NCBI RefSeq assembly: GCF_964188315.1
Contig: NC_135659.1
Location: 75,268,001-75,332,000 of the forward strand
DNA from: Podarcis muralis
Lineage: Eukaryota
Length of the DNA stretch: 64,000 nucleotides
Direction of reading: 5' to 3'
Both the position numbers and the translations under genes were made by a program. The number at the start of each line of letters is the position of its first letter. Position 1 is the stretch's first letter. The notes below the pieces were generated by a model. The model was given only the letters and a program-made list of their open reading frames with translations. It had not been told where the DNA came from and searched no databases. Below are positions 1 to 64,000 of the stretch, one piece after another.

Positions 1-1959
1 ACTTGTTAACAACCTTTACTGATAGTTTCAGTTATTACTTGGCAATTCCAGCAATGTCAGCTGAAAGTGTTGGCTCAACTGAAGGGTGAGAGTTTTCCTA
101 TGGAGCAGTCAGATAATGTATTAATTCTGCAACTTTGCCCAGTTGCAAACAAGGGCCTTGAAGTGGGTGGGTGGAGGGCAGCAAAGGTGTCAGGGTAACC
201 TGCCAAGCCAACAGACCTTCTGCTGTAAAAGATAAACCATGGAAAACAGGCAACAGCTCACTGCTGTTCCTCATTTTAAGAGTCTTTCACAACTGCTCAG
301 TATGCTAGGAATGATCAAACAGAGTATTAAAATACAATTTAATATAGTATCACCTTAGAACTCTATTGGCAAGGCCAGTTGGCACATGCCATTTAAAGCA
401 TTGTGTTCAGCAAAGAGCAAGTTTGAAGTCCAGATTGATCTGAAGTTCCAGATCAAAAAAATCTGCTCCAGAATTGTGCCCTCACAGTATTCTATGGGCA
501 TAAATTATACAAATTATACTACTGTGAGTGCTGCTATTTTGTAAAAATAGGGAGGGGGAGTTATTATCTTTGCCCAGATCTCCAAAATGGGCTCTGAGAT
601 TTGAAGGGTACGGTATGCCTGATTTGGACCCTAAGATGGCATCCCTGCCATGCTTCATTCCACTGTGAATGCTGTGAGCATGCAGTTGTGGTGGTTTTGA
701 TGCAATGCAAAGTCCTGCTAATATAGAGAAAGGTTAGGATTGCATTCTTGGCTGCCTGCTAAACCCTTACTTGTTATTTCAACAACCCTGTCCAGACATA
801 TAGGGATGAATTGAACATCACACACTTTCAATCGTTCCATCACTACAAGCATTTAATTTCAGATCCCTGATGGAACAATTTCTCCTCTCCTCTCCTCTCC
901 TCTCCCTAAACACTGTGAATTCTCCATAACTCCTCCCCCCTCCCACTGAGCCCATTGAGAGGGCACACTGAGGAATCCTCTTTACACTAGAAGGACTTCC
1001 TTTATTGGCTCCTGCCATTGCACCTACTTAGTTGAATATGGCCCATATTTTAGTCATGTATACTTATGTTTAAATTAGGATGGTCTGTATGTTGTTGAGC
1101 ATTATACTTTATGTACACTATTGAAATTATTTTTTAATGAAGAAATGTATAAAAAATTCTTAAATAAGCATGTAAATAAGTAGACCTGCATTATTATTAT
1201 TTTTTATCCCAGTAAGGATCTGCAAGCACACAGATATTTTGCTGGTTTGATCAAAACTCTTCCTTTCTTCCAAGTTTTTCAGATGCTTTGCCCTAGATAG
1301 TGGAGCCCACTAAGTAAGAATTTCTAATGCTGCAATCCTAAGCATCCTTACATAGAAGTAACTCAGTGGGACTTACTTTGGAGTAAGCATGCGTAGAATT
1401 AAAAAAAGGAAATGTTTCTGACAGGGATTAATGCTTTGCTTTTTAGGTAGCCGTGTTGTGTTCTCCAGAGAAAAAAATGTAGGGGAACTTGTAAAATCTA
1501 ACATGAGGCAATTAGGCTTGCCAAAATGAGCAAACTGGAGCTTCCACTCATTGATTCTCAAACCAAACAGTAGAGGAGAGAACGTTCCTTACAGTCAGTT
1601 TTACATATAGAAAGCACTGATTGTTTATAAAATGGCTACTGTCCAGTAATAAAAACTAAGTTTTGGATCTATCCTTTTAAAAAAGGGAAAAGGACGCAGC
1701 TCATCAGCTTTACTCTCACTTGTCTTCTGTAACCTCCTGAGGCTCAGAAGGTAGCACATTTAGAGGTCAGGCAGGATGGAAGAGGACCTCGTCCTGTCTT
1801 TGCTGAAAATTGTTGGCAGGTTGAAATGATCAATTTCCCCCCTCAAGCCACCTCCAAGGGCAGCATGCAGGTCATAGAATCATAGAATCATAGAATCATA
1901 GAGTTGGAAGAGACCACAAGGGCCATCGAGTCCAACCCCCTGCCAAGCAGGAAACACCA

Positions 1960-4881
1960 TCAGAGCACTCCTGACATATGGTTGTCAAGCCTCTGCTTAA
2001 AGACCTCCAAAGAAGGAGACTCCACCACACTCCTTGGCAGCAAATTCCACTGTCGAACAGCTCTTACTGTCAGGAAGTTCTTCCTAATGTTTAGGTGGAA
2101 TCTTCTTTCTTGTAGTTTGGATCCATTGCTCCGTGTCCGCTTCTCTGGAGCAGCAGAAAACAGCCTTTCTCCCTCCTCTATGTGACATCCTTTTATATAT
2201 TTGTACATGGCTATCATATCACCCCGTAACCTCCTCTTCTCCAGGCTAAACATGCCCAGCTCCCTTAGCCGTTCCTCATAAGGCATCGTTTCCAGGCCTT
2301 TGACCATTTTGGTTGCCCTCCTCTGGACACGTTCGAGTTTGTCAGTGTCCTTCTTGAACTGTGGTGCCCAGAACTGGACACAGTACTCCAGGTGAGGTCT
2401 GACCAGAGCAGAATACAGTGGCACTATTACTTCCCTTGATCTAGATGCTATACTCCTATTGATGAGGCCCAGAATTGCATTGGCTTTTTTAGCTGCCGCG
2501 TCACATTGTTGGCTCATGTCAAGTTTGTGGTCAACCAAGACTCCTAGATCCTTTTCACATGTACTGCTCTCAAGCCAGGTGTCCCCCATCTTGTATTTGT
2601 GCCTCTCATTTTTTTTGCCCAAGTGCAATACTTTACATTTCTCCCTGTTAAAATTCATCTTGTTTGTTTTGGCCCAGTTCTCTAATCTGTCAAGGTCGTT
2701 TTGAAGTGTGATCCTGTCCTCTGGGGTGTTAGTCACCCCTCCCAGTTTGGTGTCATCTGCAAATTTGATCAGGATGCCCTTGAGTCCATCATCCAAGTCG
2801 TTGATAAAGATGTTGAATAAGACCGGGCCCAAGACAGAACCCTGTGGCACCCCACTAGTCACTCTTCTCCAGGATGAAGAGGAACCATTGATGAACACCC
2901 TTTGGGTTCGGTCAGTCAGCCAGTTACAAATCCACTGAGTGGTAGCATAGTCAAGACCGCATTTTACCAGCTTCTTTACAAGAATATCATGGGGCACCTT
3001 GTCAAATGCCTTGCTGAAATCAAGGTAGACTACATCCACTGCGTTCCCTTCATCTACCAGGCTTGTAATTCTGTCAAAAAACGAGATCAGGTTAGTCTGA
3101 CATGACTTATTTTTCAGAAATCCATGCTGACTATTGGTGATCACAGCATTCCTTTCTAGGTGCTCACAGACTGTTTGCTTAATGATCTGCTCCAGAATCT
3201 TCCCTGGTATTGATGTCAGACTGACTGGGCGGTAATTATTTGGGTCCTCTCTTTTCCCCTTTTTGAAAATAGGGACAACATTTGCCCTCCTCCAGTCTGC
3301 GGGGACTTCGCCTGTTCTCCAGGAATTCTCAAAGATGACTGCCAGTGGTTCTGAAATCACATCTGCCAGTTCTTTTAATACTCTTGGATGCAGTTCATCT
3401 GGCCCTGGAGACTTGAATACATCTAGACTAGCCAAGTATTCTTGTACTGTCTCCTTAGTTATTCTGGGTTGTGTTTCCTCTGCTGAATCATTTGCTCCAA
3501 ATTCTTCAGGTCGGGCATTGTTTTCTTTATCGGAGAAGACTGAGGCAAAGAAAGCATTGAGGAGTTCAGCCCTTTCTGTGTCCCCTGTTTGCATTTCACC
3601 ATCTTCTCCTCTGAGTGACCCCACGGTTTCTTTGTTCTTCCTTTTGCTACGAACATACCCATAAAAGCCTTTTTTGTTGCTTTTAACCTCTCTAGCAAGC
3701 CTGAGTTCATTTTGTGCTTTAGCTTTTCTGACTTTGTGTCTACACGTGCTGGCTATTTGTTTGAATTCCTCTTTGGTGGTTTCCCCCCTTTTCCATTTTT
3801 TGTACACATCCTTTTTTAATCTTAACTCAGTTAAAAGTTCTTTAGATAGCCACCCTGGCTTCTTTAGGCACCTTCCATGTTTCCGTCTCATTGGTATTGC
3901 CTGAAGTTGTGCTTTTACTATCTCCCTCTTAACAAACTCCCAGCCATCTTGAACTCCCTTTCCTTTTAGTATTACTGTCCATGGGATCTCACCCAGCACT
4001 TCCCTAAGCTTTATGAAGTCGGCTTTCTTAAAGTCGAGAAATTGAGTCCTAGTATGCTTGGCTGCTCCTTTCCGCTGTATAGTAAACTTCAGAAGAGCAT
4101 GATCACTCGCGCCTAATGATCCTTCCACTTCTACCCCACTAACCAGGTCATCAACATTGGTTAGGACCAGATCTAAAATGGCTGTTCCTCTTGTTGCTTC
4201 TCCCACTTTCTGGACAATGAAGTTGTCTGCAAGGGCAGTGAGGAATCTGTTTGACCTTATGCTCTTGGCTGAGTTTGACATCCAACAAATATCAGGGTAA
4301 TTGAAGTCCCCCATTACTACTATCTCCCTTCCTTTTGCATGCTTGGCCATCTGTTCCAGGAAGGCATCATCTATGTCCTCCGTTTGGCTTGGGGATCTAT
4401 AGTAAACTCCCACAATGAGGTCACTGTTATTCTTCTCTCCCTTAATTTTCACCCAAATGCTCTCACTTTGGCTTTGAGGTTCTAAATCTTGGATCTCTTC
4501 ACAGGTATACACATCCCTGACATATAACGCCACTCCTCCTCCTTTCTTGTCTGGTCTGTTTCTTTGAAATAGATTGTATCCCTCCATTATTACATTCCAA
4601 TCGTGGGATTTATCCCACCAGGTTTCAGTGATTCCTATTATGTCATATTTAGTTTGCTGTACCAGGAGCTCAAGCTCATCTTGTTTATTTCCCATGCTTT
4701 GCGCATTAGTGTACAGACATTGAAGTCCATTAATCATTCCCCCGTGTCTCTTATTTAAGGATTTTTTCCTCCCACCACTAGGTCTGCATGCTCTTTGCTC
4801 CATTCGGTCTATGACATTTGGATGATCATCTTCATCAATTGATAGACTCCTACCTTCAGGAGCACTGTCTCCCTCCCCCAC
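1960..4881 (-). CDS. CR1 ORF2: apurinic-like endonuclease + reverse transcriptase
   Basis: 973 codons without a stop. EN motifs: [26 protein letters not shown] motifs: [42 protein letters not shown]. The track start is GTG and the first in-frame ATG is at about 4803, so the true start is uncertain. Confidence 0.96.
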
Positions 4882-4886
4882 ATTAG

Positions 4887-5921
4887 TCAGTTTAAAGCCC
4901 TCCTGATGAGGTTTCTGAGATTTTTTGCAAAAACATTCCTCCCAACCGTTGTGAGGTGCAGCCCACCGCTTGCCAGAAGTCCATCTTCAAGAAACTGCAT
5001 TCCGTGATCTAAGAATCCAAACCGTTCCTGTTTACACCATTTGCGAAGCCAGTTGTTCACTTCCACTATTTTTCCCTCTCTCCCTGGGCCACGTCGTTCA
5101 ACTGGGAGGACAGATGAGATGACAATTTGTGCATTTAATTGCTTCAATTTCCTGCCCAGAGCCTCGTAATCTCTTTTGATCTTCTGGAGACTATTGCTTG
5201 CAGTGTCATTGGTTCCCACATGAACCAAGAGGAAGGGGTATTTGTCAGTGGGTTTTATGATTCCTTGCAGTCGTTCAGTTACATCTTGGATCTTAGCCCC
5301 GGGGAGACAGCACACTTCCCGAGACATCTTGTCAGGCCCACAGATCACTGCTTCTGTTCCCCTCAGTAGGGAATCCCCTATCACCACCACACGCCTCCTC
5401 TTAGGTCTGGTCGGGGTTCTTCTGTGAGCTGTCCGTTCCAAGGTCGCCTGGACATTCCCTGAGGACTGCCTTTGCTGCTCGTCTTCATATACCTGATCGA
5501 CTGTAATGAGGGAGAGATCCTCAAATGGAGTCTGCTCTTCGTCTTCCATGGTAGGGGAAAGGACCTCAAAGCGATTGCGTATTTCTAAACAATCAAAGCG
5601 AACCCTGGGCCTCCTACTTCTTTGAGTCACGTTTCTCCATATATCTGGCTCCTGTGTTGGTGAACTAGCCACCTTCTCAGGGGAGTCCCCTGTCTCTTCC
5701 TTGGTGGAGACGGTGTGCTCTGTTGCTTCCAAGAAGAGTTCCAGGTCTCTAATTCTTTGGAGCGTAGCTACACGTTCCTCCAGTTGCTGGACTTTGTCTT
5801 TTAAGAGGGCAATCAACATGCAATTGCTGCAGGTAAAGCTGCCTGCAACCTTTGGCAAGATGGCAAACATTGCGCAGGAACCACAGGCGACTGCAGCTGT
5901 TCCCTCACCCTCCATCTTCAT
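4887..5921 (-). CDS. CR1 ORF1: Cx2C..Cx2C zinc finger, coiled coil, SGNH/GDSL esterase
   Basis: CGSC...CSNC, then the heptad segment [17 protein letters not shown]. Esterase blocks are VIGDSL, PGAKI, HVGTND and GGLH (normally DGLH). The start is taken at MKMEGEG (ATG 5921-5919), 344 aa. Confidence 0.92.
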
Positions 5922-6449
5922 CCTGCAGGGGGTGGATTGTGCTGGCTGATGAGAAATTAAGAGCCCCATTCCTTTGCTGGCTTCTCAAAAATGGTTCATT
6001 TCCTAATAGTGAAGTAAAACCTTGCAGTTATGAAATAGTGCCTTTGCCCGCAGGCATTTTCTTATTCTTGCTGTGGTGGCTGTGTGACAGTGCACTGCTA
6101 AGATGACATCTTTCAGTGTCCTGCTTCTATTATCTCATGCCCTGCCAATTTTCTAATTGTTAGTGGTTTTTATTTGTCATGCTTTTATTTCTTCATGCTC
6201 AACCCACACATGCAGCTGAAGCAGGAAATGAATGCTTCCTAGAATGAACATCCCAGTATCTCTCCAGCCTATTGTACACCTCTGATCTTCTCCCTTTAAT
6301 ATTGCCGAGGTTCTGAAGTGTCAAGCATTTGAAAGTAGACATTTGCAAAATATGCAGGTGGAATGCCATTTTCAAGCCTATCCATTGGTAGCTATCTCCA
6401 TAATCTGAATTTCAGCTACTTCAATCCATGTTACTATTCCCAATTTTTC

Positions 6450-6491
<42 letters not shown>

Positions 6492-6618
6492 TTACTTCTA
6501 CCCCACCCATCTGACTGGGCTTCCCCAGCCACTCTGGGCAGCTTTCAACAGAACATTAAAAACAGAATAAAACTTCAAACATTAAAAACTTTCCTAAACA
6601 GGGCTGCCTTCAGATGTC
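6450..6618 (-). mobile_element. L2-type LINE 3' end with (AAT)n tail
   Basis: Matches the 3' end of the longer L2 fragment at 18312-18767 (cccatctgRctggg..ccccagccactctggg...agggctgccttcagatg). Confidence 0.8.
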
Positions 6619-6746
6619 AAACATTCTCACACATGTGCATATAACAACATGGATCTTGGAGTCTGGAGCCACAAAATTTTGTTGTTCTCACACGCACCAA
6701 TGAGAACGTGTGATCTAGAGAAGAAGCATGCCACAATAATGTAGAG

Positions 6747-6881
6747 CAGGCACCCCAACCTTTGGCCCTCCAGATGTTTTGGACTACAATTCCCATCATC
6801 CCTGACCACTGACCCTCTTAGCTTGGGATCATGGGAGTTGTAGGCCAAAACATCTGGAGGGCCACAGGTTGGGGGTGCCTG
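6747..6881. mobile_element. hAT-type MITE (palindromic, 135 bp)
   Basis: TIRs caggcaccccaacct / aggttgggggtgcctg with a perfect 8-bp TSD atgtagag. Same family as 56228-56363. Confidence 0.92.
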
Positions 6882-9469
6882 ATGTAGAGGGTCTTAAAGA
6901 TTTCAAATAGACATTAAAGGGAAATTAAGAAACTAAGTTTGAAGACTTGAGGTAAAAGCTATGAATCACAGTGACCGTCATATAAGTTACTTTCTCTGAG
7001 AAAGTGCCCCAAGATCTTGAGTGCAATCCCAGACTGGACTAGAATTTTCTGCTGAAGAAAAATCTATTCCTTCCACTCTTTCCTGAACTGCCTAGTGTTG
7101 GTGATCTGTCAAAGGCAGAATGGCTAACTAGATTTTAGTCAAAAGTCTACAGAATGCTGATACCTGAGTGTTGCTGTGACAAAGTGGGGCAGGCTGTGAA
7201 AGAGGAAAAATTGAAAACTTTGAGAACACTTTGAGTATAACAAACGTCTCTGAGGAATTCAAGGCTTGTGCAAAGCAAAATGCATTCTGGGAGAAGTAAA
7301 GAGACACGGAGAAGCAGAAGGAACTGATCTCAGACATGTGTAGCGTCCTATTTTAGTTGGGTTTCCATTAGCCTACTAGCAGACTGGCCTTGCTGCACAT
7401 ATAAATATTCATTTCTCACTGGTAACAGAACTGTCATTGGACAAACCAGCAACAAGGAAGCAGGCAGATTTCTGTCTTAAGTTTCAGCCATGAGCAATGG
7501 GGCGAAACCTGCCAGCAGGGAGTGAAGGACCAATGACAGTTCATTTTCAGGAAAGCAATATCTTGTTCACATACATGTGAAGAGGGAGGTTTACTGAATC
7601 ACATTGCTGAGAAAGAAACAGAAGTTCTAACAAAGAGTTGGTAAAAGGAAAAGTATAGCAATGTGAAGTGGACATTGTGGGAGGTGAAACTGGCCACTAC
7701 AATAACATGAGACGATAACTCTCAAGAGATGTCGGGGTTTCTTTTGAAAGTTATCAGGTGGATCAAATCTAAACATCCTGGCCATTACAATCTTGAATGC
7801 CAGACAGTAGCCTCCAGGCACTTATGTTTGATGTCTTTTCATGTATATTACAGCAAAATATATTGATACTGTGATCTCAAAAGTCTCTGCACTAGTGTCT
7901 AATGCATAAATTTACTTAATTAAAGTGAACTTTGTCAATTCTCTCTGCCTGCACAGTAATATTTGCTTTATGACAGGATTGTTGTCTATGAGCTCATAGG
8001 AAATAATAAGAGAGAGAATGAAAATATGAGTTATATTCAATATCTTGTTAAGCTTGTGCTTCATAGTTAATCCTTTTGTCTTTGCCTTTTTCATTCTGTC
8101 CTCTCCAGCTAGCTGTTTCCTCATAACTCAGTGTTTCCTAGTCATTGTCTGCCAACATGGTTAGATATTTGTTCATCTGCATTTCACCTGCTTTATTTCT
8201 ATCACCAGAAGAGTAAGAAAGTCTGTTGAGGGGCTTAACTTTGTTAATATTGCTTGCTTGCACAGTAAGATGAAGTTGTAATGCAAATATTTTTGAAGCA
8301 GTTATGTTGAAGGTCACAGACAGGGAACTCTTACCTGACCTAAAGTCAAGTATTTTGTTTTGGACCTTAGCAAAGCTCATCATTTAGGAAATGATGACAT
8401 GTGAGCAATAAACTGAACTTCAAACAATTCATTATTTAAGAGTGATGATCGAAGGCATTTTTTCCAAAGAAATATCAATATGTGTTGGATGGTATGAATA
8501 GAGATGGTTCAGAGAGAATTTGAATGAGAGTTTTGACACCTTAACACTCACATCATTATGCTCTCTCCTATTCTCACCTTCTTTGGGACAAACTCAGACC
8601 ATTTGGGTAAGAAATGCTCCTTAAGAATTCTTAGAAATCTTTTGTTTTTGCTTATTACATGAGTCCTGTACATGTGATATGCTGTCATATTATATCTTGT
8701 TATTATGTAACCATTGTTTAGTCTTTTGTAGTAAATTACTTGAAAAAACACACCTTTCTCTCAAGTAATTTAATCCAAATTTAAGATCCATACAATACCA
8801 CTAAGAACTGCCATGAACTTGGGATTTCTGAATGGGGTGTGAGAACTTATCTATAAGAGGCATACATTAACAATCCATTCAGAGCCAGGTCATGAAAGTC
8901 GGGTGGGATAGGGAGGACTTTGGCTAAGCATTTATGGTTTAGAAATCAAGCTTCAATAGTTAAGTTGTGGGTTCCAAAACTGATAAAATGAAATTTAATA
9001 TGGATAGGGAAGCTGACATGCACGTGCACACACACACACAAACACACACACACACACAAGCACACACAAAATACTTTATGTCAAAAGGTTTTTTTTAATA
9101 AAAAACTCCACTAAGTTTGTTATGATTCTAGAATATACAGCAAACAATAACCATTTGTCCACTGACTTAATAAAACTGTCAATTTTTTTTTTTTTGCCAG
9201 TAATTAAAAAGTCAAATCCAATTATGCTCCATCGGAAGCCACTAGATTATGAGTAGAGAGTAATTAATTAAGTAATGTGTACAGTCCAGGGAATGTCAGA
9301 AATCCAATGAATGTTGACATGTGCTGGTCAGTTTTAAGATTTAGAAGGCCATAGAATGCAATGTGAACTGCTGAAAACTGAAGCTGTTCTTAATTGCTTA
9401 ACCTTGACCCATTCTGGGTTGCCTGTTTTGTTTTGTTTCAGTCCTAGAATGTGACAACAATATACATAA

Positions 9470-9765
9470 AGGGCTGGAAGAGGGAAGAAGCTTGTTTTCT
9501 CCTGCTCTGGAGTGTAGGACTGGCTTCAAGCTACAAGAAAGGAGATCCCAATTAAACATCAGGAAGAACTTTCTGAAAGTAAGAGCTGTTCGACAGTGGA
9601 ATGGTCTCCCATGGGAGGTTGTGGACTCTCCTTGCTTGGAGGTTTTTAGGCAGAGATTGGATGGCCATCTGTCATGGATGCTTTAGCTGAGATTCCTGCA
9701 TTGCAGGGGTTGGACTAGATGACCCTTGGGGTCCCTTCCAACTCTACAATTCTATGATTCTATGA
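9470..9765 (+). mobile_element. 5'-truncated CR1 (ORF2 C-terminus + 3' UTR + ATTCTATG tail)
   Basis: Translates to [28 protein letters not shown], homologous to the C-terminus of the intact ORF2; ends attctatgattctatga. Confidence 0.92.
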
Positions 9766-9769
9766 ATCC

Positions 9770-9875
9770 ACTACACTGTCAAGTGTCTCTTACTGTCAAA
9801 AAGTTCTTCCTGATGTTTAGTCGGAATCTCCTTTCTTGTAACTTGAAGCCATTGGTTTGAATCCTGCTCTCTAGA
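9770..9875 (-). mobile_element. CR1 internal fragment, inverted relative to the preceding copy
   Basis: The reverse complement reads ttcaagttacaagaaaggagattccgactaaacatcaggaagaac, homologous to about 9525-9600. Confidence 0.85.
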
Positions 9876-10384
9876 AAGGGAGATGTGTTAAGTATAATTG
9901 GTTTAATTCACACTGAAATGATAATGCCTGTGTATTGGTAAAAAGGTTTAACACGGAGTGATTCCACTGAAGGTTTAGAAAAGCAAGAAGAGCTCTCTAA
10001 GCTTTTTGCAGGTTAATAATTCTCTAGCAGCAGCTAACACATGAGTGTTTAACCCTAGATCACATGTCAAAGGTATTTGGTTGCAAATCTCCATGTTTCA
10101 GGGAGTTGCCTTTGGTTCTTTGTTCTCCCCAACTCTGTGGAGTGAGGATGTAAATGAAGCTTTCCATGTAAACAGTTCCAGGGAAAATGGAGGCTGGAAT
10201 GGGGGAGAGACAGAGTTAAGGTCTCAATCCTGTTTAAAGATATTTCTAAGAAGATGCTGTGCTGGATATGCACAAGATTTGGCTGCATCATTTGCGTGTT
10301 GAGTCCCACAATTGCCACCCCCAAAAAATTCACACTTCACACATCAATTTTTGTTTAGGTTTTTGGCATAATTTTGGCCACAAC

Positions 10385-10390
10385 TTTATT
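10385..10390 (-). terminator. Putative polyadenylation signal of the YR element
   Basis: AATAAA within aataaagttgtggccaaa. The same motif is conserved at about 21026 (+) and about 29406 (-) in the related units. Confidence 0.6.
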
Positions 10391-10736
10391 CAAATACAAA
10401 ATGTGAGTGGTTGCTTAGGCATTGGTTATGACTATCTGTCCATGCCCTCAGGGACAGAGCTGGCATTCCGGACACCAGCGGAATCCAGTGTGGGAAACAA
10501 GTATTGGGTGAGAAAGTGAAGCTGGGTCTCAGTCCCGCACTTCTCACCCTCTTGTTCCTGTGGGGCTTGCACGGCCCAAGTCCGATTCCAGGGACAAGGA
10601 CGAAAAGAATGGCAAGCCCCTGGATTCCTTTAACGGAATTCCCTTCGCTCATTTGGAGGGGTAGGCACTTACCCCTCCAAGCACCATTTAACCAATGCCT
10701 AACCGCCATAGAGCCCACAGCTCACCGCCAAACCAC

Positions 10737-11324
10737 TCACAACCCCAGCCAAGCCCTAAGCTTGGCCACCACTGCACCCAACCAAACCTCATTCCCGGAG
10801 GCAGAAAGGTGCACACCATCGGCTCTAAAAAGGGATGCCGCCTGAAAATGAATCATTGGGTGCGAAATCACATCTCCACCCAATTCGGACATCTTTCTGG
10901 CTACCGCAGAATTGATGCGTTTCCTGGCCCTCTCCGTAGCTGCCGGGCAACGACTGCCCCTCCAAATGCGGCGGCGCAGCAGCTTGGACCAAAATATTTT
11001 TGCTGTTGGCATCCACGCCCGCAGCACCTCCAAGTCACTTAATATTGCAGCACGCAGAGAAAAACAGTCCGTGGATACCAGGTCATTCTCACCCAGCTGC
11101 ACCACTATAGCCGTGGGCTCCCCTTCCAGGAGCAATTGCCTCTGGATTCGCGGCAAGAACTCGGACCAGCGCATTCCCCGTCTGGCCAGCCACGACAGCT
11201 GCACATGTGGAGGGAAGCCAAGGCCTGGACCCCATCTGGACTGCTGTGCTGCGACGCCCGCCCAATGGATGATGCTGTGCCCCACCATCCAGATGCGGAC
11301 AGCCACTAGACCTGAAGTAAACAA
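10737..11324 (-). CDS. SGNH/GDSL-family hydrolase of the YR element
   Basis: Block I VGHS, block II RRG, block III LGEND and block V DGVH give a full Ser-Asp-His triad. The track start is TTG and the first ATG is only at MVGHS. Confidence 0.88.
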   Translation of the reverse strand: MFTSGLVAVRIWMVGHSIIHWAGVAAQQSRWGPGLGFPPHVQLSWLARRGMRWSEFLPRIQRQLLLEGEPTAIVVQLGENDLVSTDCFSLRAAILSDLEVLRAWMPTAKIFWSKLLRRRIWRGSRCPAATERARKRINSAVARKMSELGGDVISHPMIHFQAASLFRADGVHLSASGNEVWLGAVVAKLRAWLGL

Positions 11325-11350
11325 ATAAACAATGTGAGAATCCCATATAA

Positions 11351-12232
11351 TCAGCGGACATAACCACGAAACGCATCCGACTTCCAGCGGCCCAAATCCT
11401 TTATTCTAGCAGCCGACAAACCCCAATGAGCCGCTGTCGTTGCCGCCCCAATCCTGAAGGAATGAGGGGCATAACCATAGGCCGTGCCATCGCAAGCCAT
11501 AATCGCCTTTCGCATCACCTGCGCAAACTGGCGCCTTGTTAGGGGCAGCCCATTTTCATGTTTAAACAAAGGCCCATCGCCTGGGGGACGCACTGCTAAG
11601 TACTTGTTAACATCTTTTACAGGGCAAGGGCCTGCCCCCCCCGTAGCAGGGAGACGAATGACGGCACCCCTACCCTTTTGATCCGTCTTTGAATTCCTCA
11701 CTGTAATTATTAGCTCTGCAGGGAATAGCTGAAGGTCCCGGAGCAAAAGGCCCCTAGAACGACCATCCTTGAGATCTTCCAACACAAGCTCACCCACTCT
11801 CAATGCTCCGAAGAAGGCAATAGAGAAGGCAGCCGAAAACAGGCGAGCCTCATACCCTGACCAACAAACCACCCGCAGCCTCTTACGCATCCTGCTTAGC
11901 AAGTCAAAAGAAATTGGGTGCCGTGGGGCTGGCTGAGAAGGGCGAAGCCTACCCCAGCCGTCCAAAGCCTTGCGCACAACAAACTTCGAACAAGGGTCTC
12001 TATCAAAAAATGTCTCACAGAAAAATGCTATAGCAGCTGCCTGAATCCTAATGGTCTTAGCTGCACGCCCCAGCTGAAATAAGTGCGCCAGATAACTTAA
12101 CACCTGCGCAGAGGAGGGGGGGACGCCTTTTAATTCGCTGGCAGCCCGGCGCATGAACGCCAAAAAATCGGACCAGGCCTTTGTGTAGGATCTAAGAGTA
12201 GAAGGGGAAACAGATGCCGCTACTCCCTGCAA
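11351..12232 (-). CDS. Tyrosine recombinase (DIRS/Ngaro type)
   Basis: N-terminal SPSTLRSYTKAWSDF helix, then LRVGEL (R), SKTDQ (K), HSFR (HxxR), GRW and terminal RGY (Y). The track start is TTG. Confidence 0.95.
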   Translation of the reverse strand: MQGVAASVSPSTLRSYTKAWSDFLAFMRRAASELKGVPPSSAQVLSYLAHLFQLGRAAKTIRIQAAAIAFFCETFFDRDPCSKFVVRKALDGWGRLRPSQPAPRHPISFDLLSRMRKRLRVVCWSGYEARLFSAAFSIAFFGALRVGELVLEDLKDGRSRGLLLRDLQLFPAELIITVRNSKTDQKGRGAVIRLPATGGAGPCPVKDVNKYLAVRPPGDGPLFKHENGLPLTRRQFAQVMRKAIMACDGTAYGYAPHSFRIGAATTAAHWGLSAARIKDLGRWKSDAFRGYVR

Positions 12233-12234
12233 AA

Positions 12235-14199
12235 CTAATTGCTGCCAAGGTTCCAGAGATGATCCGGGAAATATTCCGGACGTATCCGAGCCTCTGGAAC
12301 CAGGAGTCTGAACCGCTCCATCTGAAAACGGGACAGAGCATCAGCAATTTCGTTAGTCACCCCGGGAATAAAACGTGCAGAAAACACTATATTATAACGC
12401 AAACAGTGCAATACGAAGGCTCTTAATAAGGCGGACACCCTGGGTGAACGTGACGACAACTTTGCCAGCACGGACACCACTGCCTGGTTATCAGTCCAGA
12501 AGCAGACACGACGGTTCCTGAATTCCTCGACCCACAAATGCACGGCCACTGCAATGGGAAAAAACTCGAGAAATGTTAGGTCCCGTGAAATCTCTCCTCC
12601 CTGCCAGGCGGGCGGCCAACGCTCAGCACACCATCGCCCTTTCCAGTAAAGACCAAAACCCAGGGAACCTGCAGCATCCGAATGGACCTGAAAATCATTG
12701 CGCAGGTTCAACGTGTCCCGCCATAATGAAACCCCATTGAATTCCTCCAGGAATTCCAACCATATGGAAAGATCCGACCTCACCTCACTAGAGAGGCGCA
12801 CTCGATGGTGAGGAGCCCTCAACCCCACAGTGAGACGCGCCAAGCGTGAACAGAAAGGGCGCCCAGGCGCCACCACTCTACACGCGAAATTCAGGTGCCC
12901 TAACAGGGATTGGATTTGTAACAAGGAAACTTTCCTCAAAGGAAGCAGTTCCTCTATGACCTTCTTCAAGGCTACTAGCTTGTCACGTGGTAAACTAGAA
13001 GTCTGGGAAACTGTATCCAACAGGATACCCAGGTAGGTAAGCTGGGTAGACGGACCTTCCGTCTTTTCCGCTGCCAGCGGAACCCCCAGCTCCTGGGTAA
13101 GGTCAGCAAATGCTTGCAGCAACACCGAGCAATCGCCAGTGTCGTGGGCTGAGGCCAATAAAAAATCATCCAAGTAATGAGTGACTCCGCCCAGCCCTGT
13201 TTTGGATTTAAGAGCCCACTCCAAAAAGGTGCTAAAAGATTCAAAAGCAGCACACGCTATTGAACATCCCATAGGCATGGCCTTGTCAAAATAGAATTTG
13301 CCCTCAAACTGAAAACCCAGTAGCCAAAAATCATCCGGATGAATCGGGAGGAGGCGAAATGCCGATTCAATATCACATTTCGCCAATAGGGCCGCGCGGC
13401 CAAACTTCCGAATCATCTTGATCGCCTGATCAAGAGATGCATACTTCACGGAGCAACGCTCCGGAGGTATAGCATCATTAACTGAGGTGCCCCTAGGATG
13501 TGACAAATTATGGATTAGACGAAATTCACCTGGGGCCTTCTTTGGCACGATACCCAATGGGGATACATGCAAATTATGAAAAGGAGGGGCATCGAAAGGA
13601 CCAGCCATCCGATGCATGGCCAGCTCCTTTGCGATCTTTTTACGGGCAACCTCAGGCAACTCCCGAACTGATTTTTGATTAGCTGGATTCCGTGCCACGG
13701 GTGGCATGGCTACCGGAATCCGAAAACCAACAGAAAAACCATCAATCAAATAGCCGGCAGCGTCCCTATCAGGATAAGATTGCAGCCAATGTTGTAGTGC
13801 CGGCAAACGAACAGGGGTATGAGCTAGGGAGAACAACACCTCATTTTCCTGTGCCTGATGTAGAAGCGAGAGAGGTGTTTTGCTTGGGGGGTTGCTGAGA
13901 ACCCCCTTTTCCCCCACGAAAGGGCCGCCGATACCCAAAACAAGAGGAGGCAGGATGCGAGCCATTGCATTTCTCACATATGTGAGCGTACCTGCAACCT
14001 TGACGCTGACAAGAGCCCTTATTAAACTCCCAGCAAGGTAAGCGACGGCTGGACCTAAAAGCCGTATTCTTCGGCTTCTGTTGCTCTGGCACCTTTTTAT
14101 CGATGAGTGGAGCAACATAGGTGGTCCACACATCGAGATCCTTGCGATCCCACCGAGCTGATGGGATCCTGGCGGCGCGACGCCTAAAGTGTTCATCAT
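12235..14199 (-). CDS. Reverse transcriptase + RNase H
   Basis: RT motifs: FRLIHNLS, KCDIESAFR, MPMGCS, YLDDFL. RH motifs: SDAAG, LEFFPI, TDNQAVV, ADALSR. The ORF ends about 30 aa after the last RH motif, so there is no methyltransferase. Confidence 0.96.
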   Translation of the reverse strand: MMNTLGVAPPGSHQLGGIARISMCGPPMLLHSSIKRCQSNRSRRIRLLGPAVAYLAGSLIRALVSVKVAGTLTYVRNAMARILPPLVLGIGGPFVGEKGVLSNPPSKTPLSLLHQAQENEVLFSLAHTPVRLPALQHWLQSYPDRDAAGYLIDGFSVGFRIPVAMPPVARNPANQKSVRELPEVARKKIAKELAMHRMAGPFDAPPFHNLHVSPLGIVPKKAPGEFRLIHNLSHPRGTSVNDAIPPERCSVKYASLDQAIKMIRKFGRAALLAKCDIESAFRLLPIHPDDFWLLGFQFEGKFYFDKAMPMGCSIACAAFESFSTFLEWALKSKTGLGGVTHYLDDFLLASAHDTGDCSVLLQAFADLTQELGVPLAAEKTEGPSTQLTYLGILLDTVSQTSSLPRDKLVALKKVIEELLPLRKVSLLQIQSLLGHLNFACRVVAPGRPFCSRLARLTVGLRAPHHRVRLSSEVRSDLSIWLEFLEEFNGVSLWRDTLNLRNDFQVHSDAAGSLGFGLYWKGRWCAERWPPAWQGGEISRDLTFLEFFPIAVAVHLWVEEFRNRRVCFWTDNQAVVSVLAKLSSRSPRVSALLRAFVLHCLRYNIVFSARFIPGVTNEIADALSRFQMERFRLLVPEARIRPEYFPDHLWNLGSN

Positions 14200-15364
14200 A
14201 TTTTATCGCCGCTTTTTCACCGGCTTTGGTAAAGGCGGAGCGAACAATAGATAAGTAAACCATCAAATGAAGAGATCTCCGCGGGTAAGCCGCCACCACC
14301 ACGCCAGCAAAGACCTGGAAACAATCGAGCCATATCTCGAAAGTCCTATCTGAAGGGGAAACACCCTGGCGTTTATTTGACGATTTCCCTTTTTCCTGGT
14401 CCTCCGAAGGAGGGGCCAGTTTGAAAATGTCTACATAACGGCCGTTCAGTATCCTAGAGCGCAGTTTTGACGACAAATGTGCACCTGGGATTATGTCCCT
14501 GGCGGAATTGGTAGATACTTTAACGTCAGGTACCAAAACGCCATCCTTACACTCTTGCACCGCTCCATACCTTGCCCGGTGGGTGTTGGCCCTACGATCC
14601 CAAGCCCACCGAGGCAGCCCCGTCGATTCCCCAAAGCCCCAATAAAGTTCCCGTGAGGCTCCCGTCTCATCGTCAGAACTAGAAGATGACATACCAGAAG
14701 AAGAGGAAGATGATTCGCCCCTCCTCCTCTTGGCACGCTTCCGGGAAGACCTCCTGCGGCGGCGCTTTCCACCCGAAGACTTCCTGGCAGGGACTGGCAG
14801 ACTATCCTCAATGGAAGACTCAGAGTCAGGGCTCAGGTGTGATGCACCTGGAACTGATGGAGGAGAAACAACAAGTGAGAGGCCGGAACCAGATGCCACC
14901 TCCACGGAATGTTGGGTGCGTCCACTACGGCGGGAGGAAGCTGCCAGAGGGCTTTTCTTTCCCGTGGCTCTCCCAGAGGAACGGCGTGGCCTTCGCGAAC
15001 GGCCGCGAACGGCAGGTAAGTCGCAGGGCTGGGAAGTCTGGGCATCAGACAGCAAACCCCTAGATGAAGAGCCTTCTCTCTCATCTTCACTAGACGATGG
15101 TGACGCAGGAGACGACGCCGCTACCGGACGAGGACGACTCCCAGACGTGGAAGGCTGGGCAGAGCATTGTTGAAGGAGACCATCCATTTCGGCTGCGAAA
15201 CGAGACAAAGCAACTGGGTTGCCGGCCATGCTTTCCACCAGAGACTGCACCCGGCCCACTGGTTGCCTCGGGGTGGGAGAACGAAGCGCCTGCGATGGAC
15301 CTCTAATAGGCCGTTTTGCAGCGGAAGCCAGGCCGGGGCGGGCAGTGACTTTCTTGGGAGCCAT
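13841..15364 (-). CDS. Gag-like protein (Ser/Arg-rich, C-terminal CCCH + CCHC zinc fingers)
   Basis: 507 aa starting at ATG. Contains CWEFNKGSCQRQGCRYAH followed by CEKCNGSHPASSC, and overlaps the RT ORF by 359 nt. Confidence 0.9.
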   Translation of the reverse strand: MAPKKVTARPGLASAAKRPIRGPSQALRSPTPRQPVGRVQSLVESMAGNPVALSRFAAEMDGLLQQCSAQPSTSGSRPRPVAASSPASPSSSEDEREGSSSRGLLSDAQTSQPCDLPAVRGRSRRPRRSSGRATGKKSPLAASSRRSGRTQHSVEVASGSGLSLVVSPPSVPGASHLSPDSESSIEDSLPVPARKSSGGKRRRRRSSRKRAKRRRGESSSSSSGMSSSSSDDETGASRELYWGFGESTGLPRWAWDRRANTHRARYGAVQECKDGVLVPDVKVSTNSARDIIPGAHLSSKLRSRILNGRYVDIFKLAPPSEDQEKGKSSNKRQGVSPSDRTFEIWLDCFQVFAGVVVAAYPRRSLHLMVYLSIVRSAFTKAGEKAAIKYDEHFRRRAARIPSARWDRKDLDVWTTYVAPLIDKKVPEQQKPKNTAFRSSRRLPCWEFNKGSCQRQGCRYAHICEKCNGSHPASSCFGYRRPFRGGKGGSQQPPKQNTSLASTSGTGK

Positions 15365-15420
15365 ACCTGCTACTTGAAATCAAACAGAGAATAAACGGTT
15401 GCTATAGTCGAAGAAACAAA

Positions 15421-15462
15421 CCTATCTATCTATCTATCTATCTGTCTGTCACAATTTAATAT

Positions 15463-15493
<31 letters not shown>

Positions 15494-15540
15494 TATTTTT
15501 AATTGAGATTTATATTATTTATTTTATTATTTATTTGCCT
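15421..15540. repeat. (CTAT)n and (ATTT)n microsatellites inside the YR element leader
   Basis: Direct reading of the tandem tetramers. Confidence 0.9.
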
Positions 15541-16703
15541 TCCAGAGCCTGAGTCTGAAATTAAAAGGAGTGCACTTGCTCCCCTCAACCAGCAGGGGGC
15601 ACCTGATAACCCTTAAGCTCAGTTAGGGAAGACGCAACCTTGCCCTGAGCCACCAGGGGGAGCTCCCAACAGATCTCCCGGCTGCAGTGACACCGCTCGG
15701 CCACAAGGTGGAGCCGTCGGACGAACTGGCTGCAGCTACAAGGAAATCTCCTCGCGCAGAGAGCGCTATTGGGCCCCTTACACCAAAATGTCGGGCGCAA
15801 GCGCGGGCCGCCGCTCCCGATCCCCGGCGAGCGGCCCCGCCGCCTCTCGCCGGAAGGGAAGGAGGGGGAAGCCGGGCGACCGTTAGGCCAAGCCCTGGAC
15901 GCCGCTAGGCCGGCTCGCGGATACAGCCGCAGTCCGGCCTGATTCCCCCACAAAATCCGGCCGCTCGCGCCCTCACCGCCGGCACCAGCGACGAGCGGCG
16001 GAAAAGCCTCTCCCGCACCTCCGGGGGCAATTAATCGGGGAACCGTCCCCCCCCCCCACAGCGGATGCCGCCGCAGGCCTGGGGAGAGGCCAAGGAACCG
16101 CACCGTCCCTTCTCAATCCCCGGCGGCCGCGAGCAGGTAAGGGGCAAGCTTAATTTTTTAAACGGAAAAACAGGGGAAAGAGGAAAAAAAAAAAGGAAAG
16201 AAAAGGGGGGGAGGGGGCCTTAAGGCAGCGGGACTTCAAGGCCCGAGCAGGCCTACCGTGCGCACCAGCCACGAGCTCCCAGCCGCGGCACCGGGGACGA
16301 GCGCCCTCAAAAAAGGGGGGGGGGGTGCCTAAGCAGCAGCCGCGGCGGCAGCCGGCAGCGAGCGACCCAAAAATTAATAAAAGGCCAGGTACCTAGCCCA
16401 AAGGCAGGTACCCGGAAGGCCGGGGGGGGGGGGACCCACCCTCAGGCCTATGGCTGTAGTCCACTCAATTTAAGTTAAGTAAAGGTAAAAGGATAAGAAA
16501 ATCAGTAGGGAGAGGATCAGGAAGAATGGGGCGATGGGAGGAAAAAACGCTAGAAGAAGGTAAGGGAGAGAGAGGAGGACAAAATCAAACGAGGCCAGGG
16601 AGTGACGAGGGAAAATTAGGAATTTGGGTAGGCCCAAGGAAAGCGAAAGTGAAAGGTGAATACAACCGTCTCCAGCAGCTCCTGATCCGATGCAAAAACG
16701 GCC

Positions 16704-16740
16704 AAGAGGAAGTCCAACCTCTGGCCCCCTGTATTTATAA
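16704..16740 (-). promoter_or_regulatory. Putative TATA box and initiator of the YR element
   Basis: Minus strand TTATAAATAC (16740-16731), then ACTTCCTCTT (16713-16704) about 26 nt later. CTTCCTCTT...GCATCGGAT is conserved in the 20315 unit. Confidence 0.6.
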
Positions 16741-18311
16741 CCTCTAACCCCTCCCAAATTCTCCTCACACGAAAAATCCCCGGCAACCCAATTTTAACCC
16801 CTTAGGAGGCTTGGGTTTACCAAATCTGCCTAATCACGGTCAGGTGGCTTGTTTCCCCCAACCGCAACACGTGCTCTCTGTTAAGGAGAACACGCTTTAC
16901 TGTTTATTTTAAAGAAAGTTCTGCAAAGTAAGCTTGGAATAATATTTTCATGGGTCTGGGCAATCTTCATTCCAAAAGGGCTCAGTTTTTATGCATCCAG
17001 TTACTTCATGCTGCACAATATTAATATCTGCAGAAAGTTGAAAGTCATCTTAATTCTGCCTGGTAAAGTTGGCACAGAAGTTGTTCTCTTAATATATAAA
17101 CAGCAGCATGACACTCAGAAGGTGCATTGCATGGAGTTCCATGCATGGAGTTCCACTTCAGTGAAGTGGGTGATTCAAATGGCATTTGCATAGACATAAT
17201 TCCATGTGCATATTTTTTTTTTAGAATATAGGGTGCAGCAACATGCTGGACTGCTTTCAGGATGAAACAAAAATGGTTCTATCTCCCTATGAATTAAAGG
17301 GAGAAGGTCAGATTAATAAATTCAAGCTGTTGCTTCCTGTCTTCAAATGGTTTTTGAACTCTATTTTTTTTTTTTTTTTTTTGCCAATCACCTTTTGCCA
17401 AAGGAGAGGCAGAGTTATTCCAGGAGGGTAACCTGAGTTATTATCAGAGTCTCCTTTTTCTTGTCTTGCTCCTGGTGCTGTGGCTCCCAATGTGAAGGGC
17501 AAAAATAAGAATAAAAAAAATACGGAGGATGCCTTTTATATGCCCTACATTAGCAAAAACACCAGATTGAGAGGATCAGAAATGGAAACTGCATTTCTCT
17601 TTTGAAAAGGTAGAGCGCTGATAGCATCTGTTTATCCTTCCCACGCTTCCGAACTCCTGCTGGGAGCTGCAGACTTCATCTAAGAAGACTGTACAGAAGA
17701 TTGCATACTTGATGATATACATGTGGGCAAAAAATGCTGACTATCTCCTCCAGAAACCCTCTATCCCTGAATGGCTCTAGATTAATTCTGGCATTATCAA
17801 GTTTGTTCATTTGTAGGCAAAATAGGATGGGTGATGCCTGCTGTGAGCCTCAACTTTCAAATAAGAGGAAGATATTGGATTGCACACTTGATGATATGGC
17901 TGTGGACCCAAACTCTGAAAATCTCCTTGTCAAATGTTTATAGCTTTGAATGATTATGGAGCATTGCTGCTATTATCAAAGCCCAGGCATTTTTAACAGA
18001 AAACAGGATTTCTAAGTCCCTGCTGTTTTCAGCTAAAGGAGAATATTTATTGCATTTTTATCCCACCCTCCATCCAACCAACCAACCAACCAACCTGTAA
18101 TGTCCCAAGGGAAGATACCAGGTTGCACTTTTGATGCACAGGTTGCCAAATCATAGAATAGCCCCTTTGTGATTCTGCATCCATCTATGTCTAAGAAATG
18201 CTAGTCATCTTGTTTTGGGGTACAATAGAATCTGATAGCATTTCATTTAAGAAGAATAGGATCTTTTGCTAGATTTGAAGCCAAATAGTTATTCCTAAAG
18301 TTATACCAAAT

Positions 18312-18767
18312 AGTAGTAGTAGTAGTAGTAGTAGTAGTAATAATAATAATAATAATTTATTATTTATACCCCGCCCATCTGGCTGGGTTTCCCCAGCCAC
18401 TCTGGGTGGCTTCCAACTGAATATTAAAAACAGTACAGCATCAAACATTAAAAACTTCCCTAAAGAGGGCTGCCTTCAGATGACTTTTAAAAGTAAAATA
18501 GTTGTTTATTGCTTTGACATCTGCTGGGAGGGCATTCCACAGGGCAGGCGCCACTACCGAGAAGGCCCTCTGCCTGGTTCCCTGTAACCTTACTTCTCAC
18601 AATGAGGGAACCGCCAGAAGGCCCTCGGCGCTGGATCTCAGTGTCCGGGCTGAACGATGGGGGTGGAGACGCTCCTTCAGGTATACTGGACCGAGGCCGT
18701 TTAGGGCTTTAAAGGTCAGCACCAACACTTTGAATTGTGCTCGGAAACGTACTGGGAGCCAATGCAC
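18312..18767 (-). mobile_element. L2-type LINE 3' fragment
   Basis: The minus strand translates HWLPVRFRAQFKVLVLTFKALNGLGPVYL...RAFSVVAPALWNALP, a typical L2 ORF2 C-terminus, and ends in a (TAA)n/(TAG)n tail. Confidence 0.9.
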
Positions 18768-18944
18768 ATCTCTCAGAACTGTTTATGCCAAACAGATAAT
18801 AGCTATAAAACTTTGAGCTGATCTAGGACTTTAATCTAGTGGTTTCAGTTACAGGTCTAGAGCACTGGTCACTGGATGCTATGCACACACAAAGACAGTG
18901 TGTGCTGTTTTGAAACCATAACATCAGCAAGACACATCAGCATC

Positions 18945-19047
18945 CCCTGTTCAATTCCCATCATCCCTGACCACTGGTCCTGTTAGCTAGGGATGATGGG
19001 AGTTGTAGTCCCAAAACATCTGGAAGGCCGAGTTTAGGGATGCCTGC
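18945..19047. mobile_element. Partial hAT MITE (6747 family)
   Basis: Carries aattcccatcatccctgaccactgg...gggagttgtagtcccaaaacatctgga and the right TIR only. Confidence 0.75.
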
Positions 19048-19137
19048 TCTAGAACTCACTGGATTCTAGGGAGCAGGCATTTGAGAACCAAGGTACCACT
19101 GTGTGTGTGTGTGTACATACACAGAGAGAGCAAGAGA

Positions 19138-19481
19138 NNNNNNNNNNNNNNNNNNNNNNNNNNNNNNNNNNNNNNNNNNNNNNNNNNNNNNNNNNNNNNN
19201 NNNNNNNNNNNNNNNNNNNNNNNNNNNNNNNNNNNNNNNNNNNNNNNNNNNNNNNNNNNNNNNNNNNNNNNNNNNNNNNNNNNNNNNNNNNNNNNNNNNN
19301 NNNNNNNNNNNNNNNNNNNNNNNNNNNNNNNNNNNNNNNNNNNNNNNNNNNNNNNNNNNNNNNNNNNNNNNNNNNNNNNNNNNNNNNNNNNNNNNNNNNN
19401 NNNNNNNNNNNNNNNNNNNNNNNNNNNNNNNNNNNNNNNNNNNNNNNNNNNNNNNNNNNNNNNNNNNNNNNNNNNNNNNNN
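19138..19481. other. Assembly gap (344 N)
   Basis: Run of n. Confidence 1.
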
Positions 19482-20314
19482 CTGCTAAACCTTTCTTTGG
19501 TGTCCAAAGCATACTGAGCATTGCACGAAACATAAAAGTGCTGTGTGATTCCTGTCTGTTTTGGAAAGAAGAAGAGAACAGAGGGAATGAGAATAGGAGA
19601 GGAATAAAGAAAGCAATATGACAGATGGTCAAGGAGAGGATTAAGTGGTAAGAGAGGGAACGAAACAAACTATGGAGGTGCAGCTGTAATAAGTTAGCTT
19701 TGAAATGGAGCATAAAGATAGAGAGCAGGCTTTATCCACATGTGCCGGCGGTGTGGCTATTGGAGGCAGAGGGAGCAGTATGGCAGAGGTACAGTGGCAG
19801 GACAGGAACAAAAGAGGTCAATCGCAGATGAACAAAGGTGGCAAGTAGCAGGTGCGCTGTCCCAATTTATTTTGGCTGCACTGCTAGGGAATATCACTGA
19901 GAAGCAGAATGCTGCAGAGCTATTGTTGTTCCAAAGGATGGTGTGTTCCAGGTATCCTGCTGGAAGCCATAACCCTGTGTGAAAGTCATTCATCATGTGT
20001 CGCCCTCTTTTATCATGGTGTCAAGGACTGGCCCACTTGCTCAGTGGTGTGCAGGATGGTCATCTTGACTTCAAGCAGGAATCCTGAAGGGAACCATGGG
20101 GGGGGGGGTGATATTGTGAAGCTGATGGCGAGCAAGTGGAAATGTCTATAATAAAGTATTTCTGTTACAGTTACAATCCTCTCCCCTTCTTGGTGCAGAA
20201 ACAGAACTAGGTGCATTTTCATACAGCAGACCCAATTTCCTGCCATCTTTTTTACTATGTAGAACCTGTTTAGTGCTTAGAGTTCCCCCTCATCTTGTAG
20301 GTTTTCTTTACAAA

Positions 20315-21120
20315 GCGTGTTCTCCTTCATGGAGAGCACGTGTTGCAGTGGGGGCCGACAGGACACTCCAAAGTTGTGGGGCGGGCTAATGGATCGTTAG
20401 CCACTGATGCGATTGGGCTTCCCTTGTTGGGAAGAAGTTAATGTTGCCATTTGTTGATTGACAGCCAGAAATGCTAAAACTCCCTGCAAGAGGCATAGAG
20501 CTTCCTCTTTTCACCCCGTGCATCGGATTGCCCGCCCTCCCTATATTTAGGGTTGTTCACTTTGACCTTGCTATGCCTGTCATGGGGTCATCTGCTCTTG
20601 GGGCAGGGGCCCGGTAGGAATTTTGTCCATCTGGCTGATTGGCTGGGGCCATTTGGTTTTTTCCTACTGCATAGCAAATCATCACAACTTGTAAGGTTGC
20701 GGTTAAGCATTGTTTTATGGTTTGGTTGGTTGAGGGGCATGGAATGGCTGTGCCTGCCCCTCTAATGCTGCTGCTGCAAGGGATTCCGTTAAGGGAATAC
20801 AGGGGCTCACTATTGCTTTTGTGCACCCTGTCAAGGGGCTCAGGCCATGCAAGAGCCCCTGGTTGCATTTGGGAAGGGCTGAGGGCAGCTTCCCTGCTCC
20901 GTCGCTACCCCCAAGTGTATTCCCCTTTCTTACTTTTGCAGGTGTGCGGAATGTCAGTCTGTCCCCCACTGGGGGGCAGATAGTCACAATCAATGCCTAA
21001 GCAACCACTCACATTTTTGAATTTTAATAAAGTTGTGGCCAAAATTATGCCAAAAACCTTAAACAAAAATTTATGTGTGATGCGTGAGTTATTGGGGTGG
21101 CCCTGGGGACCTCGACACGC
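20315..21120 (+). mobile_element. ORF-less 806-bp YR-element unit (solo A-B repeat or non-autonomous derivative)
   Basis: The first ~35 nt match the 5' end of the big element. The last ~430 nt are homologous to its 3' end, about 85% by eye over the terminal 150 nt. Flanks are AAA and AA. Confidence 0.88.
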
Positions 21121-21295
21121 AATCAGAGGAGACATGTAGCATCTCCCCTTCTTGATTTGGAGGTGCAGCAATAGATTTCACCAAGAAAAGTATACAGGAC
21201 ACATTTAAAGCCCGCTGTTAGATCCATTTGTGATTCAATTGCAAAAAAAGAAAAAAGAAAAGAGAGAGAGCATTTACTGTGTTTATTGTTTTTTT

Positions 21296-21587
21296 TTTTT
21301 GTTGTTGTTGTTTAGTTGTTTAGTCGTGTCCGACTCTTCGTGACCCCATGGACCAGAGCACGCCAGGCACCTCTGTCCTCCACTACCTCCCGCAGTTTGG
21401 TCAAACTCATGCTGGTAACATCGAAAACACTATCCAACCATCTCGTCCTCTGTCTCCCCCTTCTCCTTGTGCCCTCCATCTTTCCCAGCATCAGTGTCTT
21501 CTCCAGGGAGTCTTCTCTTCTCATGAGGTGGCCAAAGTACTGGAGCCTCAGCTTCACGATCTGTCCTTCCAGTGAGCACTCAGAGCA
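21296..21587 (-). mobile_element. RTE-BovB LINE 3' fragment
   Basis: Translates LRLQYFGHLMRREDSLEKTLMLGKMEGTRRRGRQRTRWLD and has a (CAA)n tail. Confidence 0.92.
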
Positions 21588-21699
21588 ATGTTATCAATGC
21601 AGGTCAAGAATTGTTAAAAGCAAAGGTTGAGGATTGGGCCCACTGCATACACAGACCGATATCATTGTATAAAATACAGGTATATTTATCCAGTCTGTG

Positions 21700-21858
21700 A
21701 GCTGCTCTAGCTCAGTGGTAGAACATATGCTTTATATGTGAAAAGTTCCAAGTTCAATCCCTAGAATTTTCAGGTAACCCTAGAAAAGTCTCATTTCCAA
21801 AACCTTGGAGATCCATTGCCAGTCAGTGTTGACTTGAGAATACTGAGCTAGATAGATG
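21700..21858 (+). mobile_element. Old tRNA-derived SINE
   Basis: A box tagctcagtgg, B box gttcaatccc, and body tgccagtcagtgt..aatactgagctaga shared with 30520-30685 and 63465-63625. Confidence 0.7.
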
Positions 21859-21892
21859 TGTTGCCAAAGTTTATTCTCCATTTTGTTCTGAT

Positions 21893-22035
21893 CAGTGCTT
21901 TTTTTCTAAAAAAAAAGTTTAGTGGTACTCTCATTTTCCTACTTATATTGAAATACTGCCCCTCCATGGGGCCAAACTTAGGTTCACAAAATGTTTAGGG
22001 ATATGCGTATCCCTGCCCCTCCAAAAAAAGCAGTG
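21893..22035. mobile_element. hAT-type MITE
   Basis: Termini cagtgcttttttt / aaaaaaagcagtg with a perfect 8-bp TSD gttctgat. Confidence 0.88.
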
Positions 22036-23845
22036 GTTCTGATGCAGCATGAAATGGGATGTAGCCAGGAAATCTTGATCATAACAATTTGATAACAGCC
22101 TCCTTTGCTGAATTTATATGGTTTTGTTCCATTTGGAATGGTTTTGTGTGTTTTTAAATTTCAATGCTTTTTTCTTCTTTTAAAAAATAACAATATTTTT
22201 ATTGTTTTAACCCACCCTCTTATCTTACAGTAAGGGCAGGTAAGAAATTTTGTAATAAAAGTAATAAAAGTAATAAAAACAACAAGTAATAACAAGTAAT
22301 AAAAACATAGAATAAAAATAACAAGTAATAAAAACAAAGAATTTTTATTCACAATTTTCAAATATTTATCCACACTTTTCATTGTTTTGGGGGGCTCCTG
22401 TGATTTTGTTTGATATTCTCGCTACACAATCTTCCCACATAATATTCTCTTAATGCCCCCCCCCCCCAAGAGCTGGGTGCAGAGAAGCAGCCTGTTTTGT
22501 ACGTCACTCATGGAAATCATTTCAGTATTGCTCTTAAAAGAAATGTTGTTTAAGAAATAGGCCGAAATCTGATTGTACTAATACAACTTTTCCTCTATCA
22601 GTGCTCTTTGCAAGTCTACCTGAATTATATCATTGCAATCAAGGCCAAATTCTAAAATTGTAAAGGGTAGATTTAATAAAATTTCTCTTTCTCTTTCCCT
22701 TTCTCTTTCACTCTCTCTCTCACACACCCCTCAGCCCCTTGTCCTCACTCCCCAAAGAACTTTGTGATACTCTCTGGGGGGCATTTGAATAGCTCCAAAA
22801 TACTGTTGCAGTGCTCTTACAAATAGCATATTAATGGCCATTAGCAGACATTTCACTCCCATTCCATATTATAAGGCAGTGGATTGATAGACATCTGAAT
22901 GGGGTAATATAATTAATAGTTCCATACTGATGAATGATTCAGCCCAATCAAGGCATCATTCTGATTGAGGGAGAAAGGAAAATTAGGAAAATGGTTCTTC
23001 TGCAATCACCTCTCCCATTTTTTTATTTTTAAAAGTATGTTTCAGTTCTTATTTCATAGACATGAAGCTAGAACCTGAAAGGTTGAAATGCTTTATTCAG
23101 GGTAAACTGCTGTGCAATTGATTTGGAGTTTAGAATGATCAAAGCTGTGCTCGGGTTTATGGGAATGCTTCCAGAACATCCTAATCTCCTTTTCCTTTAT
23201 AGAATATACAGGGCTTGTGACTTTTATAGTGAGTCGAGATATTTCAGAATCAAATTTGTTAGTTTATCAAAGGACATGCAGCCACTTATTGGCAAAGACT
23301 ATAAATCAACGAACATGCATAATTAAAAGCCAGTTCATAGGAACAATGGCAGCTCTAGGTTTTGCGAGGCTGCCAGGCAAGATGTTATGAGTGGCCTTCT
23401 CCCTACAGCTCCCCACCTGTTCTCCCTCTGCCAGTCTCCAATGCTTCCCCAAGAAAAAGGAGTAGAGAAGTGAACAGGTAGTGGCACTGTTGTTTCTTCC
23501 TGCTCACTCTCATTGCTTGCAGGCATTCTCCCTTTGTACTAAATCAAGTGGGTGAGCAATGACAAAAGGAACAAGTCTAGGGGGCTGTGTCCAAAACCAC
23601 CAACCTCCTGGCCCTGCATATGAACGTATTGCTGTCTGAATTTTGAATATGTTGAAGCTATGTGGCAAGTGCTTTACTGATCATAATTTTGAGTTGACCT
23701 TAGGGCTGGGCATTCAGGTAAGAAATTTCTTGACCACATTGCCACATGTCAACTGCTGTGTGTGAAGCCACACAACCTATGTTCTTAGTTTATTAACTAA
23801 CTAGAATATCTGAATTGGCCTTTGATAAACATCTTAATATATATA

Positions 23846-24087
23846 CAGTGGTACCTCAGGTTACATACGCTTCAGGTTACAGACACTTCAGGTTACAGAC
23901 TCTGCTAACCCAGAAATAGTACCTCGGGTTAAGAACTTTGCTTCAGGATGAGAACAGAAATCGTGCTCCAGCAGTGCTGCAGCAGCAGGAAGCTCCATTA
24001 GCTAAAGTGGTGCTTCAAGTTAAGAACAGTTTCAGGTTAACCATGGACCTCCGGAACAAATTAAGTTCTTAACCCGAGATACCACTG
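23846..24087. mobile_element. Tc1/mariner (Tigger-like) MITE
   Basis: TIR cagtggtacctc / gagataccactg with TA flanks. Confidence 0.9.
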
Positions 24088-24490
24088 TAGTCTATATGGG
24101 TGGTTTTTTTTGGGGGGGGGGTGTTCCTAGTCATGGACAGCTAGACAGAGCTGTTTAAATGCTTCCCAAAAGGTCTTGAAGAGCAGAGCCTAGGGAACAA
24201 GGAACTCTTGAGTTTGTCTGACTAAACCCCATTTGTACAAAATAGTGCTGTGCAGATACTGAGCACAGGTGTACAGGCTATAAAATGAAAGCAAAGCTCT
24301 TAGGTCTGCTTCATTAAGAATCAAGGCCATAGTGTGTTGGGTGTAGACTAGGCCCTGTGGAACTGTTTTAACTAAGGTTAACTTTGGGTGCTCTTGGTAG
24401 GAAACAATTTATTTCAGTATCACAGTATAGAAGAAACTCAGGTTTTGGAAGTGGTTTTCCATGTGATGATATTAATGTAGGATATTATCG

Positions 24491-24697
24491 GTAGTGGCGC
24501 CCTCCCTGTGAAACGCCCTCCCACCAGATGTCAAAGAGAACAACAACTACCAGACTTTTAGAAGACATCTGAAGGCAGCCCTGTTTAGGGAAGCTTTTAA
24601 TGTTTGATGTAGTACAGTATTTTAATATTTTTTTTGGAAGCCGCCCAGAGTGGCTGGGGAAGCCCAGCCAGATGGGTGGGGTATAAATAATAAATAA

Positions 24698-24742
<45 letters not shown>
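24491..24742 (+). mobile_element. L2-type LINE 3' fragment
   Basis: Reverse-complement homolog of about 18350-18560, with an (ATT)n tail. Confidence 0.85.
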
Positions 24743-24744
<2 letters not shown>

Positions 24745-25338
24745 ATTATCACAATGGACTATAATGAAAAAAAGGACTGCTCTAGCAAATGGAAGACCCA
24801 TTGAAATCAAAAGTGAGATCTCAGTTGCCTGTAAATAAAAGTACTTGTTTTAGTATTCCACAGGTAAGTGAGGCACTGCTTCTTTACAGAAGACCAGTGT
24901 TTTATGGCTTCTCATGAGTGGCCAGGGAAGAACCCAAGGTTGACCACACGTGGCCCATGAAATTACTGACTTCACCAGGACTCACATTCCTGCACTTGGA
25001 AATATGAGTCTTGAAGGTCCAAAATGCTCGTCTCAAATATGAAGTAAGCACTGTGGCCCATGATTTGTCTCTATCTGAATATAGGTATCAGTTTGGTTTG
25101 ATTCATATATAAACTGAACTATTTTCTGATTAATTGGGGAAATAGCCCAGTTTATTTCCAAGCCAATCTACTTTGTGCTGGGATGAGCTTGCCCTTCCAT
25201 CAGGGAGGATGTTGCTTCATACATTGTCTTCACCTGCCTTAAGCAGCTGCTGCAGTTCAGTATTTGTTGCACTGGAATGCCGAAATAAATAGCATGGTAA
25301 GACTGCCGATTGAAAGAATAAAGAAACTTAAGGTTGAT

Positions 25339-25593
25339 GAAGAAGAAGAAGAAGAAGAGTTTGGATTTGATATCTCGCCTTTCACTCCCTTTAAGGAGTC
25401 TCAAAGCGGCTAACATTCTCCTTTCCCTTCCTCCCCCACAACAAACACTCTGTGAGGTGAGTGGGGCTGAGAGACTTCAAAGAAGTGTGACTAGCCCAAG
25501 GTCACCCAGCAGCTGCATGTGGAGGAGTGGAGACGCGAACCCAGTTCCCCAGATTACGAGACTACCGCTCTTAACCACTATACCACACTGGCT
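25339..25593 (-). mobile_element. tRNA-derived SINE (Squam3-like)
   Basis: Head agccagtgtggtatagtggttaagagc with B box gggttcg, and a (TTC)n tail. Confidence 0.88.
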
Positions 25594-27388
25594 TCAGGCA
25601 AACAAATCCATTGTAAGCACAAGCTTACAGGTGGCCATCATGGAGGCAATAGGTTAACATTAACACTAACTGACAAGCAGACAAAGTGAGAAGAAAGTAA
25701 AAGCTGGAGAAGTGAGAATCTGCAGGTGCTTACTCAAGAAGAGATCATAGGTTGCCTTTCTGTCTTCCACACCCCACTGTTTCAGGTAGCTTATTGCAAG
25801 TATTATTGCTTTACTCCCATCAACAAGAAGTTCCTAAACTTGTTGGGCTTGAGGCAAATCCATTAGTATTCCTGATGTTGCTGGACCACCACAGCTCCCA
25901 TAGTTCCTGGTCAATCGGCCTTGCTGGCTGGAGCTGATGGATGTTGGAGTCCAGCAACATCTTGAGGACCACAGCTTCCCCTTCCCTGTCCTAAACTAAC
26001 AGGTTGCTAACAAGGTCACATAATTCTTAACTTTCACCCGTTTCAAGCTCAGTGCAACCCACAACCCCTCCTTCTCAACCCCTAGGATGAAAAGAGGAAC
26101 CTTCATAGCAAGAATTTGAATGGAAACAAGATATATTGCTGTGGAGGAGGGAACAACTTAGGTGTCATGCCAGGGTGGGGGAAAGCTTGTCTAAAGCTTC
26201 CTTTCTTCCTCTGGATTGCTTCATATAGAACTCTGACCCTTACTCATCCTTTGACTGCTAGAGTTCACACAGTGAGATTCACTTGGGAGGTGGAAGTTGA
26301 AGAAGAGCTTTAAACTGGAAAATATCTCAAAGACCCAGCCTCAGGGCTGAAAATCATCTTAGGGGAAAATGTGGATAGGGGAAACCAAAGTTATTTTGAG
26401 TTTTCTATCTGAATTGAAGCCCCAAAGCCATGTAATATGCTTACCCAAGAGGTATCGCCTATAAATCTATTTACACAAAGGATTTCACTCCTTCTCCTTA
26501 TCTGAGGTCAGGTCTGCAGATCAGTGGCAGAGGAGAGCTGGAGACAGGAAGAAGAAGAAATATTGCCTGCTTAGTCAGCTGACTAGGTCCTGTCAACTGA
26601 TAATAATAATACACAATGTCAATGTTGCTGTAATTTGGAAATATGTGCTAAATTGCACTAACTGCTTGGTCTGGGTCTCAAGTTTCCCTTTCCCTTCATC
26701 TGATTTCCGTTCAGGGCTAGGACACCAGCTGTGGTGGGCCTCTTAAAACAGTTCAAGGCCACAGGCCTCTGGCATGACTCATCCACCCTCCCTTTCTCCA
26801 AAGAACGTGTGTATGTTCATTGGTGAGAATAAAGCCAAGGCTGCATTTAGCAGCAATGTGGGAGTAGTGGGTCATGAATTGTGGCGGTGGTGGATCTGTC
26901 TCCAAACATGGATCTCTCTGTATATTTGGATCTCTTCAGTTTAAACTCTAAGACCAGGTGACTATACTTTGTAACACAGCTTATTATGCACCAGCATCTC
27001 TTAACTTTAGGTATACAGTGTGCTTGAATTGCCTTGTGTCTTGAGGCAATGAAACACTTTACACTGAACAGTGTGAGCAAGGAGTTTTCTTCACCATCAA
27101 TTCTGGAAAGGCTGACAGAAGACTATGAAAGAAGACTATGAAGCTACAGCTGGTTGCACTGCTGTAGGTTTACTATCAAAATGCTACCAGTCAAGACTCT
27201 TAATCGCTCTCTTTTTATGGTTCATTTATCTTTAAACCAGACTTGGACTGAATAGCCCTCAAGTACAGGAGCCCTTCACATCCTGTCCTCTGTAAAATAT
27301 GATGCACCTGGTCATCCTAGCAGTGGGCTGATTGACACCAAAGGAAGGGGACAGTGACTACGAAGCAGTGACTGGAGAAAATGGACTC

Positions 27389-27612
27389 CAGTGATACCTC
27401 AGTTTACAAACTTAATTCGTTCCAGAAGTCTGTTCTTAAACCGAGGCATGCTTTCCCTAATGAGGCCTCCCACTGCTGGTGCCCTTCCACGTTTCGGCTT
27501 CCATTCTTAGACCGAGGTAAAGTTTGCAAACCAGGACACTACTTCCAGTTTTGCGGAGTTTGTAAACCAAATAGTTCTAAAACAGGACTGTTCTTAAACC
27601 GAGGTACCATTG
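27389..27612. mobile_element. Tc1/mariner MITE
   Basis: Termini cagtgatacctc / gaggtaccattg. Confidence 0.8.
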
Positions 27613-27960
27613 TTCTGGCTTGACTCAGAGAAGGTTCCCTATAAAACATCTTTCCCAAAGGCCCCAAAACATGGTTGGCACAGCAAGCAGGGCTTTTCTT
27701 AGGTTTCCTTCTTTTTAAGTCTTCTCCCTCTTACCTCCATTCATTCCCCTTGCTTTGAGTTCTCCCTATGCATAAGCTTCATTTATTTATTTACCTCATA
27801 GGATCTGCACACCATTTCATAATGGGGGAGGGGAAGCCTTCTAAGGGTTTGACATGCAAATGTGTGAACTAGTCATTAAAAACAAATATAAAGGCAGATT
27901 TTTTTAAACAAACAAACAGCAGAGGTAATAAAATTATCAAAATATAGAATGAAATAACAG

Positions 27961-27997
<37 letters not shown>

Positions 27998-29065
27998 ACA
28001 TAATAAAATCACATGTCTGGGAAGGCTTGTCTAAATAAAAAAAGGGTGCCTGCCTAATTGTAAGGCAAGGAGTTTCCTTAATCATGGAAATTTCTCACTA
28101 GGCCAAAAGAGGTGAAGAAGAGACCATCTATTACAACACTCACTTTTCACAGTGGCCAGACAGGTGCCTGTGAGAGTAAAGTATTTTATCTTATTTGCAA
28201 TATTTGCATACTTCTTTTCTAACATAATGGATTTGTAGACGTCTTTTCTGTTGATTTGTTCTTTTAAGAGCTGCAGCACACACAAAAACACCAAGTGTAC
28301 CAGGTTCACTACAACACTGGGAATAAGCACAAATACATACACACATTTTCTTATATGGGAAATGCCACCACTATGCATCCAGAAACACAATGACCAACTA
28401 GTGTGAAATTGTTGAAATTACCTCATAAATAACTCTTAATGCACAGATAACTAGGAGTTGCTGTAGCTCATAAGTGAATTATTCACTGCCATTATGGGGC
28501 ATTACACAGTGGTTGATAAGGGAAATCTCCATAGGAGATTTACTGAATGCAGTTTTTCTACAGACTTAATCCCTGGAAAATCAAGCTGCCATTTCTCTTT
28601 TGCTCTGTCCTGAAATGTTAAAGGGAAAACATTTCTGGAAGGTGGCATCAAGTCTCTTATTTCATGGTTGGGGAACTGTTTCTTGTGAAAACATGAAAGT
28701 ACCTAATGGACATTTAGAGGAACGTTGCACACATCCCTTTCTTTCTTTTGTTTCCTTTCTCCCACCGCTTTTCCCTTTTCTCCATTCTTCACAGATTCAG
28801 CCATTAAGCAACTTTCATGAACAGCATATATAATACATTAGGTAATCATTTCACTTTGTGCTGTGGAGTGTAATATAATCACCCACATAGTCCTCTAGGT
28901 ATTTAAAAATGATTGTTTCATAATTTCCTTTAATATCTTCCCACGTAGTCAAATCACCCTCATTGCTCCGTTATTCCCTGACTCGCCATTCTACTTGTAA
29001 AAAAAATAATGATGCTTGTTATTCTCCGGCCTGTTTGAACCTGCCAATGCTCTAGTTTTCCAGCA

Positions 29066-29125
29066 TAAGAACATAAGAAGAGTCCATTTAGTCTAACATC
29101 ATGTTCTCACAGAGAACAACCTAAA
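29066..29125 (-). mobile_element. Old CR1-like 3' end
   Basis: cataagaacataagaagag octamer-type tail, related to 44762-44955 and 52856-52925. Confidence 0.6.
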
Positions 29126-29309
29126 ATATAGTTTGTCCACTTACATTTCTTGCTCCTAGTTCTGGCCCATCACAGTTGACTTCTTGCGCAAAGACTAAGA
29201 TGAAGCAAGAAAACAAGGAGACTACCTCTTGTCCTACTGTACACTGCAAACCTACAGGGGGCATTTAAAGTATGTTGCATTGAAATGCATCTTAATAGGG
29301 AGTTGCTTT

Positions 29310-30488
29310 ATGTGACCAGGCGGCAACTGCCCCAGCCCCCAGGGACCACCAGAAATGAATAATGACTCATGACAGCATGTTATGGAATTAAAATTTGGCC
29401 ACAACTTTATTAAACTCTCAAATGTAGGAAGACCTTGGGTTTGGCATTGGGCGTGTATCCCTCCCAGCCCTGCAGCCAGGGGAACTGGGGCTCATCAGGG
29501 TAAATGGGATATGGGGGTGCTCTGCAAGATGTATGTGTATGCAGGCAGCTCACCCCATATCCCCTCACGCAGAGTAGTTCACTGATGTCAGCAAAGCTCA
29601 GATGCTGACAGGAGGAGAAGAAGCAGGCATAGGGAGAGGACAGTTAGCAGCAGAAAGCAGAGAGGAGGGGCAGAGCAGCTGTCATCTGAGCTCTGAACAA
29701 AGGGACAGACAGCTGTGTGAGAGCTCCAATAGTGAGACAGACGTTGGAATGCAGGAAACATTCTCTCCCAAATCTAGCAGGATTTCAAAAGTGGCAAAGA
29801 GAAGAGAAGGTGGGGCTTCCATGCTGGGGAAAGGGGAGGAGCTCAGTCCAGGCAACTCCATCTTCTGGGGAGGACGATGAGTAGAGGAGCTCTGTCCTAG
29901 TTTGTTGTTTTAGCAATAAATCTGAAATAATTACCAGCCAGAGTCGTCTCACATTTGTGAGAGAGACCAAGCCGTAACAACTGACCACCTTTCAGTGTAT
30001 GGTCAGTGACACCCATATTACCACCCTTTTAAGAGGGGACCCTGGAATCACTGCTGTGGGGGGGGGAGGGGGGAGTCACCACTTCACGTCTCCCTCTCCA
30101 TTATAGGGAAGAAAAGACTAAAGGATTCCATGCAAGGCCTTAAACTGCCAAAGTTGTGACGAATTGCTGTGGGGAAGACAAAACCTGCCAATGCAGGAAA
30201 ATTTCTTCCCGGCTCTTCAACAGCAACCAGTCGAAAGACTCTAGCAGTGCCCGCTAAACAGGAAAAAAAAGTTTAACCTGTAAACAAGAAAGGAGGTTTG
30301 GAGGGTGAAGCTCCTGAGCCGACCTGCCTGGCTACTGCTGGCTCCACCCCCTATTTATGCGACTGGCCCACCTCCCAGCAATGTAACTTGACTACTGAGG
30401 CTGGGCGTGAGCCTCCAAGGAATAACACTGAGAGGCAGGCCAGCCCACACAAACTGGTAAGTTCCCTGAGGTCCGAAGCATGTCACAC
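29310..30488 (-). mobile_element. Diverged ORF-less YR-element-like unit, interrupted by a solo LTR
   Basis: The minus strand has ccaatgccaa...acattt...ttaataaagttgtggccaaatt, shared with the 3' end of the big element. It has a TATA-like CATAAATAGG and termini GTGTGAC/GTCACAT. Confidence 0.6.
29586..29979 (+). mobile_element. Solo LTR (probably Gypsy-type)
   Basis: TGTCA...TAACA termini, a perfect 5-bp TSD actga (29581-85, 29980-84), and AATAAA at 29915-20. Confidence 0.85.
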
Positions 30489-30519
30489 AATCCCGCAAAG
30501 TGCACCCACAGTGTGAATG

Positions 30520-30685
30520 CTCATTATACCCAATCAGACCATCTAGCTCAGTATTGTCCACACTGACTGGCAGTGAGGCTCCAGGGTTGCACCAGGGACA
30601 TTTCCTGCCTTGCCTGGAGCAGCCAAGGATTGAATCTGGGACCTCTGCATCAAATAAGATGCTCTGCTACTGAGATATGAGGCTT
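30520..30685 (-). mobile_element. Old tRNA-derived SINE
   Basis: Reverse-complement homolog of 21700-21858. Confidence 0.7.
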
Positions 30686-30776
30686 CCTTATAATGAGAAC
30701 AACATGATGTGAGTCACATTGCTCTAATTATGGAAAGAGGACCTCTTATTAGGCCTTGTTCTTGCAGATGCTCCTG

Positions 30777-31047
30777 AAAGAAGAAGAAGAAGAGGAAGAA
30801 GAAGAGGAGGAGGAGTTTGGATTTGATATCCTGCTTTATCACTACCCCAAGGAGTCTCAAAGTGGCAAACATTTTCCTTTCCCTTCCTCCCCCACAACAA
30901 ACACTCTGTGAGATGAGTGAGGCTGAGAAACTTCAGAGAAGTGTGACTAGCCCAAGGTCACCCAGCAGCTGCATGTGGAAGAGTGGGAAGCGAACCCGGT
31001 TCACCAGATTACGAGTCCACTGCTCTTGACCACTACACCATGCTGGC
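30777..31047 (-). mobile_element. Squam3-like SINE
   Basis: Near-copy of 25339-25593. Confidence 0.88.
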
Positions 31048-31480
31048 CACAGCCTGACAGTCAGATAGTGTGCCTGGGAGGTTTTCATGGGAGGGGACAA
31101 AGTCCTCTGCCTAAGGGCACAGACCATTTTGATTCAAAGGCAGCTGTTACATGAGTTGATTGCATGCAGACTTTGTGTCTGGTGCTTGGAATATGCTGGT
31201 TAGCGAAAACTCCAGACCTGGAACAGAGATAGATGAGGTAAGATAAGATAAGATGTGAAGGTCAGCTTGTGTCATGCCTCACATTCCTGTACCAACCTTT
31301 GAATTTAAAAAAACAACTCACAAAGCTCCCTGTTGTTGATGGATTTTTAGAAACAAGTTTTATGTCCTGGCCCTCCCTAGCCAAGGAAGGCACACGTCTG
31401 ATAGTTAACTCTTTACTGATAATAATAAGCACTCACAGCAGCTCCCACAGTGCTCCAAATATGCACATGCTTCTTGCCTC

Positions 31481-31483
<3 letters not shown>

Positions 31484-31530
<47 letters not shown>

Positions 31531-31562
31531 TTATTTATACCCTGCCCATCTGGCTGGGCTTC
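31484..31562 (-). mobile_element. Very short L2 3' end with (AAT)n tail
   Basis: tttatttataccctgcccatctggctggg follows the AAT tract. Confidence 0.75.
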
Positions 31563-46002: not shown

Positions 46003-46391
46003 CAGTGGTGTTGCATTGGGGGCAGGGGGGCATGGCCCTGGGCACATGAGGGGCACAACCAGCTCTCCCCACAAAGGCCCCGACTTCCACAGGGATCCCT
46101 GCTTTGCTGTGGCAAAGTTGGCAGAGTAGCTCAGGCCCATGGTAAGTGGGCATGGATGGAGGCAGGCAGGCAAGGGGCAACCCCAGCACAACAAAGCACA
46201 GCACTCCTCTCTGCAGACGTTTGCAGGGATTTGCCCTCCAAGAGCTGCATTGGCCAGTCAGGCTTCCCCTCTGCAAAGACAGGCAGGAGGTGCAGCACAG
46301 CCCCACTTGGCTTGGTGGTGGTGGTGGTGGGACTCTGGCAGTGTCAGCAGCTTGCCTGCCCTGGACACCAGCAACCCACTCTATGCCACTG
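46003..46391. mobile_element. Older hAT-type element related to the CAGTGGCGTAGC family
   Basis: Termini cagtggtgttgc / ctatgccactg. The right subterminus resembles 35790-35819. TSD is a 6/8 match (taataata/tagcaata). Confidence 0.65.
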
Positions 46392-48666
46392 TAGCAATAT
46401 CTACACTTTGATTTATTTTCCTCTTCGAATTCTGATCCATTCTCATTTCTTTAAACCAGGAGTGGAGAAATAGTGGCTCATGAGCCAAATCCAGCCCACA
46501 TGGCCTTTTTGACCATCTCTTCAGCCTCCTAGTGTCATGTTAGCCTCTATGTGTCACAGCTCTTCTCCTGGCTTCTGTGCTGTGCAGCGAGAAAGGGTTT
46601 GTGCATGCATGCCCCCCTAGTTAGATGGGTGTGTATCTGATGGAAAGAGAAAATATGCTAAAAGTTGCACCAGGAGTTCATAACTCACAAAACTTGGTTG
46701 TCCTTTTTATCTACAGTATGATAATGTGATGACTAAAGAAGATAACTATCTGAAGCTGCTTTCATTCCCGAGAACTGTTAATAACCTCTCGATACACTAG
46801 TTGATAGGATCTTCAGTTCTGCAAGGATTCTGATTGGAATACTTTTTATCTGAAAACTTCAATCACTGAAGTTTATATTTATATTTTGATTTTTTGCCCA
46901 GTATCGCAGAACGATCTGCTCACCCATGCTAGAGGAAAAAAATCTAATGAGAATGTAATTGGAGAGGAATTTCAAACAGTTTGACTGGTGCCTCCCTTTT
47001 TAAAAAATGTGCATTTTCAAGTGAATCAAATCATAGGGATTCATTTATGAAAGTACCTGTAAGAAAAGAAGCATTAGAAAACTATTTTTCTTTTCTTCAT
47101 ACACTGAAACAAAAAATTAATGAGTACATTAATGATGCTTTGCCCCTTCTGTATATCTTTTCATCTGAGGATCGAAACATGTTTTGCTATCATTAATTAC
47201 TAGCAGAACTTTGATAATTAGCATTAATGACTAGGAGACCTGCAGCAGATCACGGAATTTTTGCAAATCAGCAATTAGTTTTTTTAAAAAAATGTTTTGA
47301 CACCAAGTAAAAGATATTGAATATGCCATCCATTTTTCAAGAACACAGATTAGGTTAGAAACAGGGTTGGAGTAGGGTGGAGAAACAAAATATTTGTAGA
47401 TCACTCATGTTTTGCCAGTTTCTTTCAGTCTCATTCAAGGGGCTGCCACAGGCAAACCTTTAAAGCCCTAAACAGCTTAGGCTCTGTTAACTTACAGCAC
47501 CTCTACTTATATCGATTCTCTTTATGTCCTTAAAGTCACCTAGTGATGCCCTCTTTCACATGCTGCCAAAATCAAAGTTTAGGCTGATCACTATAGAGAG
47601 CAATGCCTTTTCTGTTGTGACACCACAAATGTCGAACTCTTTCCCTTGAGTTGTTCCCCATGCACAATCCTCCATTGATTCTGAAAACAACTGAAGACCT
47701 TTATTTTTCCGGAAGAGATTTTAAAATTGTGATGTCAGGTAATTTTAAAAGGTCTGCATTTAATTTACTGGGATAGTTCAATAATTTATACTCTGCCTTG
47801 GTTCTCTACTTTTAAGAAAAGACCAGCAAGAAATACCCCAAAATAAATATTATACAGGTGTTTGAAAATGCATTAAGATTCATCTTAGATACTTTCTCTT
47901 CCTGTCCTGTAAAATAACCCACTCACTTTATCTCATCCAGTGGTCAAATTGGCCTTGTCTGATTCCCAGCAATTTCAGAAGAAATGAAAAAAAATAAAAA
48001 TCTGCCATTGCAACAGCAAAGGAAGCTATGAAAATAGAAAAGGATGACCTATATGCCAAAAGTCAAAGAAAGGGAAGGCATATTTAATTTCCTTTCTTAT
48101 ATATTCTGTTGAAGGCATGCTTATTTCAGTGACCATAGTCTTTGTGCCAATTTTTATTTCTATGCCAATGAAATTTTATCTCTCTACCCATAAAGTTATG
48201 TGGCTAGCCATAGTATGTAAATAGAAATGAACATATTGTGTAGTGTTTTTCAGGCTGTTAAAATGTTGACCATTGTCTTAACCATTTTTCTAAAATTAAA
48301 AGAATATGTAAATAATTTTTCATTGGCAGTGAAAGTAAACTTTGTACTGAAATATTGTTGCATAGGTTCATAGCTTGGGGACACACTTGGATTCATTACC
48401 ATCTCTGCAGGATTAAGTAGCAGGGAGCATTTTTTTATTAGCTTTGGCAGGCAGCCCAGACAGGCTCCTATCTGGATGTGAATCACCTGATTTCAGTTGT
48501 CTACCTTTTGCTAACCTCTTGTTTAGATTACTGCAAAGCATTATATGTTGGGCTGCCTATGAAAACTATGTGGAAACTGTAGCTAATGTACAATCCTGCA
48601 GCCAAACTAACAGCTAACAACAACACCAACAATGTTGATGCCTCAAACATATAACTCCTATTCTGG

Positions 48667-49095
48667 TGTCATGAACTGGTTGGACACAGAGGAATGGTGG
48701 GAGGAACCAGCTAGGGAACCACCAAGGGCAGTGGCGTAGCGTGGGTTGTCAGCACCTGGGGAAGGCAAGTAATTTGCACCCCCTAACCCGTGGATTTGCG
48801 CCCCCTAACCTGTGGATTTGCCCTAACCCCAGATGTTGCGCCCGGTGCGGCCGGCCCCCCCTGCACCCCCCACGCTGCACCACTGACCAAGGGTAAAAAT
48901 GTTCAGAGCCCAGGGAGGGGTGATGGGACAAGACTGAGTGGTCAGAGGAAGAAGATGGAGGAGACTGGGAAGAGGAGGTGTCAGAAGCTGAAGAAGTAAC
49001 AGGGCTTAGTGAGCTGGGAAAGTCTTTGGCAGAGAGAAGTCCAGAATCAGAGACAGAAACTGAACCTCTTCAAAGTAATTAAGACAGGCCAAAAC
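48667..49095 (+). mobile_element. LTR-like fragment with nested hAT MITE
   Basis: Starts TGTCATG and has a purine-rich body resembling the 29586 solo LTR; no right end found. Confidence 0.45.
48729..48885. mobile_element. hAT MITE (CAGTGGCGTAGCGTGGG family)
   Basis: TIRs and a perfect 8-bp TSD accaaggg; opposite orientation to 35653. Confidence 0.92.
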
Positions 49096-49261
49096 CATTA
49101 TACCACAAACAGCCTGATCCAACCAGCAGGGCCTTGTACGTTTGCATCTTGAATCTAAACTCAAATCTTATTAATCAGTTATTTAGAAGGAGGCACAGAG
49201 GGGCTCAATACAATCTACATTGTTTCCCTGTCCCCACAGCTTATCAGTGGAATTCCAGCTA

Positions 49262-49519
49262 CTGTATTTTTCGCTCTATAAGACGCACCAGACCACAAGA
49301 CGCACCTAGTTTTTGGAGGAGGAAAACAAGGAAAAAAATATTCTGAATCTCAGAAGCCAAAACAGCAAGAGGGGTCGCTGCGCAGTGAAAGCAGCAATCC
49401 CTCTTGCTGTTCTGGCTTCTGGAATAGCTGCGCAGCCTGCATTCGCTCCATAAGACGCACACACATTTCCCCTTACTTTTTAGGAGGGGAAAAGTGAGTC
49501 TTATAGAGCAAAAAATACG
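49262..49519. mobile_element. Tc1/mariner (Tc2-like) MITE
   Basis: TIRs tgtatttttcgctctataagac / gtcttatagagcaaaaaatacg. Confidence 0.8.
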
Positions 49520-51122
49520 ATATATGTAAAGGTTTCTCACAGCAGCCCAGATGCTCTGTGTATGATCTGTTGGATTGGATTCAAAACCTATTTATGTTCG
49601 TTAGATTCCAGGAGGTTGTTATGCTACATAAAATACTTGAAAATTGCACTCAAATTCTGTACTCGGAATAAATTATGCACATCAGTGCAATACATGCCAA
49701 TGTGCTTATTTTTATTTAGAAGTCATTTTGCAGCAGGAGGTGATGGGCAATATGAATCTAAGGTTAGCAGTATTTCAGCGGCAGCCACAATGCAAATCTT
49801 GCAGCCATGTAAGCAAAAAAATTGCACTTGTCTGAACTCCAAGGTCCTCTGCATTGGTATGCCCATATTATTGCAAATAAAATAGCATTCTTGGCCTGCT
49901 TGTAAGCACAAATGTAGAATGTCTGGTTTTGCTAGCACAAGCCTTAAATACCAGCTTGAAAGCACAGAGAAACTTCAGTTGTTCTCCAGACTGTGCAGGC
50001 AGCTTGAAGGACAATTAACTCAATTTGCCCATCGTGCTTTAAACATCATCCCCAAATCTACCAGCTACTACCAAAGTACAGTTTCCAATAGTTTTTGTTG
50101 GTGTTTCCATAAAACAGAACATAGTTTAGCTTTCAGTTGGAAATGTTGAGGCCCTCCGAAGCCCTGCCAAATGACTGAAAATAAAATCTAGTTTGGATCT
50201 GTAAACTGAACAAAATTGATATAAAGAGAACAGATGTCGAATAAATACAGGGACACGGTGATGCCATTTTACAACCATTCTTCCTGACCATTTTTTTAAA
50301 GGGTTATCTTGGATTCCAGGGTGGTGCGGTGAAAATATATTATTGTGCGGCAATCATTCATTCTAGCAGCTTGCGCGGTTCCATGAAATATTTGATTGTT
50401 TGGGACAAACACAACTCAGAAGTTTAATCTTGTATCTTATTTTCAGTGGACTTTTATTTTTATCTATAACTTCATCTGTGAAGGCTTCACAGCTATGGGG
50501 AGCCATTCAACAATATAACAATATAAAGATCTCTGCCTTTAGGACAATGTCCCTGGCTCAAAGGTGATGGGCAAATTGTGAGGAAGATCAACAATGTTTT
50601 TGCTATGGTTGGGTCCTCACTGGACCCAACTGGTTATAATGTAAGACTGATGTATCCCCCTTATCCTTCTCACAGTTTAATCACAGCATATTTGGAGTGC
50701 AAGTATTTCTGTTTTCTTGTATCTTAGGGCAATTAACATTTATGGTGGCACCATACTCTTTATGAAAATTGGCATTTCCACATGAGGACTATAAAAGCTG
50801 CTACAATTATTTCCATGATCTCCATGGCCCTGTAAAGGCAAGTTGCAATTCCACAAAACTCAGTGATCACAGGTACAGTCTCCACATGGAGTGTCAATTT
50901 TTACAAACTGTGGCTCTGTGTGAGCACTGCCCAGCCATGAACATGGACATAATCCCTAATGCTCTAAAGCACTAACTGATGTATGTCTACTGCTACTGTA
51001 CCTAGAAGCCTATGTCCAAAAGTAAACACTCTTATCACTGAACAGAATAGCTCTATATTGCAATGACACTGGATAATTACTCCACTAAGTAGCTGGCTTA
51101 GCAACAGTTATTGAAGCTAAAG

Positions 51123-51358
51123 CAGGGGTCAGCAGACTTTTTCAGCAGGGGGCTGGTCCACTGTCCCTCAGACCTTGTGGGGGACTGAACTATATTTTTT
51201 GGTGGGGAAATGAACAAATTCCTATGCCTTACAAATAACCCAGAGATGCATTTTAAATAAAAGGACACATTTTACTCATGTAAAAACACACTGATTCCCG
51301 GACCATCCATGGGCCGGAATTAGATCCGGCCCTCCGGGCCTTAGCTTGCCTACGCATG
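51123..51358. mobile_element. hAT MITE
   Basis: Left TIR caggggtcagcagac and a perfect 8-bp TSD agctaaag. Confidence 0.88.
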
Positions 51359-52924
51359 AGCTAAAGCTTTCTTTATCTACCAGAGGGTGAAACTTGTAGG
51401 ATCACAGTTACATAATTATGAGAAGAAATGCTACTGGTTTAAACTCATGAGGTCACACCAGTTTGGATGCTCAATACAGGAAAACTTTCTTTGTGTGTGC
51501 AATGCTGGGCTTATTTCTAGGATGACAAAATTGTTTTTATCATCATTATTTATTAAATTTATAAGCTGCCCTTCATCTAAAGATCACTGGTTGTTTTACA
51601 ATCTCAGATAATTTAGCTAATTTATTATTAGATATGTGATGTCTCTCCAATAACAAAAATGCAGTCCTTAATCTCAGGAGCACTGTAGTATTCTATAAGG
51701 AAGGGCTGGAGGACCTTGTTCAGCCAATTCCTTCTAAAAACCTTCTGAAGGCAGGGCAAGAAGCAAAAACAGACAGAACAATGGATGCCAATTTTAACTT
51801 TGTATAGCAGAGTAGTTTCAACACGCCCTCACCACTCTCCAGCCATTATCCAAGCAAGCAAGCAAGAATCAACATCAAAGTTCAAGGACATATTTGAGCG
51901 AAGCAAAACTAAAGGGATATGAAGCAGGGCAAGTGAGTGGTGTTGCCTTGGGAGAATTCCACAGGCTAAACAGAAAACTCTTGAGGTCTGCATCTGGTCC
52001 CTAGACCTGAGGTTTCCCACCCTGGCTACAAGGAGTTGTGGTAGAAGAATCTGTGCAAGAAGCTTGCTTCTTAAGAAGACACGTATGACATCACTTCTGT
52101 CTTGGATCAGCCTGTGGGTTAAAAAGGACTTGAACACATATTCAAGGAAGGAGGATCATGCAAAATGCTACTTATTATACTTTACTGCAGTCTTACAATG
52201 TTGTAGCTTGAGAAAGGCACTCCCATTATGTCAATGGCAGATTTATTTATTTTTGTCTTTCTTCCTGCTGAATGTAATCAGCATGTGCCACTCATTGTGC
52301 CACGGAGATCAAGGAGTCCAAGATTGTGGTTGCATTAAAAATACATCTCTGGATAATTTTATTACCATGAATAATGCCTGCAATTACATGCAGCGCTAGG
52401 AATAAAACTATAGGCTGCTGATTTTAAGAAAGCAGTATATCCTACTAATAATTCTGTAGGAGCACAATAGGAGACTGTGTGGAGTCCTGGTGGCTTTGAT
52501 CTATTCATAAAGAGCATCTACATCCGGTTACCACTACCAGGGCTGGGACACATTCATTCATGGCACTAAAATCTGCAGGCTATGTGATGCTGTCCATGGT
52601 AATCCCCAGTCCATTTTCGTATCAAGCTCAGGAAAACATGAGATTTGCATAGACAGAACCATCTTCCTAGGGAAAGTGGCATATTCTAGGACTGTACTTT
52701 TCCTTCTTGTCTGTTCTTGTACATAATACAAGGTAAACATGCCCATCAGGTGCTGCTCAGTGTTAGGTGCTAGTCTTCCAGAGCTCATTTTCTATATCAG
52801 GAGCCAGCAACTGATATCTAAAGGGTCATCCCCAACCTGCAGATGATCAGGACTTGAACATAAGAGTCTGTTGGATCAAGCCAGCAACCTATCCAATCCA
52901 GCACCCTTGTTCTTGCAGTGGCCC

Positions 52925-53344
52925 AAATCAGGACCTGAGCACAACAGGACTATCCCTTCCTGCAGGAGTCAGCTTCACCTGCTGAACAACAGCCTGAAGG
53001 GGGAGAAGGCAGAGTGATTCCACCTGCAGCTGGTTAGCCTTCAAGGACACAGAGAAGGCACTGATGAGAAACAGCTGGCTCCAGTCTTCTCTAGCAGAGC
53101 TTCCAGCACCAGTCAAATGCTGGTAACAACACTTGTAGTTCCTGGTTCTACCTTGCTGCTTCCTGGTCGTCTTGACCCTATGATTATCGAATTCCCTGAC
53201 CCCTGGACCATCTGATCATGTGGATTGCTGTTCACCCGACTCTAGGGCTGGACTTGACTTTGGATGCTGCCTCTGCCTCCCGGCAAGTACATGTTGCTGG
53301 CCTCCCATTCCACTGAGCCTTGCTCAGCAAGGAGACTACGACAG
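52925..53344. mobile_element. Degraded LTR-like remnant
   Basis: Begins atcaggacctg and ends gactacgaca; composition is like Gypsy solo LTRs; no TSD confirmed. Confidence 0.35.
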
Positions 53345-53479
53345 TTTCCAACAACTGGTATACAGAAACATGCTGCCTCCGACACTCATGTAGGAAAGCA
53401 CAGCACATCTTTCTGTTTATTGCAGTGCTTGTGTGACCTGTAGACACACGTTCTGGACCTACATGGTTTGGTTTTTTTC

Positions 53480-53640
53480 AGGGTACCCTCTTGGCCCCTG
53501 TCTTTGTCAACACCTGAAAAGCATTTTCTGTGGTTGCTCCACATTTATGGAATGTTCATTCCAGGAAGGCCCACCTGGCACCAGCTTTGCATCATTTTGG
53601 CTCTAGCCTAAGACATTTTTGTTTTCCTGGGGCTTTGGGC
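53480..53640 (+). mobile_element. Degraded L2 3' fragment
   Basis: gcattttctgtggttgctccacatttatggaatg corresponds to RAFSVVAPxLWN. Confidence 0.55.
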
Positions 53641-54709
53641 AGCACCAATGATTAGATGTTTTTACTCTGAATAGGCTATTAATATGCTCATGTATTTTCA
53701 TGGCTGTATTTTATACTTTTCAGCAGCGACTGATAAATTCCATTAAATAAATAGATCCCCGAATACATCCCAATAGCCAGTGCAACTGAGAGAAAGTTGC
53801 CTGAATATTTCCTCTTCTCTCCACCTCTGTCAGTGAATAGGAACCATTCCCACTAGCTGAAGCTTCCAACATATTCAAGGTATCCTTGTATTTAGCTGGT
53901 TCCCCCCCCCCCCCCGTTTTCTAGCCTACAAATGCACTGAAATTTTGGCAAGAGCCTTAGTTCTGTTTGCCTTACCTTTTAAGGTTGCATCCAGTTCTTA
54001 AAAAAAACAACACAACTAAATAAATATGGGCTCTTTTCCTCCATCCTTGCTACAGATGGCACTGGCAACACACCATCTGGAGCAACAGCTGGCACTGTGG
54101 AAGAAAGGGCACCTAGGAAGGTGTGGGGGTGGCTCTTGCCCACGTAAGAAGTGAACAGTGGATTGATGAAAGGGAGCTGAACAAAACAAAATTCCTCTTG
54201 GGCAATTTTCAAGGTAATGGAGGAATAGAATTATACAAGGAAATGATTGACAAATTAGAAGCACTTTGCACCTCGTTTTAATGTGCTCAGATCTTTGGGA
54301 GGAAAAATATGTTAAGTTTCAAATTACTCATCTTGCCAATAGCTGCCATCCTGGAAATCAGAATTGATTTTGATGCTTTGTGCAGAATTCTAAGGAAACA
54401 AATCGTTCTCTATGGTACATTGCACTCGGAAAACGGCTTTATTTGGAGATCTAGCCATGCAAGTTAATTTAAGAAATGCAGATGGTGGGTGACAATCAAG
54501 CAGATACTGCCAAGATGCACTTACTGGAGAACAGCAGCAAAGTTACTGGGTATGTTGCCATTTACACAAGCTGGAGAGAGAGCCTGATCCTCTGGAAGAA
54601 TGATAGTGGTAGAACTGGGAGCCTATCAGGCTTCTTTAAGACCAACGTCCCTGCAAGATTTATTAGCCTCTTGTTTGTGGTACACAGGAGATGAGCATAT
54701 CATATTATA

Positions 54710-55027
54710 CAGGCCTGCCACCGCCGGCTCTTACCGGCACTTCGCTGCGTGGCTGCCCACTTCCGGGTTGGAGGAGCACCAGAAATAGCTTGTGTGCATG
54801 TGCAAGCATTATTTGTGCATGCGCAAGCGTAGTTTCTGGTGCACATCCAGGTCGGAGGAGGTCCGTGCACATGCACACAAGCTATTTCCGGTGCTCCTCT
54901 GACCCAGAAGTGCGCCAGAAATAGCATGTGTGCACGCGTATGGGCATGCACTCCCCCACCCTCTGGCCCACCGTGCGATTGGTGCTGGAGACACCGTCCC
55001 AAGGCACGGTAAGTTTGCTGACCCCTG
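54710..55027. mobile_element. hAT-type MITE with internal inverted repeat (left end degraded)
   Basis: Right TIR gtttgctgacccctg is essentially the same as the left TIR of 51123. Confidence 0.7.
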
Positions 55028-56227
55028 GGCTAACCCTATATCTTGGACTACAAAACTCAAGGAAAAAGGTTCCTTTTGCACTGCTATAACAACGTTTATC
55101 CTAAGCAACATAACTTGTGGGGGTGGGGAGTTTGCAGCTAGGGTAGGAAAGGAAACAAGAGGCAAGTTTTGGTTATGTAGCAATCTTGCTTTTCTTTAAT
55201 TAGTCTAATTACTTATTACACTTATTTCATTTTTGAATTGCATCTCAAAACAATTTCACAACACAATAAAAATGTATATAAAACAACTGGATATATATCT
55301 GTGTGTCTGTCTGTTAAAATAACCAAGAAGGTATGGTGGTAAAGGAGACGATGGTGAGTTTACAGAGAGAGCAAGGTTTTAGGATTACTTATCCGTAATC
55401 TGGCTGGTAAATTTAAAGAGGCAGGTAAAAGGGCAAAGATTGCTTCCTTTTCTCTCCAACTGAAACAAGATAAACCAAGAGCGGATTGCAAACTATAAAG
55501 GCTATTTACACAAGTTCATGTGAAATTGTCAACTATGCAAATCAAAGTACATGTTGGTAAATATTAGGGGTGAGGGCATAACGGTATTAATCATACTCTT
55601 AGTTTAGTGCAAAATCATCATTTCCTTCACATTAAATTTGAGAGAGGTGTGGTTAATGCTCCCTTTTAAATGACACATTTATGCTTTGCTTGTGATGAAA
55701 ATTATTGCAGGTGACATTTTAATTTAAAGTGCTACTGTAATTCTTAGATGTATTATCAACCTGAAATGAATTTATTTTTAAAACACCATAGTAAGCATTA
55801 AAAAAGAAATCGGTGTTTCAACAGATCTCTATTATAACAATACTATATATATTTCAGGAACTTTTTAACATTTTTGTTTAGAACTGAATCTAATAATGCT
55901 ATGTCAACTTTATTGTCTCACTGGAATAGCCATTTTCCATTCATTCCACCCCCACAACTCCTTTTTTATTTAATACTTACAAGAAGTGCATTGTAAATGA
56001 ACAATTCAAGCACTCAAGTGGGCTACCGGGTACCTGTACCTTGGTGGGCTCAGCTGGTCGGGGTGGGGGCAGCTATGGACTAGCTGCTCTTTTGTTTCAG
56101 TTTATAACTTTCTACTAACAAGACTCCTGCCCTGGGCCTCAGACAAGCTCTGCATGGGCTTGCTTAGAGTATATCAAGTAAAGTCAGTATGCTTTAATAA
56201 CTTAGGTTTCAGTGAATCTAATTAGAG

Positions 56228-56363
56228 CAGGCTTCTTCAACCTCGGCCCTCCAGATGTTTTTGGCCTACAACTCCCATGATCCCTAGCTAGCAGGACCAG
56301 TGGTCAGGGATGGTGGGAATTGTAGTCTCAAAACATCTGGAGGGCCACGGTTGAGGAAGCCTG
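56228..56363. mobile_element. hAT MITE (6747 family)
   Basis: TIRs caggcttcttcaacc / ggttgaggaagcctg and a perfect 8-bp TSD aattagag. Confidence 0.92.
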
Positions 56364-56764
56364 AATTAGAGTATGGCTCAGTTGTATGCGATGAAATGAG
56401 AGCGATCCCATGCTAGTCATACTCAAAGTGTTGCTGGCATCTGTCTGTCTTGAGAGACAACAAACCATGGCGTTACTAGCACCAAAATGACCATCCCAGG
56501 GCACAAGCCTGGGCATTGTGCATGGACGTGACTCGTACTTCCAAAATGTTGCTTCGTGGAATCTATTTTATGTTGTCTGCAAAAGTGTACTAAACCTTCT
56601 ATTTTATTTAAATTACAGTAATGTGCTCCACACAATTCTTGTTCTTTTATTGTTTGACTTGTCATTGTGTCGTTGTTTTGAAAACTCAAGAAACGTCCTT
56701 TATTTTTCAAACTCCCATTCAGGAAAGAGTATAGATCTATGGGAGCATTCTATGGGGTGGCCCT

Positions 56765-57018
56765 GAGAGCCAGTGTGGTGTAGTGGTTAATAGTGGTAGT
56801 CTTGCAATCTGGGGAACCGGGTTCGCATCTCTGCTCCTCCACATGCAGCTGCTGGGTGACCTTGGGCTAGTCACACTTCTCTGAAGTCTCTCAGCCCCAC
56901 TCACCTCACAGAGTGTTTGTTGTGGGGGAGGAAGGGAAAGGAGAATGTTAGCCGCTTTGAGACTCCTTCAGGTAGTGATAAAGTGCGATATCGAATCCAA
57001 ACTCTTCTTCTTCTCTTC
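56765..57018 (+). mobile_element. Squam3-like SINE, full length
   Basis: Starts gagagccagtgtggtgtagtggtt, has B box gggttcgc and a TTC tail. Confidence 0.88.
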
Positions 57019-57123
57019 AACATCCCTACATTCACAGACTGCTTAGAATGTTGTATGCATGTAGGAATATTGTTTACTGAGGACAAGATCATCTGACTGA
57101 GCCATCAGTGTGCAATGATTCTA

Positions 57124-57337
57124 CAGTCATACCTTGGATCCCGAACACCTTGCGACTTGAACGTTTTGCCTCCCGAATGCCGCAAACCCAGAAGTAAGTG
57201 TTCTGGTTTGCGAATGTTATTTGGAAGCCAAACGTCCGGCACAGCTTCCAATTGAGTGTGGGAAGCTCCTGCAGCCAATTGGAAGCCGTGCCTTGGTTGT
57301 CAAACGTTTTCAAAAGTCAAACAACCAAGGTACAATG
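57124..57337. mobile_element. Tc1/mariner MITE
   Basis: cagtcataccttgg / ccaaggtacaatg with TA flanks. Confidence 0.75.
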
Positions 57338-57339
57338 TA

Positions 57340-57707
57340 AGGTAAAGGTAAAGGTACCCCTGCCCGTACTGGCCAGTCGTGTCCGACTCTAGGGTTGTGC
57401 GCCCATCTCACTTAAGAGGCCGGGGGCCAGCGCTGTCCGGAGACACTTCCGGGTCACGTGGCCAGCGTGACGAAGCTGCTCTGGCGAGCCAGCACCAGTA
57501 CAGCACACGGAAACGCCGTTTACCTTCCCGCTATAAAGCGGTACCTATTTATCTACTTGCACTTAAGGGTGCTTTCGAACTGCTAGGTGGGCAGGAGCTG
57601 GGACCGAAAGACGGGAGCTCACCCCGCCGCGGGGATTCGAACCGCTGACCATGCGATCAGCAAGCCCTAGGCACTGAGGTTTTACCCACAGCGCCACCCG
57701 CATCCCT
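57340..57707 (-). mobile_element. Sauria SINE (Squam1-like), full length
   Basis: tRNA-like head with B box ggttcgaatccc, an (ACCTTT)n tail, and a 12-bp TSD aggtacaatgta. Confidence 0.9.
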
Positions 57708-58736
57708 AGGTACAATGTACCTGATTATTATTCTTCCTTGCCTCCTATTGTCCCCCAGTTTTGTCTTTGGTTTTTATATTCCACTATAATGGTGTCTAGG
57801 AGCAGGGCAGCGGTGGGGGGATTAAAAAAATCATTGACTTGTGAGAAATTAGCTGACTTATAATAATTTGAACATAAATTCCTTCTAGCCCCACCGAAAA
57901 CAATCTGAAGCATTTGCCAGCATGAATCACTGAGCTATAAAAACTCTAGAATATAAGGCTAAAAAAAAAGACTAATGGAAATGATAATGTGATTATCACT
58001 GGTGATTCACTCAAATCTAGTAAATCAATTACCAACAAGGAGCCAGCTAAAATGTCTAGAAGGGTTTGCTCCCTCCCATCGCCAACTGGCAGCCAAATTA
58101 GTAACTGATTATAGGTCCTCACTGATGTATTCTTATTATTTGCACACTCCAAAAAATATGCCACAGATAACTGTTTTATTTTCCAAGTGTGCAGCATTCA
58201 TTTCTCATCAAACTAAAGTATCTGTCCTTATCTGCTCTATTTTATTTGGAGTGCTGTGCTGCAAATCCTTTTCTACTCAAATCATATCTGGACCACTAAT
58301 TATGAGTTCCCTCCATGAATGATTAGGAAAAAAAGATTTTGTGTGTGTGCAGAGACTGCTCCAGTTTGCTCATAGTTTTTGGTACATGCAAATTAGCACA
58401 ATGCCATTTGGGAACTAGAATGCAGGGATGAGCTGGCATTGGCTCCCAGAAATTCTGCATTTGAGTCATGATGCCCTGGCTTCAGATTGGCTGCTGGAAG
58501 CTGACCTGCCTTCAGTTCAGTTTTATGTGGCTTGTGCATGAGATGAAATGGGGGGCTCTCACAATGTATTGTTTGTTTATTGAAGGCTGTGCTTTCATAA
58601 AAAATACAGCAAGGCCATAGACAATATGCAACAACATTATAATCAGATCAATGAAAACACCACAGGGAAAAATCATAGATACGTCAGTAAACACTACTTG
58701 GGAGAAAAGCTCACATTCCAAAGGCCTGCCTGAATA

Positions 58737-58951
58737 CAGTGGTACTTAGGGTTACAGGCGCTTCAGGTTACAGACTCCCCTAACCCCGAAATAGTACCTC
58801 GGGTTAAGAACTTTTCTTCAGGATGAGAACAGAAATCGGGTGGCAGCGGTGCAGCTGCTGCGGGAGTCCCCATTAGCTAAAGTGGTACCTCAGGTTAAGA
58901 AGAGTTTCAGGTTAAGAACGGACCTCCAGTTCTTAACCCGAGGTACCACTG
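58737..58951. mobile_element. Tc1/mariner MITE
   Basis: cagtggtactta / gaggtaccactg with TA flanks. Confidence 0.88.
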
Positions 58952-59503
58952 TAACAGTTTTCAGAGAAGACTTAAATAAGGCAGGGATGATTCCTGCTGA
59001 GTCTCTAGTGGCAGGGAGTTCCACAGGACCTGCCACACTAAAGGCAGAGTCTTTGGTAAAGGCCAGCTGTGACCAAGCTAAACTATGCAAAATCTGCCAA
59101 ATCCAATATTATTTTCTTTAAAAGGTCTTGGAGAAGGAAGTAGGTGAAAGCCAAGTGTTCCCATTTTGCCTATTGTGAACCCTCCCCCTAAACAATTCCT
59201 ACACACCTTCCTCAGGAGACTGGCCAATAACACACTGCAGATCCTGAGGGACGGAGGAGGGCTGCAGTTCTGCCAGAAACTCTGGGAAGAGGAAGCAGCA
59301 CCTACTTTTTAAAGTAGAGTTGGGGTACAAATTCAATTCAGTACTCATTTACAGCCGAATCTGCACTTTCTGCACCTAAACCAAAACACAGCCTTTCTTT
59401 GAAATGCACACTTCTTCAAACTTGGCAATGCAGCTCTTCAGCTGAGTAACGTGTACAAAACTGCATTTACGGGAGTAAAAATGCGTACAAAATTTGTCCT
59501 ATA

Positions 59504-59745
59504 CAGTGGTACCTCTGGTTGCGAACGCTTCTGGTTACGATCGCTTCAGGTTACGAACTCCGCTAACCCGGAAGTAGCTACTCTTGGTTGCAAACTTTGC
59601 CCCAGGATGCAAATGGAAATCATGCGCCTGGGGCATGCGCGCAGTGGGAGACCCCATTAGCAAAAGCACGCCTCAGGATAAGAACGGTTTCAGCTTATAA
59701 ACGGACCTCCGGAACGAATTAAGTTCGCAACCAGAGGTACCACTG
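59504..59745. mobile_element. Tc1/mariner MITE
   Basis: Perfect TIR cagtggtacctctggttgcgaac with TA flanks. Confidence 0.92.
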
Positions 59746-60956
59746 TATAGGGAAATTGCTTTTCCAAAAAAATGTGATAGTTAGGCAAAGCAATTGGGGC
59801 TCCACCAAGGAAGGAGAGGCTAAATCACTGACAACCAAAGGATGCAGAGCAAAGGCAGCCCAAGGAATTCCAAGTTCTGCATGTTGATACGCCTGGGATT
59901 GTCTGTTATTGGCCTCTGTTGGAAACAGCATGCCTTGCTTGCTGCTAATACAATAAACACATTAATACAACCCAGCAGGCTTTTTCTGTTAGTTGGCCAT
60001 ACTAGAATGTAACAGAATCTTGGAATTGAGTGTGGGTGGGTGTATGTCTAACAAAACAAACATAAGATTATATGACACATAGATATTATTATATAGCTAT
60101 CAATGTGCTTGAGTAAGCAATGCAAGCAAAACATACAGTTGGGTGCCTTAAGCAGTTTATCATTTAAATTTTGATAGATAAGAAAGCAGAGGATGTAGCA
60201 CAAAGTGATAGGCAAAGGCAATGGGAGTTGTTTTAGTTGTGTGTTGGGGACAAAGAGTTTAAGCTGAATATTCATAGGAGTCTTATCAACTTCTCTGAAT
60301 TTTGCAAACTAGTTCTTCAACCAAGTGATGTGTTAAAAAGGTTGCACATAATAAAGTGTGCATAAAAATGCATATATCAGTGATAATAGCATACAAAAGT
60401 GCATGAAATTAGGGGAAATTGCTTTGTAAAAATGTGCATATTAGGGGAAATTGCATACAATCTTGTGACTGTTAGGAGACATTTGCAGTAAAATGCTGAT
60501 GAGCTTTCAAGAGGACTTTAAAAAATAAAATACGATCACAAACTGATGTGGCAATGTGGAGAACTGAGCTTAAAATTTGAAAAATGTTGCTCTTTGTATA
60601 AATAAGTGTAAACAATAAGCTATATGAACGGGGAAAGTGGAAAAATGAGAAACTGAAAGAAACCAAAGTGGACAGATTCACCCATCCTTGTCATAGTGAC
60701 CCAAGGCACATTGCCCCTCCTGATTTTTTAAAAAATACATTTGGTGGGGAAGTTCCAGCTTCTCACCCTCTTACTTCTTTCTCTTCAGAATGCCCCTCGG
60801 CCTCACAATGGTCCAGAGGCATTATCAGGATGGGAAAGGAAGAGACAGGGCTTTGTTTTCCAGACTGCCCAAACTGGTGGTGGCTGTTTTTTGTGTGTGT
60901 GTTTTTAAGAAATAGAAAGAAAAGAGCATGGAGAAAAAGAAAAAAACCTGCTGCTT

Positions 60957-61080
60957 TATAGAATCATAGAACTGTAGAGTTGGAAGGGACCCCAAGGGTA
61001 ATCTAGTCCTACCACCTGCAGTGCAATAATCTTGCCCACAGACATCCTTGGGTGGGCTCGAACCACCAACCTTCTGGTTA
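60957..61080 (-). mobile_element. tRNA-head / CR1-tail SINE-like element
   Basis: The minus strand has ggtggttcgagccc (B box) followed by a CR1-type 3' end ttccaactctacagttctatgattcta. Confidence 0.65.
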
Positions 61081-63464
61081 CATTGATCCATTGTAAGTGT
61101 CAGAGGGGCAGGAGCTTCTGAGGGGTGCTGTAGAACACTGGGGAACGTTGCCTGTTTTCAAGTAGTGTGTGATTTTGTGTTGCTTTTATGTGTCTTGAAG
61201 GCAGGTAGAAGTGTTGTGTTGCATGGAGATTAGGAAGAAGGGCTGTGAGGGTATGAGAGTTGCTTGGGTCCATTTGGAATTTTAGGAGTAGGATGGAGGT
61301 ACCCATGACAATTTCCCAATTTTTGAAATATACCCATGGGCTGCAAACTATTGATGATCCCTGAAACAGAAGATGCACAGCACCAAAACTATGCAGATTG
61401 TCGGCTGGGATGACAGCAAAGAATTCCAAAGCTCACAATGAGCTTTTAGGAACATAGAAAGCTCTGCATTGTCTGTAGTGGATCTCCAAGGATTCCAGTG
61501 GAGATCTTCGCAAGCACTGCAAGATGCTAGGAAGTGAACCTGTGACCTTTTCCTGCAAAATATGGGCTCTACCACTATGGCTGATAGTCAATCACAAGGA
61601 AGCTAATAAATATGTGCTTTTCTGTTTCTGGAATGGAAGAATTGGGAATTGCTTGTGCAAACTTTAAGAATAATCAGCCCATTTGGTAATTTATAAAAGT
61701 TATTGTTGTGCATGCAAATTGCAACATACCAGTGTAAGTGAAAACTTAAGTGGGGAGTGGAAACATTATGAAGCATATATGAAAAAAAGGCTTTGCATTT
61801 TTTAAACCATGTGAATTGAGAACTCCTCTAATAATATTTATCAGCAGAAAAATCCCTGTAGCATCACTTGTCTGGGCTGCATCGGAATGTGTCAACATTC
61901 TGCCGCCTGCAATCTGCATTAGATCTAAGAGATTTGGTAAGACGAAATTTGGATCAAAGCAATTACCTTCATGGTGATTCTTTAGGGTTGTCTGAGGCAT
62001 AGCACTCAGAGAAATTGAACTGTCAGAAACTAATACGGGAATAATAAGGGGAGGACGTTTCATCTTCATTGGACACTAGAGATGAATAGCAGGTAACTTG
62101 CAGAGGGAGAGACCAAATAGAATATGTATTTGGCTTGAGTTTTTGTTAAAGGACTATAACACGAATAATGAATATATTAGGGAGAGAAGACAAGGCCTTC
62201 AATTTCTTTTAATAATGTTAGGGTTGTATATACTATATACTGGTTTTTGAATAAAACACATTTCAAAGGAAACACCTATACACAGCAATGCATTATGGAT
62301 GGCTCCTCTTGAGAAATCGTACCACGGCTTTCAATTTTAACACAGCGATACAGTAATAATAGAAAATTCGGGAGTAATATGCAGACGGCTTCTTTTTTTA
62401 ACCTTTATTATTCTCCGCTATGCTGAGTGAGCATCGATATGCTCTCTTGATGCTTCCTTCACCGGTCCGTGTTAAACAGCAGGAGCAGCAGCAGGAAGCC
62501 TGAAGGGCAGCTGGAGAGTTCCATCAAAGCCTTGTCAGAATCCCTCACAGCTGGAGACGAACACCCTCCCCGCATCTTGAGCATCAGTGTTGTGTGTGTG
62601 GTCAGAACTGTGATGTCTGAAGGAGGGAAAGCAAAATCTCAGAGGCCGGCTTCTCATTGTTGCAGTCAAAATGAACATTCACGCTACACCTCACATCCGC
62701 TATGAACCTGCCATTATCCATGAATCTTATGTTTTAGAATTGATTTTCTTTTGGGGCGAGGGGAATAATCCATTCTCCAGTTGCTTCAATCCCTAAAAGA
62801 ATGTATGTTTTCTGAGACCATCCCCACATATTGCTACATCATGCTAAGATGCTAAAGCTCCTCTTAGATGCGAAAAGGAAATTTAAAGCTCAGTGTATTC
62901 CCCGCCCGCCTTCTGCACAGATGTTTGTGTATCTGGGGAACCTTGCCATGTTTGAGTATTTTATATGCCTTTTTTTCCTCCAGGTGGCCGTCGCAAAGTG
63001 AGTTGTCGCATAATTGCAACGATCACTTTAGGCACCAATATATGCCTACTTTTTACAAAAAAAGCAGAAAAGGCAACTGTTCATTTTGAAGAAGCTGAAT
63101 TTCAGGGACGAGGAAACGGTGGTCCTCCAGCTGAGATTGCATTTCATCAGCCGCAGCCAGCACAGCCAATGGTCAAGGATTTATTTTATACAATTTTTCA
63201 TCTGAGCAACACCAGAGCAGTTCACAAAATACAGCAAGATAAAATACATATCTAAACAGAAAACCACTATAAAATCCCTCCTGCTGTAGCCAGTAATATA
63301 TCTTACTCCAAGCTGGAAATTAGTAGGCAACAACAACCTGGGTAAGTAAGTAGAGGACGGGTTTGTAGTCCAAGAACATATGGAGGGCCACAGGTTCCCA
63401 ACCCCAGCTTATCTGCTTCTTCTCTTTGCTCAGTGCAAGACAGTTCCTCAAAATCCCCATGAAA

Positions 63465-63625
63465 GACCATAGCTCTGTGGCAGGGAATCTGCCTTGTATG
63501 CAGAAAGATACAGGCTCAATCTCTGGCATCTCCAGAGAGGGTCAGGAAAAAAACTCCCTAGCTGAACGTCTCTGGAGAACCACTGCCAGTCACTGTAGGC
63601 AATACAGGGCTAAATGGACCCATAG
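63465..63625 (+). mobile_element. Old tRNA-derived SINE
   Basis: Homolog of 21700-21858. Confidence 0.6.
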
Positions 63626-63864
63626 GCAGTTGGGAGAGGGACTTGGCAGTTCACCCAGCTGTTTCGTCCCCGGTTCCTTTCTCTTGAGGGAAGAGATTTT
63701 TCACCCCATGCCAGCTCAAGATTTTGAAGCCTAATGTGAATCTCAGATATCACCCCAGAGTTCAAGTGGAGCCCTTCACCTTGCTAGGAGCAACACTTTA
63801 AGAAGTCATGCTACACCATTCATGCTATACCATATTGAGCATTTAGTACCAGTCCTGGCTGATT

Positions 63865-64000
63865 GCACTCACTGCCAATTAGTTTCTTATCCCAATTCAA
63901 AATGCTGGTTTTGACGTATAAATCCTTAAAAGGCTCATGACCAAAATACCTCAAGGACCGCCTCTCCCCACAAGAACCAACCGAGACCCTGTGATCATCA
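63865..64000 (+). mobile_element. Degraded L2 ORF2 fragment (runs off the window)
   Basis: Translates like LHSLPISFLSQFKMLVLTYKSLKG, matching the L2 HWLPV..QFKVLVLTFKALNG motif. Confidence 0.7.

Follow-up and report, generated by a model that had tools for sequence, protein, structure and literature searches.

The window analysed here, a 64,000-nucleotide stretch of Podarcis muralis DNA, contains an intact-looking retrotransposon of the tyrosine recombinase (YR) type. We are fairly confident in reading it as a young lizard Ngaro-type copy with four intact genes, one repeat A and one repeat B, from which an A2-C-B2 cassette was likely deleted between identical B repeats, and which likely supplies proteins and cannot rebuild its own ends because that cassette is gone. 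The features of the element, all on the minus strand, are as follows.

10292-16896, minus: whole element, A-ORFs-B form without A2-C-B2, arm to arm 10294-16895
16683-16896, minus: repeat A (A1), with left arm (16889-16895), terminal hairpin and TATA-like box (16732-16739)
15365-16682, minus: CpG-rich 5' leader, ATG-free, with an acceptor-like AG immediately before the gag ATG
13841-15379 stop to stop (512 aa) or 13841-15364 from ATG (507 aa), minus: gag-like ORF, stop-free
14689-14697, minus: predicted phase-1 splice donor (last exon base 14695), directly after an Arg/Lys-rich stretch
12235-14202, minus: RT-RNase H ORF, 655 aa, stop-free, dN/dS 0.06
12352-12356, minus: predicted YR branch point; phase-1 acceptor with first exon base 12321
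11351-12340, minus: YR ORF, 329 aa, stop-free, dN/dS 0.11
11311, minus: first exon base of the predicted hydrolase phase-1 acceptor
10737-11405, minus: SGNH hydrolase ORF, 222 aa, stop-free, dN/dS 0.17
10292-10708, minus: repeat B, single copy, with AATAAA (10385-10390) and right arm (10294-10300)

Positions 10294 and 16895 mark the outer limits of a pair of inverted arms, each 7 bp long (10294-10300 and 16889-16895), and similarity to siblings ends at the same two bases, so that the limits proposed in the first-pass annotation were exact. Only one A and one B are present, and no long direct or inverted repeat was found inside the window copy. A 14-bp inverted repeat in B was considered as a DIRS1-like internal complementary region and rejected, as it is internal to B and has no match to the ends. 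The CpG observed/expected ratio is 0.73 in the element compared with 0.22 in the remainder of the window, which bears out an earlier remark on abundant CpG. The leader contains no ATG in 1318 nt, where block shuffles predict 12.4, and 0/1000 shuffles reached zero. A Podarcis muralis RefSeq protein is 100% identical to the window hydrolase, confirming the amniote host that had been suggested.

The element had also been called young and possibly active. Youth is upheld and the family looks recently active, as the near-identity of A1 with A2 and of B1 with B2 in complete copies (given below) indicates; the family also comprises a large number of intact lineages, each present in one or two copies and 80-90% like the others. 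The window copy itself, however, has no sibling in the assembly closer than 88% and no template for rebuilding its ends. Contigs of four other sequencing runs, one of which may come from the assembled animal, carry its sublineage with 0-7 differences per 0.2-1.1 kb. The near-identical sequence in these runs has a depth about 0.7-3 times that of the flank, and among 15 of the 97 rows in the joint table of the four runs none is an empty site or a B|A joint.

Complete siblings have the order A1-ORFs-B1-A2-(175-bp C)-B2, the textbook split direct repeats, which were present in 13 of the first 20 siblings. The window copy does lack textbook Ngaro ends, as had been noticed, but no new design is involved, since its family has split direct repeats. 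The census of long copies comprises 90 hydrolase|B junctions sharing one junction motif. An exact B|A junction lies 350-500 bp further on in 61 of them, which were classed by motif distance without fetching every sequence; the remaining 29 were all fetched and divide into 8 complete and 21 single-B copies. Overall, 69/90 long copies are complete and 21/90, including the window copy, have the A-ORFs-B form, with A2-C-B2 absent in the same precise manner from all 21. In 32/32 complete copies A1 and A2 are at least 99.0% identical and B1 and B2 at least 97.8%, the B repeats being 100% identical in nearly all. Single-B and complete copies also occur as near-identical pairs (L069/L094, 99.5%; L018/L019, 98.7%; L064/L090, 98.5%). 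In a tree of 30 rows the nine autonomous single-B copies require nine changes, and a single clade of single-B copies is rejected (p-AU 0.0002). On this tree the nine copies represent nine independent losses. The proposal of a non-textbook or self-sufficient element, made from the ends, is thus not supported, with 21 of 90 long copies sharing the loss and forming no clade. In the family's B|A junction 7-bp inverted arms flank AAA, and AA is the preferred target; the arms of the window copy are the two halves of this junction.

Recombination between identical B repeats would remove A2-C-B2 and leave A-ORFs-B, and a solo A-C-B would be the reciprocal product. Solo A-C-B units are abundant: 37 of 40 sampled C sites have no upstream B, and the assembly contains 630 C|B junctions. 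Solos (A x A, ~215 bp, 6.5 kb apart) are many times commoner than single-B copies (B x B, ~420 bp, 0.8 kb apart), an excess that simple recombination does not predict. The window copy could re-enter circulation only by capturing the cassette of a sibling through a template switch, as the chimeras described below apparently did.

It is also possible, though rather unlikely, that the single-B form arises during replication, before insertion, and not by later deletion. The YR could act on the two identical B|A junctions of a circle and resolve it into two smaller circles, one with A-ORFs-B and one with A-C-B, each of which is then integrated, or an RNA ending at B1 could be completed on the junction of a sibling and then integrated. 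The B1|A2 junction is the same as the inferred circle junction, some solos are very young (L029 is 99.7% identical to the complete L059, and L023 is 99% identical to parts of L012), inter-molecular template switches look common, and the excess of solos is likewise in keeping with such an origin. However, one-step resolution predicts both products in equal numbers, and the permuted A-C-B-A-ORFs-B is absent among the long loci fetched, though free use of the internal junction should yield some. Genomic deletion and a short form made in replication yield identical sequence and are hence indistinguishable here.

The near-perfect identity of B1 and B2 would also allow the cassette to be missing because the assembly collapsed an 810-bp unit that has identical 420-bp repeats at its borders. 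We regard this as very improbable, because the contigs are chromosome-scale, the duplication is resolved in 69/90 long copies of the same assembly, and collapse cannot generate the reciprocal solo product. Hardly tenable is an autonomous YR element that can transpose in its present form, with nothing but the 7-bp inverted arms as its non-textbook ends. Its exact ends, intact ORFs, high CpG and near-identical counterparts in the four other sequencing runs, at the depths given above, would suit such an element, but single-B copies never cluster in the tree, which largely refutes this reading. Furthermore, neither the promoter, which precedes the inferred RNA start, nor the B end, which follows the poly(A) signal, has a second copy from which it could be restored, and the arms are just halves of the family's B|A junction. 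Deletion between B repeats is thus the reading that we prefer.

In gene content the element agrees with Ngaro, as had been recognised: RT-RNase H is followed by a downstream tyrosine recombinase without a DDE integrase, no methyltransferase follows RNase H, and an SGNH hydrolase ORF lies after the YR, as in amphibian members. The arrangement A1...B1 A2 B2 is found in the family and is absent from the window copy, which has one A and one B only and is therefore a reduced derivative of the family, not a complete Ngaro element. A PAT-like element, which as characterised in PMC7192593 combines split direct repeats with a methyltransferase, was rejected since no methyltransferase was found, and a DIRS1-like element, with long inverted terminal repeats and an internal complementary region, since there are only 7-bp arms and the repeats of siblings are direct.

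The four stop-free ORFs on the minus strand retain all the motifs expected of them, as the first-pass annotation had claimed. These are YLDD and SDA/EFF/TDN/ADALSR in RT-RNase H, LRVGE, SKTD, HSFR, GRW and YVR in the YR, and GHSI, LGEND and DGVH in the hydrolase; we take these, and the gag Cys/His cluster, to have the catalytic or functional roles usually assigned to them. All four ORFs are under purifying selection. ORFs are intact in at least 19/29 family copies, making intactness the family norm. The gag-like ORF has a Ser/Arg-rich N-terminal half (dN/dS 0.25) followed by a conserved core (0.06) and the Cys/His cluster; the label gag rests on position and this cluster, because no Pfam family matches. 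Pfam RVT_1 matches RT-RNase H (E=3.6e-13), and no Pfam methyltransferase matches the element; pol stops ~30 aa past the RNase H ADALSR motif. Phage_int_SAM_4, Phage_integrase, Lipase_GDSL_2 and Lipase_GDSL also match, all below curated cut-offs, and Lipase_GDSL_2 is matched by 55/65 aligned hydrolase relatives. The hydrolase folded poorly from its single sequence (pLDDT 46), and an alignment-based model was used instead, which has an SGNH fold (pLDDT 97.6) and matches TesA (E=2.7e-8, TMq 0.74). A PDB search with the single hydrolase sequence gave no match, and with a profile the best match was 4C1B, the ZfL2-1 ORF1p esterase (E=2.3e-12). The window copy likely makes proteins yet cannot copy itself alone.

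The arrangement of predicted splice signals suggests that the family likely produces its YR and esterase by splicing rather than frameshifting. The donor motif is present in 16/17 gag-bearing copies and is of only moderate strength (mean 3.5 bits). The hydrolase acceptor is in one phase in 17/17 copies. Around the YR acceptor 36 columns are invariant in 12 copies, compared with 19% invariant third positions in pol, at a site within a conserved RNase H motif and partly overlapping frames, both of which also constrain sequence. The predicted join of the gag N-terminal part (gagN) to the hydrolase is, letter for letter, RefSeq XP_077785370.1 (XP_ models being predictions), and Zootoca LOC118082278 isoforms X1 (YR) and X2 (hydrolase) have 207 residues in common and then diverge. 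Two of 19 long hydrolase matches have other joins (YR-hydrolase), and the protein-model search returned no 546-aa gagN-YR model of the window locus. Gag would be translated from unspliced RNA, whereas splicing would attach residues 1-223 of gag to the YR (546 aa in all) and to the esterase (414 aa in all); the basic stretch in this part of gag would provide RNA binding or nuclear import. By analogy with the ZfL2-1 ORF1p esterase the hydrolase might, speculatively, act on membranes.

Ribosomal frameshifting from RT-RNase H was proposed for the YR by Poulter and Butler 2015, as quoted in section 3.4 of PMC13003380, and the YR frame does overlap the RNase H end by 106 nt in the window. With an internal start for the hydrolase, this would make the splice signals incidental. 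We find this unlikely: the open frame before the hydrolase acceptor is not conserved, the hydrolase Met is replaced by Leu in 6/17 copies, both acceptors are in phase with the donor, and independent annotations use identical joins. Splicing and frameshifting could coexist for the YR. For pol, neither a conserved slippery site nor an in-phase acceptor keeping the whole RT N-terminus was found, and gag-pol protein models were not trusted.

Chimeric copies bear on how the ends are rebuilt. In 24 non-autonomous chimeras, which are related to each other so that pairs are not independent, A1 similarity follows B1 (rho 0.91, p 0.002) and not the body (rho -0.04, p 0.58), with a weak correlation to the adjacent leader (rho 0.29, p 0.006). 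One chimera, L086, is 99% (A1) and 100% (B1) like the autonomous L094/L069. A1 is likely rebuilt from A2, because the left repeat of chimeras tracks the 3' cassette and not the body. In complete copies the RNA would begin ~30 nt before the A1 end and terminate at the B2 poly(A) signal; reverse transcription would copy A2 to restore the promoter-bearing part of A1, and B1 to restore the B2 end, and the YR would integrate the circle via the B|A junction. A1 ends in a conserved ~30-nt stretch, the presumed point of the switch to A2. A possible primer-binding site within C, sought by eye, was dropped as it is not conserved in the alignment.

The 175-bp spacer C of siblings, which the window copy lacks, folds with covariation into a hairpin whose U-rich internal loop is closed by G-C pairs, as in ENE elements. 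In this fold 98.3% of 984 cells are paired, compared with 37-51% in slid controls, and 4 of 31 pairs are changed on both sides, one of them in the loop-closing helix, among sequences that are related. ENEs of KSHV PAN RNA and of Arabidopsis Evade (PMC12501189) have a similar loop and likewise sit in non-coding spacer sequence ahead of the last repeat and the poly(A) signal. In contrast, the U runs of spacer C are short (4-5) and partly variable, and a triplex is putative; Rfam gave no spacer match, with only two chance-level matches for two complete siblings, both outside the spacer. Long-range pairing is predicted between 10731-10741 and 10402-10412, and the alternative pairing of B1 and B2 is an energy prediction in sequences that are invariant.

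The window copy is ordinary for its family, and the family-level results are more interesting. We propose, with the chances about even, that in vertebrate Ngaro elements the YR and esterase are made in the manner of retroviral env, by alternative splicing that fuses each to the basic N-terminal half of gag. In the same proposal B1-A2-C-B2 would be a portable replication cassette traded between RNAs; besides the templates for the ends it would carry an RNA fold that grips poly(A) and a structural switch by which the second poly(A) signal is favoured. Cassette-less copies would then serve as helpers, and dead bodies would hitch-hike on captured cassettes. With this family, open questions about split-repeat retrotransposons can be tested in a vertebrate whose genome has been sequenced. 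Exact junctions are predicted for the YR and hydrolase, which makes the translation route testable, the chimeras are a natural experiment on rebuilding the left repeat from the internal one, and for solo and single-B forms the choice between remnants and products of replication can be addressed here. Consensus libraries would blur the coexisting lineages, and a Ngaro copy without repeats is no evidence for a new class. Among the papers listed in our literature search, none deals with splicing of Ngaro, the structure of lizard Ngaro elements, the swapping of cassettes or the presence of ENEs in YR elements, and none joins Podarcis and Ngaro.

The closest published likeness is to Xenopus DIRS-53_XT and DIRS-54_XT, which in the account of PMC9210276 likewise have the order gag, RT/RH, YR, SGNH without a methyltransferase, split direct repeats that are identical when the copy is young, and copies with repeat loss. 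That account names amphibians for the hydrolase, whereas the host here is a lizard; the lizard family differs in its conserved spacer C between A2 and B2 and the window copy in lacking A2-C-B2, and the sections on these elements do not mention splice signals or chimeras. The ZfL2-1 ORF1p (4C1B), as described in PMC3905857, carries its SGNH domain behind an N-terminal arginine-rich region, like the predicted gagN-hydrolase fusion, but is a LINE protein that has a coiled coil and is encoded in one ORF. It is reported there to bind lipid and to be active, whereas the lizard hydrolase is known here from sequence and model. DIRS1-like elements likewise combine RT-RNase H with YR, repeat their joined ends internally and have a trinucleotide junction core, but their inverted terminal repeats, internal complementary region and methyltransferase, as given in PMC7192593, are all absent here; for DIRS-1 the same source holds the internal junction template to be essential and the RT to act in trans. 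Solo AB repeats of Cafeteria Ngaro (PMC8547959), and SIRE of VIPER, which is A2, a short unique part and B2 (PMC6681497), are ascribed in these sources to recombination between repeats, the mobility of SIRE being left open in the latter. Compared with these solos the window copy is the reciprocal A-ORFs-B form, and both products are counted here in one genome. A unique spacer and solo ends also occur in Chlamydomonas TOC1.

The retrotransposon in the window runs from arm to arm at 10294-16895 on the minus strand, and the limits proposed for it in the first-pass annotation coincide with the outermost bases of two inverted arms, each 7 bp long. Its coding content is as follows:

13841-15379, minus strand, gag-like ORF, stop-free
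12235-14202, minus strand, RT-RNase H ORF, stop-free
11351-12340, minus strand, YR ORF, stop-free
10737-11405, minus strand, hydrolase ORF, stop-free

A Pfam search of these ORFs gave a strong match to RVT_1, matches below cut-off to integrase and GDSL families, and no match to a methyltransferase. The expected catalytic motifs all occur in the window copy, and nearly every one of 12 copies compared has them too; CpG observed/expected is 0.73 in the element versus 0.22 in the remaining window. The earlier description of four intact ORFs with catalytic motifs, abundant CpG and Ngaro gene content (RT-RNase H without methyltransferase, hydrolase after YR) is thus upheld. The hydrolase has a confidently predicted SGNH fold (pLDDT 97.6, from a 65-sequence alignment), its profile matched the ZfL2-1 LINE esterase best in the PDB, and its exact sequence is contained in a Podarcis muralis RefSeq protein. 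Values of dN/dS against 5-10 siblings were 0.06-0.25 over the four ORFs, all of which are under purifying selection across lineages.

The ends had been described as unlike the textbook layout. This stands for the window copy, which contains no long repeats inside it, but not for its family: 13 of the 20 closest 3' siblings have the order A1-ORFs-B1-A2-C-B2 with a unique 175-bp C, while the remaining 7 end after a single B, as the window copy does, and single-B copies form no clade. In 32 complete copies, A1/A2 identity is at least 99.0% and B1/B2 identity at least 97.8%. A genome-wide census, covering copies that bear the exact hydrolase/B motif, found 90 sites; 61 have the exact B/A junction at the right distance (classed by motif, not all being fetched), and the other 29, all fetched, comprise 8 complete and 21 single-B copies. 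Some single-B copies are as much as 99.5% identical to complete ones. A tree was built from 30 gag-bearing copies (L102, in which the region is absent, was omitted); its 9 single-B rows require 9 changes, and a single clade of such copies is rejected (p-AU 0.0002). One single-B copy (L108) is situated inside an older solo unit or immediately downstream from it.

The reciprocal solo form, A-C-B, is far commoner: upstream B is absent at 37 of 40 sampled C sites, 28 of these 37 having a recognisable A, and the genome holds 630 C/B junctions and 1,593 C motifs. Solo units of about 800 bp (sibling loci L021-L060 and L062-L080; well over 1,000 by motif count) each keep the promoter, spacer fold and poly(A) signal, and some are 99% like complete copies; in L067 the B of a solo is interrupted by a ~6 kb insert. 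The B/A junction consists of two 7-bp arms flanking AAA. Both ends are present in 69 copies, long and solo forms counted together; in these the three core bases on the left are A 65, 62 and 68 times and those on the right 69, 69 and 29 times, a pattern that fits recombination into AA.

Many long copies are non-autonomous, with a decayed body of a distant lineage fused to the current 3' end at variable points within RNase H, YR or hydrolase. In 24 such chimeras, a set from which L088 and copies missing A1 or the core segment were excluded, the bodies are 96% alike and the bases following A1 nearly identical. A1 tracks B1 there (rho 0.91, p 0.002) but shows no such relation to the body (rho -0.04), and a weak A1-leader correlation persists (rho 0.29). 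The A1 switch point is the end of a ~30-nt conserved stretch downstream of a TATA-like box. That A1 follows B1 rather than the body would be expected if A1 were rebuilt in each cycle from an A2 template, and the cassette bearing A2-C-B2 moved from RNA to RNA. For DIRS-1, passages of PMC7192593 describe an essential internal junction template and an RT acting in trans. We infer that a copy without A2-C-B2 would be defective in cis, able to help, and rescuable by cassette capture. Young non-autonomous copies with captured 3' ends of variable length include L001-L004, L008, L010, L012, L018-L020, L061, L064, L079 and part of L082-L100; in some, remnants of both YR and hydrolase are present twice, and tandem repeats occupy the place of gag.

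Hydrolase-bearing Ngaro families of Xenopus (PMC9210276) match the lizard family in gene content and repeats, and PMC8547959 and PMC6681497 describe solo forms for Cafeteria Ngaro and VIPER/SIRE, respectively. The present analysis contributes a count of copies, a tree-based test, an exact match to annotation and the result that points to cassette swapping. Since the window copy itself lacks the split repeats of Ngaro, we file it as a reduced derivative of a Ngaro-type family, assigned by gene content and sibling repeats, and not as a complete element.

Spacer C, absent from the window copy, is the best conserved non-coding part of the family. A structure of four helices, derived from folds of single sequences, pairs 98.3% of cells in 32 related sequences picked by an adjacent exact motif, with 4 pairs changed on both sides; slid controls gave 37-51%. 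Its U-rich internal loop resembles ENE elements, which, according to an excerpt of PMC12501189, stabilise Evade RNA. In energy folds the C end pairs just beyond the B2 poly(A) signal, and in B1 the hydrolase end pairs beside the signal; a switch between the two signals might be hypothesised from these folds. Near the start of B lies a perfect donor-like motif (window 10672, minus strand), invariant in 12/12 copies, which could influence poly(A) site use.

Neither YR nor the hydrolase has a conserved start; in 6/17 copies Leu stands in place of the hydrolase Met. A donor motif follows gag codon 223 in 16/17 copies (phase 1 in 15, one with an upstream frameshift), a pyrimidine tract and YAG precede the hydrolase in 17/17 in a single phase, and 36 invariant columns surround the YR acceptor in 12 copies. 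The predicted joins are open for 546 (YR) and 414 (hydrolase) residues. The sites were derived from sequence ahead of finding RefSeq models, and the predicted gag N-terminus-hydrolase join equals XP_077785370.1 letter for letter. Among 19 long hydrolase relatives, a gag N-terminus comes first in 14; another 2 are models that join YR to hydrolase, and the remaining 3 do not match the window gag. One Zootoca gene model has a YR and a hydrolase isoform with 207 residues in common, and some Podarcis and Anolis YR models begin at the same DG residues; no gag-YR model for the window locus was found among the YR models searched. Splice signals and annotation models together predict that YR and hydrolase are made as spliced fusions to the gag N-terminus. 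Frameshifting has been put forward in print for YR, as quoted in a section of PMC13003380. A host-like 1030-aa Zootoca model (LOC118079504 isoform X6) terminates in the family's hydrolase, which suggests splicing from a host gene into the acceptor of the hydrolase. In L014, gag and pol are merged in a single 1061-aa frame; the near-identical L015 (99.7%) keeps both separate. Strong donor-like motifs were also seen by eye on the antisense (plus) strand at 16140, 15015 and 14036, in the CpG-rich leader and gag.

The youth claimed earlier is upheld; the possible activity applies to the family, not securely to this copy. By a strict pattern, no fewer than 19 of the 29 gag-bearing copies have all four ORFs open, and 6 of these 19 are single-B. 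A check of copy number and divergence had been proposed; beside the 90 census sites, it places the nearest sibling of the window copy at 88% identity over 5.1 kb, and the nearest gag, among the best 40 of 95 candidates scored, at 84%. We consider the family young and diverse and the window copy's own mobility doubtful. Near-identical sequence occurs in contigs from four public runs at ~0.7-3x flank depth, neither the locus position nor an empty site being readable there.

Elsewhere in the window, at 1960-5984 on the minus strand, lies an apparently intact LINE, presumably of CR1 type, with stop-free ORFs for a 365-aa SGNH-like esterase and a 1008-aa endonuclease-RT.

Follow-up and report, generated by a model that had tools for sequence, protein, structure and literature searches.

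A Ngaro-type retrotransposon with four ORFs lies on the minus strand of the 64-kb stretch of Podarcis muralis DNA analysed here (64,000 nucleotides, referred to below as the window, 100% identical to GCA_964188315.1 OZ076958.1). The copy has no split direct repeats, which raises the question of whether it belongs to a lineage replicating by an undescribed route or descends from an ordinary member of its family. The locus was reached via NCBI model P0144. Read directly on the coding strand, the element begins with AAA (16898-16896) followed by GCGTGTT (16895-16889) and finishes with AACACGC (10300-10294) followed by AAA (10293-10291). Joining these ends gives a perfect 7-3-7 palindrome, AACACGC-AAA-GCGTGTT; the chance of a given 7-mer meeting its own reverse complement at the opposite end is 4^-7 (~6e-5). 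An 806-bp unit located 3.4 kb from the element has a head and tail that match the element's ends, starting with AAA-GCGTGTT (20312-20321) and finishing with GACACGC-AA (21114-21122). Both sets of ends are as given in the preliminary description.

Inside the element, a repeat search (seed 9) returned direct and inverted repeats that were all short and at chance level, and self-BLAST with word size 7 produced zero off-diagonal matches at E<=0.01, in agreement with the earlier observation that neither end has a second copy inside the element. Over the full 64 kb of the window, the 216-bp A and the 418-bp B were present only at the two ends of the element and in the 806-bp unit. Since internal copies of A and B are absent and repeats are at chance level only, the window copy possesses neither split direct repeats nor an ITR/ICR arrangement.

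Seven full-length sister copies from the same assembly (L001, L002, L003, L007, L008, L009, L010) were compared with the window copy, giving an eight-copy sample that is skewed to copies annotated as genes. All seven sisters have split direct repeats in the order A1-ORFs-B1|A2-X-B2, with A1 and A2 of 209-220 bp (99-100% identity), B1 and B2 of 418-427 bp (~100% identity; range 99-100%) and a unique spacer, X, of ~175 bp between A2 and B2, placing the two B repeats only ~385 bp apart. The B1|A2 junction reads AACACGC-AAA-[G/T]CG[T/G]GTT in every sister. The closest copy, L007, has 87.8% identity in the coding part and 96.7% in B, and its real junction differs by one base within the 17-bp site from the virtual junction of the window copy. 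The usual genomic form of the family is AAA-A1-[5'UTR-ORFs]-B1-AAA-A2-X-B2-AA(A), and the repeat boundaries of the seven sisters independently support the element boundaries given here. The X module is kept from frogs to lizards (including the X. tropicalis copy L011) and is absent from the window copy. Rfam and ARAGORN searches over 9-22 kb found no known RNA and no tRNA-like element, so X is neither a member of a known RNA family nor a tRNA-derived SINE head. A primer-binding site or polypurine tract was also considered as a reading of X. The window copy itself is A1-[ORFs]-B without the ~800-bp A2-X-B2 module, and no homology to A, X or B was found downstream of its B. Homologous recombination, deletion by the tyrosine recombinase (YR) and the insertion of a resolved A-int-B circle all give one and the same sequence, from which the mechanism behind the A-int-B form is unreadable. 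A Zootoca locus (L004) was set aside as a comparison copy because it is degenerate, has a different tail (GGATCGC-AAA) and has no recognisable 5' end.

All four ORFs are open in the window copy (Table 1). ORF1 gave zero matches to Pfam and an exact-protein look-up with the window's gag found nothing on record; its homologues in P. muralis have 64-85% identity. Homologues of ORF2 occur in lizards and frogs, some carrying the UniRef name ribonuclease H, and the best non-squamate RT matches are Xenopus proteins with ~50% identity, one of whose loci (L011) has Ngaro-type split repeats. The ORF3 translation carries ALRVGEL, NSKTD, HSFRIGAAT and GRWKS...RGY (R/K/HxxR/W/Y motifs). In NCBI model P0144, as placed by tblastn on the element, ORF4 is an exon from 11311 joined to the gag N-terminus, with the donor after 14695. 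A1 contains a TATAAATA box at 16739-16732. The A boundary (...GCATCGGATCA), set at the point of divergence between A1 and A2 in the sister copies, follows 49 nt further on. The B repeat contains AATAAA at 10390-10385 and terminates in the left palindrome arm.

Table 1. Features of the element and of the solo unit in the window (positions on the window; YR, tyrosine recombinase).
Feature	Position	Strand	Basis or remark
Element with four ORFs, Podarcis muralis, Ngaro-type retrotransposon	10291-16898	-	
Left AAA, shared core / microhomology with target	16896..16898	-	Read directly
A1 repeat, ~216 bp including AAA	16683..16895	-	Aligns to A1/A2 of L001 and L007
A-head block, GCGTGTTCTC-loop-GAGAGCACGTGTTGCGG	16856..16895	-	Right palindrome arm, 9-bp hairpin and third ACGTGTT motif
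5' untranslated region, GC-rich, simple repeats	15365..16682	-	Read directly
ORF1, gag-like, 507 aa, zinc-knuckle-like Cys/His cluster	13841..15364	-	Homologues in P. muralis
ORF2, reverse transcriptase / RNase H, 654 aa	12235..14199	-	RVT_1, E 3.6e-13 (Pfam)
ORF3, tyrosine recombinase, 293 aa	11351..12232	-	Phage_int_SAM_4 and Phage_integrase, both under Pfam's cut-off
ORF4, GDSL/SGNH hydrolase	10737..11324	-	Lipase_GDSL_2, E 4e-5 (Pfam); also Lipase_GDSL
B repeat, one copy here, ~415 bp	10294..10708	-	96.7% identity to L007 B1/B2, 89.7% to L001
Right AAA core	10291..10293	-	Read directly
Solo A-X-B unit, diverged subfamily	20312..21122	+	A 20312-20530, X 20531-20697, B 20698-21120, then AA

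The junction is where the preliminary description fared best. It had proposed that the joined ends rebuild a palindromic site and that integration occurs at AAA; the predicted palindrome is present at the real B1|A2 junction of the seven sisters, where 7-bp inverted arms flank AAA, and also in RNA contigs of P. muralis. B-tail|A-head and A-end|X junctions were found, as loose ends, in both DNA and RNA data of this species. In all nine insertions examined, AAA directly precedes the A head and AA or AAA directly follows ACACGC, a pattern that fits a crossover within a 2-3-bp core with no true target-site duplication. Around the junction, three motifs form an extended FRT-like layout, the single-strand fold of this region has z-scores of -3.1 and -3.9, and fold computation places a 9-bp stem in the A-head block. 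This block is the most repeated in the DNA contigs, with a summed word depth of ~48,600 compared to ~25-35 on single-copy parts, while the 5' untranslated region has a word depth of 17-40, about single copy at >=93% likeness. A comparison of the flanks with all sequences examined found no paralogous empty site. We consider AACACGC-AAA-GCGTGTT at B1|A2 a probable YR recombination site of which the two element ends are the half-sites, and the flanks support AA(A) as its putative crossover core.

With moderate confidence, we read the window copy as a young four-ORF Ngaro copy that carried split repeats at integration and lost A2-X-B2 by recombination between B1 and B2. On this reading it is a regular deletion product of its family and gives no evidence for a new mode of replication; of the origins raised in the preliminary description, removal of A2 by B1xB2 recombination fits best. 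The element would most likely have integrated as a normal split-repeat copy, presumably via a circular intermediate, through a crossover between the B1|A2 junction and a genomic AA(A), which would leave the core at both ends without a true duplication. Later recombination between the two identical ~420-bp B repeats would have excised the module, as in solo LTR formation, and the reciprocal event between A1 and A2 would yield solo A-X-B units. The 806-bp unit would be one of these; a 74% alignment over X and B to A2-X-B2 of L001 and L007 was obtained for it. Against the deletion, neither an A2-X-B2-bearing allele nor an empty site was seen among the sequences examined.

The family is young and probably active in P. 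muralis. The window copy itself lacks A2 and X, and its promoter-proximal A lies upstream of the likely transcription start site (TSS); it probably cannot regenerate, but its proteins could act in trans. The TATA box and the A boundary together predict a TSS ~190 nt inside the element. The window copy yields hardly any RNA in the runs analysed, which accordingly displayed no start pile-up at a TSS and no poly(A) pile-up; a single RNA contig of low depth (16521-16754) starts upstream of the TATA box.

A tentative alternative to deletion between the B repeats is site-specific recombination, in which the element's YR joined the full B1|A2 site with a terminal half-site, or split an intermediate with two sites into an [A-int-B] circle and an [A-X-B] circle, each integrating on its own, making the window copy and the 806-bp unit the two resolution products. 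Every sister copy has a complete palindromic site precisely at B1|A2, the FRT-like layout and fold scores are in keeping with such a site, both predicted products are present in the window, and the abundance of the A-head terminal block across very many copies suggests many solo units. However, homologous recombination would give products of identical sequence. If the integrating form were a circle carrying two equal sites, the permuted order A-X-B-A-int-B would be expected often, yet none of the seven split-repeat copies shows it. The subfamily of the window copy is about single copy, giving no sign that the A-int-B form has spread. A broader and more speculative version, which we consider improbable, is that a split-repeat Ngaro is a cointegrate of a coding [A-int-B] and a small conserved non-coding [A-X-B], each with one B|A recombinase site, that the YR resolves and re-integrates at the DNA level. 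If this were true, the two products would both stand free in the window, and Ngaro elements would pass through a DNA phase like that of Cryptons besides retrotransposition.

Assembly collapse, in which a true B1-A2-X-B2 locus had its two B copies merged by the assembler, is conceivable because B1 and B2 are 100% identical in sisters. It is nevertheless very unlikely, since this arrangement of identical repeats is resolved in the assembly at seven further loci and in a sister family, and the contigs of an independent individual are at single-copy depth over the 5' UTR (evidence that speaks to the 5' UTR and not to the 3' end). Equally doubtful is a deletion during reverse transcription. Retroviral reverse transcriptases often delete direct repeats of their template, and a comparable template switch between B2 and B1 of the RNA could give a shortened cDNA that integrates; if RNA is the source from which the repeats of the family regenerate, the genomic RNA must hold B1 together with a part of B2. 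The promoter part of A1, however, could not be templated once the cDNA had lost A2, and the window copy nevertheless has a complete A1. Least probable of all is the undescribed route raised in the preliminary description, a lineage without any split repeats that would replicate or move, for example, as a DNA circle via the YR: four open ORFs and perfect half-sites would suit it, but seven of the eight sampled full-length copies, including the closest relative L007, are canonical A1-ORFs-B1-A2-(X)-B2 (the finding that the description had itself set against this idea), the X module kept from frogs to lizards is missing here, and the subfamily is about single copy.

The main value of the locus is therefore negative, in that no new replication route is indicated and the siblings explain a copy without split repeats. 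A young, probably active lizard family with a defined 17-bp palindromic junction, a putative AA(A) crossover core and a spacer X kept from frogs to lizards is nevertheless useful for studying the Ngaro replication cycle. Junction, core and spacer offer concrete substrates on which the tyrosine recombinase of a eukaryotic retrotransposon can be tested biochemically.

Compared with known systems, the element encodes RT/RNase H together with a tyrosine recombinase rather than a DDE integrase, and it carries an SGNH hydrolase ORF after the YR with no methyltransferase (MT), as in vertebrate Ngaro members. The split direct repeats A1-[ORFs]-B1-A2-B2 expected of Ngaro are lacking in the window copy but present in the seven same-assembly family copies. 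The family resembles the vertebrate elements DrNgaro1 and Xenopus DIRS-53_XT / DIRS-54_XT (gag-like, RT/RH, YR and an extra SGNH-hydrolase ORF, split direct repeats and no methyltransferase), from which the window copy differs in having neither A2 nor B2. In the lizard family and in X. tropicalis L011, A2 and B2 are parted by the ~175-bp unique X, whereas the usual A1-B1A2B2 scheme shows no spacer. Ngaro copies and a consensus without split repeats occur in Xenopus alongside copies having them (10.1101/2021.08.05.455354), and isolated AB repeats occur in Cafeteria (PMC8547959). Cryptons have a YR without reverse transcriptase, whereas an open RT ORF is present here. DIRS1-like elements carry ITRs, an internal complementary region and a methyltransferase domain, all absent from this element, in which inverted repeats are at chance level and Pfam found no MT domain. 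They start and finish with the same trinucleotide, matching the junction, and recombination with an identical genomic triplet has been modelled for them without a TSD (PMC3266345); this 3-bp rule is matched here with the core AA(A).

The putative recombination site resembles FRT and loxP in its short inverted arms round a central spacer, and FRT in a third directly repeated arm-like motif 22-29 nt off. It differs in that the sequence common to the target is 2-3 bp compared to spacers of 6-8 bp. As in the proposed deletion, solo LTRs form by recombination between direct repeats of one element, after which a solo repeat or part of the element stays behind between the original flanks, whereas split repeats allow two products, A-int-B and A-X-B, both of which are in the window. 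A parallel comes from Trypanosoma cruzi, whose SIRE has the 5' and 3' ends of VIPER on either side of an exclusive internal region and corresponds to the A2-B2 region (PMC6681497). The Repbase VIPER consensus is without 3' repeats, as is the window copy. Host kingdom and sequences differ, and the exclusive region of SIRE is ~30 bp compared to ~175 bp here, but SIRE stands to VIPER as the 806-bp A-X-B unit, the probable reciprocal solo module, stands to the full element.

All seven other full-length members of the family examined from the same Podarcis muralis assembly (L001, L002, L003, L007, L008, L009, L010) carried canonical split direct repeats. A1 and A2 were 209-220 bp long and 99-100% identical, B1 and B2 were 418-427 bp long and 100% identical, and B1 adjoined A2 to form a real AACACGC-AAA-GCGTGTT junction, with minor variants TCGTGTT (L003, L008) and GCGGGTT (L007). 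The closest copy, L007, shared 87.8% identity with the window copy in the coding part and 96.7% in B, and its real junction differed by one base within the 17-bp site from the virtual junction made by joining the window copy's ends. The preliminary description had proposed that the family may replicate without split repeats by an undescribed route; because the seven sister copies all have them, most of the full-length copies sampled show A1-ORFs-B1-A2-B2, the layout it had itself set against that proposal, which therefore finds no support.

The window copy has the layout A1-[5'UTR-ORFs]-B. Read directly, it starts AAA-GCGTGTT (16898-16889) and ends AACACGC-AAA (10300-10291), and the joined ends give a perfect 7-3-7 palindrome (7/7 complement by chance, ~6e-5). 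The 806-bp unit opens with AAA-GCGTGTT (from 20312) and closes with GACACGC-AA (to 21122). The palindromic ends described previously thus stood, as did the statement that neither end recurs inside the element: a repeat search returned short matches at chance level only, a word-7 self-BLAST gave no off-diagonal matches, and across the whole window A and B occurred only at the window copy's ends and in the 806-bp unit, with nothing resembling A, X or B downstream of B. Short interspersed repeats belonging to several families (60-260 bp, 77-98% alike, in either orientation; 1877-2130, 6452-6850, 9516-9851, 18320-19051, 23840-24096, 25321-25593, 44996-45314, 56223-57014) fill the surrounding DNA, none touching the insertion point.

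The window copy is 6,608 bp long (10291-16898, minus strand) with four open reading frames. The translated recombinase retained ALRVGEL, NSKTD, HSFRIGAAT and GRWKS...RGY motifs, which we take to be the catalytic R, K, H-x-x-R, W and Y of the tyrosine recombinase (YR) family. The closest relatives of its RT and gag ORFs were from Podarcis muralis, and the NCBI gene model P0144 was 100% identical to part of its gag. The P0144 locus (L006) matched the window at 100% identity over 24 kb, which places the window in P. muralis assembly GCA_964188315.1, record OZ076958.1. P0144 (414 aa) joins 15364-14695 to 11311-10737 on the minus strand, splicing the first 223 gag codons to the hydrolase ORF (donor G|GTATGT after 14695; acceptor ...acttcag| before 11311), and gene models of 413, 414 and 369 aa lie at L002, L003 and L010. 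Such gag-hydrolase models at several copies suggest that the hydrolase is expressed from a spliced subgenomic mRNA. Simple repeats of (GATA)n and (AAATA)n-like type are present at 15409-15540, in the 5' UTR immediately before gag. The gene set, with its extra hydrolase and without a methyltransferase, is that described for vertebrate Ngaro elements (10.1101/2021.08.05.455354; PMC7192593).

Coding regions of the window copy and positions of the spacer X
Feature	Position	Strand	Detail
gag-like ORF	window 13841-15364	-	507 aa
RT/RNase H ORF	window 12235-14199	-	654 aa; RVT_1, E 3.6e-13
Tyrosine recombinase	window 11351-12232	-	293 aa; weak Phage_int_SAM_4 and Phage_integrase matches
GDSL/SGNH hydrolase	window 10737-11324	-	195 aa
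X	window 20531-20697
X	L001:11755-11929
X	L007:15299-15473
X	L005:13949-14124
X	L011:13967-14140

The layout of the sister copies recurred with other terminal sequences in L005, a sister Ngaro family of the same genome, and in L011, a Xenopus tropicalis copy. L005 (5971-14490) begins A with AGACTCTCC and ends B with CGAACCACAA, termini unlike those of the window copy's family; it keeps the A1-int-B1|A2-X-B2 plan with 100% identical repeats, and its junction has no obvious palindrome and a shared core of at most one or two A. In L011 (7728-14622; A 184 bp, B 482 bp) the overlap between B1 and A2 is TG, which also stands at both outer ends, and the two arms of the junction make an imperfect inverted repeat, GGGTCA-TG-TGAGCCC. 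From the TG overlap and outer ends, a short shared core looks general for Ngaro.

In the seven sister copies and in both L005 and L011, A2 and B2 were not adjacent: a unique spacer X of ~175 bp lay between them, whereas the usual Ngaro scheme has no spacer there. X was more conserved than the middle of A, could be aligned among the window copy's family, L005 and the 806-bp unit, and had no Rfam or tRNA match; in L011 it measured 174 bp with a similar C-rich start (CCC[A/G]CCC.CCCTCCC). A2-X-B2 measured 804-820 bp in the copies compared, and the 806-bp unit shares this layout, which makes it a solo A-X-B module from a diverged subfamily.

P. muralis data (one DNA run, two raw RNA runs and one RNA contig set) were mapped to 11000-16999, passing over the simple repeats at 15409-15540. 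Word depth was 17-40 in the window copy's 5' UTR and ~21-35 in single-copy parts, placing its subfamily near single copy at at least 93% likeness, with no sign at that likeness that the A-int-B form has multiplied. Summed word depth reached ~48,600 over the first 43 nt of A (16856-16898) and ~4,500 over the last ~33 nt (16683-16715), against ~25-35 for single-copy DNA, so both end blocks are common to very many diverged copies and the middle of A is subfamily-specific; since summed depth is not copy number, the sharing copies can be put only on the order of a thousand. Within the first 43 nt the sole variant listed at at least 10% was 16884, in the hairpin loop. Loose ends at 16898 in RNA contigs read ...GGGTGGTTTTGTGTGACTCAACACGC before AAAGCGTGTT (coding orientation), a B-tail|A-head junction, and those at 16695 (DNA) and 16683 (RNA reads) read GCATCGGATCA then CCCGCCC...TTTTATAGGGTGG, an A-end|X junction. 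Both junction types are thus present in independent P. muralis data, derived from subfamilies other than the window copy's.

A TATA box, TATAAATA, occupies 16739-16732, and the siblings' A1 and A2 diverge 49 nt downstream of it. With a start ~20 nt inside the A boundary, the end of A would act as an R-like segment, and read-through across B1-A2 would be needed to copy the promoter part of A. The window copy was almost silent in the RNA runs read and gave no start or end pile-ups there, so the start stays a putative one. On that start, its own RNA would be unable to rebuild the first ~190 nt, in agreement with the preliminary description; lacking A2 and X, it is probably a dead end that could still supply protein. 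One RNA contig of low depth (16521-16754) has its start upstream of the TATA box and could reflect read-through or DNA carry-over.

Recombination between B1 and B2 of a normal copy would yield A1-[5'UTR-ORFs]-B, the form of the window copy, and the reciprocal A1xA2 event a solo A-X-B. The simplest route is homologous recombination of the two B repeats, which are identical, 420 bp long and ~385 bp apart, comparable to the formation of solo LTRs. The same sequence could also result from YR action at the B1|A2 junction or from integration of a resolved [A-int-B] circle. The absence of the permuted A-X-B-A-int-B arrangement from all seven split-repeat copies argues against a circle carrying two equal sites being the form that usually integrates. 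Assembly collapse, also raised previously, is unlikely, since at seven other loci this assembly resolves the same structure with repeats that are 100% identical.

We compared nine insertions: the window copy, the 806-bp unit and the seven sister copies. The left flank ended in AAA in 9/9, and the right end was AA, with A as the next base in four cases and C or T in five; the internal B1|A2 junction has a single AAA. This pattern fits a crossover that joins the junction to a genomic AA(A) and creates no true duplication. The A head contains a 9-bp hairpin (CGTGTTCTC / GAGAGCACG) and a third ACGTGTT motif, and the real junction, folded as single-stranded DNA, formed an imperfect palindrome of ~22 bp (z = -3.1 and -3.9). 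The earlier reading of the joined ends as a candidate recombinase site is sound and agrees with known YR retrotransposons.

The flanks match the rule for DIRS1-like elements, in which the junction trinucleotide occurs at start and end and recombination is modelled with an identical genomic triplet (PMC3266345). Two inverted arms with a third, direct arm recall FRT, as a resemblance only. For the solo A-X-B unit, a published parallel is SIRE of Trypanosoma cruzi, which has an internal region exclusive to it between the 5' and 3' ends of VIPER and corresponds to VIPER's A2-B2 region (PMC6681497); isolated AB repeats are also on record for Cafeteria Ngaros (PMC8547959). Ngaro copies that lack split repeats, and even Repbase consensus sequences of this kind, occur in Xenopus beside copies that have them (10.1101/2021.08.05.455354), and the window copy shows a derivative form of which related families already provide documented examples.

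What the first reader, a model, noticed from the sequence alone, without database searches (positions are those of the whole stretch)
10403..10740. Multi-helix 3' domain with compensatory changes between two diverged copies
Seen on + coordinates: a long-range helix of 10403-10427 with 10690-10702 and 10731-10740, which starts across the hydrolase stop codon. It encloses hairpins 10653-63/10670-80 (11 bp), 10562-70/10612-20 (9 bp), 10506-18/10538-49, a GATTCC/GGAAT stem and CTGTCC/GGACAG. The 20315 unit keeps equivalent stems while the loops diverge: GGGGTA/TACCCC becomes GGGGCA/TGCCCC (20732-39/20755-62), GGGGCTT/AAGCCCC becomes GGGGCTC/GAGCCCC (20801-08/20853-60), and the closing helix is 20695-20712 with 20991-21006. 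Inference: a selected cis-acting RNA or ssDNA structure for packaging, RT priming or template jumping, possibly replacing the ICR.
Basis: partly seen in the sequence, partly recalled or inferred. Interest (0 to 1): 0.78.

Follow-up and report, generated by a model that had tools for sequence, protein, structure and literature searches.

The report
Conserved RNA fold in Ngaro repeat
The stems are real: this is the folded 3' untranslated region of a lizard Ngaro-type jumping gene, kept by compensating mutations in wall lizards, other lacertids, a gecko and an anole, and it gives a testable handle on how these poorly understood elements finish and copy their RNA.

Summary
Observation confirmed. 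Window 10292-16898 (minus strand) is a Ngaro-type tyrosine-recombinase retrotransposon (gag, RT/RNase H, YR, GDSL hydrolase). The finding is its 3' UTR, from the hydrolase stop (10739-10737) to AATAAA (10390-10385).

Relatives fetched from Podarcis muralis, Lacerta agilis, Zootoca vivipara, Eublepharis and Anolis show this stretch is the core of the "B" split direct repeat (A1-ORFs-B1-A2-X-B2). So it does not replace an ICR. The window copy is simply a one-unit form, and 20312-21122 is an ORF-less A-X-B unit.

All eight lineages fold on their own into one architecture: outer stems P0/P1, small hairpin P1a, stem P2, then hairpins P3-P8.

- Folding energy z is -4 to -8 in the full-length lineages.
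- Cognate 5'/3' closing arms bind at -32.6 kcal/mol against -19.0 for non-cognate pairs, the best of 40,320 permutations.
- In P3-P5, 19 of 35 pairs carry double-sided changes (0 of 500 shuffles reach this).
- G.U outnumbers A.C by 13 to 2, so the sense strand folds.
- RNA-seq reads cover B, mostly in the orientation expected for sense transcripts.

The stems end at, or pair with, the poly(A) signal. Function is inferred: a cis-acting 3'-end RNA domain.

This scan had already noted the same kind of fold elsewhere in this genome (s1-175904). No Rfam family matched and no paper I found describes it.

The parts
10292..16898 (-). Ngaro-type YR retrotransposon in one-unit form (A - gag - RT/RH - YR - hydrolase - B), without the A2-X-B2 unit
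   Evidence: Pfam hits: RVT_1, Phage_int_SAM_4/Phage_integrase and Lipase_GDSL_2 on the minus-strand ORFs. The ends match unit 20312-21122. The whole element aligns to P. muralis elements L001, L009 and L010.
10292..10708 (-). B repeat (B1): structured core, then AATAAA, then a GT-rich downstream element, ending in ...ACACGCAA
   Evidence: In L001, L009 and L010 the matching stretch occurs twice at 100% identity (B1 and B2), starting at the base equivalent to 10708. L012, L013, L015 and L016 show the same.
10731..10741 (-). P1 5' arm (UGUGAGUGGUU), containing the hydrolase stop codon UGA at 10739-10737
   Evidence: MFE folds. The arm-to-arm comparison shows it in all lineages.
10402..10412 (-). 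P1 3' arm (AACCACUCACA)
   Evidence: The cognate-versus-non-cognate arm test supports co-evolution of the two sides.
10705..10728 (-). P1a small hairpin, flanked by the direct repeat UGGCGG. Present only in the hydrolase-B1 context.
   Evidence: It is absent from the X-B2 junctions. The closing pair varies: C-G, G-C or U.U.
10689..10704 (-). P2 5' arm (GGUUAGGCAUUGGUUA)
   Evidence: (I3).
10413..10428 (-). P2 3' arm (UAACCAAUGCCUAAGC)
   Evidence: U-A becomes C-G in L009. The inner extension shows four Watson-Crick pair types at one column (columns 69/387).
10653..10680 (-). P3 hairpin (11 bp, loop AGUGCC)
   Evidence: helix 1: 6 of 11 pairs with double-sided changes.
10622..10642 (-). P4 hairpin with the conserved GUUAAA hexaloop (10629-10634)
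   Evidence: helix 2. The c1 MFE picks a competing pairing; the comparative data favour P4.
10562..10620 (-). P5 (9 bp) enclosing P5a and P5b
   Evidence: helices 3-5: 11 of 17 pairs with double-sided changes.
10494..10558 (-). P6 and P6a long hairpin. This part varies between lineages.
   Evidence: Within the c1 group, G-C to A-U compensations are seen (columns 225-228/246-249).
10460..10488 (-). P7 hairpin
   Evidence: A-U becomes C-G between c1 and L009/L010 (columns 281/300).
10429..10458 (-). P8, the last hairpin (CUGUCC/GGACAG), followed by the conserved single-stranded AUAGUC
   Evidence: U-A becomes C-G in L009 (columns 307/330).
10385..10390 (-). AAUAAA poly(A) signal, inside the invariant AAUAAAGUUGUGGCC. 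A GU-rich element follows about 40 nt downstream.
   Evidence: Motif scan. Sequences. RNA-seq depth falls after about 10360.
20312..21122 (+). ORF-less A-X-B unit of a diverged subfamily
   Evidence: It has the same layout as the terminal A2-X-B2 of L001, L009, L010, L012, L013, L015 and L016.
20689..21014 (+). The homologous folded domain of the second unit: P1'/P2' 20689-20718 with 20986-21014; P3' 20732-20762; P4' 20783-20798; P5' 20800-20861; P8' 20952-20986
20676..20685 (+). The end of X (AUCACAACUU), complementary to AAGUUGUGGC at 21030-21039, directly after and overlapping AAUAAA (21026-21031)
   Evidence: this helix is in the MFE of 7 of 8 A-X-B units, with pair probability 0.8-1.0. 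The motif occurs once per element with this GTCACAAC context, at the end of X.

Best explanation
The finding is the folded core (about 330 nt) of the B split direct repeat of a squamate Ngaro-type YR retrotransposon. It is the whole 3' UTR, from the stop codon of the last ORF (GDSL hydrolase) to the AAUAAA signal.

It acts as sense-strand RNA. The UTR folds into a closed multi-branch domain:
- stems P0/P1 and P2 form a three-way junction with the small hairpin P1a;
- inside are five or six hairpins, with conserved single-stranded GUUAAA and AUAGUC.

The closing stem is built with whatever lies upstream. In B1 that is the last codons and stop codon of the hydrolase, and the 3' arm then ends 0-3 nt before AAUAAA in six of seven lineages. 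In terminal or solo A-X-B units it is the end of X (GUCACAACUU), which pairs with AAGUUGUGGC and so covers the last 2-5 bases of AAUAAA.

Most likely mechanism (inferred): a cis-acting 3'-terminal RNA platform. Its alternative closing helices set how the poly(A) signal is presented in the two repeat contexts. Its conserved hairpins are bound by element or host proteins that select the RNA for copying.

Shown here: homology, the repeat context, the fold, the covariation, the folding strand, and transcription. Inferred: any effect on polyadenylation and any protein binding.

My odds:
- selected sense-RNA structure: 0.9;
- a role tied to 3'-end formation: about 0.4;
- RT/Gag recognition, packaging or strand transfer: about 0.35 (the two are not exclusive).
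For: - Identity of the element: Pfam domains on the ORFs.
- Repeat context: A and B repeats at 99.5-100% identity in L001, L009, L010, L012, L013, L015 and L016.
- Same architecture from unconstrained MFE folds of 11 sequences in 8 lineages.
- Stability: z -4.1 to -7.8 for the full domains of the seven full-length lineages, and -2.8 for c2; z -7.0 for the window copy.
- Alignment-free test with positionally defined arms: cognate -32.6 against non-cognate -19.0 kcal/mol; the identity permutation is the best of 40,320.
- A covariance model of P3-P5, built only from the c1 group and c2, finds the module at the right place in four distant lineages at E 4e-5 to 3e-3.
- Pair counts on that alignment: 90.3% of cells paired against 80.1 +/- 1.0 in shuffles; 19 of 35 pairs with double-sided change against 6.8 +/- 1.8; 0 of 500 shuffles as high; slid partners give 29-56% paired and 3-6 such pairs.
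- A MAFFT-only alignment with RNAalifold still recovers P2, P3 and parts of P1a, P4 and P5a, with up to four Watson-Crick types at one pair.
- Compensatory changes within the 88-94% identical group (15 pairs).
- Folding strand: 13 G.U-type against 2 A.C-type helix-internal mismatches, p 0.007.
- Transcription: RNA-seq reads of two bulk runs and one single-cell run cover 10300-10710, mostly with the first mate on the plus strand.
- Link to the poly(A) signal: sequences.
Against: - No experiment or read-level evidence shows where transcripts end. No poly(A)-tailed reads were listed.
- The direction of any poly(A) effect is unclear. The simplest replication model needs read-through at B1 and cleavage at B2, yet it is the X-B context that pairs part of the hexamer.
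- The inner region alone is only weakly more stable than shuffles in three lineages (z -1.0 to -2.0).
- P6 and P7 are not conserved in form.
- The P3-P5 alignment was fitted to the model's structure.
- There are only 11 distinct sequences, and no R-scape-type test could be run.
- P2 is invariant in lacertids, so there its conservation could reflect sequence rather than pairing. The gecko and anole versions differ in both arms.
Confidence: 0.6

Rival explanations
1. The domain is mainly the recognition, packaging or priming site for the element's own RT/Gag, or a device that promotes strand transfer between B2 and B1. This would resemble the 3' UTR structures of R2 and of stringent LINEs, or retroviral R-region hairpins. 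Its nearness to AAUAAA would then only reflect compact packing of the UTR.
For: - It is a large multi-hairpin platform with conserved loops (GUUAAA, AUAGUC) and covarying stems.
- ORF-less A-X-B units keep it, including a diverged subfamily found in both this window and Lacerta agilis.
- B1 and B2 are identical within each element, and that identity starts exactly at a UGGCGG repeat beside hairpin P1a. This fits copying from one template.
Against: - No primer-binding site, tRNA complementarity or protein-binding data.
- A-X-B units may be solo remnants rather than mobilised non-autonomous elements.
- It does not explain the invariant helix that overlaps AAUAAA in the X-B context.
Confidence: 0.3
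2. It is a post-transcriptional element for stability, nuclear export or escape from nonsense-mediated decay. Folding out the UTR would bring the terminating ribosome next to the poly(A) tail, or would protect the 3' end.
For: - The closing stem places the stop codon within a few nucleotides of AAUAAA.
- At 90% or higher likeness, B-containing RNA gave depths of about 5-20 while the hydrolase ORF gave almost none.
Against: - The same domain is kept in the X-B context, where no ORF ends.
- No U-rich double internal loop of the ENE type was seen.
- The coverage excess can be explained by the many A-X-B copies.
Confidence: 0.12
3. The structure forms in single-stranded cDNA and serves recombination or circle formation. 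This would resemble folded attC or CTX phage sites used by tyrosine recombinases, and DIRS-1 is reported to amplify through linear single-stranded cDNA (PMC7192593).
For: - P1 and P2 are almost entirely Watson-Crick, so they could form in either strand.
- The element encodes a YR.
- PMC7192593 reports single-stranded cDNA intermediates for DIRS-1.
Against: - The G.U over A.C bias (13 to 2) fits the sense strand, not minus-strand cDNA.
- A typical recombinase-like palindrome already exists at the B|A junction: AACACGC-AAA-GCGTGTT.
Confidence: 0.06
4. There is no function. The stems are chance or DNA-level palindromes in a GC-rich repeat, and look conserved only because the copies are related.
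For: - The copies in the window are related.
- A single 14-nt inverted repeat in 6.8 kb is not rare by chance.
- The inner-region z-scores are weak in some lineages.
Against: - Both arms change together between lineages whose YR proteins are only 39-59% identical.
- Single-nucleotide indels rule out coding constraint.
- The strand-asymmetric wobble pattern is not expected from DNA palindromes.
Confidence: 0.03

Closest known systems
Ngaro split direct repeats (A1-ORFs-B1-A2-B2; Goodwin and Poulter 2004, as summarised in PMC9210276 and PMC7192593)
   Same: - The coding set is the same: gag, RT/RH, YR, SGNH/GDSL hydrolase.
- Relatives have A and B repeats in the canonical order.
- The finding is the B repeat.
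   Different: - The papers I could read describe the repeats only as repeats. No conserved RNA fold, poly(A) unit or alternative closing helices are mentioned.
- The window copy is a one-unit A-ORFs-B form.
HTLV-1/BLV Rex-responsive element and the HIV-1 poly(A) hairpin in retroviral R regions (from general knowledge)
   Same: A structured RNA domain inside a terminal repeat, sitting at the poly(A) signal. The repeat is present twice, so signal use must differ by context. It is a large multi-hairpin platform.
   Different: - Here the domain lies between the stop codon and AAUAAA, not between AAUAAA and the cleavage site.
- There is no sequence similarity.
- No protein partner is known, and the effect on polyadenylation is untested.
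3' UTR structures recognised by non-LTR retrotransposon RTs (R2; UnaL2-type stem-loops; from general knowledge)
   Same: A conserved, covarying 3'-terminal RNA structure in a retrotransposon that ORF-less derivatives keep.
   Different: - The element class differs: a YR element that also carries a gag-like ORF, not target-primed reverse transcription.
- The domain is much larger.
- Binding has not been tested.
DIRS-1 internal complementary region (ICR)
   Same: A non-coding region near the 3' end of a YR retroelement, thought to be needed to rebuild the ends.
   Different: - The ICR is defined by complementarity to both termini. This domain has none.
- In this family the B1-A2 junction plays that part.
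   Same: It describes solo Ngaro terminal repeats with a nested, covarying fold beside AATAAA.
   Different: - That note concerned ORF-less inserts.
- Here the fold is shown in a full-length element in the hydrolase-B1 context, with a different outer helix, and in gecko and anole relatives.

Membership tests
Ngaro-type YR retrotransposon (order DIRS) | ORFs for RT/RNase H and a tyrosine recombinase, with no DDE integrase | tested here: met
   RVT_1 at E 3.6e-13. Phage_int_SAM_4 and Phage_integrase hits are weak but present. The YR ORF has 1178 homologues named xerD-like in lizards.
Ngaro-type YR retrotransposon (order DIRS) | Split direct repeats A1 ... B1-A2-B2 | tested here: inconclusive
   Met in relatives L001, L009, L010, L012, L013, L015 and L016. 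Not met in the window copy itself, which ends after B1. One contig of a run from this species joins the B end to the A start.
Ngaro-type YR retrotransposon (order DIRS) | SGNH/GDSL hydrolase ORF after the YR (vertebrate Ngaro) | tested here: met
   Lipase_GDSL_2 at E 4e-5 on 10737-11324, below Pfam's own cut-off. tblastn finds it in 10 loci.
DIRS-1-type ICR | An internal region complementary to the outer ends of both terminal repeats | tested here: not met
   No inverted repeat links the termini to 10403-10740. The termini are not inverted repeats of each other.
Any Rfam 15 family (including ribozymes and retroviral elements) | A covariance-model match | tested here: not met
   Only a chance sRNA hit at E 0.38 in 9800-21500. 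Nothing reaches gathering score in six relatives' loci.
Poly(A)-linked structured element of a terminal repeat (RexRE / poly(A)-hairpin type) | The structure abuts or includes AAUAAA inside a repeat that occurs twice in the transcript unit | tested here: met
   The 3' arm of P0 ends 0-3 nt before AAUAAA in 6 of 7 lineages. The X-end helix pairs 2-5 bases of the hexamer.
Poly(A)-linked structured element of a terminal repeat (RexRE / poly(A)-hairpin type) | The structure changes poly(A) site use or binds a regulator | not testable with these tools
   RNA-seq depth falls after about 10360, but no tailed reads were listed.
RT-recognition 3' UTR element (R2 / stringent LINE type) | Specific binding by the element's RT and a requirement for cDNA initiation | not testable with these tools
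   Only indirect evidence: ORF-less units keep it.

The most novel reading that the evidence does not exclude
The B repeat encodes an RNA switch with two alternative outer helices. One is built with the end of the last ORF, so a translating ribosome would open it. The other is built with the end of X and pairs over AAUAAA. The switch would decide, copy by copy and context by context, whether the transcript is cleaved or read through. That would decide whether it becomes mRNA or the full-length template needed to rebuild the split direct repeats, which would be the missing step in the Ngaro replication model.
Probability: 0.2. Interest if true: 0.8.

Novelty: new variant of a known kind. Interest (0 to 1): 0.55.

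Why it matters
How YR retrotransposons prime reverse transcription, choose their template RNA and rebuild their repeats is essentially unknown, and Ngaro elements have not been studied at the bench.

A roughly 330-nt RNA domain that has kept its architecture through compensating changes in Lacertidae, a gecko and an anole marks a place where selection acts on the RNA. Its closing stems are tied to the stop codon and to the poly(A) signal. It could be used in three ways:
- as a candidate new RNA family;
- as a marker for annotating Ngaro B repeats and solo units;
- as a concrete target for probing, reporter and binding experiments.

It also shows that the one-unit and ORF-less forms in this window belong to an ordinary split-direct-repeat family, not to a new terminal architecture.

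Tried and rejected
- A covariance model of the whole domain was not tried, because its expected calibration time is above the limit. Only P3-P5 was modelled.
- mafft-qinsi and mafft-xinsi are not usable here because MXSCARNA is missing.
- My own structure-aware progressive alignment worked for the lacertids but misplaced the anole sequence and was too slow for null runs.
- A MAFFT-only alignment cannot register P1 across lineages because both arms carry indels. I replaced it with arm-to-arm comparison and the cognate test.
- With model R1 the gecko's best hit was on the wrong strand and the anole hit was not significant. For those two lineages the support for P3-P5 comes only from their own folds.
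- A metagenome pattern scan gave two chance matches in bacterial coding sequence.
- An amphibian Ngaro locus could not be fetched, so conservation outside squamates is untested.
- Logan contigs carrying YR or hydrolase genes mostly stop before the UTR.
- Considered and rejected:
  - A coding explanation. A 110-codon GTG-start frame lies in B, but single-base indels separate close copies.
  - A tRNA primer site at UGGCGGUUAGG, judged by eye only: it has no T-arm-like complement.
  - An ENE-type triple-helix clamp: there is no paired U-rich loop.
  - A third pairing partner for the invariant P2 arms elsewhere in the element: none was found.
- I did not type a dot-bracket string for the whole-domain structure into the count of structure pairs. 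Those counts were made in scripts instead.

Full report
**What is at the coordinates**

The minus strand of 10292-16898 carries four ORFs:
- a gag-like ORF, 13841-15364;
- RT/RNase H, 12235-14199 (RVT_1);
- a tyrosine recombinase, 11351-12232 (Phage_int_SAM_4 and Phage_integrase);
- a GDSL/SGNH hydrolase, 10737-11324.

This is the coding set of vertebrate Ngaro elements as described in PMC9210276. The finding, 10403-10740, is the 3' UTR of this element read on the wrong strand. The hydrolase stop is TGA at 10739-10737 and AATAAA is at 10390-10385.

The second unit, 20312-21122, lies on the plus strand. It shares its first 43 nt with the 5' end of the element and its last 190 nt with the 3' end. 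The stretch in between aligns along the whole 3' domain.

**Check of the observation**

All the listed stems exist. The minus-strand RNA 10395-10745 has an MFE of -163.6 kcal/mol, against -121.6 +/- 6.0 for dinucleotide shuffles (z -7.0). The second unit is weaker (z -2.6).

**Relatives and what the domain is**

The YR protein has many lizard homologues. I fetched their loci.

| Locus | Species | YR protein identity to the window ORF |
|---|---|---|
| L001, L009, L010 | Podarcis muralis | 77-88% (3' domain DNA 88-94% identical to the window copy) |
| L011, L014 | P. muralis, other subfamilies | 56-59% |
| L012 | Lacerta agilis | 58% |
| L013 | Zootoca vivipara | 52% |
| L015 | Eublepharis macularius | 47% |
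| L016 | Anolis sagrei | 39% |

In L001, L009, L010, L012, L013, L015 and L016, self-comparison shows two pairs of 99.5-100% identical direct repeats in the order A1 - ORFs - B1 - A2 - X - B2.
- A is 216-283 nt and B is 297-428 nt.
- B starts at the base equivalent to window 10708 and ends at 10292.

So the finding is the core of the B split direct repeat. The window's element is a one-unit form (A-ORFs-B). The second unit is an A-X-B unit like the terminal unit of the relatives. One contig of a run from this species joins the B end directly to the A start. The idea that the structure replaces an ICR is therefore not supported.

B also contains a full polyadenylation unit: the invariant AATAAAGTTGTGGCC, and a GT-rich element about 40 nt further on.

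**Conserved architecture**

Unconstrained MFE folds of 11 sequences from 8 lineages give the same plan each time.
- P0/P1: outer stems. The 5' arm is the last codons plus the stop codon of the hydrolase. The 3' arm lies just before AAUAAA.
- P1a: a small hairpin.
- P2: the inner closing stem.
- P3, then P4 with a GUUAAA loop, then P5 with inner stems.
- P6/P7: a variable middle.
- P8: the last hairpin, followed by single-stranded AUAGUC.

Full-domain z-scores are -4.1 to -7.8 in the seven full-length lineages and -2.8 in the ORF-less window unit. The inner part alone scores -1.0 to -4.7. The closing stems carry much of the signal, and some inner hairpins are only modestly stable.

**Covariation**

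1. Alignment-free test.
   - I took the first 88 nt and the last 62 nt of each domain, defined by position only.
   - I computed the interaction energy for every combination of lineages.
   - Cognate pairs average -32.6 kcal/mol and non-cognate pairs -19.0.
   - Of all 40,320 permutations of eight lineages, the true pairing is the best.
2. Arm-to-arm comparison.
   - Both arms change together. P2 reads UUAGGCAUUGGUUA in the window copy, ...CACUGG... on both arms in L009, ...GAGUG... on both arms in L012, GGGUCAGAUCCC on both arms in the gecko, and GGGCCCUGGAUC in the anole.
   - P0 goes A-U to G.U to G-C across L012, L011 and L014.
   - P1 has matched two-base indels in both arms.
3. Covariance model of P3-P5.
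   - The model was built only from the window copies and their close relatives.
   - It finds the module at the right place in L012, L011, L014 and L013 at E 4e-5 to 3e-3, in 0.44 Mb searched.
   - On that alignment, 90.3% of cells pair, against 80.1 +/- 1.0 in shuffles.
   - 19 of 35 pairs carry a double-sided change, against 6.8 +/- 1.8. No shuffle of 500 reaches either value.
   - Sliding the partners by 1-3 columns gives 29-56% paired and 3-6 such pairs.
   - This alignment is fitted to the model, which favours pairing.
4. Sequence-only alignment. A MAFFT-only alignment of all 11 sequences still yields P2, P3 and parts of P1a, P4 and P5a. One P2 pair shows four Watson-Crick types.
5. Close group. 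Within the 88-94% identical sequences plus c2, 15 predicted pairs have compensated changes.

**Which strand folds**

I scored both kinds of transition mismatch equally and counted only mismatches flanked by Watson-Crick pairs. The seven full-length lineages have 13 G.U-type and 2 A.C-type positions (p 0.007). The ORF-less window unit has 1 and 3, as expected for a decaying copy. The sense strand is therefore the folded one.

RNA-seq raw reads from three runs labelled with the same species as the best holder of this stretch lie on 10300-10710, mostly with the first mate on the plus strand. In usual stranded libraries that means minus-strand, that is sense, RNA. Almost none lie on the hydrolase ORF at 90% or higher likeness. 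Reads leaving B at 10708 continue into the end of X, not into the hydrolase. So the expressed B copies are mostly in the X-B context.

**Link to the poly(A) signal**

- In the B1 context, the 3' arm of the outermost stem ends 0-3 nt before AAUAAA in six of seven lineages. In the window's group the gap is 11 nt, across a U-rich spacer that can form G.U pairs.
- In the X-B context there is no P1a hairpin. The end of X (GUCACAACUU) is found at that position in lacertids, the gecko and the anole.
- It pairs with AAGUUGUGGC, which overlaps the last 2-5 bases of the hexamer. The helix is in the MFE of 7 of 8 units, with pair probability 0.8-1.0.
- The only cis differences between the two B copies of an element are these upstream contexts. 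If the two signals are used differently, as the split-repeat model needs, the difference must be encoded there. That step is inference.
- The direction of any effect is open. The context that pairs the hexamer is the terminal one, which is not what the simplest model predicts.

**Comparison with known things**

- Rfam has no match.
- The papers I could search describe Ngaro repeats only as repeats. The library lacks most subscription journals, so this is not proof of novelty.
- The nearest analogues by way of working are retroviral R-region structures at the poly(A) signal and the 3' UTR structures recognised by non-LTR RTs. Neither is a homologue.
My result agrees with it and adds the B1 context, the strand test, and the gecko and anole relatives.

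**Verdict**

The fold is a selected, sense-strand RNA domain of the Ngaro B repeat. Its function is inferred, not shown.

Noticed in passing
window 10292-16898 and 20312-21122; L001:11604-12415: Both window insertions are one-unit forms (A-ORFs-B and A-X-B). Each starts AAAGCG and ends CACGCAA. Relatives carry the two units in tandem. The B|A junction reads AACACGC-AAA-GCGTGTT, a 7-bp inverted repeat around AAA. The two forms could be products of recombinase resolution at this site.
   Followed up: partly
window 20676-20685 with 21030-21039; L015:12269-12278 region; L016:11900 region: GUCACAACUU at the end of X and AAGUUGUGGC just after AAUAAA are both invariant in lacertids, the gecko and the anole, and they pair in predicted folds. 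With no variation there is no covariation, so a sequence-specific role cannot be told from pairing.
   Followed up: partly
window 10705-10735: The direct repeat UGGCGG flanks hairpin P1a. B1/B2 identity begins exactly at the second copy, and the X-B junction has a single copy. This looks like the footprint of a template switch or of a deletion between short repeats.
   Followed up: no
window 10150-11400 (reads): In a contig set of one run, depth is about 393 on B, 167 on the hydrolase and 125 on the B-to-A junction. One contig variant skips 10391-10619, removing most of the inner domain and the 3' closing arms.
   Followed up: no
window 1960-5969, minus strand: A LINE with an apurinic-type endonuclease plus RT ORF (973 aa). 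Its upstream ORF (360 aa) carries a GDSL-esterase/OSK-like domain. So a second, unrelated retroelement in this window also carries an esterase.
   Followed up: no
window 29300-29500, minus strand: Another AATAAAGTTGTGGCC, preceded by CCAATGCCAAACCC. It is probably a degraded fragment of a B repeat.
   Followed up: no
L012:3771-4026: Lacerta agilis has a partial copy 78% identical to the window's ORF-less unit, and model R1 scores it at E 6e-11. That subfamily is therefore shared between Podarcis and Lacerta.
   Followed up: partly
window 20540-20560 and 16730-16745; A repeats of L012, L013, L015, L016: The A repeats carry CCAAT boxes and a TATA-like box about 30-50 nt before their 3' end. Each unit, including ORF-less ones, therefore looks like its own transcription unit ending at the signal in B.
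   Followed up: no
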